From Gammaproteobacteria bacterium (GTDB lineage Bacteria; Pseudomonadota; Gammaproteobacteria; Eutrophobiales; Eutrophobiaceae), in NCBI GenBank assembly GCA_965116495.1, contig OZ220696.1:672001-736000 (forward strand): a stretch of 64,000 bases of DNA, given 5' to 3'. A model generated the notes under the pieces. The model had not been told where the DNA came from. It did not search any database and saw only the letters and a list, made by a program, of their open reading frames with translations. Position numbers and translations under genes: made by a program. Below, piece by piece: positions 1 through 64,000 of this stretch (position 1 is its first letter; each line of letters starts with the position of its first letter).

Positions 1-1
1 T

Positions 2-1594
2 CACTGGGGCTCCCTGATCCACCGTCGTACAATCGTCGAATAGATTATTGAAATTTGCGCTGCCGCATTGCGTTTGGAGTCGGTTGATACAGCCGAAGCC
101 GCGATTGTCGAGCACGATTACAATTAATTTCTGACCGAGCATGACAGATGTCGCTATTTCAGAATTCAGCATCAGGTAGCTGCCGTCCCCTACAATAACG
201 AATACTTCAGCGCCGGGATCCGCCATCTTGACACCAATACCTCCTGCGATTTCATAGCCCATGCACGAGTAACCGTATTCCGAATGATAGCCACGCGAAT
301 ATTCGGTACGCCATAACTTCGCAGCCTCGCCGGGCATGCTGCCGGCCGCGACCACCAACACATCCTTTTTGGGGTCAACAGCCCGGTTAATAACAGATGT
401 GACCTGCGCATCTGACGGTAGTGAATCCGGTGATGTCTGATCGATAGAGCGGGTGTTGTCGTCCCAGCTCGACTTCACTGCCTCGATCCTTTCCAGCCAC
501 TCCGTGTCACCGGTCCAATTGCCCAGTTGTTCATCAAGTTCAGCCAGGGCACGGCCGGCATCGGAACGCAAGGCTATCGCATCGTGTTTGCCCGCATCAA
601 AGCTGCTGATGTTGATGTTTATTTGAGGTGCGGCTCCACTGCTGACGCCGGTGCGTGAGCCGGTGGTGAAATCGGAAAGTCGTGAACCGATTACAATTAT
701 CAGATCAGCCTCATATACCATCTCGTTTGCGGCACTGGTACCAACGACGCCTACGACCCCCGCGTTCATGGGATCATTGCAGGCCAGGGCGCCTTTACCG
801 GCCGAGGTCTCGACGACCGGAATTTTTCGTCGACTGATAAAATCACGAAATTGCTCAATGGCGTGTGAATAGTGTACGCCGCCTCCAGCTACAAGCACGG
901 GTCGCTGCGAACCCTGGATTACGCCGGCTACCCGGGCAATTTGATCCGGATCGGCACCAGGCCGGTGCAACCTGTGCAAGCGGACGTGAAAAAACGTTTC
1001 CGGATACTCGAAAGCTTGTGCCTGAACATCCTGTGGCAGCGCAATTGTCACCGGGCCTGTCGTCTCGGGATTGGTCAAAACGTCAATCGCTCGCGGCAGA
1101 GTCGATAAAAGCTGTTCCGGTATTACAATGCGGTCGAAGTAGCTCGAAACGGGCCGAAAACAATCATTTGCCGTGATATTCGGATCGTGGGCGTGCTCTA
1201 CCTGCTGCAACACCGGGTCGGGCGCCCGGCCGGCAAAGCTGTCGCCGGGTAAAAACAGCACCGGAAGCCGATTCACATGGGCAACAGCGGCGGCAGTCAC
1301 CATGTTTGTGGCGCCTGGTCCGATTGAACTGGTGCATAGCATCATTCGCCGCCTACGAGTTTGTTTGGCATAGGCTATCGCGGCGTGCGCCATGGCTTGT
1401 TCACAATGTGCCCGATAGGTCTGGAGTTTATCGCGGTGTTGGTGTAAGGCCTCACCCAGAGCAGCGACATTGCCATGGCCAAATATAGCCCAGGCGCCGG
1501 CGAACAACGGCACCTGCTCACCATCCCGCTCAGTCTGTTGGGCGCACAGGAATCGAATAATTGCCTGGGCTACAGTAAGGCGCACTGTTGTCAT
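2..1594 (-). CDS. iolD: 3D-(3,5/4)-trihydroxycyclohexane-1,2-dione acylhydrolase (ThDP-dependent); 3' end runs off the window
   Basis: Not in the ORF track (apparently no stop inside the window). Manual translation from ATG at 1594: MTTVRLTVAQAIIRFLCAQQ...AIFGHGNVAALGEAL...EQAMAHAAIAYAK...CTSSIGPGATNMVTAAAVAHVNRLPV, the characteristic IolD N-terminus. Adjacent to other iol genes. Confidence 0.93.
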   Translation of the reverse strand, partial: MTTVRLTVAQAIIRFLCAQQTERDGEQVPLFAGAWAIFGHGNVAALGEALHQHRDKLQTYRAHCEQAMAHAAIAYAKQTRRRRMMLCTSSIGPGATNMVTAAAVAHVNRLPVLFLPGDSFAGRAPDPVLQQVEHAHDPNITANDCFRPVSSYFDRIVIPEQLLSTLPRAIDVLTNPETTGPVTIALPQDVQAQAFEYPETFFHVRLHRLHRPGADPDQIARVAGVIQGSQRPVLVAGGGVHYSHAIEQFRDFISRRKIPVVETSAGKGALACNDPMNAGVVGVVGTSAANEMVYEADLIIVIGSRLSDFTTGSRTGVSSGAAPQININISSFDAGKHDAIALRSDAGRALAELDEQLGNWTGDTEWLERIEAVKSSWDDNTRSIDQTSPDSLPSDAQVTSVINRAVDPKKDVLVVAAGSMPGEAAKLWRTEYSRGYHSEYGYSCMGYEIAGGIGVKMADPGAEVFVIVGDGSYLMLNSEIATSVMLGQKLIVIVLDNRGFGCINRLQTQCGSANFNNLFDDCTTVDQGAPV

Positions 1595-1766
1595 TGCACC
1601 CCCCCTGTTTGCCGATTGGGATCCTGCGACAGAATGTACTTTTTGATGGGCATAATTTTCGAGTGCTATTTCCAGTATTCTACCCAAAGTTTCATGAAAT
1701 AGAAAAATTATTCTATTCGGATTAAAATAAATGTTTTTCGTCCATGACCGTTCCGGAGCGAGACTG

Positions 1767-2615
1767 ATGAGCATTGACATACCACAGGATCTGGAGGTAC
1801 TTAAGACCCGTATCGCCAGCGAACATCCACATCTCAGTAAGCGCCTGAAGCAGGTGTCACACTACGTGATGGACAACCCAACCAGCATCGCTCTGGATAC
1901 GCTCTCAGTAATTGCCGGAGCGGCAGGTGTCCACGCTTCAACATTGGTCCGTTTTGCCAATAACTTCGGTTTTGCAGGTTTTTCTGATCTGCAAAAGCTT
2001 TACAAGACTCGTCTCATGGAGGAGTCGTCTGACTATAATCAGCGCATCCGTTCGCGTATGAGCGAGCAGGACGGCGCAGGTAGACCAGGTGCGCTGCAAT
2101 TGCTGACAGAGTTTGGTAAGGCTAATTTACATTCCCTGGAAGGAATGCTGCACGGCGCGAAAGAAGAAATTCTGCAGCGGGCGATTAAATTGCTCACCTC
2201 GGCAAACACAACGTATCTTGTCGGCGTTCGTCGTGCGTTTCCAATTGCCACCTACCTGCATTACACATTGAGTCACATTAACCGGCGTAGCCAGTTATTG
2301 GATGGAACGGGCGGTATGCTTTACGAGCAGGGACAATTTATGGGTCCTGATGATGCATTGATCGCAATCTCATACAAACCTTACGGCCGTGAAGCACGTG
2401 ATTTGATAGGGCAGGCTGCAGCGAACGGTTGCCCGGTGATTATCATGACCGACAGTCAGCTTTACCCGGCAGCGGTATCAGCTGACGCACTGTTCGTAAT
2501 AAAAGAAGCGGAAGTTCGTGGAATTCGTTCGTTGAGTTCAACAATGTGCCTTGCGCAGGCGCTATGCATTGGGCTTGCCTACGAGTTTGTCGAAAGCGAG
2601 CAGGTTATGGCCTGA
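1767..2615 (+). CDS. RpiR/MurR-family transcriptional regulator (HTH + SIS), IolR-like
   Basis: LSKRLKQVSHYVMDNP...IAGAAGVHASTLVRFANNFGFAGFSDLQ HTH; SIS domain with ISYKPY and TDS; divergent from iolD. Start moved to ATG 1767 (GGAG upstream). Confidence 0.9.
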   Translation: MSIDIPQDLEVLKTRIASEHPHLSKRLKQVSHYVMDNPTSIALDTLSVIAGAAGVHASTLVRFANNFGFAGFSDLQKLYKTRLMEESSDYNQRIRSRMSEQDGAGRPGALQLLTEFGKANLHSLEGMLHGAKEEILQRAIKLLTSANTTYLVGVRRAFPIATYLHYTLSHINRRSQLLDGTGGMLYEQGQFMGPDDALIAISYKPYGREARDLIGQAAANGCPVIIMTDSQLYPAAVSADALFVIKEAEVRGIRSLSSTMCLAQALCIGLAYEFVESEQVMA

Positions 2616-3750
2616 TCGGTGTCCATGAGCTATCGTTTGCTGCAGATTCGACAGCCGCTTCTATGCTTGCAACCGAGATCAGCCCATCTACAGCATCAGG
2701 GTAGTGCAACGCTAACTGCAAGGGCGCACGACCCGCTTGACGCGCCCTGATCACGTCGGCCAGGTCAGCATAGATATTCGCAAACGCCCCGGGCAAGCCT
2801 TCGGCATGACCGATGGCCAAGCGCGAAGCACGCTCTGCATCGGCAGAAAGCCCAACACCACCTCGTTCTATTATGCGTGTTGTTTTGTTGAGCGGTGTCC
2901 AGAAAAGCTGATTTGGCCTTTCCTGTGCCCAGCGTAATCCGCCATTGCTGCCGAATACCTGAATTGTCAATCCGTGCATGCGTCCAACTGCGACGGCACT
3001 TGCCCATAAGCGGCCAACGGCTCCCCCCGAAAAACGCAGCGAGAGCATTGCATCGTCTTCCAGCTCACGACCGCCGACGCAAGAGACAAAATCGGCCGAG
3101 ACCTTCACAGGCGACTGTCGCGACACGAAACTTGCCAGGTGTAATGCATGGATTCCACAGTCAGTTGTGACGGCGGAAATGCCTGCCTGTGCCGGATTAT
3201 AACGCCAGCGCACCCGTGGATTGTCGGCATCATCTGCATACGCGTGAAAACCATGTGCAAATTCGGTGTAAATGACGCGCACATCGCCAATATCGCCTTG
3301 TGCGATCATGGCGCGCATGTGTCGAACCAGAGGATAACCGGAATAGCCAAAATTAACTGCGCACAGACGTTCGTTTGTTTTGGCGACCTCAACTATTTCA
3401 CGTGCTTCCTGCACGGTCATGGTCATGGGTTTTTCAATAAGAAGATCAAATCCTGCAATGAGATATGCTTTAGCAATTTCAAAATGGGTGGCATTCGGCG
3501 TTGCAATTGTAACCAGATCGAGCCGATCTGTTTGTACACATTCGTGTTCCAGCATTTCCTGCCAGGAGCCATAGGCACGGTCTTCAGCTATTCCGATTTT
3601 TTGCGCAAAACCTCTACCTTTGTCAGCATCAATGTCCATGGCGCCGGCCTTTAGCTCGAATAAACCATCCAATTGTGCAGCCAGGCGATGCGCCAGCCCG
3701 ATTTGACTGTGTTCGCCGCCACCAATGATTCCCCAGTTCAACTTATGCAA
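2605..3750 (-). CDS. Gfo/Idh/MocA-family oxidoreductase (inositol dehydrogenase-like)
   Basis: Rossmann GIIGGG, IATPNATH, EKPM and DCGIH motifs; lies in the iol cluster. Confidence 0.9.
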   Translation of the reverse strand: MHKLNWGIIGGGEHSQIGLAHRLAAQLDGLFELKAGAMDIDADKGRGFAQKIGIAEDRAYGSWQEMLEHECVQTDRLDLVTIATPNATHFEIAKAYLIAGFDLLIEKPMTMTVQEAREIVEVAKTNERLCAVNFGYSGYPLVRHMRAMIAQGDIGDVRVIYTEFAHGFHAYADDADNPRVRWRYNPAQAGISAVTTDCGIHALHLASFVSRQSPVKVSADFVSCVGGRELEDDAMLSLRFSGGAVGRLWASAVAVGRMHGLTIQVFGSNGGLRWAQERPNQLFWTPLNKTTRIIERGGVGLSADAERASRLAIGHAEGLPGAFANIYADLADVIRARQAGRAPLQLALHYPDAVDGLISVASIEAAVESAANDSSWTPIRP

Positions 3751-3795
3751 TATCCAGCTCCGGTTAAATCCAGCCGGTAGAGTATCTTAACGCCA

Positions 3796-4689
3796 TCAAA
3801 TGAATCCAATTGATTCAAGGTGGATGCGGTTCGCGATGGCGTCATCCAGGGGGGAGGTGCTGCCTGCAGGATCACAATCCTGTTCAACCGTACACCAGCC
3901 GCGGTAGTCGATATCAAGCAAAACTTGCCGCACGGCCACGAATTCTGTGCTTCCTTGACCGAGTCGGCAGAATATTCCCTGGGCGCAGGCTTCATAGAAC
4001 CCGGTACGGTTTTGTACGACTCGGCACCTGACGCTTTCATTAATGTCTTTAAAGTGTACGTAGCTGAGACGGTCGCCATGACACTGCATAAATTTGATTG
4101 GGTCGTAGCCGGCATATTGACAATGACCTGTGTCAATGCAGAGTTTAAGTATTGCAGGATCTGTGTCATCCAGCAGTCGTTCCACCTCTGGCCGGAAATC
4201 GATAAAACCACCGGCGTGAGGATGAATGGACACAATGAGACCGAATTCTTGCGTCGCCATGTTAGCAATAGCCTCAATACGCCCGGTAAAATTACGCCAC
4301 TCTTCGTTACTCAACTGTTCTGCTTCAAGAGGCCGGCCCGCTGTTTGCGCCCGTCGCGGTGATATCGAATCGATCAGCACCAGATGCTCTGCGCCGTGTG
4401 CCAGCAAGGTAGTACATGTACGTATTGTGGTGTCGCGTATGTCATCGTATCTCGACGCATCATAAAAAGGTTGATATACCACGCTGCCTATCAGCTTTAA
4501 GTCGTGCAGCGCCAAGGCGTCGGCGAGCACAAAGGGATCTTCGGGCATGTATCCAACCGGGCCGAGCTCGATGCCCTTAAAACCTGCTCTGGCACATTCA
4601 TCGAGTACCCGCGACCAATGTGGATTGCGGGTATCATCTGCAAACTCGACACCCCAGGAACAGGGAGCATTGCCTATGCGTATTGTCAT
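3796..4689 (-). CDS. iolE: myo-inosose-2 dehydratase (xylose isomerase-like TIM barrel)
   Basis: IGNAPCSWGVE, HPHAGG, DTGH, HFKD and VEQD motifs. Confidence 0.82.
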   Translation of the reverse strand: MTIRIGNAPCSWGVEFADDTRNPHWSRVLDECARAGFKGIELGPVGYMPEDPFVLADALALHDLKLIGSVVYQPFYDASRYDDIRDTTIRTCTTLLAHGAEHLVLIDSISPRRAQTAGRPLEAEQLSNEEWRNFTGRIEAIANMATQEFGLIVSIHPHAGGFIDFRPEVERLLDDTDPAILKLCIDTGHCQYAGYDPIKFMQCHGDRLSYVHFKDINESVRCRVVQNRTGFYEACAQGIFCRLGQGSTEFVAVRQVLLDIDYRGWCTVEQDCDPAGSTSPLDDAIANRIHLESIGFI

Positions 4690-4879
4690 TAATACTCTTG
4701 AAAGCTATTTCTGGAGGGGTTCGGCTATGATTTTCGGTACACAGTTCACTTTCAGGATTCAGTCTGGCGTTCTTAGTTTAAGGATCAAGTCTGATTATAC
4801 GCCGTTACTTCCACCGTCAAAACCCCAGCCCTGCTGGGAATGACCGTAGTCTTTGCGGATGATGTAGTTGTGGTGATCC

Positions 4880-5100
4880 AGGGTGTTATAAAACCCAGGG
4901 TCACTGCCAGTCGTCGCAGTTTTGCAGAATGTCTGCGTGCTATTTCATAACCCATTTTCTGCATGAGATAGTTTTGCCGGGTATGGGGTGATTGCAGCAG
5001 TTGCACCTTGCCGAACCGCCCCAGTCCGGTTGCTGATTCGGTGGAACTGGTTACAGGCGTGTTATCGATATGGGACCAGTATTTTATCTTGAGCAGACCG
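4880..5100 (-). pseudogene. Internal remnant of a DmsC/SoeC-type molybdoenzyme membrane-anchor subunit
   Basis: ESATGLGRFGKVQLLQSPHTRQNYLMQKMGYEIARRHSAKLRRLA matches the conserved DmsC/SoeC-like segment from memory; N- and C-terminal TM helices are missing. Confidence 0.65.
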
Positions 5101-5101
5101 G

Positions 5102-5272
5102 CGCCATGCGGACCTGATCGCCAGGGAAATGGCCGGTTCCATGAAACACTTCGGTTCTCAATGGTCAATGGAAAAATTGCAACGTCTGGCGCTGCACGCC
5201 TATTACATCAACTACGGCACCTGGATGTATCGCGACCATGCCCGTCCTGATTACGAGGAGGTCCTTGGCTGA
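5102..5272 (+). pseudogene. Probable C-terminal remnant of an unidentified gene
   Basis: Open frame RHADLIAREMAGSMKHFGSQWSMEKLQRLALHAYYINYGTWMYRDHARPDYEEVLG* with protein-like composition, back-to-back with the DmsC remnant. Confidence 0.35.
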
Positions 5273-5374
5273 AAAATCAGCGCGTTGAACTTTATGATCT
5301 CAAAGTGCTTTGATTAACCTGCTTGTCTTATCGGGCAGGATTATCAACAGTTCCGCTCATACGGGTCTGAACGC

Positions 5375-6229
5375 TTAATCCGGCTTCACGTCACCCATCA
5401 GCCGGTACACGGCAGAGTCGTTGCCTTCAACAAACAACTCTTCCATGTGTCCAGCCTGTACCAGTTCATAGGCCAGGGAACTTAACTCAAGGACGGTCCG
5501 CTGAATTATGTCCGTGGTCAATTCATGCACCAGCAGCAAATGGGGGATTTCCCCGGGCTCTAGCGCGACTACTTCCATGATGCGATAGAGTTCATAGGCA
5601 TGGACTCCGGTGATTGCACGGGCCTCCATTACGCCGGGAATATACCTGTCTTTCAACCACTCAAGCAGGCGCTTGTAGTCATTTTCATCAGCGCAACAGA
5701 TTATCTTCTGATTATAAACATAGCGCCGGCCGTCGGCTGGCGGGCTGGTTGCCAGGAGGCGCTTTGCTATGTTTACCTCCCTCCATGTAACTGTTGCCGG
5801 CGGATACCCGGTGAGTTTGCGGTAGTAATTCGCTTCCGTCACCTTCAGCAGATCGGTAATACGGCCCAGCGCCACCATTTTGCGGGCGCCCACATACAAA
5901 TCGATAATTGTCTTGTCAATATCCGCGCTTTCGATACTGTAGAGCGCGATGTATTTACCTTCATCTTCGCTCAAGTCGAGTTCCGGCAGTTCGACAAAGC
6001 GTTGATGTACAGCGCGGCGGGCCCGCATGAAACCGGGAACGGACAGCACATCGGGGATATCGATATCGTCGTACCAGGCGTTGAATTCTGCTTCCCTGGC
6101 CGGGTCCGTACTTTTGGTCTTAACCATGTAGAACCAGTGACCGTCAATACCGGAATCATCGGTTGCAGCAGGGACTGTTAAGAGATATAACAGGAACCCC
6201 ACCAATACAGTAGGTATGGTTGTTTTCAT
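5375..6229 (-). CDS. Exported protein with two tandem EthD/DUF4286-like dimeric alpha-beta barrel domains
   Basis: Likely start ATG 6229 (MKTTIPTVLVGFLLYLLTVPAA signal peptide); EAEFNAWYDDIDIPDVLSVPGFMRARR motif, and a degenerate second copy (LLEWLKDRYIPGVM). Confidence 0.7.
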   Translation of the reverse strand: MKTTIPTVLVGFLLYLLTVPAATDDSGIDGHWFYMVKTKSTDPAREAEFNAWYDDIDIPDVLSVPGFMRARRAVHQRFVELPELDLSEDEGKYIALYSIESADIDKTIIDLYVGARKMVALGRITDLLKVTEANYYRKLTGYPPATVTWREVNIAKRLLATSPPADGRRYVYNQKIICCADENDYKRLLEWLKDRYIPGVMEARAITGVHAYELYRIMEVVALEPGEIPHLLLVHELTTDIIQRTVLELSSLAYELVQAGHMEELFVEGNDSAVYRLMGDVKPD

Positions 6230-6293
6230 CTTTAAAAAGTCTATATTAGATAAAATAACGCTTACAAGTGCAACCAATGTGGAGTTGAAAACC

Positions 6294-7211
6294 ATGAGAT
6301 CACTGATCCCGCCTTTTATTTGCCTGGTCATGTTGCTGAGTTTCACCGGATGCGGCGGCGATAGCGCAAACAAACTCGAAGTGGAGATGTTCAAGGGCGA
6401 TTTCGCCACGGTGAACTCTTTCATTTTCTCCAACGGCAAATCCATCATCGTCATGGACGTGCAGCGCAAGACCGCCGAGGCGAAACAACTGGCCGAGCGC
6501 GTCAAGGCTTACGAGCTGCCGGTCACCCACATCCTGATAACCCACGGCCATACCGATCACTTCACCGGCATGCCCCTGTTCCGGGACGAGTTTCCCGATG
6601 CGAAGATTGTCGTGGCCAATGAAGACATCCGCAAGGACATCAAGGCTTATGCAATTTACATGGACGGGTTCGGCGCCACCGACGCCGAGCCGGTGCTGGA
6701 ACCGCCGCTGAGACCCAAATCGGCAGAAAACCCGGATGGCTTTGATTACGAAAACACCATTCACCTGCTGAATGACGCTACCTTGACCCTGGACGGCGGC
6801 GGTACACTGGAGTTGACTACGGATTACAAACCTGCGGAAGCGGATCACATGACCACGGTTTACAGCCCGGAACTCAACGCCATCTTCCTCTCCGATTTCG
6901 GCTACAACCGGGTGCACCACTGGCAGGGCGACGATATAAGCTGGCAGGATATCGCCAACTGGCGGGAAGAACTGGTGCGGATTAAAAACGAATACGCGGA
7001 ACGCAACCCCACCGTCTATCCCGGCCATGGCGACGTGGGGGACATGAGCATGTTCGATGCCATGATCCGGTACATTGACGACTATACCCGTATCGTGCAG
7101 GCGGCAAAGACCCGCGCAGAAGCCATGGAGAAAATGACTGCGTTATATCCTGACTACGGAGAAGCAGACTTCTTCCTGAAATACAGCATTCATAACCATA
7201 TCAGGGAATAA
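6294..7211 (+). CDS. Metallo-beta-lactamase-fold hydrolase, lipoprotein
   Basis: Lipobox FTGC; THGHTDH, SDF and PGHG motifs; start at ATG 6294. Confidence 0.85.
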   Translation: MRSLIPPFICLVMLLSFTGCGGDSANKLEVEMFKGDFATVNSFIFSNGKSIIVMDVQRKTAEAKQLAERVKAYELPVTHILITHGHTDHFTGMPLFRDEFPDAKIVVANEDIRKDIKAYAIYMDGFGATDAEPVLEPPLRPKSAENPDGFDYENTIHLLNDATLTLDGGGTLELTTDYKPAEADHMTTVYSPELNAIFLSDFGYNRVHHWQGDDISWQDIANWREELVRIKNEYAERNPTVYPGHGDVGDMSMFDAMIRYIDDYTRIVQAAKTRAEAMEKMTALYPDYGEADFFLKYSIHNHIRE

Positions 7212-7406
7212 CCGGTTTCGGCTAAATTCCCTTATCAATTTTTCGGCTTGAGCCAACGGCGCTGTTCAATTTTCAGCCGAAAACGCCTGCTTGTTGAAGA
7301 TGCCTTTTTCAACAGAAACCAGATCTTGTTCAACGCACCCTGCACCAGCGCGCGACCGGCAAAGGTAAACCATCAGGTGCCGGGTCCTCCTGATGCAGTA
7401 CGACAA

Positions 7407-7913
7407 TCAGGTGTAATCGGCCGTCACGGAAAAACCGGCGCTGTCTTTCAGGGTCTGCAATACAACGCAATAGCGTTCGGTCAACTGGATCAACTTGTCC
7501 AGGGACTCGGACGGTGCATCGGATTGCAGTGAAAAGCGCAGGCGGATGTCCCTAAAACCGACTTTTGCATCTCGATCTACCGCCAGGGTGCCGCGAAAAT
7601 CCAGATCGCCCTCCGCATGTATGCTGGCGTCGGTTAAATTTATCCCCATTGCCGTGGCGACCGCCTTCAGGGTCACGCCGGCACAGGCGACCAGCGCTTC
7701 CAGCAGCATATCACCCGAGCATAGCTGCGAACCGTCGCCGCCGGCGGCAGGGTGCAGGCCTGCTTCCGCAAGCTGTCTGCCAGTCTCCACCTTGCAGGCT
7801 ATCCCTTCGGTCACATGACTTTCCGCCCGCATGGTAATGACGGCGGTTTGGGGAGCATCGATATATTGTTCTTTCAACGGTGCTTGTAACTCTTTCAACT
7901 CTGTGGAATCCAT
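7407..7913 (-). CDS. OsmC/Ohr-family protein
   Basis: LLEALVACAGVTL ... TERYCVVLQTL two-Cys pattern; GGAG RBS. Confidence 0.88.
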   Translation of the reverse strand: MDSTELKELQAPLKEQYIDAPQTAVITMRAESHVTEGIACKVETGRQLAEAGLHPAAGGDGSQLCSGDMLLEALVACAGVTLKAVATAMGINLTDASIHAEGDLDFRGTLAVDRDAKVGFRDIRLRFSLQSDAPSESLDKLIQLTERYCVVLQTLKDSAGFSVTADYT

Positions 7914-8020
7914 AGTAGTCTCCTGGTACTGTCACGTCATGTTGTGAATGTTCCGATATATTTACCTGCAACTTATCATGATAAATCCTGGTTAACCAGA
8001 ATCAAGGGAGAGACAGAAAA

Positions 8021-8419
8021 ATGCCTGATAAACGTACTGCGATAAGACAGATACTGAATCGAATCGTGGAAAGCGTTTATGCGCTGGACTATGAGGGTGT
8101 GCGTGATTTGATACCTGACGATGGCGTTTATTTCGGTTCGATTGCAGTCAAGGCGCAAGGGTATGATGAACTGTATGAAAAACAGTTTTCCAGGGTCTGG
8201 CCGAATATTGATGAATTCAAAATAGATCCCTCAACTATCTCCATTCATACGTCAGGTAAATTTGCCTGGGCCATCTGCCTGTTCGAGTCTTCTGCACCGG
8301 GACCGGATGGAGAACCATTGGCGCGCAAGGGCCGGATGACCTTTATCTTTGAATGGCGTGATGGAAAATGGGTCATGGTGCACAGCCATGATTCACTTTA
8401 TCCGGCCCTGCCGGGCTAG
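8021..8419 (+). CDS. SnoaL-like / NTF2-family protein
   Basis: 132 aa; C-terminal GRMTFIFEWRDGKWVMVHSHDS typical of SnoaL_3/DUF4440. Confidence 0.85.
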   Translation: MPDKRTAIRQILNRIVESVYALDYEGVRDLIPDDGVYFGSIAVKAQGYDELYEKQFSRVWPNIDEFKIDPSTISIHTSGKFAWAICLFESSAPGPDGEPLARKGRMTFIFEWRDGKWVMVHSHDSLYPALPG

Positions 8420-8697
8420 CAGTCTGTCGGACTTGAGTGCCGCGATTATCTTTGCAGGCCACTTTTCAGGTTTTTTTGTCGCGGCAAGGCGCACTTGCAT
8501 GTTGCCTGAACCTATACATGTACAATATGGGGTACAATATGGGGATGACACATTTGCCTGAAAATAGTATAGTATAATCAGGTAACGAGACGGGTTGTAT
8601 GGCTTCAAAATTTCATTTTATCTTGCTATCTCACTGAAAAAAAGAGATAAAGTCAAAAAATACTTGGCAAGTCAATGAGAAAAAATAACAATATGTT

Positions 8698-8847
8698 GAC
8701 CGCAGACCGCAGACCGCAGACCGCAGACCGCAGACCGCAGACCGCAGACCGCAGACCGCAGACCGCAGACCGCAGACCGCAGACCGCAGACCGCAGACCG
8801 CAGACCGCAGACCGCAGACCGCAGACCGCAGACCGCAGACCGCAGAC
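8698..8847. repeat. Perfect heptanucleotide tandem repeat (GACCGCA)x21 + GAC
   Basis: Read directly from the sequence; 150 bp without a mismatch. Confidence 0.98.
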
Positions 8848-9088
8848 TAATGCGCGTGTAGCGCGCATCCAACCACCCGCACCCCCATACCTCTACGGCT
8901 TGAAGCCTGCATGCAATGGCGTGGCAGTAGGCAGCCGTTTCGCATCTGGCCGGAATGCCCACGGGTTATTTGTCGCACAACAAACCATATTAATTATGCC
9001 CCTGTGGATTGGGATTGTAAGCAGGGGTCTGTTCACGGATATTCAGGGTCATCTTAAAGTCATTACTCGCTTTCAAATCTCCCCACCC

Positions 9089-9183
9089 GTCATTCCTGCA
9101 CAAGCAGGAATCCAGTCAAACAATCATTCATTGTTTACAAAAAATTACGTTTTCATTGGATTCCGGATCAAGCCCGGAATGAC
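9089..9183. repeat. REP/dRS3-like palindromic repeat pair
   Basis: GTCATTCCTGCACAAGCAGGAATCCA ... TGGATTCCGGATCAAGCCCGGAATGAC in inverted orientation; each half is itself a hairpin. Confidence 0.8.
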
Positions 9184-9250
9184 AGCGGGGCGTATACCGA
9201 CTTTGAGATAGCCCTGTCGCGGATATTACACAACGTACGGGAGACAGCTA

Positions 9251-18595: not shown

Positions 18596-18904
18596 ATGTT
18601 GACGGTCGGCACGGACTGGGTTGTCACCCCGACCCCGAACCTGTTCCCGGCCCTGGAGGGCATGCTTGACCGGGGAGATGAATCGCTCGATTTGCCGGCG
18701 GCGATCAATGCATTGACCATTAACGGCGCCTTTGCCGTGGGCCGGGAGGCTTCCAGCGGCTCCCTGCAAGAGGGCAAAGACGCCGATTTCATCGTATTGG
18801 ACCGTAACCTGTTTGAAATTCCAATTGCTGACATCAGTGAAACGCGCGTTTTGAGAACGGTATTCGAAGGAGGTACCGTCTTCAATGCTGAGGAGAGTCG
18901 ATAG
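18596..18904 (+). pseudogene. C-terminal remnant of an Amidohydro_3 amidohydrolase
   Basis: GTDWVV...TINGA...GSLQEGKDADFIVLDRNLFEIP...VLRTVFEG aligns by eye with the C-termini of the intact enzymes at 33675-37303; the N-terminal ~450 aa are absent. Confidence 0.8.
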
Positions 18905-18939
18905 GGGACGGCAAGGGGCCTGCTCAGAAGTTATGACAG

Positions 18940-19887
18940 TTAATTGAGCGCATACATCCGGGTACTGATCTCAGCATTCAGTTTTCCGGCTTCTTTCCTC
19001 AGATTATCCAGAAAGCTGGAAACCAGTCTGGTCTCGCTGCCTGTTTTCGGCAGGACCAGGTAAATATCGAATTTATAATCAAAGTCGAAAGGAATCCATA
19101 CGAGGCCCTTCATTTCATAGTCCATTGCTTCTAATACAGGAACAAGTGCAACACCCAATCCGCAACTCACAAATTCGCATGCAACGTGACTCGTTGAGAC
19201 ACTGATCATGCTCCTTGGTTTGACTTTATCTGCATCCAGCTTGTTTTTTACAGCCGACCGCCAGTCTTCCTTTTCCGACTTCCATTCATCTACTTGTGTC
19301 AAGGTGATCAGGGTTTCCCCATTAAAGTCGCTCGAGGATATAACCGGCCGGCCCGCTTTTTTGTGGTCCGGCGGCAGCACACAAACCAGTGGTAATTGCA
19401 TCAACAGTTCCTGTCTGACACCAATGTTGTCTCCCATCTCCATACAAAAGCCCAAATCGACACGCCCGGAAGCGACCCATGTGCCGATATCCTGGGTTGT
19501 GCTTACCAGTAAAGAGACTGAATAATGATCGTACGCCCGGAGGAATCCCGTCACGACCTGCGGCAACCACCTGTACGACAGGCTGTGCATCGAACCGATT
19601 TTGATCTCGTACTTCACTTCGCCGGACAGGTGTTTTACAAAGTTCTCGAGGTGGGAAACACCGACATAGGTGCGTTTGATCTCTTCATACAGCGCCTGGG
19701 CTTCCGGCGTTGGAACCAGGCGGTTATTGTTGCGCACGAACAGATTGACACCGCTGCTCGCCTCCAGCAATTTCAAGTGTTTGCTCACGGACGGCTGCGA
19801 AATCCGTAAGTGGAGGGCCGCGGTGGTCGTCGAGCCATGCTCCATGACGGCAGCGAATACCTCTATCTGTTTAATGTTCAGCTTCAT
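18940..19887 (-). CDS. LysR-family transcriptional regulator
   Basis: IEVFAAVMEHGSTTTAALHLRISQPSVSKHLKLLE...LFVR HTH plus substrate-binding domain. Confidence 0.95.
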   Translation of the reverse strand: MKLNIKQIEVFAAVMEHGSTTTAALHLRISQPSVSKHLKLLEASSGVNLFVRNNNRLVPTPEAQALYEEIKRTYVGVSHLENFVKHLSGEVKYEIKIGSMHSLSYRWLPQVVTGFLRAYDHYSVSLLVSTTQDIGTWVASGRVDLGFCMEMGDNIGVRQELLMQLPLVCVLPPDHKKAGRPVISSSDFNGETLITLTQVDEWKSEKEDWRSAVKNKLDADKVKPRSMISVSTSHVACEFVSCGLGVALVPVLEAMDYEMKGLVWIPFDFDYKFDIYLVLPKTGSETRLVSSFLDNLRKEAGKLNAEISTRMYALN

Positions 19888-20017
19888 ACTTTTACCCGGC
19901 GGCCCGGTATTCTCTCAATATATAGCCGAACCAGGTTGATTAGTCTATGCTGGTATCGAAGAAATCATATCCAGGATATCATTTTGCCTACAGCATTATG
20001 CCAATACAGGTTCTGAC

Positions 20018-20704
20018 ATGAAAAGACGCAGTTGTTCCTTTTATATTCTGGCAGTCATGACTGCATTCAGTGTGTGTGGGTTCGGCGCGGAGGAGAAGCC
20101 CCCCAATGTTATCCTGATCCTCGCAGATAATTTGAACCCTGACTTACTGGGTCCTTACGGGAATACGGAAATAAGGACGCCGAACCTGGATAAAATGGCA
20201 CGTGATGGGCTCACGTTCGATCGGGCATTCTCAGTCAGTGGAGTTTGTTCTCCGGCCAGGGCTTCACTGTTGACCGGGTTGTTACCCTCTCAGACAGGTG
20301 TCCACAATGCGTTGCCTTCAGGTTTCGGGGTGCAAAACTGGTCAGCAATCGAGGAGTTTCGCAATCTACCACAGACTTTAAGTGACGCTGGATACGTGAC
20401 GGGACTGGTAGGTAAATACCATCTTGGGCAGCCGGATAATGCGCAGTTGGGATTTGACTACTGGGTGACACTTCCCAGCGGTCACACCAATAGTTTTTTT
20501 GGCGCTACAATTATTGACAATAATCGAACCTATTGGGAAGAGGACACCCATTTGACGGATTTCTGGACGGCAAAGGCGGAAGAGTTCATCCGTCGAAATA
20601 CCAGCGGGACCCATCCTTTTTTTCTGTTTCTCTCCTATAACGGCCCTTATAACCTTGCGCCGGTAGTGCTGAATCCTCCGAACAACCGCATTTTCAGGGA
20701 CTGA
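20018..20704 (+). pseudogene. Formylglycine-dependent sulfatase, C-terminally truncated
   Basis: Signal peptide, PNVILILADN, CSPARASLLTG, GKYHLG, PFFLFLSYNGP; ends at 228 aa (family is typically ~450-550 aa), abutting the dctM stop. Confidence 0.8.
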
Positions 20705-20705
20705 A

Positions 20706-22007
20706 TTATGCGGTCATCAACTCCGGCAGCCAGAGCGCAAGCCAGGGGAAGAAAACGAGCAAAACCACCGCCAGCAGCATCAACAGAAACATCGGAAATG
20801 CAGCTTTTGAAACCACGGCAATACCGGCGCCGCTCATGGCATCAACCAGGAATAAATTAAAACCTATCGGCGGGGTGAGTAAAGCCATTTCGCTGACGAG
20901 CACGATGAATACGCCGAACCAGATCATATCTATTCCGGCGCTGCGCAGCAATGGCTCCAGAATGGCCATGGTCAGTAATATCATGGAAAAACCATCCAGA
21001 AACATTCCGAGAAACAAATAGAATAACGTCAGCACGGCTATCAACATCATTGGCGAAAGATTCATGCTGCCTATCCAGTAGGCAAGGTCGCCGGGTAAGC
21101 CGGTAAACGCCATGGCAAGGCCAAGGAATGAACTGCCGGCAATCAATAACATGATCATTGACATGACCTGGACGGTGCCATCCAGTGAATGGACCAGGGT
21201 TTTGACGGACAGGCTGCCCTGGAAAAAAGACAGTACCAGCGCGCCGATCACACCAACTGCGGCGGCCTCTATCGGCGAGGCTATACCAAGAAAAATGGAG
21301 CCGATGACCGATCCAATCAGAATCACCACCGGTAGAAGCTTTACAAGCCCCCCGATTTTTTCAGCCAGGGTCGCATGGGCTTCGCGCAATGATCGCCCTT
21401 CCGCGGTAAGCAGCCCCCAGGAAAAAATATAACCGGAGAACAAAAGAGATAACATCAAACCGGGAATAACGCCTGCGATAAAAAGACGCCCAATGGATTC
21501 TTCCACCGTCACGCCATACACAATCAGGGTTATCGACGGCGGGATCAGGAGACCGACAGTTCCGGCGCCGGCCAGGCTTCCCAGTGCCAACGAGGCGGGA
21601 TAGCCATGTTTTTTCAACTCGGGAATGGTCATCTTGCCGACCGTCGTCAGGGTTGCAGCGCTGGAGCCCGACAGGGCCGCAAAGGTGGCGCATCCCAGGG
21701 TATTAACGTGCAACAGGCCTCCGGGCAGGCGCCGCAACCATGGCGAGAGTCCGGAAAACAGATTTTCCGACAGTTTCGAGCGGAACAGTATCTCGCCCAT
21801 CCAGATGAACAGCGGCAGCGAAGTCAGACTCCAGGTTGCTGAATGGGACCAGATAGTCGTTGCCATTGCGTCCCCGAAATTCAAATCCGTAAACAGCAAC
21901 ATGGCCACCATACCGGTCGCCAGCAGCGACAAGCCGACCCAGACCCCGAGTCCGAGTAAAGCGAGCAGCGCGAAAATCAGAAAAAATACTGCGATTATCT
22001 GTTCCAT
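20706..22007 (-). CDS. dctM: TRAP transporter large permease
   Basis: Polytopic membrane protein; SGSSAAT, LIPPSI, LTPPIGFNLF motifs. Confidence 0.95.
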   Translation of the reverse strand: MEQIIAVFFLIFALLALLGLGVWVGLSLLATGMVAMLLFTDLNFGDAMATTIWSHSATWSLTSLPLFIWMGEILFRSKLSENLFSGLSPWLRRLPGGLLHVNTLGCATFAALSGSSAATLTTVGKMTIPELKKHGYPASLALGSLAGAGTVGLLIPPSITLIVYGVTVEESIGRLFIAGVIPGLMLSLLFSGYIFSWGLLTAEGRSLREAHATLAEKIGGLVKLLPVVILIGSVIGSIFLGIASPIEAAAVGVIGALVLSFFQGSLSVKTLVHSLDGTVQVMSMIMLLIAGSSFLGLAMAFTGLPGDLAYWIGSMNLSPMMLIAVLTLFYLFLGMFLDGFSMILLTMAILEPLLRSAGIDMIWFGVFIVLVSEMALLTPPIGFNLFLVDAMSGAGIAVVSKAAFPMFLLMLLAVVLLVFFPWLALWLPELMTA

Positions 22008-22042
22008 GAAAGGCGCCGGTCTAAAATGGATGGATAAGGCGG

Positions 22043-22597
22043 CTATTCATGGCCGTGAGTTACAGGATTCAGCTCTCGTAATAGCGCATGTACGAGGGAA
22101 ACCGTTAAAACAAGGAAACCGAACGCCATCGGCGCTTGCGGGATCCAGAGTCGTCTGTCTAGTATTTCATCTGTTCCAGTACTTCGATCGTCCAGGATTA
22201 CCGAAACCAATACCATTTTGACCAGGTAGAAACTCATGAAGGAACTAAGCCCCGTTGCGAGAAACAGGCTGAGCACCTCCATTGCCTTACGCACCAGGCC
22301 CTGTGTCCGGTTGAGCAATAGCGTCATCCTGATATGTTTGTTCAGGCCGAAGGTGTAAGCCAGTCCCAGGGCGCCGGCCGCGCCGACGCAATAACTTGCA
22401 AACTCGTTGGTGCCGGGGGTGTAGCTACCCAGTATTCTGTCGACTATATTTATGAGCACTGACACGAGTGTCATCAACACGAACAGGGATGCCAGGTAAC
22501 CGCAGGTGCGGTAAGTGGCATTCAGGGCACTTTCAACAAACCTGGTCACAGGATTTCTCATACGGGTTATATGATTACGCTCCAGACATGCTTCCAA
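22043..22597 (-). CDS. dctQ: TRAP transporter small permease
   Basis: 4 TM segments, HIRMTLL motif, between dctP and dctM. Confidence 0.9.
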   Translation of the reverse strand: MEACLERNHITRMRNPVTRFVESALNATYRTCGYLASLFVLMTLVSVLINIVDRILGSYTPGTNEFASYCVGAAGALGLAYTFGLNKHIRMTLLLNRTQGLVRKAMEVLSLFLATGLSSFMSFYLVKMVLVSVILDDRSTGTDEILDRRLWIPQAPMAFGFLVLTVSLVHALLRELNPVTHGHE

Positions 22598-22600
22598 ACA

Positions 22601-23584
22601 TCAGGGGCTGCGCAGTTTCCGAAGAATTGATTCACCTTCAGCGCCGGCGCGCAGCACCCATTCTGACGCCATCTGCTGCCCTATTTGTTCGAAATAACCG
22701 GCCATCTCAGGGGAGACATCCTGTACTGTCATTCCTGCCTGTCGCATCGTCGCGTTATATGAATTCTCCATGGTGACAACGTCCGACCAGATTGCCTGTT
22801 CGGTTTCAGTTGCAATCCGCAGTATCGTGGATTGCGACCCGGCATCGAGATCGTTCCAGGCGTCCAGGTTTGCGATAACGGAAGAAGTCGGAAACTCAGC
22901 ATTGATTGTGTAGTAGTGATCAATGTAATCCCACAGTTTCTGGGACACTCCGGTTGCTCCCGAGGCAAACGATCCGTCGATGACGGATGTTGAAAATGCA
23001 AGGGCAATTTCCGAAGGTTCGGTTTTTGTCGGAATGCCGTTGGCGAGTTGAACTATCCTGGTCGTCGTATAGTTATAAGTCCGTATCTTCATGCCCTTTA
23101 AGTCCTCAGGGTTTTCCAGGCGTTTCGCGGAGAACAGGCCCTGCGGGTTCCACAATGCACTGTAGACAAGTTTCAGGTTTTTTCTCCTGAGAACTTCCTC
23201 GAGCGCAGGTCTGGATATCGTAATTAGCCTTTTTGCTTCTTCCACATCCTTGACCAGGAACGGCAGGTTGCCGAGTGCGAAAAACGGATGTTCACTCGGG
23301 TGTAAAAACAGACCCGTGGAACCGATATGCACCTGCCCGGTCCGCACTGCACGAAAAATATCCGCTGCCTTGAACAGGGACCCCCCAGTGTGAACAGCAA
23401 TTCTAAGCCTTCCCTCAGTTTCGCGTTCAACCCTCTCTGCAAATTTAATATGATGCCCGGTAACGAATGCGTTCGACGAAATGGGCGTCGGGAAATGCCA
23501 GACCTGTTCCCCCCAGGCCGGCATGACTCCCGGTAATGAAAGCAGGAATCCTGCCCACAATCGCAGTATCACGCTGGCCCGCAT
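22601..23584 (-). CDS. dctP: TRAP transporter substrate-binding protein
   Basis: Signal peptide; EDLKGMKIRT motif; GGSLFK. Confidence 0.92.
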   Translation of the reverse strand: MRASVILRLWAGFLLSLPGVMPAWGEQVWHFPTPISSNAFVTGHHIKFAERVERETEGRLRIAVHTGGSLFKAADIFRAVRTGQVHIGSTGLFLHPSEHPFFALGNLPFLVKDVEEAKRLITISRPALEEVLRRKNLKLVYSALWNPQGLFSAKRLENPEDLKGMKIRTYNYTTTRIVQLANGIPTKTEPSEIALAFSTSVIDGSFASGATGVSQKLWDYIDHYYTINAEFPTSSVIANLDAWNDLDAGSQSTILRIATETEQAIWSDVVTMENSYNATMRQAGMTVQDVSPEMAGYFEQIGQQMASEWVLRAGAEGESILRKLRSP

Positions 23585-23645
23585 ACCTCACCAAGGGATG
23601 CGGGCTTTATCAAGCACTGATTTGTAGGCTGCTATCATTTGACTT

Positions 23646-25208
23646 TTACCCGCAATTACCGCCTGTATCGGGAATTCGGAACACATCTCTCTGAAACGTC
23701 ATAAATTGCTCCACCTGCGCGCGCTGCTCCTCATCCGACCAGTGCAGGAGCGGCCCGACAATGTCCGCGGCGCTTTGAACTTCGGAAACTGTGAGCTTGC
23801 GCCGCCAGGCCAGGCTAGTCCGGCGCAGCAACACATCGGCGAGTGTTTTTGCGAATTCCCGCCTTACGCTGTTCTCCAGATGCGAAACGCGCACCTCCGG
23901 CTCGTCAGCAACAAACGACGGGGAATTGTCGCCATTGGAAAATTCGAAAGGCTCGTAGTTTACCTGCCCCTTGTTCCCGGAGGGTTTCAATAGCGCTGCT
24001 ACGGCTTCCAGAAGCAATCGTCCCGTACTCCTGTGACTCATTATGGGGCCGCCGGTCAGGGCAAATACGCCGGGAAAACCTTGCGCGGTTAAATCGTGCA
24101 GCATGCGGGTGCGGGTCTGCAGGCCGTCTTCGCTGGGGGTCAAAGAGCGTATTCCGGCCCAGCTGCTCACTACATCTTTACGGCTCAACCGGCGTCCGGG
24201 CAACAGCGTATTGAATTCTTCGATGAGAAAGTCGATGTCATCTTCGCTACAGGATACATTCGTAGCATCGCCGTCAAACGGTGTTTCGGTCACACCGATC
24301 GAAAACAGGTTCTTGTGAAACGGCAGAACGTAAAATGGTTCTCCATGCCGATTTACGTGGGCAATGCCAAAACCGTTGTAGGTTTCGGGCAACTCTACCA
24401 CGATGTGGGAGCCTTTGGTCATTTGCACGATTGGTTTTTTGCCCGGAGTGGACGGCAGAACATCGTCTGTCCAGGTGCCTGCCATGTTCAAAACCACCGG
24501 CGCTGTCACCTCTATTGCGGAAAGGTGCATGTTGGCAACATCGCGCAGGTATACAACCCAGTCGCCATCGGATTTTCGTTGTTTTATACCGGCTTTACAA
24601 TAATTGACCAATGTGGCGCCGTTCCTTTGCGCGTCCAGCAACATATCGATACAGAAACGCTCCGGCCAATCAAATTTGAATTCATTGTAGCAGGCGATCG
24701 AATGAAGTTTGTCAGGGTCCCGCAAATCCTCAAAGAACGGCACTGTGTCGGAATGGTTTTGCCTGACTATTTCATGATCCAACTGGGCACTGCCGTCACC
24801 CAGCAGGCTCAGCAGCCTCAGTCCCGCATCCAGGTGCCAGGTCTTGAATTCACCATCACGATAAACGGGAAAACACATCCTGTACCGGAAAATACGATTG
24901 CCCGCGTTAACCATGTGTTCACTTACACCCTGCATGGCCTGGCGCGCGCCCCGCACTGCGTTCAGGAAAAAACCGGGGTGCAGCGCGAAATGCCTTAGCG
25001 GGTTTCTTGCCTCGAAGAACCTCAGGCCGATGTGGAGCATCCGGCCCGACCTGCCGCTGGCTCCTGATCCGAAGTCTTCCTTGTCGACCAACAGGCAGTC
25101 GTATCCCTCCGCCGCCAGGTTCTGTGCGGCGCTGGAACCGTTGATCCCTCCACCTATGACAATTACATCGAAACGTCGTCCCTGAAGCTCCGGAACAGCA
25201 GATTCCAC
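23646..25208 (-). CDS. GlpD-like FAD-dependent oxidoreductase (glycerol-3-phosphate dehydrogenase/oxidase family)
   Basis: VIGGGINGS, DFGSGASGRSGRMLHIGLRF, KGSHIVV, SWAGIR, DVLLRRT. Confidence 0.85.
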   Translation of the reverse strand: MESAVPELQGRRFDVIVIGGGINGSSAAQNLAAEGYDCLLVDKEDFGSGASGRSGRMLHIGLRFFEARNPLRHFALHPGFFLNAVRGARQAMQGVSEHMVNAGNRIFRYRMCFPVYRDGEFKTWHLDAGLRLLSLLGDGSAQLDHEIVRQNHSDTVPFFEDLRDPDKLHSIACYNEFKFDWPERFCIDMLLDAQRNGATLVNYCKAGIKQRKSDGDWVVYLRDVANMHLSAIEVTAPVVLNMAGTWTDDVLPSTPGKKPIVQMTKGSHIVVELPETYNGFGIAHVNRHGEPFYVLPFHKNLFSIGVTETPFDGDATNVSCSEDDIDFLIEEFNTLLPGRRLSRKDVVSSWAGIRSLTPSEDGLQTRTRMLHDLTAQGFPGVFALTGGPIMSHRSTGRLLLEAVAALLKPSGNKGQVNYEPFEFSNGDNSPSFVADEPEVRVSHLENSVRREFAKTLADVLLRRTSLAWRRKLTVSEVQSAADIVGPLLHWSDEEQRAQVEQFMTFQRDVFRIPDTGGNCG

Positions 25209-25434
25209 TTGTGTAACCCCGATCTGGCTATGTATGTACTTTAAGATTTATACTGCGCCGTGAAGAGACCGTACAATACTTTATTCTCATGCAGGTATCA
25301 TAATAACGCATGACCGTGGCAGGACTGCTTCACAACATTCAATTAATTAATAGTGTTGGCAAATAATTGTATTGGATGAAATTTGCTTATTGATATGTAC
25401 TTCCAACGATTATGACCAGTTTAGGGGATATATT

Positions 25435-27681
25435 GTGAAAAAATCCACATCCTGCCTGTATCAACTGCAGACTTTACTCCTGGCAACGGCTTTTACCGGC
25501 CCATCCTTCGGGCAAAGCGACAATACCCTGGAAGAAATTGTTGTTACCGCCAACAAACGTGGCGCTGTTTCACTTCAGGACACGGCCGGCAGTATCACGG
25601 CAATTAGCGCGGATACGCTCGAGAGAACCCTGGTGGAAGGGTTTGAAGATTACATCAAGATGGTGCCGGGACTGACTTCCGTCAGTTCAGGCCCGGGTCA
25701 GTCGCAGATCGTAATTCGAGGGGTCAATGCAGTCAGGATTATCCACAACGCTCCCCAGACCCGCTCGCTGGCGGGCCTCTATATTGATGAAATGCCGATT
25801 TCCGTGGCCGGATACAACCCTGATTTAGGTGTTGTCGATATTGAGCGGATAGAAGTCCTGCGCGGCCCCCAGGGTACGCTTTACGGCGCCAGTTCCATGG
25901 CCGGCACGATCCGGGTCGTAACCGCAAAGCCCGATACCGGGGAGTTTTCGGGAAATTTCGGCGCAAATGTCTCCCACACCGAAGATGGTGACATAAATCA
26001 CAGGGTGAAAGGGTCCGTGAATGTGCCGATTTCGGACCGGGTTGCCATGCGTCTCAACGCCTACAACACCTCAAAAGGCGGATTTATCGATAATGTAGCC
26101 CCGGGCATGGAAGAAGAAGATTACAACAGCGAGGAGATTTATGGCGGCAGGGCGCAAATAGCCTACTATGGTGACAAGCTGAATGCCGTGGCGGCCATTA
26201 TGTACAACGATCTGGAATCGGATGGGCCGCCCGATGAATACCTGCCAAGCCCTGATGATCCCATCATCGGCGCGGTGAGCAAAGAATTCGAGACCGTCAA
26301 GCTCGTTCAGGATTTTTATAGCCAGGAGTTTTTCGCTTTCAATTTTAATCTCGATTACGATTTGGGTCCGGTCCTGTTCACCTCGGCTACCTCGTATTTC
26401 GATATGGAAATCGCGAAGAGCCTGGATGACACCTACCGGGTGCTTGCAGTGACGCCAATACGCGCACCATGGAGCGATTACCAGGCCTGGGATACGAGCG
26501 AGTCCGTCATCCAGGAAATACGCCTGTCTTCAAACAATGATACGCGGCTGGAATGGCTGATTGGCGGTTACTACGAAGCCAATGACAGGGAATTCCTGCA
26601 AACGCAACCTACTCCCGGCCTGAATGCATTTTTTGTTTCCATAGGCGGCCCTCCTCCCTGCCCGACACTGACCGGACCTTGTTTCGGCGCGGTGGCGGAT
26701 TCCGTGTTTGATGGGACGACGACTATTGATTCGGAGCAGTTCGCGGTGTTTGGCGAGGCCACCTTGCATGTCACCGACGCGCTCAGGTTGAAACTCGGTT
26801 TCCGCTATTTCGATTATGAGAACGACGCGTACATCCTGGGTTCCGGGGTTGCCAATGGCGGTCTGACCGTCGATGAGGATATCATCAAACAGGATGACTG
26901 GGTACCCAAGGTTGAAGTATCTTTTGACGTATCCGAAGATCACATGGTCTATGCCACTTATTCGGAAGGTTTCCGATTAGGCGGGATAAACGGTTTTATC
27001 CCCGAGGCCTGTCGCGCCGAAGTGACGGCACTGGGGTCAAGCTGGAACGCGCCGTTTAACTCAGACAGCCTGGAAAACTATGAGGTCGGCGCTAAAACCT
27101 CCTGGCTTGATAATCGTCTGACCGCGAACCTGGCCGTTTATTACAACGAATTTGACGACATTCAAACGAACGTCCCGCTGGATTGCGGCTTTTTCCAGAT
27201 GTTGAATTCAGGCAAGATCGAAAACACCGGCTTTGAGGGCGATTTCACTTTCCTGGCATCGGAAGCATTGACGTTGCAATTCGGGTTTGCTTATGTGGAT
27301 TCAGAAGTTGCGACTTCCATCCCCGGTGTGAATGCCGATGGAGATGAACCGCCTTATATCCCGGAATTCACCGCATCCGGTTCTGTTGATTACGGCATAC
27401 CTCTGGGGAACGGCTCCGGTTTCATTCGAGCAGACGTGCGGCACGTGGGCAGTTCCGGCAACGAATTTTCGTCACAACCGACTATCAGCATTTTACCGTC
27501 TTACACCATTGTCGATCTGACCCTGGGTTATGAAATGAACAACTGGTCATTAAGCGTCTTTGCCAGGAATCTGTTTGATGACGATGTCATCACCAATATC
27601 GACCCTGACCGTGTGCAACCGGAGCAGTTAAGCCGCGGCCTGCCCAGAACGATCGGCATCGGCGTAACCAGAAGTTTCTGA
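25435..27681 (+). CDS. TonB-dependent receptor
   Basis: GTG start after AGGGGA; TonB box LEEIVVTA, DIERIEVLRGPQGTLYG plug motif, C-terminal Phe. Confidence 0.95.
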   Translation: MKKSTSCLYQLQTLLLATAFTGPSFGQSDNTLEEIVVTANKRGAVSLQDTAGSITAISADTLERTLVEGFEDYIKMVPGLTSVSSGPGQSQIVIRGVNAVRIIHNAPQTRSLAGLYIDEMPISVAGYNPDLGVVDIERIEVLRGPQGTLYGASSMAGTIRVVTAKPDTGEFSGNFGANVSHTEDGDINHRVKGSVNVPISDRVAMRLNAYNTSKGGFIDNVAPGMEEEDYNSEEIYGGRAQIAYYGDKLNAVAAIMYNDLESDGPPDEYLPSPDDPIIGAVSKEFETVKLVQDFYSQEFFAFNFNLDYDLGPVLFTSATSYFDMEIAKSLDDTYRVLAVTPIRAPWSDYQAWDTSESVIQEIRLSSNNDTRLEWLIGGYYEANDREFLQTQPTPGLNAFFVSIGGPPPCPTLTGPCFGAVADSVFDGTTTIDSEQFAVFGEATLHVTDALRLKLGFRYFDYENDAYILGSGVANGGLTVDEDIIKQDDWVPKVEVSFDVSEDHMVYATYSEGFRLGGINGFIPEACRAEVTALGSSWNAPFNSDSLENYEVGAKTSWLDNRLTANLAVYYNEFDDIQTNVPLDCGFFQMLNSGKIENTGFEGDFTFLASEALTLQFGFAYVDSEVATSIPGVNADGDEPPYIPEFTASGSVDYGIPLGNGSGFIRADVRHVGSSGNEFSSQPTISILPSYTIVDLTLGYEMNNWSLSVFARNLFDDDVITNIDPDRVQPEQLSRGLPRTIGIGVTRSF

Positions 27682-27709
27682 AACGGCCTCTACTGTTATC
27701 ATCTGGTCA

Positions 27710-27740
27710 GCCAGCGCCATCTTTCACAGACGGCGCTGGC
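27710..27740 (+). terminator. GC-rich stem-loop downstream of the TonB receptor (weak terminator or mRNA stabiliser)
   Basis: GCCAGCGCC...GGCGCTGGC inverted repeat; no clear U-tract. Confidence 0.4.
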
Positions 27741-27926
27741 CCCCAAAAGGCGGCTGTTATTTCCTTCAGGTCGTTGATAAGACCACATTCGTAATTATTT
27801 TCCCGCTTCTCAAACAATTACGTCTGTTAGGGTTTATAATCCGGCAGAGCGCAGGTGCAGGATATGTGACAAGGTCGGTGTGACTTGTGCCCAGCACAGA
27901 CAAATCATCTCTGGACAGGACATTGA

Positions 27927-29108
27927 ATGAGCAAAAACGTAGAACTGTTCGATAACTGGCTGCGCACGTCATTCGTCGAAATGAATACCGAACTGGAGGA
28001 GATTTATTTCGGGCAGGAAGACCGGCAGGCCGTTGCCGGTGTAGGCGACCCCATCAAGCAAGACCTGGTTGAGGAAGGCAACAGCTATATCATTCCCCTG
28101 CTGCAGGAAGGCAATACGGATGAAGGCTTTGACCGGCAATATAACCTGCTCGGTTGTGTCGGCTTTTACATGGCCGCGTGCCGCCGGCATGATATTACCG
28201 AACCGTCACGGGAGACGACTTCTCCCCTGGTAGAGGCTTCCGCGCTCGCCCTGCACCTAGCGACCACCCTGGGTGTGACCCCGCGCTTTGCCACCAGCCA
28301 TATGGCGACTTTCAATCCGGCAAAAGACGGTGTTTACCGCACGTTTACCTCGTTGAAGGATGAGTTCCTGTTCCTGGATTACAACACGCTGGGTATTTTT
28401 GCCTATCAGCGCGCGGCCGATGCGCTGAGAAGAATATTGCCGCTGGGCATCTCACATCCCCTTGCGAGCTATTTGTTTCATCTCACAAAAACAGCCCTGG
28501 AAGACGTCATCGTGTTCAACGACAGGTTGTTTGATGAACTGGACACCGACCGTTTCTTCAACTGCGTACGGCCGTATTACAAACCTTACCGGGTAGGGCC
28601 CAACGTCTATCGCGGCGCGAACGCGGGTGACTTTGCCGGCATAAATGTCATCGACCTGCTGCTGGGTCTTTGCCGCGCGGATAATCCGTCCTATGCGCAG
28701 GTACTGGTCGACAAGTTCCTGTTCATGCTGCCCGAGGAACAGGAGTTGTTGCGGGATTGCATGCGGCGCAGGAGCTTTCTGGACCAGTTCCTGGACGAAC
28801 TGGACGGGTACAGTGCCAAGGACTGGTTTCAAGACAACCTTAAAGCATACCTGGAGGTTGTCGAGATTCATGGTAAAGGCGCGGCTTCCCACCATGACAA
28901 ACTGGTGAAGAAATTCATTGAGAAACCGGCACACGCACTGCCGGATGAGGGGCTGGTCAACATTACCGCCAGCGGTCCCCCACTACCTGTGCTGCTGGAT
29001 GCACTGGAAAAATTACGCGACCTGCGTCTTGCAGCGGACAGGGATGACATTCCCAGCCGTTACCATGATTTGCATGAATTGAGAAGTTGCATTAATTATA
29101 ATTCATAA
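27927..29108 (+). CDS. PrnB-family (DUF1864) heme enzyme, IDO/TDO-like superfamily
   Basis: FDNWLRTSFVEMNTELE, VRPYYKPYRVG...YRGANAGDFAGINVIDLLLGLC, HDKLV, TASGPPL motifs recognised from PrnB-family proteins. Confidence 0.8.
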   Translation: MSKNVELFDNWLRTSFVEMNTELEEIYFGQEDRQAVAGVGDPIKQDLVEEGNSYIIPLLQEGNTDEGFDRQYNLLGCVGFYMAACRRHDITEPSRETTSPLVEASALALHLATTLGVTPRFATSHMATFNPAKDGVYRTFTSLKDEFLFLDYNTLGIFAYQRAADALRRILPLGISHPLASYLFHLTKTALEDVIVFNDRLFDELDTDRFFNCVRPYYKPYRVGPNVYRGANAGDFAGINVIDLLLGLCRADNPSYAQVLVDKFLFMLPEEQELLRDCMRRRSFLDQFLDELDGYSAKDWFQDNLKAYLEVVEIHGKGAASHHDKLVKKFIEKPAHALPDEGLVNITASGPPLPVLLDALEKLRDLRLAADRDDIPSRYHDLHELRSCINYNS

Positions 29109-29112
29109 CCAT

Positions 29113-29313
29113 TTGTTCTATAAAAATTATATAATTCCTGTTGTTTATATTCTACTGACGATCCTCGGCATACCCTGGTACCTGCCGCCGGAACTCACAA
29201 CGATGATCTTCGGGTTTCCGTTATGGGTCGCCATATCCCTGCTTGTCATATTCGCCGGTGCAATGTTTACCGCCTGGCTGTACCTGTTCGGTTTTCCGGA
29301 AGATGATTGCTGA
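29113..29313 (+). CDS. Small two-TM protein (SSS transporter small subunit, DUF3311/DUF997-like)
   Basis: IPWY...IFGFPLWV pattern; stop overlaps the start of the symporter. Confidence 0.75.
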   Translation: MFYKNYIIPVVYILLTILGIPWYLPPELTTMIFGFPLWVAISLLVIFAGAMFTAWLYLFGFPEDDC

Positions 29314-30812
29314 TGTTTGAACTCCTCCCATTCGGAGCCGGCGCGTGGGCGTTCATAGTGATCTATGTGAGTTCATTATTGTTGTTCGGCTGGTATGGAT
29401 ACCGCTCCCGCACGGAAAATACACTCGCTGATTTTTACCTTGCGGGGTCCGGGTTCGGTACTCTGATCCTGTTATTGACGCTGTACGCAACACAGTTCAG
29501 CGGCAATACCTTCTTTGCCTTTACCGGGATGACCTACCGGATCGGTTTTTCCTGGATCATGTCCGTTTATTTCATGGTGGCGATCATCGCTTTTTACCTG
29601 GTTTATGCCCTGCGTTTGCGGCCGTTGGCCAGGCAACATGGTTTCATTACGCCGGTCGATTACCTGAATTGGCGTTTCAGGTCAGGCACACTTAATTTGC
29701 TGGCCGCCCTGGTTATGATCATATCTCTGGGCAATTTCCTGCTGGCGCAGTTGATGGCCATGGGCCGGGCCATGCAGGGGATGGCTGCGGGCAACCCTGA
29801 CACGGCATACACGATGGGTGTCATTGTGCTGGCCCTGATCATGGTGATTTACGGGACACTGGGCGGTCTGCGCGCCGTGGCATGGACGGACGCGGTGCAG
29901 GGCACCGTACTGTTCATCGGGTTTTTATTGCTGATCTCATCACTGATCCTGAAATTCGGCCCTTTGTCCGTTGCCACGGCCACTATAATGGACTCGGCCG
30001 ACGCCCATAAAATCATGCTGCCCGATGCCAACAGGATGAGGGAGTGGTTAAGTTATATCCTGCTTGTCGGTATGGGCGGTGCATTGTACCCCCATGCGAT
30101 TCAACGGATTTATGCATCCAGGTCAGGCCAGGTATTACGGCGGAGCCTGGCCGGCATGGTCTTCCTGCAGATTTTTGCGACCTTGATTGCCGTGATTGCC
30201 GGTATTTATGCCATTGCCAATATACCGGGACTGGAAGGAATTCAATCCGACCAGGTCATGGCGCGCATTTTTCGCCTGCTGCAGGAAGACTCGGTTTTCG
30301 GTTACTGGCTGGTCGTGATTTTGTTCGCCGCGATCATTTCCGCGATGATGTCCACGGCCGATTCGGCCCTGTTGACTATCTCATCCATGCTTACCAAGGA
30401 TGTGTATGCCGGGTATTTGGGCCGGAATGCAACCCAGGCTGAGTTAACGGGGATCGGCAAACTCTGTTCCTGGGCATTGATCCTGTTCCTTGGCTGGCTG
30501 GCGATCATGCTGCAGGACAAGGCCTCATTGATCACACTGATCGACAGGAAGTTCGACCTGCTGGTCCAATTGGTTCCTGCGTTCATGTTAGGTATCCGCT
30601 GGGGGAATTTGTGTGCAGGGCCGGTAGTCGCCGGTCTTGTTACGGGACTTGCCGTTGCGCTGGCGCTTGCCTTCGGCCCGTTTGACTTTGTCAGCGCCGG
30701 CAAGATATGGGGGTTTCATCCGGGTCTGTACGGGTTGTTGCTCAACCTGGTAATAGCGGTAGGCGGTTCCCTGTTGCTGAATAGTTCTGAATACCCCGGC
30801 TCTCGCCAGTAG
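29313..30812 (+). CDS. Sodium:solute symporter (SSS; PanF/PutP-like)
   Basis: DFYLAG, ATQFSGNTF, GGLRAVAWTDAVQG, SAMMSTADS motifs. Confidence 0.92.
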   Translation: MFELLPFGAGAWAFIVIYVSSLLLFGWYGYRSRTENTLADFYLAGSGFGTLILLLTLYATQFSGNTFFAFTGMTYRIGFSWIMSVYFMVAIIAFYLVYALRLRPLARQHGFITPVDYLNWRFRSGTLNLLAALVMIISLGNFLLAQLMAMGRAMQGMAAGNPDTAYTMGVIVLALIMVIYGTLGGLRAVAWTDAVQGTVLFIGFLLLISSLILKFGPLSVATATIMDSADAHKIMLPDANRMREWLSYILLVGMGGALYPHAIQRIYASRSGQVLRRSLAGMVFLQIFATLIAVIAGIYAIANIPGLEGIQSDQVMARIFRLLQEDSVFGYWLVVILFAAIISAMMSTADSALLTISSMLTKDVYAGYLGRNATQAELTGIGKLCSWALILFLGWLAIMLQDKASLITLIDRKFDLLVQLVPAFMLGIRWGNLCAGPVVAGLVTGLAVALALAFGPFDFVSAGKIWGFHPGLYGLLLNLVIAVGGSLLLNSSEYPGSRQ

Positions 30813-30952
30813 GAACCCTGTTTCACGATAAAGTATCCAGCCGCTTTGATGTTGTAATAGACTCATACCGTAACGGGATTGCAGTCGACTTTGAATGTGA
30901 AAACGGCGTAATTACCATGCTGGAATTTACCCAGACCGCAGCATCATGGAAT

Positions 30953-31729
30953 TCACCCGTTGCCGCCGCCTGAGACGTACAGTATCTGGCCGGTGATGTA
31001 GGATGCGCCATCACCGGCAAGGAATGCGACCGCATCAGCCACTTCTTCGGTAGTCCCCATCCGTCGGAGAAACGAATCTCCCAGGGTTTGCTCGATCATG
31101 TCACTGCGCCACAGTTTTTCAGCTTCGGTCGGCCCGTCAGGGTTGCGCGGGATCACCCGGTTGGCTTCTATTGCGCCGGGCGCCACGCAGTTAACCCGGA
31201 TATTGTATTCTGCCAGTTCCATGGCAAGGCACACGGTGATTGCATGAACACCGCCTTTGGCCGCGGAGTAGGGAACCCGGTAAATTCCCCGGGTCGCCAC
31301 TGAACCGATATTCACGATCGCGCCCTGCCGGCGTTCGACCATATGTGGTATGACTGCCCGGCATCCGCGCAGGGTCGGCCACAGCGTTCTGCTGATTTCC
31401 CGTTGTATTTCCTCATCTTCGTATTCCTGGAAGGGTTTGGTCCAGATGGTACCGCCGACGTTGTTTACGGCAATATCGATACGGCCATATGCGCCAAGGG
31501 TTTTTTCTACCAGGTAATCCACACCTTCCCTGGTTTCCATGTCAGCTTCGATGACCAGGACAGCGCCGCCGGACGCGGCTATCTCGTCACCCACAATGTT
31601 GCAGGCATCGGGCACGCGATCCGCCAGGGCCAACCTGGCGCCGTCCCGGGCCAGACGCAATGCCGTGGCGCGGCCTATTCCCTGGGCTGCTCCGGTAACG
31701 ATCGCCGTTCTACCCGATAAGCCGGTCAC
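30953..31729 (-). CDS. cis-dihydrodiol (carboxylate) dehydrogenase, SDR, BenD/XylL-like
   Basis: TGAAQGIG, NNVGGTIWTKPF, SVATRGIYRVPYSAAKGG, characteristic of BenD/XylL. Confidence 0.85.
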   Translation of the reverse strand: MTGLSGRTAIVTGAAQGIGRATALRLARDGARLALADRVPDACNIVGDEIAASGGAVLVIEADMETREGVDYLVEKTLGAYGRIDIAVNNVGGTIWTKPFQEYEDEEIQREISRTLWPTLRGCRAVIPHMVERRQGAIVNIGSVATRGIYRVPYSAAKGGVHAITVCLAMELAEYNIRVNCVAPGAIEANRVIPRNPDGPTEAEKLWRSDMIEQTLGDSFLRRMGTTEEVADAVAFLAGDGASYITGQILYVSGGGNG

Positions 31730-32217
31730 AGCGGGTAGGCCATGAAGCGCTCGACCATGGATGAATCCGTGACCACTTTTTTTGCGAGAAACGAGGCCTC
31801 ACTGCCGTTGATGGCGACACGATCGAAATACATGCCTGAGGCAAACAGTTCCGTTCTGCCGGTTTCAACAGGCGTATAGTTCACCGTAAAATTGGTTGTA
31901 ACTTCATACAGGTTGCCCTGCCCATGCCGGCAGGTTAAGCGCTGGATAAAATGGCGAGTGCGGTAATCAGATAAGGTACCGGCCCAGATCCTGGTAACAT
32001 AGGTGACCCGGTCTTTTAACCGGGCATAATTATCATCCAGGATCAAGGCCAGGGGCAGCCCCGCTTCCTCGCTCTCCGCCGTGGTGCAGACATAGGATGC
32101 TTCCGGAGTCTCGCAGAAGGTTGCCAGCCACTCATCCATGTTTCTGCCATCGAGCGCCGCGATATAGCGGATTTGCAGGGCATCGATGGCTGCCAGCACG
32201 CCGTTGTCCATGGTCAT
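31726..32217 (-). CDS. Aromatic ring-hydroxylating oxygenase beta subunit
   Basis: YIAALD...EWLATF, LKDRV, YRTRHF, terminal YPL; coupled to the alpha subunit and the SDR. Confidence 0.88.
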   Translation of the reverse strand: MTMDNGVLAAIDALQIRYIAALDGRNMDEWLATFCETPEASYVCTTAESEEAGLPLALILDDNYARLKDRVTYVTRIWAGTLSDYRTRHFIQRLTCRHGQGNLYEVTTNFTVNYTPVETGRTELFASGMYFDRVAINGSEASFLAKKVVTDSSMVERFMAYPL

Positions 32218-33190
32218 TCAGCAGGCGCCTTCTCAAAACCCATGACTTTACGGTAATACTCCTAGCCAGGCAGGTTCGAGGATTCATCACTCTGACCGAA
32301 TTCGGTTGGAATCCGGTATTCATCTGTCACGCCCATCTGGAACACGGCGTCCCCGGGCGTCTGGCTGCCGCTGTGCAGGCGGTGGAACACCGCGGCGTCC
32401 TCCATGCTGACCAGGCCGCAGGGACCCAGCAGGTTGGATGCCTGGCGCACCCGGTGACGCACCAGCTCCTCGTCATCGTCGATGTGGGCAAAGTAAGTGT
32501 AATGCACCTCAGTCTCATCGACAGAGAGAGGATTGGCAAGCCGGATGCTGATGGAATCCAGGTGCCGGGTCATGCCGGAAATGGGAAAGAACCGCACACT
32601 GACCGACCCGCGCGCCAGGTTGCCGCCGCTTTTATGTTCAATCAGGGACGGGTCCTGTAACCGGTCCACCGATTCCGGCAGGCTCAATTCGCCCACGTAA
32701 ACGCGATGGCCCCGCGCGTTGGCCTCCTGGTACCCCTTGCCGCCCTGCCAGTTCAGCATCTGGAAAGCCGCATGTAACAACCCTGCGTGATAAGTATCGT
32801 TATCGGCGTAGGTCTTCCAGTTGGCATTGAGCAGGACTTTCTGGTAACCGAGCAATCTCAGGCGTCCGTCCCCGGCAAGTACCTCTGCAATGGAAGCATG
32901 CAAACCTTCCAGGTAGACGTCGATCGGGGGCGCGCCCTCACTGAACGTGACCATGACGAGACCGTGGACCAGCGCCATCCTGGGCCTGGCCAGGGGGTAG
33001 TTGCTCTTATCAAAATCAGCCGGGTAATCACCCGGTTTGTTGGGGCAGCCGATCAGCCTGCCCCTGGAGTCGAAGGTCCAGCGGTGATACGGACAACCGA
33101 ACCTGGACTTGTTGCCCATGGGCGAGGTCTCCACCTGCGCCCCCCGGTGGGAACAGGAGTTGTACAGTACGTTTACCCTGTTTTCCCTGG
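32214..33190 (-). pseudogene. Rieske aromatic oxygenase alpha subunit; N-terminus deleted and an in-frame amber stop near the end
   Basis: Rieske CSH-x18-CPYH, NWK..ADNDTYHAGLLH, SMED. Read-through of TAG (32262-32264) gives NLPG*EYYRKVMGFEKAPAE* ending in an ATGA overlap with the beta subunit. Confidence 0.85.
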
Positions 33191-33663
33191 GTCGCGGCGG
33201 CATGTTGCCGCACTGGTTCGCAAAAGTCGATGCGCGCCACAAAACGCCGGTCAATGCGATCCTGTTTGTCGGCGCCATCTCGCTGCTTGGGCCGCCGGTC
33301 GGCAAGGCTGCGCTGGTACCGATAGTCACCAGCGGTTCCCTGGCATTCGTCGCGGCGTTGCTGATGACCTGCCTGGCTGCCCTGCGCCTGCGTAAAACCC
33401 ACCCGGACTTGATCCGCTCTTACCGGACCGGCAAGCCGGCGATGTATTGCGGGATTGCTGTTGCGGGCTTGCTGGTACTATTGATGGTGGCTCCCGGCAG
33501 TCCGGGCCAGTTGCGGCCGCTGGAGTTCGCCATTATCGGTATCTGGATGTGCCTGGGAATTGCCGGATATTGCCTGCGCCAATCCACCAATGTGATGGAC
33601 ACGAAACAGCAGAGTTACATGATCCTGGGTAGGAAACAAGACACTTGTGGTACGGAACCGTAG
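33178..33663 (+). pseudogene. C-terminal remnant of an APC-family amino acid permease
   Basis: LFSLGRGGMLPHWFAKVDARHKTPVNAI...LRLRKTHPDLIRSYR; only the last ~4 TM segments remain. Confidence 0.82.
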
Positions 33664-33674
33664 CTGGAAATAAA

Positions 33675-35453
33675 ATGAAAAAGAGCGGTTTCCTGATATT
33701 GGCATTGCTCCTGTTTTACGCTTGCGGGCAGGGTTCCCGGAATGCCGGCAGCGTGGCGCAGGGACAATCTGCACATGAGTCGGGTGAGGGCGCAAATGTC
33801 GCGGATATCGTGCTCACCAACGGCCGGATCTATACAGTCAATCCCGACCAGCCCTGGGCTGAGGCCGTCACCGTCAGGGACGGCAGGATTCAGTTTGTCG
33901 GCAGCAATGAAGCGGCCGCAGCGTACCGGGGCGGGCGAACGGAAGTCATAGACCTGGAAGGGAATATGGCCATGCCGGGACTTAATGACCTGCATGTCCA
34001 CCCGGTTTACGGTTATACCGTGCAGTTATTCGAATGCGTATTCCCGGGCACAGCGACACCGGACGTAGTCAGGCAGACCGTTGCTCAATGTGTCGAGGAT
34101 TACCCCGATGCCGAATGGATTATCGGTGGCCAGTGGGAAACGGACTTTTTTATCAAGCACGACATCCCGTCGCCGCGTGAATGGCTGGACGAGGTTTCGG
34201 GGAACAAGGCGGTCATCCTGCGGGACACCTCGTTCCATAACCGCTGGGCCAACAGCAAGGCCCTGGAACTGGCGGGACTGACCCGGGACAGCCCGGAAAT
34301 ACCCGGCGGAAAGATAGTGCGGGACCGGGAAACGGGTGAACCGAACGGCCTGTTATATGAAACCGCGTCGAGGCCTGTACTCAGCATCATCCCGGACTGG
34401 ACCGAAGAGCAATACCTGCAGGCAGCCAGGGAAGGCATCAGGTCAGCGAACCGCTTCGGCCTGACCGGTATAAAGGAAGCCTGGGCAACCCCCCAGGGAT
34501 TAAAAGCATACAAGGCCCTGGACGATGACGGCGAGATAAGTATGCACCTGGTGGTTTCCATGTCCGTCCTGCCGATGCTTGATGAGGAAAAGAACCTGGA
34601 TGCCGGCATTCTGGAACAGATGAGAACGGAATACCGCGGCCGGTACGTGAACACCGATGCCGTCAAGATTTCCATGGACGGCGTGCCTTCGGCATCCCGC
34701 TCAGCCGCGATGCTGGCTGATTATATGCCGGAGTATGAAGGCGCACCGGCCCACAACGGCAAACAGCACTACACCCAGGAAGAATTGACGCGGCTGATAG
34801 TCCGGCTCGATAAGCTTGGAATGACGGCCAAGGTGCATACCGCAGGGGATCGTTCCGTACAGGTAACCCTGAACGCCATCGAGGCCGCCCGGCAGGCGCA
34901 CGGCGACAGCGGGTTACGCCATGAACTGGCGCACGCCGGTTACATCGACGGGGCGGACATACCCCGGTTTGCCGAACTCGGTGCCGTGGCGGAAATCTCT
35001 CCCTACATCTGGTTTCCGTCCGTGAAGGTCGATTCCATCATCCGCGCCGTAGGCGAGGAGCGGGGGCGGCGTTACTGGCCGGTGCGGGACCTGCTCGAAG
35101 CCGGCGCCCAGGTAGTGGCAGGGTCCGACTGGCCTGCCGGCGCCCTGTCCAGCATGAACCCCTGGGTCGGACTGGAAGCCATGGTCAGCCGGGCGAATCC
35201 CTGGGGTATCAGGCAGGACAAGCTGTGGGAAGATCAGGCTATTACCCTGGAACAGGCCCTGGCGATCTATACGCGCTCAGGAGCGAAGGCGCTGTTTCTT
35301 GAACGGGACAGCGGCTCCATTGAGGCAGGTAAACTGGCCGATATCATCGTGCTGGAACACAACCTGTTTGAAATTCCGGTAGCCAGGATCAGCGATACAC
35401 AGGTGTCATTGACCATGTTCGAAGGCAGAATCGTATACAGTAACTCCCGCTAA
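33675..35453 (+). CDS. Amidohydro_3 (YtcJ/NfdA-like) metal-dependent amidohydrolase, lipoprotein
   Basis: Lipobox FYAC; PGLNDLHVH, VKISMDG, VHTAGD, HELAH, GSDWP motifs. Confidence 0.92.
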   Translation: MKKSGFLILALLLFYACGQGSRNAGSVAQGQSAHESGEGANVADIVLTNGRIYTVNPDQPWAEAVTVRDGRIQFVGSNEAAAAYRGGRTEVIDLEGNMAMPGLNDLHVHPVYGYTVQLFECVFPGTATPDVVRQTVAQCVEDYPDAEWIIGGQWETDFFIKHDIPSPREWLDEVSGNKAVILRDTSFHNRWANSKALELAGLTRDSPEIPGGKIVRDRETGEPNGLLYETASRPVLSIIPDWTEEQYLQAAREGIRSANRFGLTGIKEAWATPQGLKAYKALDDDGEISMHLVVSMSVLPMLDEEKNLDAGILEQMRTEYRGRYVNTDAVKISMDGVPSASRSAAMLADYMPEYEGAPAHNGKQHYTQEELTRLIVRLDKLGMTAKVHTAGDRSVQVTLNAIEAARQAHGDSGLRHELAHAGYIDGADIPRFAELGAVAEISPYIWFPSVKVDSIIRAVGEERGRRYWPVRDLLEAGAQVVAGSDWPAGALSSMNPWVGLEAMVSRANPWGIRQDKLWEDQAITLEQALAIYTRSGAKALFLERDSGSIEAGKLADIIVLEHNLFEIPVARISDTQVSLTMFEGRIVYSNSR

Positions 35454-35582
35454 GGACGCAAATGCCGGCAAATGCCGGGGTCAGAGTAAAATCGCCGATG
35501 GTGTCGGCAACAGCAGCGCCGGTGGTGATTTTACTCTGACCCCACCTGACTGACCTGGGTTAGCGAGAGCCACTAAGGACGC
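35450..35582. mobile_element. Short REP/MITE-like insertion with a 17-bp inverted repeat and 10-bp flanking direct repeats
   Basis: IR GGGGTCAGAGTAAAATC (35477-35493) / GATTTTACTCTGACCCC (35527-35543); DR CTAAGGACGC at 35450-35459 and 35573-35582. Confidence 0.65.
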
Positions 35583-37303
35583 TACTCTCCTGCTGCGCGC
35601 AGGTAAACCGTCTCCCCGTTGATGAGGGTTTGCATAACCCTGACCTGGTGTAATTCATTTGCCGGAATTTCGTACGGGTCACGGTCGATCACTACCAGGT
35701 CGGCCAGCTTGCCGGGTTCTATGCTTCCCAGTTTGTCTGTGTTTCCCATGTGTTTTGCCGAATTGACCGTGAACATCTTAATGGCCTGGTCCAGGTTGAT
35801 GGCCTGCTCCTTGCCGAAACTGTCTTCGCTGCCGCCCGGTCGTTGCCTGGTCACCAGCGCTTCGATGGCAATCCACGGATTGACCGAGGGTACGACGGAC
35901 CAGTCCGAGCCCGGCACCGCCAGGGCGCCGGCTTCGATTACCTCGCGCACCGGCCAGACCCGTTTGATGCGTTCTGTCCCGACCGCCGCGGTGATACTGT
36001 CGTTAATCGGACTGGGACTCCACAGGTAAGGGGACATTTCAAAGCTCGCCCCGATTTCGCGACCCAGGGACATGTCGGCAAGAGCGACGAAAGTGCAATG
36101 CCCGACGTTATGCCACAGGCCGCTGTTGCCGTTGGCCCGGCGGGCGCTCGCTATGGCCTGCAAGCCTGCGCGCACTGCGGCGTCCCCGGCGGCATGGAAC
36201 TTGACCGTAAGGCCCATAGCATCGAAGCGGGTGACCGCCTCGTTTAATACTGCCTGTTCCTCCAGCAACATGCCAAAACGGCTGGCTTCGTCGTCGCGTC
36301 CTTCAACCGTACCCTCGTAAGGTTCCAGCATGGCTGCCGTGTGGCTATCGGTCGGGACTCCGTCGAGAAAGATCTTGACGCAATCGAGGGACACGCGTTC
36401 CCTTGCATACACTGCGCCGGACTCGATAAACGCCTCCATTTCCACATTGCCGCTGAACCACGGCATACACAACCTTGCGCGCTGTTTAAGAACACCGGAG
36501 TCAGCCAGCGCGGCATAGGCTGAGGCCTCTTTTACGGCGTTCGAGGAATACCCGGTGGATGCCTCGGAAAAAGAGGTGATGCCGTTGGCCAGCATCTTGC
36601 CAAGCGCCCACTCCAGCGCAGACCGTATCTGTTCATCCGTGGCTTCAGGGACATGTTGCCGTACCAGTACCACCGCCTCCTCCCTGAGTATGCCGGTGGG
36701 AGCGCCGGAACCGTCCCGTTCGATGATGCCGTTTTCCGGGTCGGGTGTAGCGCTGGTCAGACCGGCAATTTCCAGCGCCCTGGAGTTGGCCCAGGCGCTA
36801 TGTTCGCTGGTATCACTGAGCAATACGGGATTGTCCGGTGTGATCCCGTCGAGCATCGCTGCATTAGGCACCCGGCCGATGGCGGACGCGTCCCATTGTC
36901 CGCCGGTGATCCACTCTCCGGGTTCAGCCTGGCCGGCGCAGGTTTTGACATGCTGTCGAATCTGCTTTAGCGTGGAACCCTGGGGAATGACACAGCGTTG
37001 CGCCTGCATGCCGGCATACACGGGGTGTACGTGCAGGTCGTGAAATCCCGGCAGTACGACCCGGCCGTTCAAATCAATCAGCCTGGTGTTTGCATCTGCC
37101 ATGGCATTGATTGTTTCCGTGTCGCCGACGGCAGCAATTCTCCCCTCCCGGACGGCCACAGCTTCGGCCAACGGTTGCTCTTCGCTCAAGGTATAAATTT
37201 TTCCATTGATAAAGAAGATTTCTTCACCAGAAGACTGCGCACAGGTGGCAAGAAACAGGGTCGTGACAGATGCAAATATTTTTATTTGTTTTAATATCGC
37301 CAT
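35582..37303 (-). CDS. Amidohydro_3 (YtcJ/NfdA-like) amidohydrolase, exported; paralog of the convergent gene
   Basis: Start ATG 37303; PGFHDLHVH, VKIFLDG, FHAAGD, HNVGH, GSDW motifs. Confidence 0.92.
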   Translation of the reverse strand: MAILKQIKIFASVTTLFLATCAQSSGEEIFFINGKIYTLSEEQPLAEAVAVREGRIAAVGDTETINAMADANTRLIDLNGRVVLPGFHDLHVHPVYAGMQAQRCVIPQGSTLKQIRQHVKTCAGQAEPGEWITGGQWDASAIGRVPNAAMLDGITPDNPVLLSDTSEHSAWANSRALEIAGLTSATPDPENGIIERDGSGAPTGILREEAVVLVRQHVPEATDEQIRSALEWALGKMLANGITSFSEASTGYSSNAVKEASAYAALADSGVLKQRARLCMPWFSGNVEMEAFIESGAVYARERVSLDCVKIFLDGVPTDSHTAAMLEPYEGTVEGRDDEASRFGMLLEEQAVLNEAVTRFDAMGLTVKFHAAGDAAVRAGLQAIASARRANGNSGLWHNVGHCTFVALADMSLGREIGASFEMSPYLWSPSPINDSITAAVGTERIKRVWPVREVIEAGALAVPGSDWSVVPSVNPWIAIEALVTRQRPGGSEDSFGKEQAINLDQAIKMFTVNSAKHMGNTDKLGSIEPGKLADLVVIDRDPYEIPANELHQVRVMQTLINGETVYLRAAGE

Positions 37304-37366
37304 AAGACGGATGATTATTCGTATAACACGATACAATGTCAAACAAATGATGCTAATGGAAAAACC

Positions 37367-39427
37367 ATGACTGAAAATACCGAAATCATAAAGAGCAACT
37401 GCCCCCGTGACTGTTATGACGGTTGCGGGATCAGTATCGAAAAAATCGACGGCCGGATCAGCAGGGTAATGGGTGACGAAACACACCCTGTATCTCGCGG
37501 ACGGCTGTGCAACAAGTGTGCTATTGCCTATAACGGCGTCTGGCAGGACGAGAGCGAACGGCTGCTATATCCAATGAAGCGAAGCGGTGAGAAGGGGGGT
37601 GGGCAGTTTGAACGCATCAGTTGGGATGAGGCGATCGGTGCCATTACCGGCCGGTTAAAGGCCGATATCACCGAACACGGACCTGGATCGATCATACATA
37701 CGCATTATTCGGGGACATTGTCGCTGATCGCACTGCTGTTCCCCATGCGCTTCTTCCTCAAACTCGGTGCGGCGGAAGTCGATCCGGACAGTATCTGCAA
37801 CGCCGCGGGCCATGCCGCATTGTCGCTGTTATACGGGGAATCACACGTGGGGTTTGACCCCCGTACCATCAAGGATTCAAACTGTGTTCTTATCTGGGGC
37901 GCCAATCCGTCCCATTCGGGTCCCCACAGCCATAAACACTGGTTTGCCGCTGCCGGGGCCAAAAAGATTGTGGTCGACCCGGTGCGCACGAACACCGCCC
38001 GGGCCGCTGATATTCATTTGCAGCTTTATCCCGGCACGGACGCGGCCCTGGCTTACAGCCTGCTGCACGTGATGCAGCGGGACGGCTTGTTTGCTGACGG
38101 GTTTATCGGGCAGCACACGGTGGGAAGCGATGAGTTGCTGCCCATAGTCAAAAGCTGCTCGCCGGAATGGGGAGAGCAGGTAACCGGTGTTCCGGCTGCG
38201 CTGATAGAAGAAGCGGCGGACTATTACGCTAAAGGGCCGTCATTGTTATGGCTGGGGCAGGGGTTTCAGCGCCAGTTGCACGGCGGCAACTGCATGCGTG
38301 CGGTAGGGTTGTTGCCGGCGTTAACGGGAAATATAGGAAAAGCCGGCGCGGGCTTCAGCTACGTCACCTACACCCCGGCCATTGCCGGCCTGGATTTTGA
38401 TGCTATGGCCGGTGCACAGCTTGCTGCTGCCGAACCCGCTTCGATCAGCCACATGGACTTTGCGGAGCAACTGTCGGACCGGAGCCGGTTTAAATCACTG
38501 CTGGTCTGGAACACCAACCCGGTTGCATCAGCCCCCAACCAGACCAGGTTGCGCAAGGCCCTGGAGAGAGACGACCTGTTTACCGTGGTCATTGACTGCT
38601 TCCAGACAGATTCGGCGGATTATGCCGATGTCCTCTTGCCGGCTGCAGGTTTTCTGGAATTCGACGACCTGACCTTCAGTTATTTCCATCTGAATATCGG
38701 CGTACAGTCAAAGGCCAGGGAGCCCATGGGCGAATCATTGCCCAACCAGGAAATCTTCCGGCGTCTGGCAAGGGGCATGGGTTTCACGGATAAGGAATTA
38801 TTTGAAACCGACGGGGAGTTGATTAACGGCATGCTGGAGCAAATGGGAGTGAGTGGGGGCTTCAAGGAATTTCAGCAGAGGGGCTGGCAGCCAATCAGCG
38901 ACGAACCGATCATTCCCTGGGCCGACCTGCAGTTCCCGACGGACAGCAGCAAAATAGAACTGGCCTCTGATGCTGCGGAAAGCCGGGGTTTGCCTCGGGT
39001 CCCCCAGGCAACAGCGGACCAGGGCCAGACTGGCGGGCAGTTGCGCCTGATCACGCCGGCGTCTGACTACAGGTTGAACGATTCCTATGCCAATGATCCC
39101 AAACTCGCCCGCAACGCCGGTGATGCCGGGGTGTATATCCACCCCGAGGACGCCGCACGGCTGAATGTCGGGGACGGCGCCAGGGTTAATTTAAGCAACA
39201 GCAACGGCGAGCTGAACCTGACCGCAACCATAGTCGACATTTCAGTCCCCGGGATACTGGTCTCTTACAAGGGGCGCTGGCCAAAAAAGGAACAGGAAAA
39301 AAAGAACGTGAACGTGCTGCACATCGGACAAAAAGCGGACATGGCGGAGAGTACCAGCGTGCACAGCACCCTGGTAACCCTTACCCCTGACAGCCAGGCG
39401 CGCACTGTTGCAAATCAACAGCTATAG
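37367..39427 (+). CDS. Mo/W-bisPGD oxidoreductase (DMSO reductase superfamily, YoaE-like, cytoplasmic)
   Basis: N-terminal 4Fe-4S motif CPRDCYDGC-x26-C, FERISWDEA, IWGANP, VVDP, YADVLLP, C-terminal IHPEDA binding domain. Confidence 0.92.
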   Translation: MTENTEIIKSNCPRDCYDGCGISIEKIDGRISRVMGDETHPVSRGRLCNKCAIAYNGVWQDESERLLYPMKRSGEKGGGQFERISWDEAIGAITGRLKADITEHGPGSIIHTHYSGTLSLIALLFPMRFFLKLGAAEVDPDSICNAAGHAALSLLYGESHVGFDPRTIKDSNCVLIWGANPSHSGPHSHKHWFAAAGAKKIVVDPVRTNTARAADIHLQLYPGTDAALAYSLLHVMQRDGLFADGFIGQHTVGSDELLPIVKSCSPEWGEQVTGVPAALIEEAADYYAKGPSLLWLGQGFQRQLHGGNCMRAVGLLPALTGNIGKAGAGFSYVTYTPAIAGLDFDAMAGAQLAAAEPASISHMDFAEQLSDRSRFKSLLVWNTNPVASAPNQTRLRKALERDDLFTVVIDCFQTDSADYADVLLPAAGFLEFDDLTFSYFHLNIGVQSKAREPMGESLPNQEIFRRLARGMGFTDKELFETDGELINGMLEQMGVSGGFKEFQQRGWQPISDEPIIPWADLQFPTDSSKIELASDAAESRGLPRVPQATADQGQTGGQLRLITPASDYRLNDSYANDPKLARNAGDAGVYIHPEDAARLNVGDGARVNLSNSNGELNLTATIVDISVPGILVSYKGRWPKKEQEKKNVNVLHIGQKADMAESTSVHSTLVTLTPDSQARTVANQQL

Positions 39428-41377
39428 AGCCAGTATCTGTTCGGCTGCGCGCTGTCCTTCAGCCGCCGCGGTTTGCCATACCTGTGTACCTGTCAATTCC
39501 GAGTGCGCAAAGGCAATACGGCCGTGGACCGTGTCTCGAATAAGGTCTTTCGCCGCGGGACGGCCGTTTTTACCGAAATAAAACCCCGGCGGTTGCACGA
39601 CGTAAGCATGACCCCAGCGGTTAAGTACGATACCGGCTATATCCCGTTTGGCATCAAAGCCGCTATCGCCAAAAAGTGTTTGCAACTGTTTGCGGATTTG
39701 TAGCTCAAAATCCCTGAAACCGGGACCAAGCAAAGAATAACGCGCGGCAAGCGCCTGCTCTTTTACCGGCATGCCGGGATGCAGGAACGGCACGTACATC
39801 GTTAAAACGGTTGGTTTGTCAGGATCAAGCGGCATAGGTTCCCGTCCGTCAATCACCATCTGTCTCCTTATGCAGGTGAACCAGCCAAAGCCCTCAAACC
39901 AGCGCGCTGCGGTGATCCCCAGCTTTTCCATAAACTTCCAGTTTCTTACCGCGATGTTTACCGTCAGCACCGGGGCATGCATGAAGCTGTCCATAGCGTT
40001 AAACAACCCGGGAGTCAGCCCTTTCACAATTTGTTTGTTGACGGCCTGGTTAGCGGCCATCACTACCGATTTCGCCGTGAGCTTACGCAAGCGGCCGTTT
40101 TCGTAATAGGTTACCTCCACGCGCCGGTTGTGATCCATTCCGGTGTTCTCAACGGCAACGACCGTACATCCACCGCGAAAACGGACAGGATTACCTTTAC
40201 GGTCCAGCTCCGTCCAGTCGATCGGATTGAATAAAACAGCATTCATGGCTGAATCACCCTTGATTGCGCCGGGGATGAGGTTTTTCAGAAAGTAACGTGC
40301 AATACCGGCATTGCCGCCCGGGAAGGCGGCAAGATGCAGCTGGTCGGTAGGATCGATGTTATTTGTAATATAACGGAAATAGCCGGCCGGGCCGGGCAGG
40401 GCAAACTCAAATGCCGCATAAGCTGACGATACGTCAGCGCCCAGGCCGTGTCCGACGGTAGCTGCAAAGGGGTCCACCAGTTTTGTATACTCTGCCGAGA
40501 CACCGACTACTTCAGTAAGGAATTCCAGGTAAGTCATGCTGTCCAGCCATGCTTCCCAGTCTGCGCGGCGGGGCGGCATACGGTAGGACTCCAGGGTCAT
40601 GTAGTCCAGTTTCAGCCGCGCCGCTATCGGAGCTTCGCGAAAGCCGTTATTCCAGGGGTTTATCGCCCAACCACCATTGGGAGTTGAATTTCTTCCGTAA
40701 AAATAGCCGGAATCAGCCGCTTCCCATGTTTGCAACATGGGGAAATAGATGTCTTTGGCAACCCGAAGCTCCTTTTCGCTGCCGCTTAGCTCCTGCCAGG
40801 TGAATTCATCGGGCAAACCGAGTTCTTTCCAGTAATCGTGGTAAAAGCCCATCTGCCGGGTGACTGAAACCGGCCACAGATTACCGTTGGAACCCTGTGG
40901 TCCGTACAGACGAACGCCGTCGACATCAAACTCATTCTGCTTGGCTTCACCACCAAAAATGAGATGATTGTCAAGTATCAGGCAGTTGTTGTTGCCGTTC
41001 GTATGTTTCCGGTACGTATAGGCGGCGCTCAACCCTGAGAACCCGCCGCCCACAACGACCAGGTCGTATACTTCACCGGTAGTTATTGCGTTTGAATGTG
41101 CATTTACAAACTGTCCGTCTCTGATTGCATGGGCTGCATTGACGACTTCGGCTGTATTGCCGTTACTACCCGCGTAATCACCAATACCTCCAGGGCCGGT
41201 CCAATCCGGTCCGTATTGAACAGTTGATCCCAATGGATCAGCGGCCACAAGACCGGATGAATGTGCCGTGAGCAAGGCACTGCCGGCTCCGACCAGCGTT
41301 GACCCGACAAAATCCCGGCGCGTAATATGAGTGTCCATACCCAGTTCCAGTTCTTCAGACAATTTATTATTCGTCAT
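39422..41377 (-). CDS. Tat-exported FAD oxidoreductase, spermidine dehydrogenase (SpdH)-like
   Basis: TRRDFV twin-arginine; YDLVVVGGGFSGL, ILDNH..FGGEAKQNEF, FPGGNAGIAR, FDAKRDIAGIVLNRWGHAY, GRIAFAHS. Confidence 0.8.
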   Translation of the reverse strand: MTNNKLSEELELGMDTHITRRDFVGSTLVGAGSALLTAHSSGLVAADPLGSTVQYGPDWTGPGGIGDYAGSNGNTAEVVNAAHAIRDGQFVNAHSNAITTGEVYDLVVVGGGFSGLSAAYTYRKHTNGNNNCLILDNHLIFGGEAKQNEFDVDGVRLYGPQGSNGNLWPVSVTRQMGFYHDYWKELGLPDEFTWQELSGSEKELRVAKDIYFPMLQTWEAADSGYFYGRNSTPNGGWAINPWNNGFREAPIAARLKLDYMTLESYRMPPRRADWEAWLDSMTYLEFLTEVVGVSAEYTKLVDPFAATVGHGLGADVSSAYAAFEFALPGPAGYFRYITNNIDPTDQLHLAAFPGGNAGIARYFLKNLIPGAIKGDSAMNAVLFNPIDWTELDRKGNPVRFRGGCTVVAVENTGMDHNRRVEVTYYENGRLRKLTAKSVVMAANQAVNKQIVKGLTPGLFNAMDSFMHAPVLTVNIAVRNWKFMEKLGITAARWFEGFGWFTCIRRQMVIDGREPMPLDPDKPTVLTMYVPFLHPGMPVKEQALAARYSLLGPGFRDFELQIRKQLQTLFGDSGFDAKRDIAGIVLNRWGHAYVVQPPGFYFGKNGRPAAKDLIRDTVHGRIAFAHSELTGTQVWQTAAAEGQRAAEQILAL

Positions 41378-41563
41378 CCTGAAAACCTCCCCGGTAGATA
41401 AGCGATACAGTAGTTTTTCTGAGAATTACTAAATCATAACGACAATCCTCATACGCCAGCATCATGCCACAGGTTCCGGGTACAGGCTAAACTGATTATG
41501 TGACAGGTTGTGTAACCATATCTATAATGGCCAGGTGGAACAATTAAATCAGGTGGTGCTCCC

Positions 41564-42940
41564 ATGAATGAGACAGTCAGAAGCACCGGAGAATGGCAAC
41601 AGGCAGACGTCGATAATTACCTTCACCCGTTTACTGATTACAAGGCGTTGCGGCATGAAAAGGCGAATGTGATCACGCGCGGCAAGGGTTGTTATGTATG
41701 GGACAACGACAACAACCGGTTGCTGGATGGGCTGGCGGGCCTTGCCTGTGTCAATATCGGATACGGCCGGGCTGAACTCGGACAGGCTGCTGCTGCGCAG
41801 ATAGATGAATTAAGTTACTTCAACAGCTTCTTCAAGGCAACCAACAGACCGGCCATAGCGCTGGCCGAAAAACTGGTTGAACTGACGCCGCAAGGGTTGA
41901 ACCATGTCTTTTATGCCAATTCAGGTTCTGAGGCAAACGATACCGCCCTGCGCATGGTTAGGCACTACTGGGCACTGGAGGGGCAGCCGGAAAAACACGT
42001 TATTATCAGCCGGGAAATGTCGTATCACGGCAGTACCGTGGCGGCAGGTGCGCTATCCGGCATGCCGCCGATGCATGAACAGGGCGCAGTCGTTGCAGGC
42101 ATTCGGCATATTAAGTGCCCTTACCGGTTCCAGTATGGCCGGGATATGAGTGAAGAACAATTCGGGCTGATCGCCGCCGGCTGGCTGGAAGATGCGATAC
42201 TGGAAGAGGGTCCAGACAAGGTCGCAGCCTTTTTTGCCGAACCCGTACAGGGGGCGGGGGGCGGCAAAATTCCGCCTCGGAATTATTTCACGGAAATTCA
42301 AAAAATCTGTAAAAAACATGATGTGCTGCTGGTCATCGATGAAGTGATCACCGGGTTTAGCCGGACCGGGCGATGGTTCGCCAGCGATCTCTTTGAGATT
42401 GACCAGGTAGACCTGTTGTGTCTGGCCAAGGGTATTACTTCAGGCTACCTGCCGCTTTCTGCGGTCATGGTCAACGATCGTATAGCCGATACCCTGATCG
42501 ATAAGGGAGGTGAATTTTTTCATGGGTTTACCTATTCGGGTCATCCGGTGAGTTGTGCCGTTGCACTCGAAAATATCCGCATCCTCGCAGAAGAAGGCAT
42601 CGTCCTCCAGGTAGAAGAACATACCGGACCATACCTGGCAGAGAAACTGAAACTGTTGTCCCACTCTCCGGTGGTTGGGGAGGTGCGCAGTTGCGGTATG
42701 ATTGCCGCGGTTGAACTGGTCAGGAATAATGAAACGATGGAGCCAGTAGCAGACGATATGGAGGATATCGATCGCATCTGCGAAGGGTTTCGCGATCTGT
42801 GTCTTGAGCGGGGAATTATCGTGCGCCCAATCGGCTCGACGATCATGCTGTGCCCACCGTTGATCATCAGCCGGCAGGAAATCAATTTTCTGGTGGAGAA
42901 ATTTCAATTGGCGCTTGGTGAGTTCGAACGGATTATATGA
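41564..42940 (+). CDS. spuC: Class III PLP aminotransferase, putrescine-pyruvate type
   Basis: YLHPFTD, LDGLAGL.CVNIGYGR, NSGSEANDT, AEPVQGAGG, DEVITGF, LAKG, HGFTYSGHP. Confidence 0.85.
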   Translation: MNETVRSTGEWQQADVDNYLHPFTDYKALRHEKANVITRGKGCYVWDNDNNRLLDGLAGLACVNIGYGRAELGQAAAAQIDELSYFNSFFKATNRPAIALAEKLVELTPQGLNHVFYANSGSEANDTALRMVRHYWALEGQPEKHVIISREMSYHGSTVAAGALSGMPPMHEQGAVVAGIRHIKCPYRFQYGRDMSEEQFGLIAAGWLEDAILEEGPDKVAAFFAEPVQGAGGGKIPPRNYFTEIQKICKKHDVLLVIDEVITGFSRTGRWFASDLFEIDQVDLLCLAKGITSGYLPLSAVMVNDRIADTLIDKGGEFFHGFTYSGHPVSCAVALENIRILAEEGIVLQVEEHTGPYLAEKLKLLSHSPVVGEVRSCGMIAAVELVRNNETMEPVADDMEDIDRICEGFRDLCLERGIIVRPIGSTIMLCPPLIISRQEINFLVEKFQLALGEFERII

Positions 42941-43036
42941 ATTGACGCATGGCATAAGCCGTTCCCGTAACGACAACAATGCTGTTTCATGGTTAAATAA
43001 TGTCCTTCGGCAACAGTAGATCTCGGGGTTAACTCT

Positions 43037-43303
43037 ATGGCCGGTGGTTTTACTAAAGACGGGGCAGTCCAGGACCAGATAGATGCCACAATCGAGGACG
43101 CGATAGCAAGCGCCCGGAGCCGCCTGCCGCATGGGCCAAGTCTCAGGGAATGTGAGGAATGCGGGAGCATGATACCCGAGGCGCGCCGGATCAGCGTTCC
43201 GGGTGTCCGCCTGTGTGTTGTCTGCCAGTCCGAGCAGGACCAGGCACAGGCGCAGTTCAGTGGTTACAACCGCCGCGGCAGCAAGGGCAGTCAACTGAGG
43301 TAA
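43037..43303 (+). CDS. ybiI: DksA/TraR C4 zinc-finger protein (YbiI-like)
   Basis: MAGGFTKDGAVQDQI...CEECG..IPEARR..VPGVRLCVVCQ...YNRRGSK.SQLR. Confidence 0.92.
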   Translation: MAGGFTKDGAVQDQIDATIEDAIASARSRLPHGPSLRECEECGSMIPEARRISVPGVRLCVVCQSEQDQAQAQFSGYNRRGSKGSQLR

Positions 43304-43487
43304 GTATTTCTATTGTCCGGCCGTCCAGGGCTGATGCTGACCTGCTCGCAGCCTATCGGAGCAAGATAGAAAAAGAACTGGCCCGGAATTGTGATTTCCA
43401 GCGCAGGGTCAGGTGCGCAATGAAAGGCGTCATCGAAAATCTTGACCGGCAACTCGCAACAATCGCCGAGCCATGCGAGCTGGAATA

Positions 43488-44813
43488 TTAACCAAGCAAT
43501 GCCTGTACGAAATCAGGCAGTTTGATCACGGATACGGTCAGCGACAGTATGAGCGCTGCCAGCAGAATAATATTTCTCGGCATACTGCTGGTATGCACTC
43601 CCATGATGGATGTCCTGTTTACCATAATCAGCACTGCCAGGTAAACCAGCGGCACTACTATTGCATTGATGCCCATCAGCAGCAGTAGTTTGAACAGGGC
43701 AGGGAAGGTCCATAGAGGCGCCAGCAGTGCGGGCAGGATGATACAGGCCATGACCGTCCTCCTGAAGTGCCTGTTTTCCCTGGTATGGTGCCAGGGATAA
43801 CCGAACATATCGAGAATGAAATAACTGATCACTTCAACAGTCACAATGAAAGTGGTCATGCCCGCAATAATCATCCCGGCTGAAAAAATAACAGGCCCAA
43901 CAAATTCCAGACCCTGTGGAAACGCCCGCAACAATATCCGGCTTGCCTCATGGACAGAGTCGATCTCCGCGTGGTTGGCCAGCGGGTACAGGGCGAACCC
44001 GCCGGCTATGATGATGCACAGGGAACAGGCGCAGTAAAAGAAGCCTAGGTTGATGACAGAGTTGCGGAATTCATGCTTGAGGTCAACTGCGCCCTCCTGC
44101 CGGTTGTCCGCGCTCATGTACGGCATACCCAGCATCGCGGCCGGCGCCAGGACGCTGCCGACAATGCCCATTATGGCGATGCCGCTGCTGCGGACCATGT
44201 CTTGACCGGGAACCGGCACGTCCTCAGGTACGCCAGGCGCCATTCCGGCCAGAATAGCGGACAGTTCCGTGAAGCCGCGCAACGCGACAACCAGAAAACA
44301 GATGAACATCAACACCATTAATGCAGTCATGTAACGCTGCATGCGCTGGTAACCTCCCGAGGTCAGCAGCCAGACTATGCCGGCCGCGAATCCCAGGGAC
44401 ACAACCAGTTCCATAGCCTGGTAGTTGCTAGCGGCAAAATCCGCTGCTGCGTCGGGCGGGTAAATTTCGAACAGGGACAGCGCCGCAGAGGTCATGACCG
44501 ACATCTGTCCCATGCCGATGAGCAGGTGCACGGGGATATTAATCGCCAGCAGCAGCCAGCCCACACCGGGATGGAGATGTTCGCAGATCAGGGAAAACAT
44601 CCCCTTGTCTTTGTTGAGCAAGCCGATACGCGCTGCGCTGTCGACCGTGATCACCAGCAGGGGCACGGTCAGCAGGACCACCCAGAGCAGCTCATAACCG
44701 AACCAGGCGCCGCTGAGTATCAGTGACGAAGCTGAACCTGCCCCGATAGACGCAGCCGCCATCACCGCGGCAGGGCCGGCAATCCTTTTGAAATTATCCG
44801 TGAGTTTCCGCAT
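43488..44813 (-). CDS. NRAMP/YcsG-like secondary transporter (paralog 1)
   Basis: ~11 TM segments; GPAAVMAAASIGAGS...GAWFGYELLWV; lacks the DPGN motif of MntH. Confidence 0.8.
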   Translation of the reverse strand: MRKLTDNFKRIAGPAAVMAAASIGAGSASSLILSGAWFGYELLWVVLLTVPLLVITVDSAARIGLLNKDKGMFSLICEHLHPGVGWLLLAINIPVHLLIGMGQMSVMTSAALSLFEIYPPDAAADFAASNYQAMELVVSLGFAAGIVWLLTSGGYQRMQRYMTALMVLMFICFLVVALRGFTELSAILAGMAPGVPEDVPVPGQDMVRSSGIAIMGIVGSVLAPAAMLGMPYMSADNRQEGAVDLKHEFRNSVINLGFFYCACSLCIIIAGGFALYPLANHAEIDSVHEASRILLRAFPQGLEFVGPVIFSAGMIIAGMTTFIVTVEVISYFILDMFGYPWHHTRENRHFRRTVMACIILPALLAPLWTFPALFKLLLLMGINAIVVPLVYLAVLIMVNRTSIMGVHTSSMPRNIILLAALILSLTVSVIKLPDFVQALLG

Positions 44814-44937
44814 AGCGCTTCATATTTGAATGATCTAAACCGGCATTATGCCACGAAAGCACGCACGCTACCGGGTTTGCCCGTGCCTGTGATTTTATTA
44901 ATCAGTAAGGGAGTGTCGGGAGAAAAACCGGCACGTG

Positions 44938-45095
44938 GAGTAATGCGAGTAATGGGGTCATGCGAGTAATGGGGTCAGGTCGCACAATGCACACGAGTAA
45001 TGGGGTCAGGTCGCACAATGCACACGCAAACAGAGATAGGCATAAAGTTCAACAATACCTCTGCGTGTGCATTGTGCGACCTGACCCCATTACTC
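44938..45095. repeat. REP-like element: perfect 34-bp inverted repeat with tandemly duplicated left arms
   Basis: GAGTAATGGGGTCAGGTCGCACAATGCACACGCA (44995-45028) and its reverse complement (45062-45095); extra partial left arms at 44964, 44947 and 44938. Confidence 0.9.
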
Positions 45096-45191
45096 CTGGT
45101 GTATAGAGTCTGTTATCCCTTGATCTTTCGACTCCTGCATGCTAAAGATTGCATTCAGGTATGAATGCCAGGTAAACATGAAGGTGATACC

Positions 45192-46145
45192 ATGAATGAT
45201 TGGAAGGGAATGTATGTCGTATTGCTGGGGGCGGGATCGGCTGTCCCGGATCCGGTGCGCGGTAATCCGTCCCAAGCGGTGGTAATTGATGGTGAAGTGA
45301 TGGTTATCGACTGTGGCGAACGCGCCACGGTCAACCTGGTTCGCGCAGGCATCAACCCGCTCGACGTCGGTTATTTGTTCATTACCCATATGCACTGGGA
45401 CCATATCGTTGATTTCAACTACTTGTTATTCAGTACCTGGAACTGCGGTAAATCCATCCCCATCAAAATCTTCGGACCGACCGGGACGAAACGCATGTGC
45501 GACGGGATGCTGGAGGCACACCATATCGACGTGGAGTTCGTGAAACGTTACATAGAACAATTGCCCGACCACATCACCAACCGCCCGCAGCCGGAACCGC
45601 CGATTGAAGTGGAGGAGATCCACGAGGGGGTTATCGTCGAGACGGACAAGTTCAAAGTAACCTCACGGGAGATCGTCCACCTGCAGCCGTTGGGATTCGA
45701 ACGTTCTTCCTACGCTTTCAGGATCGACAGCGATTACGGCTCCGCGGTGTTCAGCGGCGATACTGAGCCTTGCGATGCCATGGTCGAATTGTCCAGCGAT
45801 GTCGATGTGCTCGTTCATGAGTGTACTTTTCTGGAGGATATCCTGGACTATCGGCAGAACGTGGAAGGGCAAAAAGGCGCGGAAAAAGTTGCATGGACAG
45901 GGCATACCGGCCCCCGCGGCGCAGGATGGATCGCGCATCGAGCTAACGCAAAAAAGCTGGTTCTGACCCACCTGGGACCGTACGATAGCCCGCCGGCGGC
46001 CATCGAAATGGCATCAATGTACTACGGTGAGCGCCGGGGACCGGAAATCTGGTCTCAGATTATGGGTGAAGCCAAAGAAACATTTGCAGGGCCTGTCATC
46101 ATCGGGGAAGACGCGATGGTCATCCCCGTTAATGACGGCGGTTAA
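45192..46145 (+). CDS. RNase Z/arylsulfatase-type MBL-fold hydrolase (cytoplasmic)
   Basis: LLGAGS, IDCGE, THMHWDH, FSGDT, VHECTF, GHT, VLTH motifs. Confidence 0.88.
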   Translation: MNDWKGMYVVLLGAGSAVPDPVRGNPSQAVVIDGEVMVIDCGERATVNLVRAGINPLDVGYLFITHMHWDHIVDFNYLLFSTWNCGKSIPIKIFGPTGTKRMCDGMLEAHHIDVEFVKRYIEQLPDHITNRPQPEPPIEVEEIHEGVIVETDKFKVTSREIVHLQPLGFERSSYAFRIDSDYGSAVFSGDTEPCDAMVELSSDVDVLVHECTFLEDILDYRQNVEGQKGAEKVAWTGHTGPRGAGWIAHRANAKKLVLTHLGPYDSPPAAIEMASMYYGERRGPEIWSQIMGEAKETFAGPVIIGEDAMVIPVNDGG

Positions 46146-46195
46146 TCCAGGCCTGAGGCATGCAAGTAAGCAAACCCCAATCGGTACGATAACAC

Positions 46196-48556
46196 TCAGA
46201 ACGTATATTTCAGCCTGACATACCATTCCAGGGGCCGGGATGGCGCTGCTGCCGTGACGCCGGTGCCGGGGTAGTCCAGGCCGCTGACAATATAGATTTC
46301 ATCGAGCAGGTTGGTGCCGCCCACTGTGGCCAGCCAGTGGCGGTCCACACTCTCCCAGGTCAAGCTCATGTTGAGCATGTCGTAGGATTCCTGGTTCAGA
46401 CGTTCTACGTTTCTGGGCGTCTTGTATTGCTGGCCTTTGTGGGACCAGTCGACACGCAGGTAGGCATGACCCTGTTCATTATCCATGAGGTCGGCGGATG
46501 CGCCCAGGTTGAAATTCCATTCAGGTGCGTTCGCCAATTCATCATCTTCAGTGATACCGGTCTCATTCGGCAGCACATTTAGGTACTTGTGGTCCAGCCA
46601 CCCCAGGCTGCCGTTCAGGCGCAGCCAATCGGTGACGATCAGCAGTGATTCAACCTCAATACCCCATAAACGCGCATCGCCGGCGTTCTCTATGACAGGT
46701 ACGCCGAGATCACCGGCCGAACCCAGTATCTGCAAGTCGTCGTAATTGGTGATGAACCCGGCCAGGTTCATACGCATGCGCCGGTTAAATAACTCGCTTT
46801 TTACACCGATTTCAAACATTTCCACTTCCTCGGGGCCGAACGTCGGAATTAGTTCGTTCGGTTCCGTGATATCCGTGGTCACGCCGGGGATCACCGGTGG
46901 AAATGCCCGCATGGTGAACCCGCCGGCCTTGAAACCATGCGAATAGGTAAAATAACCCATGAAATCATCGTTAAAATCGTAGCTCAGGGTTACCGCCGGC
47001 GTGAAGTTGTCCTCGGTGCCCTGTGCCCAGACCCGGGGCAGGATAGGCGTGCCGGGTGCAAGCAGCCGGAACGGCGGATCGGTCGGCAATGTCAGCCCGG
47101 CATCCAGTATCCCGCCTGAGGTCAGGTACAGTTCATCTACCGTCTGCTCCGGCCGGAAACGGATTTTATCGTGGGTATAGCGCGCGCCGAAGGTCAGGGT
47201 CATCTGGTCCGTGATGTCAAACGTACCCTGGGCAAAAGCCGCAGTGCTGGTGTTGTCGATGGAGCCGCCGCTGGTTATCCTGAGTGGTGGAAAACGCACG
47301 CCGAAATCCTGGCTGCCAGTCTCGTTCATCCAGAAAAAGCCCACCACATAATTCAGACGGTCATTGAAGGTGGTGCCGCTCAGGTGCAGTTCCTGGGTCA
47401 CGGTCTCCATCTCGATATCCTGGTCCACCCAGTCAATATAGAGGGAGGGATTTGCAACCAGGTCCTGGCCGATGTCCACCTGTGAATCACGGAAGGCGGT
47501 AATGGACCTGATACTGAAAGGGCCGATATCCCAGTCCAGGGTCAGGTTAAGGCCAAGGATACTTACGTCCGACTGGTTTGGGCCGCGAGAGTAGTTCTCC
47601 AGGTCATCCAGTTCGGTTTCCCATTGCGAGTTCCAGCAGTCGGGATTGCTGAAACGCGCAGGGTCTCCCAATGCGGGGTTACACGCAGGGAAATCGAACG
47701 TGTTATAAAAGAAGTTGAAAAAAGCGGCTTCATTAATCTCACTGGCCCACAGCACGACCCGCCCGGCAGCCTCTTCGTTGGTTTCGGTGATATCGATAGT
47801 GGCAGTGGCCAGAAAGTTTTCTGCCACGTCTACTTCCGCAACCAGGCGGCCGAACAAAGCCTGCTTGCTTCCTTGCCGATCACCATCAACCAGCCGTTTG
47901 ACATGACCGTCCCGGTTCTGGCTGGCAGCAGTCAGGCGCAAGCGCACACGATCGCTGACGGGGCCGCTCAAGGAGATCTTGCCGTCTATACGCTCATAGT
48001 TGCCGCCGGTCACTTCAGCGTAGCCCTCAAACTCTTCACTGGGTCGCTTTGATATGATCGACACGGCGCCGCCGATGGTATTTCTACCGAACAGGGTACC
48101 CTGCGGCCCGCGCATTACCTCAACCCGCTCCAGGTCGATATTATCCATGAGTGAACCCATGGATTTGCTGACATAAACCCCGTCCAGGTACGTGGCTACA
48201 CCCGGCTCAACCGTCAATACATAATCGGTCTGGCCTATGCCGCGGATGAAGATCTGGCTGGAATTACCGCCGCCGGCTTCCGATGCCACGTTATCGTACT
48301 GGACATTCGGTATGTATTGGGATATCTCATTTACCGATACGATATTGCGCTGTTCCAGTTCCGCCGTATTGAATGCGCTGACTGCCAGCGGGGTGTCCTG
48401 CAAACTCTCTTCGCGTTTCCTTGCGGTGACAACAATTTCCTCCAGAAAAGCGGATGAACCGCTGTCGGCCTGGGCTACCACAGGCGCTGAAGAGCATAAC
48501 AAGCTGACACCGGCTACGGCAAAAGCCACGCGTGTGAACAATTTAATTGACCACAT
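46196..48556 (-). CDS. TonB-dependent receptor
   Basis: Signal peptide; LEEIVVTARKREESLQD, ERVEVMRGPQGTLFGRN, C-terminal YTF. Confidence 0.95.
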   Translation of the reverse strand: MWSIKLFTRVAFAVAGVSLLCSSAPVVAQADSGSSAFLEEIVVTARKREESLQDTPLAVSAFNTAELEQRNIVSVNEISQYIPNVQYDNVASEAGGGNSSQIFIRGIGQTDYVLTVEPGVATYLDGVYVSKSMGSLMDNIDLERVEVMRGPQGTLFGRNTIGGAVSIISKRPSEEFEGYAEVTGGNYERIDGKISLSGPVSDRVRLRLTAASQNRDGHVKRLVDGDRQGSKQALFGRLVAEVDVAENFLATATIDITETNEEAAGRVVLWASEINEAAFFNFFYNTFDFPACNPALGDPARFSNPDCWNSQWETELDDLENYSRGPNQSDVSILGLNLTLDWDIGPFSIRSITAFRDSQVDIGQDLVANPSLYIDWVDQDIEMETVTQELHLSGTTFNDRLNYVVGFFWMNETGSQDFGVRFPPLRITSGGSIDNTSTAAFAQGTFDITDQMTLTFGARYTHDKIRFRPEQTVDELYLTSGGILDAGLTLPTDPPFRLLAPGTPILPRVWAQGTEDNFTPAVTLSYDFNDDFMGYFTYSHGFKAGGFTMRAFPPVIPGVTTDITEPNELIPTFGPEEVEMFEIGVKSELFNRRMRMNLAGFITNYDDLQILGSAGDLGVPVIENAGDARLWGIEVESLLIVTDWLRLNGSLGWLDHKYLNVLPNETGITEDDELANAPEWNFNLGASADLMDNEQGHAYLRVDWSHKGQQYKTPRNVERLNQESYDMLNMSLTWESVDRHWLATVGGTNLLDEIYIVSGLDYPGTGVTAAAPSRPLEWYVRLKYTF

Positions 48557-48607
48557 AATGAAAGATCCCCCCGATCAGATTCAATATGATTATTTTATAC
48601 AGTTAAC

Positions 48608-48669
48608 ATTCTGTCTGCTCAAGCATCCATCTGCTATCCCTTTTGTGCAGGGTTCAGCCTGATTACGCA
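48608..48669 (-). promoter_or_regulatory. Putative AraC/XylS-activated promoter (site C) for the TonB receptor
   Basis: Minus strand TGCGTAATCAGGCTG-N5-TGCACAAAAGGGATA-GCA, with -10-like CAGAAT 21 nt downstream. Confidence 0.65.
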
Positions 48670-48675
48670 TGGCCG

Positions 48676-48790
48676 CTATTCATAGGTAAAACTATCTCTT
48701 TCGTATATTTTCCCGTTCTGGATGACCAGATCAATATTTCGTATATTGCCTATGTCATCAAGTGGGTTGTTTCCCAGTACCAGCACGGAT
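48676..48790 (-). pseudogene. C-terminal remnant of an amidohydrolase
   Basis: Manual translation VLVLGNNPLDDIGNIRNIDLVIQNGKIYERDSFTYE*. Confidence 0.7.
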
Positions 48791-48885
48791 TATTGTTCCT
48801 GCTTCACCATTACCCGCGTAGCATGATAGATGCAGGATATTCAGTAACAGCAAAATAACGGCTGCTGATTTCCAATGCCGGTCGA

Positions 48886-49649
48886 TCATCTTGTCAATAC
48901 CGGTTCCAGCGGCAGTTTTCCGCTGTCGACTACCTGTCCATCCTTCATAACCATCAAAATACTCCTGGTATTCTCAATATCGGATAACGGGTTTCTCTCG
49001 AGTACGACAAGAATTGCCCGGAGCTCAACAGGGACAGTTGCGGTCCCGTATTTTCCTCGAACATGGCGTTGATGCGATTAACGAATCGTCTTGGGGCGAC
49101 CCAACTTCCCCGGGTGTTGAAATCCCTGCCGAACGGACCGCTCAACCCGACAATATTGCCGGCAACAAACAGGCGGCTGCCCGGAATCTCGTTCCTTTCG
49201 ATGCGCTCGCGGACATTCATAAGCGGTTGCAGCGGCCCCCATGTATCGAACACGGTCGTCAGTCCGTATTTCAAGGCAATCTGTGCAGCTTCTGCTATCA
49301 GCAGTTCCAGCCTGTCCTCGTACCTGGCTATGAATTCAATCGAAACATCCCGGAATAAATGTATATTCGCATCCATCATCCCGGGGATAATATATTTTCC
49401 TGATACATCAATGATGTCTGCTCCATCAGGTATTTTTATGTCGTTTCCGGAGCCGACCCGGGCAAATTCATTTCCCTCTATTACGATGACGGAATCATCC
49501 AGGGGTGGCGCGCCGGTTCCATCAATTAACGTCGCCCCGCGCAGGACGACAGTTTCACTGGCATTCACCGTGCCTGACAGCAGCAGGAGAAATACGCAAA
49601 TAATGATGGAACAGGACGCAGCAGGGTTTTTAGTGGTGTGGATTTTCAT
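48886..49649 (-). pseudogene. Exported Amidohydro_1-type amidohydrolase with a large internal deletion and frameshift
   Basis: N-terminus (signal, LRGATLIDGTG, IIPGMMDANIH, LKYGLTTVFD) is joined near 49020 to an out-of-frame C-terminus LVVLERNPLSDIENTRSILMVMKDGQVVD...LTR*. Confidence 0.8.
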
Positions 49650-49695
49650 CGGAGATTCTCCAGAAGGAACTTGGGCATCGGACCGGGTCAGGTTT

Positions 49696-49872
49696 TCAGC
49701 GGAGCAGAGAAATAACAGTATCGGCAAAGGTTTGCATGATTTTTTGCTGGCGTTCCCTGGTCATACCGGGCCAGTACAGGCGTGCAATATAATAAAACTA
49801 GCTGCCGGCCACCCGCGCAAATCGTCGTATTTTCTCTGCGACGGCTTCAGGACTGCCGATAATCCCGTTGTC
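49696..49872 (-). pseudogene. C-terminal remnant of a luciferase-like (LLM) flavin-dependent oxidoreductase
   Basis: Manual translation IIGSPEAVAEKIRRFARVAGS*FYYIARLYWPGMTRERQQKIMQTFADTVISLLR*, with an internal stop. Confidence 0.65.
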
Positions 49873-49919
49873 ACTATGAGGCCATAACCTACCTTCACCA
49901 GATGTCCCGCGCACGCTGA

Positions 49920-52900
49920 TCAGGCGCCAGCATTACATCTGAGTTCATTGGTTTTTTCCGTATCGATTTTACCGGCCGGATCAATGTCAACGCGGTACAC
50001 ATGGCGAGCCCTGTCGATGCTGACAAGTCCTTCCCTGACATCCCTGGCAACGCGCTGCGGGTCTCTCTCAAATGGCTTGCCGTACCCGCCGGCGCCGGTA
50101 CAAATAGATATGATCGACTCGCCGGGTTCGAGCGTGACCCGGGCACAAAGATCCAGTTCCTCCAGTTGGCCATCGCGCCTGCGGATAAACTGTTGTGATC
50201 TTGTGCCTGCATGGCCACCCCGTACACCGAGTGGGGCATTGATGGTGCCGTCACTGGTAAACAGCGCTTCAATACTGGTATCGACCGGTTCATATTCCAC
50301 ATAAGCGCTTGGTGAACCCGTGTGCCGGCCTGCACCTTCCGTATCCTGAATTAAATACTGCGAACTTACCAGGATTGGATATTTCATCTCGTCCACTTCA
50401 ATAGAATCGTGGTGCTGCAGTCCGGCAACCCCTATACCTATTATGGTCAACCAGCCGTCGGCGTAGGGTGCACCGGGTCCGTTACAAACCAGCAGGCACA
50501 GGAAGTTCTGAAAGTGACCTCTGCCTTCCCGGGGATCGACGCCGGATATCACAGCCATCGCCGGCGGCATATGCCGGCCTATTTCGGCCAGGCCAAATCC
50601 CTCGCCCAGTTGGGCGAAACCCAGAGCGACGGCTTTCCCCGCCAGTTCGGACAGGTTGGTCGTGGCAACGGAACAACTGAAAGGGTGGCTTGGAATGCCT
50701 ATGGCACAATTTTCCCTCAGCAGGACTTCGATGCGGCGAAAACTTCCGGAATTCAACGGCACCTGCCGGCGCATGCTGGAGAATACGCCGGCCATTGCCG
50801 CAGATGCAATCGTCGACTCGGACAGGTTCATGCCGAACGGTTGGCAATCGATGTTATCCCTTAAATCTACTTCGACCCTGGCGTCGGCAGGAAATACGGC
50901 CAGGTCGACATTGATGGGGACACCGTTTTCAGCGCCCGGCACCGGGTCATGGTGGATGGTCACCCGGGTTTTGCCATCGGGCAGTTCACTTAATGCGGAA
51001 ACCATTCTGCGTTCCGAATAGTCCATCCAGTCCTGGGCAAATGCTTCAAAGGTACCTTCCGATACGTTGTCCAGAAACTCCAGCAGCCGTTTTTCCCCGA
51101 TTCGACAGGCCCCCAGCATGGCAAGAAAATCACCGTACCACATATCGGGCACCCTGATACGTAGCCGGCATAAGCGGATAAAGTCATCATCCAGTTGATA
51201 ATCACGCTGAATTTTTACACAGGGAAATATCAGGGCGCCTTCCTCATACACGTCTTTGGCAGCAGCAAAAAATGTAGTCGGAATGGAGTTGCCGCAATCT
51301 GCCATATGGGCCTTGGCATAAACCGTTGCGCGATGTCTGCCCTGGGCATCAACCACCGGCATCAATATCGTCCAGTCGGCAGGGTGGGTATTACCGTGGT
51401 AAGGCGAATTATGTACGAAAGCATCACCCCGGTAGAGCACCGGATGGCATTCTTTCATATAGCGGGACTGCAGGTCAGGTCCGCACAGCGTCATGCACGG
51501 CAAGCCTTCGCATACGGTCAGGATTTCGTCATTGGCAGTGACGATCCCGCAGGCAAAGTCCCTGGCCATGTTCATAATCGCGGAACGGGATGTCCGCAGC
51601 AAGGTGTTCCGCATCGCCAGCACAACGGATTCCAGCCGGCTGTTCAGCAGGGCCAGTTCATGACCGCTCATTTTCGAGCCTGCCTTGACGGTGTCCTCGA
51701 CGATGTTTCTCAGGAGTGACTCTCCGGGCTCGACCATGAACGAGGAACCTGTCATTTTTACCGCATTGGCGCCGGGCGGAACAATAATGGTGGTTACCGG
51801 TGATTCTATAAAGGCAGGACCATGAATTTTTATCCCCGCCCGTAACGTTTCCGCGCGTTGTACCCGGGCGGTGGTCCAGCCCATACCCTGGAAGTAAGCC
51901 TTGCGTTCAGTTCCCGCCTCCCGGACGACAGTACTGTACTCTGCGCTCGAGACCACGTCCTTGTGCAGTTTGCAGGACACCTCTGCGCGCCAGGCGATCA
52001 CTTCAATCGGCGCTGCAGTATCTTCAATCGCAAACAGGTCGAGATGTACCTTGTGAAAATCATGGACCAGTCCCTTGACGTCATCTTCGCTATCGAACCT
52101 GTCACGGCGCAAGGGGACTTCTATTTCCCAGACCTGGTCCGGGTAGCGAGCCTCTACGCTGAAGTTTATCGTGACATCATCCGTACCCGAGTTCGCCGCA
52201 AATGACTCACATTCCCGGCGCAGGTCTTGGAGGATACGGTTCGCTGCAGCGCGGTCGAATACCGTACTCAGCATGAAATGTGTCCTGGAGAAGTCACGTT
52301 TGAGTTCGGACAACAACGCGCCGGCAGCGCTGAGTGCCGCGGATACGGAAGGTATCAGTATTTGTCTGACGCCCAATTGGGCCGCGATAGTTGCCGAGTA
52401 CAAACCGCCACCGCCGCCTCCACCGACCAGCAGGGCATTAACCGGATCAATACCCCGTTCCAGGGTGATCTCTTCGATGGCGACTACCATGTTCTGGCAG
52501 GCCAGCTCAAATATCGCCGCTGCTGCGTCTTCCAGTTTCAGGTCGATATGCCCGCCTACCCCGGACATGATCGCCTGTTCAGCAAGAGAGACGTCAATCT
52601 CTATGTTGCCGCCAAGATAAAACGCCGGGTCCAGGTAGCCCAGCACGATGCAAGCATCAGTAAGCGTGGGCTGTTTCCCCCCCTTGTTCCAGCAGGCGGG
52701 TCCCGGGTCGGCGCCGGCGCTCTGTGGGCCGACATGCAATAAACCGCCGTCATCGACCCAGGCGATAGAACCTCCGCCGGCGCCGATACTGCGCACATCA
52801 ACCGAAGCAAAGCCGGTCATGAACCCCTGTTTCTGGTCGCCTACCATGGCTTCACGGGTCCAGGGAATCTGGCCGTTTTGTACCAGGCCCACATCGAAAG

Positions 52901-53807
52901 TCGTGCCGCCGGCGTCAGTGACGATAGAAAGATCGGAGTTGCAGTCATGTTTCGCATAATGGCGTCCGGCTATCGGCGCCGCCGCCGGCCCGCTGCCTAT
53001 CGTATGGATAGGCCTGTCCCACACATCGTCTGCATCAAGCATCCCGCCTGACGCGGTTAATATCAACAGGCGTCCCGTGAAGCCCTCTCCACGCAAGCTT
53101 GATTCCAGGTGGCGCAGATAAGCGCCCATCAACGGTTTCAGCGAGGCATCTATCGCCGTTGAAGAGGCGCGGCGGTATTCGCGGATAGTCGGGTTGAGCT
53201 GGTGAGAAAGTGTGTAAGGTATACCGGGCAGGTGTTCGTCAAGCAGCCTGCCCAGTTCCAGTTCATGCACCGGATTTACGGCCGACCAGAGCAGGCATAC
53301 CGCAACGGCTTCAATTTCTTCCTGTTTTATTTTCCTTATTGTCTCGATAGCAGCCTTCTGGTCGATTTCTTTCACCACACGGCCATCAGCGTAGATACGC
53401 TCCGCTATTTCGTAGGACAGGGACCTGGGGATATAAGGCTCAGGATATTCCTGGGAATAATCCATCGGTTCATGACGCCCGCCACCTTCCCTGACCAACA
53501 GCATATCCTTATGGCCTTTAGTGGTCATAAATGCAGTACGGGCAGTTTTGTGTTCCACGATGGCATTGGTCGCCCTGGTAGTGCCGTACACCAGTATGTC
53601 TCCCAGTTCCAGCAAACGTCCCGCACTCATGCCTAATTCCTGCGCGGCAAAACTGATTACGTCAAGCAGTCCCCTGGTCGGGTCATCCGGGGTTGTAGGG
53701 CGTTTGAACAGACGTAATTTATCGTCCAGTCCCTCAATGATGAGATCGGTAAATGTTCCGCCGGTATCGACGCCGAAGCGCAGACGTGTATTATTATCCG
53801 GGCTCAT
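49920..53807 (-). CDS. Fused hydantoinase/oxoprolinase A+B (ATP-dependent lactamase family)
   Basis: A part: VDTGGTFTD, GTTRATNA, SGPAA, DAGGTTFD, SIGAGGGS, GPQSAGADPGP. B part: RTSRS, NSPYHGNTHPAD, KAHMAD, YEEG, DTEGAG, GAGGYG. Confidence 0.93.
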   Translation of the reverse strand: MSPDNNTRLRFGVDTGGTFTDLIIEGLDDKLRLFKRPTTPDDPTRGLLDVISFAAQELGMSAGRLLELGDILVYGTTRATNAIVEHKTARTAFMTTKGHKDMLLVREGGGRHEPMDYSQEYPEPYIPRSLSYEIAERIYADGRVVKEIDQKAAIETIRKIKQEEIEAVAVCLLWSAVNPVHELELGRLLDEHLPGIPYTLSHQLNPTIREYRRASSTAIDASLKPLMGAYLRHLESSLRGEGFTGRLLILTASGGMLDADDVWDRPIHTIGSGPAAAPIAGRHYAKHDCNSDLSIVTDAGGTTFDVGLVQNGQIPWTREAMVGDQKQGFMTGFASVDVRSIGAGGGSIAWVDDGGLLHVGPQSAGADPGPACWNKGGKQPTLTDACIVLGYLDPAFYLGGNIEIDVSLAEQAIMSGVGGHIDLKLEDAAAAIFELACQNMVVAIEEITLERGIDPVNALLVGGGGGGGLYSATIAAQLGVRQILIPSVSAALSAAGALLSELKRDFSRTHFMLSTVFDRAAANRILQDLRRECESFAANSGTDDVTINFSVEARYPDQVWEIEVPLRRDRFDSEDDVKGLVHDFHKVHLDLFAIEDTAAPIEVIAWRAEVSCKLHKDVVSSAEYSTVVREAGTERKAYFQGMGWTTARVQRAETLRAGIKIHGPAFIESPVTTIIVPPGANAVKMTGSSFMVEPGESLLRNIVEDTVKAGSKMSGHELALLNSRLESVVLAMRNTLLRTSRSAIMNMARDFACGIVTANDEILTVCEGLPCMTLCGPDLQSRYMKECHPVLYRGDAFVHNSPYHGNTHPADWTILMPVVDAQGRHRATVYAKAHMADCGNSIPTTFFAAAKDVYEEGALIFPCVKIQRDYQLDDDFIRLCRLRIRVPDMWYGDFLAMLGACRIGEKRLLEFLDNVSEGTFEAFAQDWMDYSERRMVSALSELPDGKTRVTIHHDPVPGAENGVPINVDLAVFPADARVEVDLRDNIDCQPFGMNLSESTIASAAMAGVFSSMRRQVPLNSGSFRRIEVLLRENCAIGIPSHPFSCSVATTNLSELAGKAVALGFAQLGEGFGLAEIGRHMPPAMAVISGVDPREGRGHFQNFLCLLVCNGPGAPYADGWLTIIGIGVAGLQHHDSIEVDEMKYPILVSSQYLIQDTEGAGRHTGSPSAYVEYEPVDTSIEALFTSDGTINAPLGVRGGHAGTRSQQFIRRRDGQLEELDLCARVTLEPGESIISICTGAGGYGKPFERDPQRVARDVREGLVSIDRARHVYRVDIDPAGKIDTEKTNELRCNAGA

Positions 53808-53808
53808 A

Positions 53809-54198
53809 TCAACTGGTTGCCTGTTTGGTTTTTTCCGTATCGAAATAATCCCTTACCCAATCAATCTTCCCATCCTTGATATCAGTGATAAATACCCCTT
53901 TACTTGAAAATGACCTGCCGTTTTTCAGACTGAAATCACCTCGCCATTCGGCAATGACAACGTTCATCCCCGTATCTTCAAAAATGTTATATGGTTCGAA
54001 GTGAATACTGGTAAACTTTGCCAGCACGTCATCACGCATGTATTTCAAAAAATCAGCCCGTCCTTCGATATCGGTGCCGAATGCAGTGCCGGCAGCCGTG
54101 TGTTTTACCTCATCCGTAACAATCGGGGACAATCCATCTGCATTGCGTTCATTGAAGCAGCGTACCATGGACATAATCAGTTCTTTATTTGTACTCAT
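53809..54198 (-). CDS. SnoaL-like / NTF2-family protein
   Basis: 129 aa; GVFITDIKDGKIDWVRDYFDT C-terminus; stop lies 1 nt before the hydantoinase start. Confidence 0.88.
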   Translation of the reverse strand: MSTNKELIMSMVRCFNERNADGLSPIVTDEVKHTAAGTAFGTDIEGRADFLKYMRDDVLAKFTSIHFEPYNIFEDTGMNVVIAEWRGDFSLKNGRSFSSKGVFITDIKDGKIDWVRDYFDTEKTKQATS

Positions 54199-54245
54199 GT
54201 CAGATCTCCATAGGAAGAATCACTGTCGGGGCAATGCAAGTAAAA

Positions 54246-54308
54246 ATTATCTTTCTGTGCGGCAGGTTATTGCTATCCCTTTACAGCAAGACTTATCCTT
54301 TCTGCGCA
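54246..54308 (-). promoter_or_regulatory. Putative AraC/XylS-activated promoter (site A) for snoaL-hydantoinase
   Basis: Minus strand TGCGCAGAAAGGATA-N5-TGCTGTAAAGGGATA-GCAAT, with -10-like GATAAT 22 nt downstream. Confidence 0.75.
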
Positions 54309-54355
54309 TTCGATGTGTCCAGGCACCGGGAAGGCACTCCTCAACCCCTGCTTTG

Positions 54356-54601
54356 CTATCCTGCCGCAATCTTTCTGATAAAAACAAACTCGCTGTCAGG
54401 ATTAAGTTTTTCAAGAAAAGGATTATTTATGACAACCCCGTCGATTGACACCATATAGTTGCTCAGTTCTGCTTCGGAAAGACCGGAATAAAGCCTTGAT
54501 AATTCCGTTATCAGTTCACGGCAACTGCCGGCTGCAATATCTGTTTCCCTCAAACCGTCAGTGAATAGCGTCTGTTCCGGATTAAATATTACCCTGGCCA
54601 T
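54356..54601 (-). CDS. MoaD/ThiS-family ubiquitin-like protein
   Basis: 81 aa; VSIDG...FVFIRKIAAG C-terminus; follows the Mo subunit gene. Confidence 0.8.
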   Translation of the reverse strand: MARVIFNPEQTLFTDGLRETDIAAGSCRELITELSRLYSGLSEAELSNYMVSIDGVVINNPFLEKLNPDSEFVFIRKIAAG

Positions 54602-54628
54602 TTCTGAAAAAGCCGGATGGATAGATGG

Positions 54629-56875
54629 TCAGTGATTATTTTCCAGGATTGCATCCATCACCCTTGATGGATTTAGCGGCATATCGCTGATTGAAGTCCC
54701 CAGGGCGCGATTGACCGCAATCGCTACCGCCGCCATCGGTGCGCATATAGGTGTTTCTCCAACACCCCGCACACCGTAAGGATGCTCCGGGTTCGGCACT
54801 TCTACGATCACCGTATCTATCATCGGCAAATCGGTAGCAACAGGAATGCGGTAATCAAGGAAGCCGGGATTGATCATTTCCCCGGCCTCATCGTACCTGT
54901 ACTCTTCATTCAGGGCCCAGCCTATCCCCTGTGCCACGCCGCCCTGCATCTGGCCTTCGACATAATCGGGATGGATTGCGATACCCGCATCCTGAATTGC
55001 CGTAAACCGTTCTATCCCTACTTTGCCGGTCTCATTGTCTACGCTGACATCGACAAGGTTGACTGCACAACTGGGCGCAGCGCCACTGGTATTCGCAGAC
55101 ACGCTGGCACTGATTGTGCCCCCGGTTTTATAGGCTGTTCGCGCCAGTTCCGCTATCCCCATGCCGGGCAGATTTGAACTGCGGGCATGAGCAGCGCCGG
55201 CTTGCCAATATACATTTTCAACGTCAATGTCCCACAGTGCTGCGGCCCGCTTGCATAACTCCTGTTTAACCTGTTCCGCTGCCTGTACGACTACCTTGCC
55301 CGTGGCCAGGGTTACGCGACTGCCGCCCGTGACGTCGGAAAACCCGACAGTCTCCGTGTCGGCTACAATGGGTGTAATTGATTCTACCGGCACATCAAGG
55401 GTTTCTGCCGCCATTAAGGCCATGGAGGCGCGGGAACCGCCAATGTCCGGTGTGCCGACCAGCAGGTTGACTTTCCCGGTTTCCGTCAAGTGTATCGTGG
55501 CACTGGAATGACAACTGCCGCCGATGTAAAACGCACAGGCCACACCACGGCCGTAACCGGTCGGCAACTTTGACGTGTAGTGCGGATGCGTTCTGGCGCG
55601 CTGCAAGCTCTCTACCAAACCGAGTGGGCCCAGTTTTAATCCGAACAGATTAGTATTTCCCTCCCTGTTCGCATTTAATAAGCGGATTTCTATCGGGTCC
55701 AGGTCCAGCCCTCGCGCCAAATCATCCACAACGTTTTCACAGGCCAGCAATGCCTGCGGTAATCCCGGGGCGCGATATGGCGTTACATTGAGTTTATTGA
55801 CCAGTATTTCAAGACCTTCCACCCGCATGTTGGGAGTGTCATAGCAGGAAAAAATGTTCATTTTCGCCTCCTGCATGGAACCGCCCCGGAAAGCACCGGC
55901 TTCGTATTCCATATGGGCTTCCAGCGCAGTTATCTTCCCGGACTTTGCCGCACCCGCTTTTAACCTGATACGGGTTGCCGGTGCATGGCCGGTAGCCCGG
56001 AAGACCTCTTCTCTTGTCATTGTCATCTTGACCGGCCTGCCGGATTTTCCCGATAAAACTGCAGCAACCGGTTCCAGGTAAGGAACCAGCTTGCCGCCAA
56101 AACCACCGCCGATTTCGCTTGGTGTTACTTTTATATCAGCCGCGTCAATACCGAGAATCAAAGCGGTATAGGCGCGTACCGCAAAGGCTCCCTGGGTGGA
56201 ACACCATATTTCAACCTTGCCGTTTTCATTGACGCTGACTACGCAGCCAAGTGGTTCTATATAACCCTGGTGAACAGGGGGTGTCGTAAATGTTCTTTCT
56301 ACAACCAGATCAGCTTCTCTGAAACCATGTTCTATATCACCACGCTCCAGAGTAGTGCGCGCGGCGATATTGGATTGTCTGGAAACCGTCTCAGCTGAAC
56401 CTTCCGGGATAGTATTTTCATCTATCACAGGCGCACCGGGCGCCAGCGCCGCATCAATTGTTAAAACATGGGGTAATACCTCATAGTCGGCATCGATCAA
56501 ATCAAGCGCCTGTTCAGCGATTTCAACAGAAGTAGCGGCAACAGCGGCAACGGCGTGTCCGTGGTAAAGCGCCTTATCCTGCGCCATGACAGTTTGCGAC
56601 TGTGTAACGGCATCTATCGGCAGGACAATACCTTCAACCGTCACATCCGTTAAGGTAGGAAAATCATCCCGGCAGGTAACAGCAATTACCCCGTCCAGAG
56701 CAAGAGCCCTGCTCAAATCGATGGATTTAATACGGGCATGAGCATGCGGGCTGCGCAGTACTTTCCCATAAAGCATGCCCGGCAAGGAAAAGTCTGAGCC
56801 ATAATCCGCTCGGCCGGTGACTTTATCCAGTCCATCAGGACGAACAGGCCGTGTGCCTATATATTTGTATGTCAT
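54629..56875 (-). CDS. Xanthine dehydrogenase/CoxL-family molybdopterin-binding subunit
   Basis: Start ATG 56875; DKVTGRADY, LRSPHAHARI, HQGYIEP, IGGGFGGK, YRAPG, GGSR, EGQMQGG, RGVGE. Confidence 0.93.
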   Translation of the reverse strand: MTYKYIGTRPVRPDGLDKVTGRADYGSDFSLPGMLYGKVLRSPHAHARIKSIDLSRALALDGVIAVTCRDDFPTLTDVTVEGIVLPIDAVTQSQTVMAQDKALYHGHAVAAVAATSVEIAEQALDLIDADYEVLPHVLTIDAALAPGAPVIDENTIPEGSAETVSRQSNIAARTTLERGDIEHGFREADLVVERTFTTPPVHQGYIEPLGCVVSVNENGKVEIWCSTQGAFAVRAYTALILGIDAADIKVTPSEIGGGFGGKLVPYLEPVAAVLSGKSGRPVKMTMTREEVFRATGHAPATRIRLKAGAAKSGKITALEAHMEYEAGAFRGGSMQEAKMNIFSCYDTPNMRVEGLEILVNKLNVTPYRAPGLPQALLACENVVDDLARGLDLDPIEIRLLNANREGNTNLFGLKLGPLGLVESLQRARTHPHYTSKLPTGYGRGVACAFYIGGSCHSSATIHLTETGKVNLLVGTPDIGGSRASMALMAAETLDVPVESITPIVADTETVGFSDVTGGSRVTLATGKVVVQAAEQVKQELCKRAAALWDIDVENVYWQAGAAHARSSNLPGMGIAELARTAYKTGGTISASVSANTSGAAPSCAVNLVDVSVDNETGKVGIERFTAIQDAGIAIHPDYVEGQMQGGVAQGIGWALNEEYRYDEAGEMINPGFLDYRIPVATDLPMIDTVIVEVPNPEHPYGVRGVGETPICAPMAAVAIAVNRALGTSISDMPLNPSRVMDAILENNH

Positions 56876-56915
56876 AGATGTATTAAAACCCGGTGTTCCT
56901 GCTTTGTATCTCCGG

Positions 56916-57389
56916 CTAGCATTCCCGTAATTCGCGGGCCGCATCCAGCACCGCGCGCACGATTTTGTCATAGCCCGTACAACGACACAGGTTTCCTGCC
57001 AGCCAGTACCTTACCTGTTCTTCATCAGGATCCCTGTTGCTGTCCAGTAATGCCTTGGCGGCAACTACTATGCCCGGAGTGCAGATACCGCATTGCAAGG
57101 CCGCGTGTTCCAGTAATTTTTTTTGTACAGGGTGTAGTTTGTTCCCTTTTGCAACTCCCTCCACAGTGTCAACAGACTGTCCTTCCATCTCGACTGCGAG
57201 CAGCAGGCAGGCACACACTAAACAGCCGTTTAATATGATTGAGCAGGCACCGCAATCACCCGTATTGCACCCTTCTTTAGTTCCCGTCAGACGTAAACGC
57301 TCGCGCAATACATGCAGCGCCGTTTCATGCGGTTCACACAGAAACTGCACCGGTTCGTTGTTAATACTGGTCTTTACATGCAAAGCCAT
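56916..57389 (-). CDS. CoxS/CutS-family (2Fe-2S)x2 subunit
   Basis: GTKEGCNTGDCGAC, ACL, QCGICTPG, GNLCRCTGY. Confidence 0.95.
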   Translation of the reverse strand: MALHVKTSINNEPVQFLCEPHETALHVLRERLRLTGTKEGCNTGDCGACSIILNGCLVCACLLLAVEMEGQSVDTVEGVAKGNKLHPVQKKLLEHAALQCGICTPGIVVAAKALLDSNRDPDEEQVRYWLAGNLCRCTGYDKIVRAVLDAARELREC

Positions 57390-57636
57390 GTCATGTGCCG
57401 GCTATGCCGCCGGATATTCAGACAACAATTCATCGTCATTATTCACCATTTTTATTCTCCTGTCTGGCCAAGTCAAATTTATATATGAAACTACGGGAGC
57501 ACTTTATTTTCAACCTGCATGGCCACCCATACATAATCGTGCCTGGGATAAGAACCGGCAAGTACTGTACTGATTTTAATGGTCGTTGCAATTTCATCCT
57601 GGTTACTTACGTGGAATAGTCTGGTACAGAACTGAA

Positions 57637-57699
57637 ATTATCTTTTTTCCTGTCAGGGCATTGCTAGCCCGTAGCGGCAGTACTTATCCTTTAAGCGCA
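57637..57699 (-). promoter_or_regulatory. Putative AraC/XylS-activated promoter (site B) for the coxS-coxL-moaD operon
   Basis: Minus strand TGCGCTTAAAGGATA-N5-TGCCGCTACGGGCTA-GCAAT, with GATAAT 22 nt downstream; aligns ungapped with site A. Confidence 0.75.
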
Positions 57700-57783
57700 T
57701 TTGATTATCCTCCATATTCATAGAGTTAATTTCACATATGGTTTATAGTTGTATGCAGTTGATGACAGACGGTAGAAGAACGC

Positions 57784-58800
57784 ATGGCTGATCACAACCT
57801 CACTAATTCACTGCCGATAAGTGTTGATACATTCAGTACGACCGAGGCTCAGGTAGCTAACGAGTATATTAACGACCACGTTGCCTTGCATCGCCTTGAC
57901 GTAGTCGATGTGTGCTCCGGTGTCAAATTTGATTGCCGGCGATGGCAGATAGGGGATTTTCAGGTATGTGACTTTTCCTACGGTGAATGTGAAGTTGAAG
58001 TCACCGTTAACCAGTGCGATGAACAGGGGTTTTTTATCGTCATACCGATTTCCGGCCATGTTGATATCTCATCAAAAGATGTACAGCTTGCCCTGCAGCC
58101 GGGGTCGGCGATGGCCTTCACCACACCGGAAGCCGCAAATACATCCTTCCATGACTCCCGGAGTTTTCGCAATATCAATATTTGTGCATCCTATGAAGCA
58201 TTACGCAGCTTTCTTGCGAGAGAGTTCGACCTGCCAATAACCCGTAGTATCAGTTTTGCCAAGCACCCGATATTTGTCAGCAATGATTTCCGTTTTTTAC
58301 TTGACTATATTGAGTGGTTTTCAAACCGGATTGACAGGGATGTCGTGTCAATGCTGAATAACAGTTCTCACCTGGCCGGCCACCTGCACGATATGGTGTT
58401 GGGTTTACTTATCTCCACATTTGACAATAACTACCAGGAACTTTATTGCTCGCAAAACAAGAAAAGCATCTCTCCCTCATATGTGCGCTTGGCTGAAGAA
58501 TATATGCGTGACAATGTCTGTGAGACTGTGACCGTCAACGATATTGCCAGGGAAGTGGGTGTTGCAATGCGGACTTTGCATAAGGGGTTTCAGCGTTATC
58601 GCAATTACAGCGTGTCGGAATTTTTAAGAAACGAACGGTTGTCCCTGGCCCATAAGGAACTGGCCACTGCGAAGGAAAGAAAGCAGTCGGTTACCGATAT
58701 TGCTTATTCCTGTGGTTTTGCTCATCTCAGTAAGTTCGCGGTTGCCTACCGGAAAAGATACGGAGAAAAGCCTTCTGAAACTCTCAGGAAAGGAAATTGA
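57784..58800 (+). CDS. AraC-family transcriptional activator (N-terminal ligand domain + HTH)
   Basis: YVRLAEEYM...DIAREVGVAMRTLHKGFQR...SVTDIAYSCGFAHLSKFAVAYRKRYGEKPSETLR. Confidence 0.95.
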   Translation: MADHNLTNSLPISVDTFSTTEAQVANEYINDHVALHRLDVVDVCSGVKFDCRRWQIGDFQVCDFSYGECEVEVTVNQCDEQGFFIVIPISGHVDISSKDVQLALQPGSAMAFTTPEAANTSFHDSRSFRNINICASYEALRSFLAREFDLPITRSISFAKHPIFVSNDFRFLLDYIEWFSNRIDRDVVSMLNNSSHLAGHLHDMVLGLLISTFDNNYQELYCSQNKKSISPSYVRLAEEYMRDNVCETVTVNDIAREVGVAMRTLHKGFQRYRNYSVSEFLRNERLSLAHKELATAKERKQSVTDIAYSCGFAHLSKFAVAYRKRYGEKPSETLRKGN

Positions 58801-58817
58801 ACTGCTTTAACGCGGTC

Positions 58818-60143
58818 TCAATTAACGAACGTCTGAATAACCTCAGGCAGGTTTGATACAGACAGGCTGACGGATAACAGCAATCCTGTTGCCAGGACGA
58901 TATTCCGTTTCACGCTGGCCACATGCTCACCCATCACGGCTTTGTTGTTGAGCAGGAAGATCAGCACAAAAAACGCGAGCGGTATAACTATTGTATTTAC
59001 CCCCATCAGTAACAGGTTCTTCGCTAAAGCAGGGAATTCCCAGAATGGCGCAGATACAGCCGGGGCAAGAATAAAGAATACCAGTGCACGTTTGAAGGCC
59101 TTGTTGTCGTCACTGTAGTGCCAGTTACGCCTCATTATATCCAGGCATGCGTAACTGGTGACTTCCACAATCACTATATACGTGGTGATGGCCGCTACCA
59201 ACATGCCAAGGGAAAATATGATCGGTCCCAGAAAACCGATGGCGTCAGGAAACGCCCGTACAAGTATTTTGCTGGCCTCGTTAACGGAATCGATTTCTGC
59301 ATGATTCGCCAGAGGATAAAGTGCAAAGCCCCCGGCGATGATGATAAACAGGGAATACCCGCCATACATAATTCCGAGATTAACGACGGATTTTCTGAAC
59401 TCTTTCTTCAGGTCGGCAGCACCGGCCTGGCTGTCCGCGCTGAGGTACGAGATTCCAAATAAAGCTCCGGGGGCCAGCACGCTACCGATGATAGCGAGCA
59501 TTGAAAGACTGCTGTCACGGCTGATTTCCTGCCCCGGCACCGGCAGGTCGGCAGGGATGCCGGGCACAAATCCTGCCAGGATAGCGCCAATCTCCTGAAA
59601 GCCGCGCAAGGCCACGATCAGGAAACAGATAAACATCACCACCATACAGGCAGTCATCACCCGTTGCATCCGTTCATAGCCTTCCGCGGCAAGCAGCCAG
59701 ATAAGCATGGCTGCAAAACCCAGTGCCAGGACCAGTTCGGCAATACGGTACATGCCGGCGGCGCCCTCAGGCCCACCTGCTTCCGGAGGATAATACCCGA
59801 ACAAGGACAGTGACGCGGATGTCATGATTGACACATGGGCCATTCCGACGAGGAAATGTACCGGGACATGAATCATGATGATCAGCCATGCAACACCCGG
59901 GTGGATGAAGTCACGGATCAATGAAAACATCCCCCGATCCTTGTTCACCAGGCCCAGACGTGCAGCCGAATCCACAGATACCACGAATAATGGCAGGATT
60001 AATACGGCAAGCCAGAGCAGATCATAACGAAACCAGGCGCCGGCAAGTATGAGTGATGAGGTGGAACCGGCGCCCATGGACCCGGCGGTGATGACTGCGG
60101 CCGGCCCGACCATAGCGATGAAGTAAGCGAGTAATTTGCGCAT
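58818..60143 (-). CDS. NRAMP/YcsG-like secondary transporter (paralog 2)
   Basis: 441 aa, collinear with 43488-44813 (shared IIIAGGFALYPLANHAEIDSV). Confidence 0.8.
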   Translation of the reverse strand: MRKLLAYFIAMVGPAAVITAGSMGAGSTSSLILAGAWFRYDLLWLAVLILPLFVVSVDSAARLGLVNKDRGMFSLIRDFIHPGVAWLIIMIHVPVHFLVGMAHVSIMTSASLSLFGYYPPEAGGPEGAAGMYRIAELVLALGFAAMLIWLLAAEGYERMQRVMTACMVVMFICFLIVALRGFQEIGAILAGFVPGIPADLPVPGQEISRDSSLSMLAIIGSVLAPGALFGISYLSADSQAGAADLKKEFRKSVVNLGIMYGGYSLFIIIAGGFALYPLANHAEIDSVNEASKILVRAFPDAIGFLGPIIFSLGMLVAAITTYIVIVEVTSYACLDIMRRNWHYSDDNKAFKRALVFFILAPAVSAPFWEFPALAKNLLLMGVNTIVIPLAFFVLIFLLNNKAVMGEHVASVKRNIVLATGLLLSVSLSVSNLPEVIQTFVN

Positions 60144-60155
60144 ATAATGCTGCGC

Positions 60156-61406
60156 CTAACCTGGTTCCGGGAATCGCGATAGAGAGAATCGAGGATCGGG
60201 TGTACTTCGTTCTAGTACATATTTTGCAACATCCTGGCCGCGAGCCGGCCCGCTGTGGAAGGCGGTCCCTGAACCGCCGCCGTGGATCCAGGCATTTTCC
60301 GCCCCGGGGTGGCGGTCGATGATGTAATCCCCATCCGGTGTATTCGTATACTGACAGACACGCCCTCCGAGGTAAGCAGCTCCTTTCATTCCCGGGAAGC
60401 GGTAGCCAACCTGCTCACGCGCAGCTTCCTTTCCGGCTTCCGATACCTGCCGATCACCGGAGGTCGGTTCGAAACCCGGCCCTAGCCTGTGGTCAGCGAC
60501 CGTGAAGCCCCACTTCCGGTGGGCGGGCACACCCCACCAAATCTCCTGTCCCCAATCGACCCAGTGCGGCAAAAGATCTTTGTGAAACCGCTCGTCGCCC
60601 TCGGGAGCATCCAGGTAATAGACCTCTTGGCGCGTGACGGTAAGGTGTTTCCCGACGGTATCCGGGAACAGCTTGCCCAGCCAGGGGCCGCAGGCAAAAA
60701 CGTAGCGATCCGCCTCGATCCGGGATCCGTCGTCCAGCGTGACTCCCTGCATTTCCCCATTCCTGATCAGGGTAGAGACCACACCGGCCTGCCGGTAGTC
60801 CCCGCCCTCGGACAGGAAGCCGTCGACGACTGCATAACAGGCGCGACGGGCGAACAGGATACCAGCCTCTTTCTCGTAGAATGTTTTCCGGATGCCATCC
60901 ATATTAATTTGAGGAAAGCGTGCATGGGTCTCGTCCGGGGTCAGCTTCTCCCCACCGTCTACGTCTTCATCCATCCAGCGCGTGTAATCTGCTGTTCTAT
61001 CGGACGCTGAATCTCCGATTACCAGGTTTTCGCGAACCATCCACAGGGCGCCGACAGGATCATAGAGTGGAAGCTGCCATTGTTCCTGGTGTTCCAACCA
61101 GAGTTGCATGGAGCGGCGGGACCATTCCTGGTAAACGGCTGGCGTCCCGTAGCCACGGGTCAGGTTGCGGGTCTGGCCGCCGGAGCTTGAACGGGGATTG
61201 CCGGGTCCCCAGGGGTCGACCAGCGTTACGCGCGCGCCCTGGCGAAGCAAATAGAGTGCCGTCCATCCTCCGAAGGCGCCTGCACCGGCAACCAGGACAT
61301 GCGTTTTAGCGCTATCCCGGGAAAAGGCTTGCCGGCCACTGCCGAGACCGATAATGCCCGCGAGTCCTGTCTTCAGGAAGCGGCGTCTGGAACCGGAAAG
61401 GTTCAT
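60156..61406 (-). CDS. Tat-exported FAD amine oxidase/dehydrogenase, sarcosine oxidase/SolA family
   Basis: SRRRFLK twin-arginine; GAGAFG, SSSGGQTR, ACGPW, CQYTNTPDGDYIID. Confidence 0.88.
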   Translation of the reverse strand: MNLSGSRRRFLKTGLAGIIGLGSGRQAFSRDSAKTHVLVAGAGAFGGWTALYLLRQGARVTLVDPWGPGNPRSSSGGQTRNLTRGYGTPAVYQEWSRRSMQLWLEHQEQWQLPLYDPVGALWMVRENLVIGDSASDRTADYTRWMDEDVDGGEKLTPDETHARFPQINMDGIRKTFYEKEAGILFARRACYAVVDGFLSEGGDYRQAGVVSTLIRNGEMQGVTLDDGSRIEADRYVFACGPWLGKLFPDTVGKHLTVTRQEVYYLDAPEGDERFHKDLLPHWVDWGQEIWWGVPAHRKWGFTVADHRLGPGFEPTSGDRQVSEAGKEAAREQVGYRFPGMKGAAYLGGRVCQYTNTPDGDYIIDRHPGAENAWIHGGGSGTAFHSGPARGQDVAKYVLERSTPDPRFSLSRFPEPG

Positions 61407-61855
61407 TTGCAGAAACTGCCCAGCACCACTGCAATTTCTTCAACTGTAGTGATACCTTTCCTGTGGCCCCATGAGTTATAGATGTACGTTGTGAGTTGCG
61501 CGATCTCCAGATTGCTCAGGTGAGGCGCACCCGGCATCGGATCGGTAGACGTGGTGTCATTCATGGCTACTCCCCCTTGCTGGCCATTTTTGATGAGACA
61601 AATCCCCTGTTCAAAGATTGCCTCCATGTGATCGGAATCATTCAAAGGTGGAAATACACTTCCAAGCCCTTGTCCATTGTGTTGATGGCAGTTGGCGCAG
61701 TACATATTGTAGAGCTTCTGACCCTCGACCATATACCGGGAAAACTCGTCGTATTCCCTGCGCGTGCGATCCTGATTTTCAGCCTTTACCGCGCTTCCGG
61801 CCAGGAACAGTACCGCAAATAGAAACAGAACAGGTTTTGGACTTAGTAATGACAT
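61403..61855 (-). CDS. Monoheme class I cytochrome c
   Basis: Signal peptide, CANCH, FPPL, distal Met in PMPG; 4-nt overlap with the oxidase start. Confidence 0.9.
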   Translation of the reverse strand: MSLLSPKPVLFLFAVLFLAGSAVKAENQDRTRREYDEFSRYMVEGQKLYNMYCANCHQHNGQGLGSVFPPLNDSDHMEAIFEQGICLIKNGQQGGVAMNDTTSTDPMPGAPHLSNLEIAQLTTYIYNSWGHRKGITTVEEIAVVLGSFCK

Positions 61856-61988
61856 GTTGCCGCCTCAGCCTGAACCGGCCCTGCAGGTTTGTGTTTTCGG
61901 GTGCTTTTCCAGGAATCAGGCATGTTTATTCAAGTGTCCCCCATATAAACAATGATATAAGGTTTATCCTGGATAAACCAGAAAATCC

Positions 61989-63647
61989 CTATCGGCCAAA
62001 GCGTCGCCAGTAGTCGCTCACAGTCTGCTTCATATCCCGGCGCAGGAGCATGATACCGAACAGGTTGGGTAACGCCATCAGCGCCAGGGTTACGGCGGAG
62101 AACAGCCACACCATCGAGGTGTCGATCACCGCGGCGATAAAGAAGGCCGTACAATAAAACAGGCGGTAGGGCAGTACCCAGCGCAGTCCGAACAGATAGG
62201 TGATGGCGCGGTCGCCGTAATAGGACCAGGCGATGGCAGTGCTGAACGCGAACAGCATCAGGCCCAGGGTGACCGCATACTGGCCGTAATCGCCCATGAA
62301 GCTGCGCTTGAAGGCTTCAACCGTCAACGGAACGGAGTGCAGCAGGGACTTGCCGCGTAACGACACGTCACCGGACAGCGAACCGTCATCGATAACTACA
62401 GTACCGCTGTACGGTGTTCCATTGACGTGGAAAAATACGTCTTCGGCGATGGAGCGGTTGTGCAGGATGGTGATATCAGCATCCGTAAGGCGCCCGTCCA
62501 CCACACGGAAACGGCCGTTTGCCCGGGTGACAGGTTCAGTAGCAGGAGCCCTGGCGTTGAGATAATTGAACAACGCACTCACGTGCGCCGGGTCGGTATC
62601 GGCGTAGACACCGCTGATGAACTGCGTATCAAACGCCTGGAAGTCGTTGTCGAACTTCTCCTTCCACACCCCGGAGGACAGGATTACCAGGCCCGTCAGC
62701 GTGCATATGACCAGAGTGTCGAGAAACGGCTCAAGCAATGAAACCATGCCTTCGGACACCGGTTCATCGCCCCGTGCCGAAGCATGGGCGATGGGCGCGG
62801 AACCCTGTCCGGCCTCGTTTGAGAACAGGCCCCGGGCAACACCCCTGTTGAACGCGTAGGCAAATGTCGCGCCGAGAAAACCGCCGGTGGCGGCAGAATC
62901 GGTGAATGCGCTGCTGAACACGCTAAAAAAAGCAGGGACCACCGCGTCGATATTGGCAATGATGACCGCCATTGCACCGAAGAAATAGAGCAGACCCATA
63001 ACCGGCACAATTGCCGAAGTCACGCGGGCGATACGGCGGATACCGCCCAGTATGACCAGGCCGAGTAAAAAGGCGAAAAACGCACCGCTTACCCAGGTGG
63101 GAATGCCGAAAGAAGTATTCAGTCCGGCAGCCATGTTGTTGCTCTGCGGCATGTTGCCGGAACCCAGCGTACTGAATACGGTGGCGACGGCAAAGAACAC
63201 GGCCAGCCATTTCATGTTCAGGGCGCGTTCCATGTAGTACATCGGTCCGCCGGCCATCTCCCCCTTTTCATCCTTGATGCGGTATTTGTGTGAGATCGTT
63301 ACCTCGACGAACTTTGTCGTCATGCCGACGAAGGCAGTGGCCCACATCCAGAACAGCGCGGCAGGACCACCCAGGTGCAGGGCGAGGGCAACGCCGCCGA
63401 TATTACCCGTGCCTACGGTACCGGACAGTGCAGTGGACAAAGCCTGGAAATGTGAGGTATCGCCCTCGGCGTCATGTCTGGTGTAGCGTCCGGTCAGTGT
63501 GCCCCAGGCGCGTTTGAAATAGCGCACCTGCGGGAAACCCAGGTAGAAGGTAAAGAACACGCCGACGCCGAGCAACAGCCAGGGAAAATACCAGGCAGCG
63601 CCCAGCAGTCCGTCAAGGAATGTCAGGAATTCGTTCGGTCCACTCAT
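61989..63647 (-). CDS. Alanine/glycine:cation symporter (AGCS)
   Basis: [57 protein letters not shown]. Confidence 0.95.
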
Positions 63648-63692
63648 GATAAATTACATTATATATATTGTATATAATATTGTTATTATTAA

Positions 63693-64000
63693 TTATTCAA
63701 TTTGAAACTTGTATCCGGCCCCGTATACGGAATGAATTATCTCCCGGTGTGGCAGTACCCGCGCAATTTTTTTCCTTAGTTTCTTGATGTGGCTGTCAAT
63801 GGTCCGTTCGCTGACAATTCTGTGATCCGTATAGATTGTATCCATTAACTGCCCGCGCGACCAGACCTTACCCGGTGCGCCGGCAAGAATCCTGAACAGT
63901 TGAAACTCAACCACGGTGGTATCAAGTACCTTATCCCCGATCCTGATGCGGTATTTTCCGGCGTCAATCTCTATACCCTCAGCCGGTAATATGCCGTCCG
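63693..64000 (-). CDS. baeR: OmpR-family response regulator (BaeR-like), C-terminal part; 5' end outside the window
   Basis: VEFQL...PGKVWSRGQLMD.IY.DHRIVSERTIDSHIKKLRKK...SVYGAGY winged helix. Confidence 0.8.
   Translation of the reverse strand, partial: DGILPAEGIEIDAGKYRIRIGDKVLDTTVVEFQLFRILAGAPGKVWSRGQLMDTIYTDHRIVSERTIDSHIKKLRKKIARVLPHREIIHSVYGAGYKFQIE

Follow-up and report, generated by a model that had tools for sequence, protein, structure and literature searches.

Three XylS/BenR/CphR-type tandem operators and a candidate AraC-family activator in an uncultured gammaproteobacterium

Three minus-strand intergenic segments resemble one another in a 64,000-nucleotide stretch of DNA from a Gammaproteobacteria bacterium (assembly GCA_965116495.1, contig OZ220696.1, positions 672,001 to 736,000), the whole of which is called the window here. 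Do they form one regulon, and does the AraC-family regulator encoded next to them activate it? From sequence comparisons we put at roughly 85% the probability that sites A, B and C are tandem direct repeats of XylS/BenR/CphR type, bound in dimeric form by the AraC protein encoded at 57784-58800, which on sensing an inducer would switch on three leftward promoters.

A sequence-only reading of the window had described the three segments, with their minus-strand coordinates and shared layout, and all of this was borne out when the sequence was re-read. Each site reads TGC-N7-GG[AC]T[AG], 5 nt, TGC-N7-GG[AC]TA and then GCA, with a 20-bp period. The putative tandem operators, located by pattern and matrix, lie on the minus strand at 54274..54308 (site A, upstream of snoaL-hydantoinase; distal half 54294-54308, proximal half 54274-54288), 57665..57699 (site B; 57685-57699 and 57665-57679) and 48635..48669 (site C; 48655-48669 and 48635-48649), with a 5-nt spacer between the halves of each. 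Five of the six half-sites end in GG[AC]TA, the exception being the distal half of C (GGCTG), and the first box is TGCG in three half-sites and TGCA, TGCT and TGCC in one each. The distal edge of site B is 84 nt from the araC start (83-85 nt in 8 genus relatives). On its other side B lies 248 nt upstream of coxS, with the remnants of two deleted genes between.

The earlier reading had named a motif scattered genome-wide as a result that would count against it. The strict pattern matched only three times in the whole 4.34-Mb genome, exactly at A, B and C; the chance expectation of 0.02-0.03 matches overstates the significance of this result, as the pattern was written from the three sites themselves. 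A looser pattern, with any middle base in the GG box and A or G at its end, gave one further match in the genome, and spacers of 4 and 6 gave none genome-wide. When the genome was scanned at spacer 5 with a half-site matrix, the three sites ranked first to third with 33.2, 32.8 and 30.3 bits, and the next match scored 18.8. The matrix was trained on 11 distinct sites of relatives, gathered with the window-derived pattern, and both the window and the relative G015 were left out.

Downstream of the operators are the -10-like hexamers GATAAT at 54246..54251 (A) and 57637..57642 (B), each at a distance of 22 nt, and CAGAAT at 48608..48613 (C), at 21 nt, all on the minus strand, with predicted start sites near 54239, 57630 and 48601 respectively. 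The distance of 21-22 nt proposed earlier holds if the count starts where the GG[AC]TA box ends, rather than at the GCA. Across the window and its relatives, NANAAT was found 21 or 22 nt downstream in 22/22 sites, and the gap between half-sites was 5 nt in all 22. These data support the assignment of A, B and C as putative XylS/BenR/CphR-type tandem operators in class II geometry. By analogy with XylS and CphR, an AraC dimer that senses an inducer would occupy the tandem half-sites, the distal one at about -69 to -55 and the proximal one at about -49 to -35, the latter overlapping a poor -35 element (TAGCAA or TAGCAG), so that the promoters would need the activator to recruit sigma-70 polymerase.

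Promoter C may depart from this scheme. Its -10 element is weak, and a second sigma-70-like pair, TTGAGC-17-TATAAA (48622-48594), lies 13 nt downstream, so the start site of C may map elsewhere. If AraC binds all three sites but transcription of C starts from this pair, the operator would lie further upstream by roughly one turn of the helix; alternatively, C would be partly independent of the activator. Genus copies of C do contain TTGA[AG]C or CTGAAC followed after 17 nt by a TATAA[AC]-like hexamer, and a consensus scan lists CAGACA-17-AATAAT at 48617-48589, in a region that has fewer such matches than its shuffles (7 vs 14). We nevertheless think it unlikely that C differs in this way, because CA[GAC]AAT is present at 21 nt in all 8 genus copies, with the third base alone variable, the outgroup C has CATAAT at 22 nt, and the downstream TATAA[AC] does not end in T.

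The closest match in layout among described operators is that of CphR from Rhodococcus sp. YH-5B, whose sites at -35 to -49 and -55 to -69 are described as mapped by mutation (PMC6205950). It likewise has two 15-bp direct repeats with a 5-nt gap and a 20-bp period, a relaxed first box (TGCG and CGCG), a regulator gene divergent from its target, and a proximal box that overlaps the -35, as is predicted for the window (PMC6205950). The comparison concerns the operators, and the account of CphR deals with one promoter, of a chlorophenol monooxygenase, whereas the window has three, for a molybdenum hydroxylase, a predicted lactamase and a TonB receptor. The half-site TGC-N7-GG[AC]TA is that described for XylS at Pm (PMC4514859, PMC4225500, bioRxiv 10.1101/400788). 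In the Pm sequence of pWW0, the -10 element TAGGCT lies 21 nt past the proximal half, similar to the 21-22 nt of the window; Pm, however, has a 6-nt gap (21-bp period) and strict TGCA boxes. With TGCA in only 1/6 half-sites, a gap of 5 and no exact genome match at spacer 6, the sites are not XylS/Pm operators in the strict sense. The relaxed TGCG and 5-bp gap of the putative P. fluorescens Pben site, by comparison, resemble the window sites (PMC1360089), which have the 5-nt gap of CphR/Pben-type operators. The earlier description of XylS-type repeats is right as to the tandem type, but the TGCA box that it cited for XylS/BenR occurs in a single half-site.

The boxes are better conserved than the DNA around them. 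In comparison with G015, none of 48 box positions had changed, against 12 of 141 other positions. The B and C sites of the outgroup keep 16/16 and 13/16 box bases, while their non-box identity to the window is near chance (13/38 and 9/38). Within the window, 22/38 positions outside the boxes agree between A and B (p about 1e-4 against 0.28), whereas C agrees with A at 14/38 and with B at 11/38. Outgroup A, moreover, is closer to window B (19/38) than outgroup B is (13/38). A and B are thus probably copies of one promoter. Their ungapped identity, 49/70 (70%) or 46/63 (73%), is close to the three-quarters over about 70 nt estimated by the sequence-only reading, but in a copied promoter it is not independent evidence of a shared regulator. 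The A-B kinship, together with the decay of the cluster in this genome (below), could mean that the likeness reflects ancestry only, duplicated promoter DNA having been inherited with the cluster and having no common activator today. We consider this very improbable: C resembles A and B in the boxes alone, the boxes are unchanged from G015 and are kept in outgroup B and C while the spacers have drifted to chance, the core genes have dN/dS of 0.07-0.17, and the tandem architecture recurs beside AraC relatives of other phyla.

Orthologous loci, on which the earlier reading had proposed a motif search, carry the sites together with araC. In 41 genomes the strict pattern was found in the genome itself, in 7/8 with an AraC ortholog and in 0/32 without one. 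With the pattern widened to T[AG]C, 10/11 ortholog-bearing genomes among 126 family genomes had matches, and 0/115 without the ortholog; in the sole ortholog-bearing exception araC is cut at the contig start. The reversed pattern, as a control, matched twice in the 126 genomes. Sites and araC form one linked cluster, so that this co-occurrence partly reflects joint inheritance among kin that are not independent. The outgroup G041 (=G141), with an AraC 66% identical, keeps three sites and all three units: its sites precede coxM-coxS-coxL, snoaL-hydantoinase, and a TonB receptor only 45% identical to that of the window. Site A is in the same place in G015 and in the outgroup, and site C lies directly before the TonB receptor in 7/7 genus relatives where it was found. 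Of 69 loci of distant AraC relatives, 9 (about 4 lineages) had a divergent-strand spacer-5 site with at most 2 mismatches within 350 nt of araC, and none had one at spacers 3, 4, 6, 7 or 8; the other 60 lack such a divergent site near araC. Over the whole distant loci, with at most 1 mismatch, spacer 5 gave 9 matches, other spacers 0-2 and shuffles 0-2.

The adjacent gene (57784..58800, plus strand; dN/dS 0.07-0.10) encodes a predicted activator of 338 residues, with an N-terminal AraC_binding_2 domain (PF14525, 31.5 bits, cut-off 27) and a C-terminal double HTH (HTH_18, PF12833, 69.9 bits), a make-up that fits XylS/BenR/AndR-like regulators. It is not an ortholog of XylS, BenR or AndR: the best NCBIfam model, AndR, scored 124 bits, below its cut-off of 350, and identity to XylS is 28% over 148 C-terminal residues, with the effector domain unaligned. 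Benzoate is consequently not implied as the inducer. The residues of XylS described as contacting bases are Arg242, Asn246, Glu249, Lys250, Gly295, Arg296, residue 299, Asn300 and Arg302 (bioRxiv 10.1101/400788); in the alignment, two of these nine positions are identical (Arg242 and Arg302), three conservative and four different. This low count, and the better score against XylS of a paralog at C1:1626742-1627770 (E 4e-26, against E 2e-13 for the adjacent AraC), would suit a different reader of genuine sites. Such a role for the paralog is nonetheless highly unlikely. It lacks the Arg242 equivalent, its 10.5-kb neighbourhood has no outstanding tandem site (one 3-mismatch match per strand, spacer 6), and, though the only other close XylS-type protein in the genome, it was not found in 5/5 motif-bearing relatives searched, in which the sole match was the adjacent AraC. 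The joint occurrence of site and ortholog points the same way. The adjacent AraC is therefore the best candidate activator, and its predicted co-activation of the three units, as first proposed, is well supported by co-occurrence, conserved boxes and -10 spacing.

The units themselves, all on the minus strand, combine selected and broken genes. Unit B encodes a CoxS-type 2Fe-2S subunit of a molybdenum hydroxylase (56916..57389; Pfam Fer2_2, dN/dS 0.08-0.10), a CoxL-type molybdopterin subunit (54629..56875, likely start 56875; Pfam, under purifying selection) and an 81-aa ORF (54356..54601) in place of a MoaD/ThiS gene. Unit A encodes a SnoaL-like protein of 129 aa (53809..54198; Pfam) and a fused hydantoinase/oxoprolinase A+B of 1295 aa, a predicted ATP-dependent lactamase (49920..53807; Pfam, dN/dS 0.07). 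Site C precedes a TonB-dependent receptor of 786 aa, predicted to take up the substrate (46196..48556; Pfam, dN/dS 0.10-0.15), which is a mosaic allele. Pfam thus confirmed the earlier labels, including that of AraC, except for moaD, a name that only size and position support: the ORF is 54% identical to an outgroup ORF, but it had no ThiS/MoaD profile match at E<=1, and BLASTP showed no significant similarity to the MoaD/ThiS that takes the same position in Ruegeria.

Comparison with G015 and Pfam matches of relatives' genes identified 57392..57586 as remnants of two genes. One, for a luciferase-like monooxygenase, has lost its start codon and about 894 bp at 57505/57506; the other, a second SnoaL gene, lacks about 399 bp at 57388/57389. 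Contigs from runs X6 and X7 cross both junctions gap-free. A transcript from B would first cross these two broken genes before coxS. Remnants of a second luciferase-like monooxygenase gene and two amidohydrolase genes, recognised in the same way from relatives, occupy 48680..49905; about 832 bp are missing at 49874/49875, about 696 bp at 49012 and about 1150 bp at 48786, junctions at which strains of runs X6 and X7 seem to have kept sequence. The core (araC, coxS, coxL, snoaL, hydantoinase, receptor and the three operators) is evidently under purifying selection, while five accessory genes within the three units have been deleted in this genome, which qualifies the earlier term functional module. 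Nor is the proposed clean split between module and surrounding patchwork upheld. In 6/6 two-site relatives for which the stretch was fetched, the FAD oxidase gene (60156-61406) immediately precedes site C and has its orientation, and the Nramp-like gene adjoining araC follows the hydantoinase within outgroup unit A. The boundary of the module is thus blurred, since in relatives genes from its flanks move together with it.

The gene order in Ruegeria is coxM-coxS-coxL-MoaD/ThiS, and the outgroup also has coxM, the FAD subunit gene. No coxM is present at this locus, which thus does not hold a complete three-subunit xanthine-dehydrogenase-family set (CoxM, CoxS, CoxL); the molybdenum hydroxylase has evidently lost its FAD subunit gene here. 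Eleven FAD_binding_5 genes lie elsewhere in this genome. The promoter at B is likely a copy of that at A, made in a rearrangement that also removed coxM. Lacking coxM, the hydroxylase has no evident exit for its electrons, and we count this against the preferred reading.

The hydantoinase best matched, among NCBIfam models, CapA caprolactamase, below cut-off (as was CapB), and in the PDB N-methylhydantoinase; the best PDB match of CoxL was 4-hydroxybenzoyl-CoA reductase. No close characterised relative of either was found among PDB and plasmid matches, the latter at most 50% identical, so only the gene families speak to the substrate class. They suggest an N-heterocycle or lactam as the likely substrate: the TonB receptor would bring in a cyclic amine or nitrogen heterocycle, which the molybdenum hydroxylase would oxidise at the carbon beside the ring nitrogen, and the lactam so formed would have its ring opened by the fused ATP-dependent hydantoinase. 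In the indoleacetate pathway of Aromatoleum aromaticum the molybdoenzyme step is carried out by a xanthine-dehydrogenase-family hydroxylase, and the regulator is of a different type from the AraC of the window. This anaerobic pathway is described as using an ATP-dependent gamma-lactamase (PMC5214803). By description it resembles what is predicted for the window's cluster, in that hydroxylase and lactamase oxidise and open an N-heterocycle; in contrast to it, no CoA ligase gene was recognised in the cluster. In layout the cluster also resembles OplR/OplBA of Pseudomonas putida, described as an AraC-family activator, induced by the lactam substrate, beside an ATP-dependent hydantoinase/oxoprolinase (bioRxiv 10.1101/700484), but in the window A and B are fused and the regulon would include a molybdenum hydroxylase and a TonB receptor.

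A genuine regulon might instead serve another substrate, for example an aromatic aldehyde, ketone or lactone, a possibility of some weight though clearly the less favoured. Ketone carboxylases are described as members of the hydantoinase family (PMC5214803), sites by distant AraC relatives precede HpaB-type and FMO-type monooxygenase and even hydrogenase genes, and the CoxL match noted above is to a reductase of 4-hydroxybenzoyl-CoA. The hydantoinase, however, joins the two parts A and B in one protein, and among the cluster ORFs no gene for a gamma subunit was recognised. Its best matches are lactamases, and in relatives the operon also contains two amidohydrolases and an amine-oxidase-like flavoprotein. 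More speculatively, and in our view rather unlikely in its entirety, the AraC may be the sensor of a pathway not yet described, in which these uncultured Gammaproteobacteria import an N-heterocycle, such as an alkaloid from a host, and open its ring; the hydroxylase, having shed its FAD subunit, would borrow one in trans or pass its electrons elsewhere, and operator-bearing promoter copies would allow operon reshuffling within the regulon.

The control logic is textbook, ordinary bacterial gene control by a known type of operator, and would not surprise a specialist. What the locus offers, from an uncultured lineage, is a regulator and promoter that are ready to use. Screening reporters with the AraC could name the inducer, and hence the substrate of the uncharacterised hydroxylase-lactamase cluster, and could yield a biosensor, as OplR has. 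The 20-bp-period operator appears widespread in this AraC clade and would help regulon prediction there.

Three minus-strand intergenic segments, site A (54274–54308), site B (57665–57699) and site C (48635–48669), lie where the sequence-only reading had placed them. Each consists of TGC-N7-GG[AC]T[AG], five bases, TGC-N7-GG[AC]TA and GCA. Downstream of site A are genes for SnoaL and a fused hydantoinase A+B, site B is followed by coxS-coxL and an 81-aa ORF, and site C by a TonB receptor gene. Scanning the whole genome (4,341,124 bases) with this strict pattern gave three matches, which were sites A, B and C, and no match was obtained with a spacer of 4 or 6. The chance expectation is 0.02–0.03 for a pattern fitted to the three sites themselves, and tests free of that fit were therefore sought. 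Eleven distinct sites of relatives served to train a half-site matrix, with the window and its closest relative, G015, left out. At spacer 5, sites A, B and C were the top three genome-wide (33.2, 32.8 and 30.3 bits), and the next score was 18.8. This test is only partly independent, because the training sites were chosen by the window-derived pattern and are related by descent.

A -10-like hexamer, NANAAT, was present 21 or 22 nt past the proximal box in 22 of 22 sites; for offsets from 12 to 40, any pair without 21 and 22 gave at most two sites. Sequence comparison puts the hexamer at 21 nt in Pm, the XylS-activated promoter of pWW0. A consensus promoter scan, which is uninformative for activator-dependent promoters, gave fewer matches than in shuffles, with A and B both unmatched. 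Another sigma-70-like pair, TTGAGC-17-TATAAA, was seen at 48594–48622, 13 nt downstream of predicted promoter C, and copies of the site C region in the genus carry similar hexamers. Autoregulation through extra half-sites flanking B (57706–57720 and 57646–57660) was considered and dropped; relatives do not conserve these, and it is therefore not claimed. A candidate -10 hexamer for araC itself (TATAGT/TATAAT, about 57745–57750, + strand) stands some 35 nt upstream of the araC start and is retained in most genus relatives.

The AraC regulator encoded at 57784–58800 (+), divergently from site B, has orthologs at 80–92% in 8 of 22 genomes of the genus. The strict pattern was present in seven of these eight, compared with none of the 32 other genomes searched. 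With the first box widened to T[AG]C, a change made only after the sites of relatives had been seen, the pattern occurred in 10 of 11 family genomes with an AraC ortholog and 0 of 115 without. The single ortholog-bearing genome without a site is G139, in which araC is cut at the contig start. A reversed control pattern gave two matches in 126 family genomes. The sites and araC are linked, and their co-occurrence is therefore partly joint inheritance. Relative to G015, 0 of 48 box positions had changed, compared with 12 of 141 other positions. An outgroup genome, recorded as both G041 and G141, has an AraC 66% identical to that of the window. Its box bases are kept at 16/16 positions in B and 13/16 in C, and identity outside the boxes is 13/38 and 9/38 respectively. 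By these comparisons, selective conservation of the boxes exceeds what linkage explains. The outgroup record (locus L032) is labelled Planctomycetota, and a genome search assigned it to the window's own family.

More distant AraC relatives (24–44% identity in the best segment) were collected at 69 loci in other lineages. At nine of these loci, representing about four lineages, the 350 nt upstream of araC contained a spacer-5 site on the divergent strand; the other 60 had none, and five other spacers gave 0/69. When whole loci were scanned allowing one mismatch, spacer 5 gave nine matches, other spacers 0–2, and ten shuffles 0–2. Period-20 sites were noted at L073:2752, L075:7782, L074:8155, L102:3235, L056:9835, L069:9730, L054:11001, and L100:9845 and 13034, and locus L097 has overlapping ones on both strands. 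Genes behind such distant sites encode HpaB-type monooxygenases and dioxygenase-like proteins, cupin-FMO proteins and, in two actinomycete records, NiFe-hydrogenases.

The adjacent AraC combines an AraC_binding_2 domain with a double HTH. AndR is its best curated model, with a score under the cut-off, and over 148 C-terminal residues the protein shares 28% identity with XylS; it is no ortholog of XylS, BenR or AndR. Nine XylS base-contact positions are listed in bioRxiv 10.1101/400788. In the alignment, Arg242 and Arg302 are identical, three positions are conservative and four differ. One paralog in the genome outscores the adjacent AraC against XylS and might be the reader of the sites instead, but it has no Arg242 equivalent and was not found in any of the five motif-bearing relatives searched. 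On these grounds the adjacent AraC is the likely reader of sites A, B and C, in agreement with the proposal that it acts on all three.

The outgroup has the same three units, with sites before coxM-coxS-coxL, before snoaL-hydantoinase, and before a TonB receptor gene (45% identical) about 21 kb from araC. Site A is absent from seven genus relatives, where the araC-proximal site leads straight to snoaL-hydantoinase (with snoaL reduced in two) and hydroxylase genes come next where assembled; in six of the seven, site C turned up ahead of the receptor gene. In the genus members examined, this locus showed no coxM, and 11 genes for FAD subunits of molybdenum hydroxylases lie elsewhere in the window's genome. 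The genome's closest FAD subunit gene, at C1:1415015–1415845, is 44% identical to coxM of the outgroup.

Over 70 ungapped bases, A and B agree at 49 positions, A and C at 34, and B and C at 32. Outside the boxes, GCA and -10, A and B share 22/38 (p about 1e-4 against 0.28), A and C 14, and B and C 11; window B matches outgroup A at 19/38 positions outside the boxes, compared with 13/38 for outgroup B. A and B are thus probably copies of one promoter, and for this reason their alignment, which had been put forward in support of a shared regulator, cannot serve as independent evidence. Site C and the outgroup's sites are independent evidence. Recent promoter duplication confined to the window genome was rejected, since both G015 and the outgroup carry a site at each of the two positions, A and B; the reading left is that an A-like copy replaced the core of B at an earlier time. 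The A–B likeness, the loss of coxM and the two gene orders of the genus would all follow from a tandem duplication with reciprocal losses after it. This order of rearrangements is a hypothesis, because only the coxL tree resolves the clade needed. In that tree the two-site genomes form a clade (100/99), and in the araC, hydantoinase and Nramp trees their node is unresolved (rows covering under 75% of the gene were left out).

G015 has the gene order of the window with the accessory genes in place. Compared with it, the window carries five internal deletions. The genes disrupted by them are those for two luciferase-like monooxygenases, a second SnoaL and two amidohydrolases. Contigs from two other runs (about 98% identical; one labelled sponge metagenome) cross both deletions behind B without gaps, yet appear to retain sequence at the remaining junctions; the losses are therefore stepwise and not assembly errors. 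A further run, X1, may itself be the origin of the window. The four runs compared are contigs, and no RNA run was listed as containing the sequence, which is neutral as to expression. A second, intact-looking luciferase-like monooxygenase and SnoaL pair without an operator lies at C1:2170729–2172190 of the same genome, is 69% and 75% identical to the genes deleted behind B, and may cover their loss. Accessory genes were also lost independently in three relatives: G018 (L018) is without the monooxygenase–SnoaL pair and one amidohydrolase, and G007 (L021) and G014 (L022) have no intact first SnoaL. In G015, an extra A in a run near the start of the first luciferase-like gene behind B (L016:4271–4410) is a frameshift or an assembly error.

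For araC, coxS, coxL, snoaL, hydantoinase and receptor, dN/dS is 0.07–0.17, which indicates purifying selection on these core genes; the 81-aa ORF gave 0.91, from very few changes. The receptor region (46196–48700) has a mosaic sequence. Promoter C and roughly 150 coding bases at the start of the gene are G015-like (0.78–0.89 versus 0.59–0.65), and the rest is G018- and G007-like (0.85–0.96 versus 0.71–0.87), which suggests that the receptor allele was swapped behind a retained operator C.

The module had been thought distinct from its surroundings, but a clean boundary could not be upheld, as flanking genes recur with the cluster in relatives. The FAD oxidase gene (60156–61406) stands immediately ahead of site C, in the same orientation, in 6/6 two-site relatives for which the stretch was fetched. 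The Nramp-like gene at 58818–60143 follows hydantoinase in the outgroup's unit A, and the other Nramp-like gene, an amino-acid carrier and a metallo-hydrolase also recur beside the cluster. The two Nramp-like paralogs (43488–44813 and 58818–60143; about 55–58% to each other's orthologs) sit side by side in most relatives and 14 kb apart in the window, flanking the module. Short direct and inverted repeats lie between the Nramp-like and metallo-hydrolase genes (44940–45110), with an 11-base core present in 114 copies in the genome; we take them to resemble REP-type elements.

By analogy, the system may work like XylS/Pm. The operator gap is 6 for XylS (PMC4514859) compared with 5 here, and the TGCA box occurs in one of the six half-sites; hence these are no strict XylS operators. 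The 5-nt gap is already published for CphR (PMC6205950) and proposed for P. fluorescens Pben (PMC1360089), and the BenR half-site is the same as here (PMC6449761). The XylS proximal site is described as overlapping the -35 box by two bases (PMC4225500), and the CphR sites were mapped by mutation to -35/-49 and -55/-69 (PMC6205950). As with XylS and CphR, an AraC dimer with inducer would bind both half-sites and bring sigma-70 polymerase to promoters whose -35 is poor, with predicted starts near 57630 (B), 54239 (A) and 48601 (C). The gene families suggest that an N-heterocycle or cyclic amine would be taken up and hydroxylated to a lactam, the ring of which would be opened in an ATP-dependent step. 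AraC binding, the start sites, the nature of the inducer and the chemistry are each predictions.

Hydantoinases are ATP-dependent cyclic amidohydrolases, one being a gamma-lactamase of an indoleacetate pathway (PMC5214803), and OplR is an AraC protein that, on sensing lactams, activates an ATP-dependent lactamase (bioRxiv 10.1101/700484). A literature search, with most subscription journals outside it, found only the Apc and OplR papers relevant. Neither PDB nor plasmid searches turned up a close characterised relative that would fix the substrate, and the neighbourhoods of three hydantoinase matches and one CoxL match named none. The 81-aa ORF has no ThiS/MoaD match, whereas Ruegeria has an 81-aa MoaD/ThiS gene in its place. 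The genome is rich in catabolic families: the matches listed include at least 11 more CoxL-like loci, at least eight more hydantoinase-like ones, and numerous luciferase-like and amidohydrolase genes. Judged from sequence, sites A, B and C probably make up a local regulon of three promoters, serving a catabolic cluster that is uncharacterised, in Gammaproteobacteria that are uncultured according to the record titles; its inducer and substrate are now open to direct testing.
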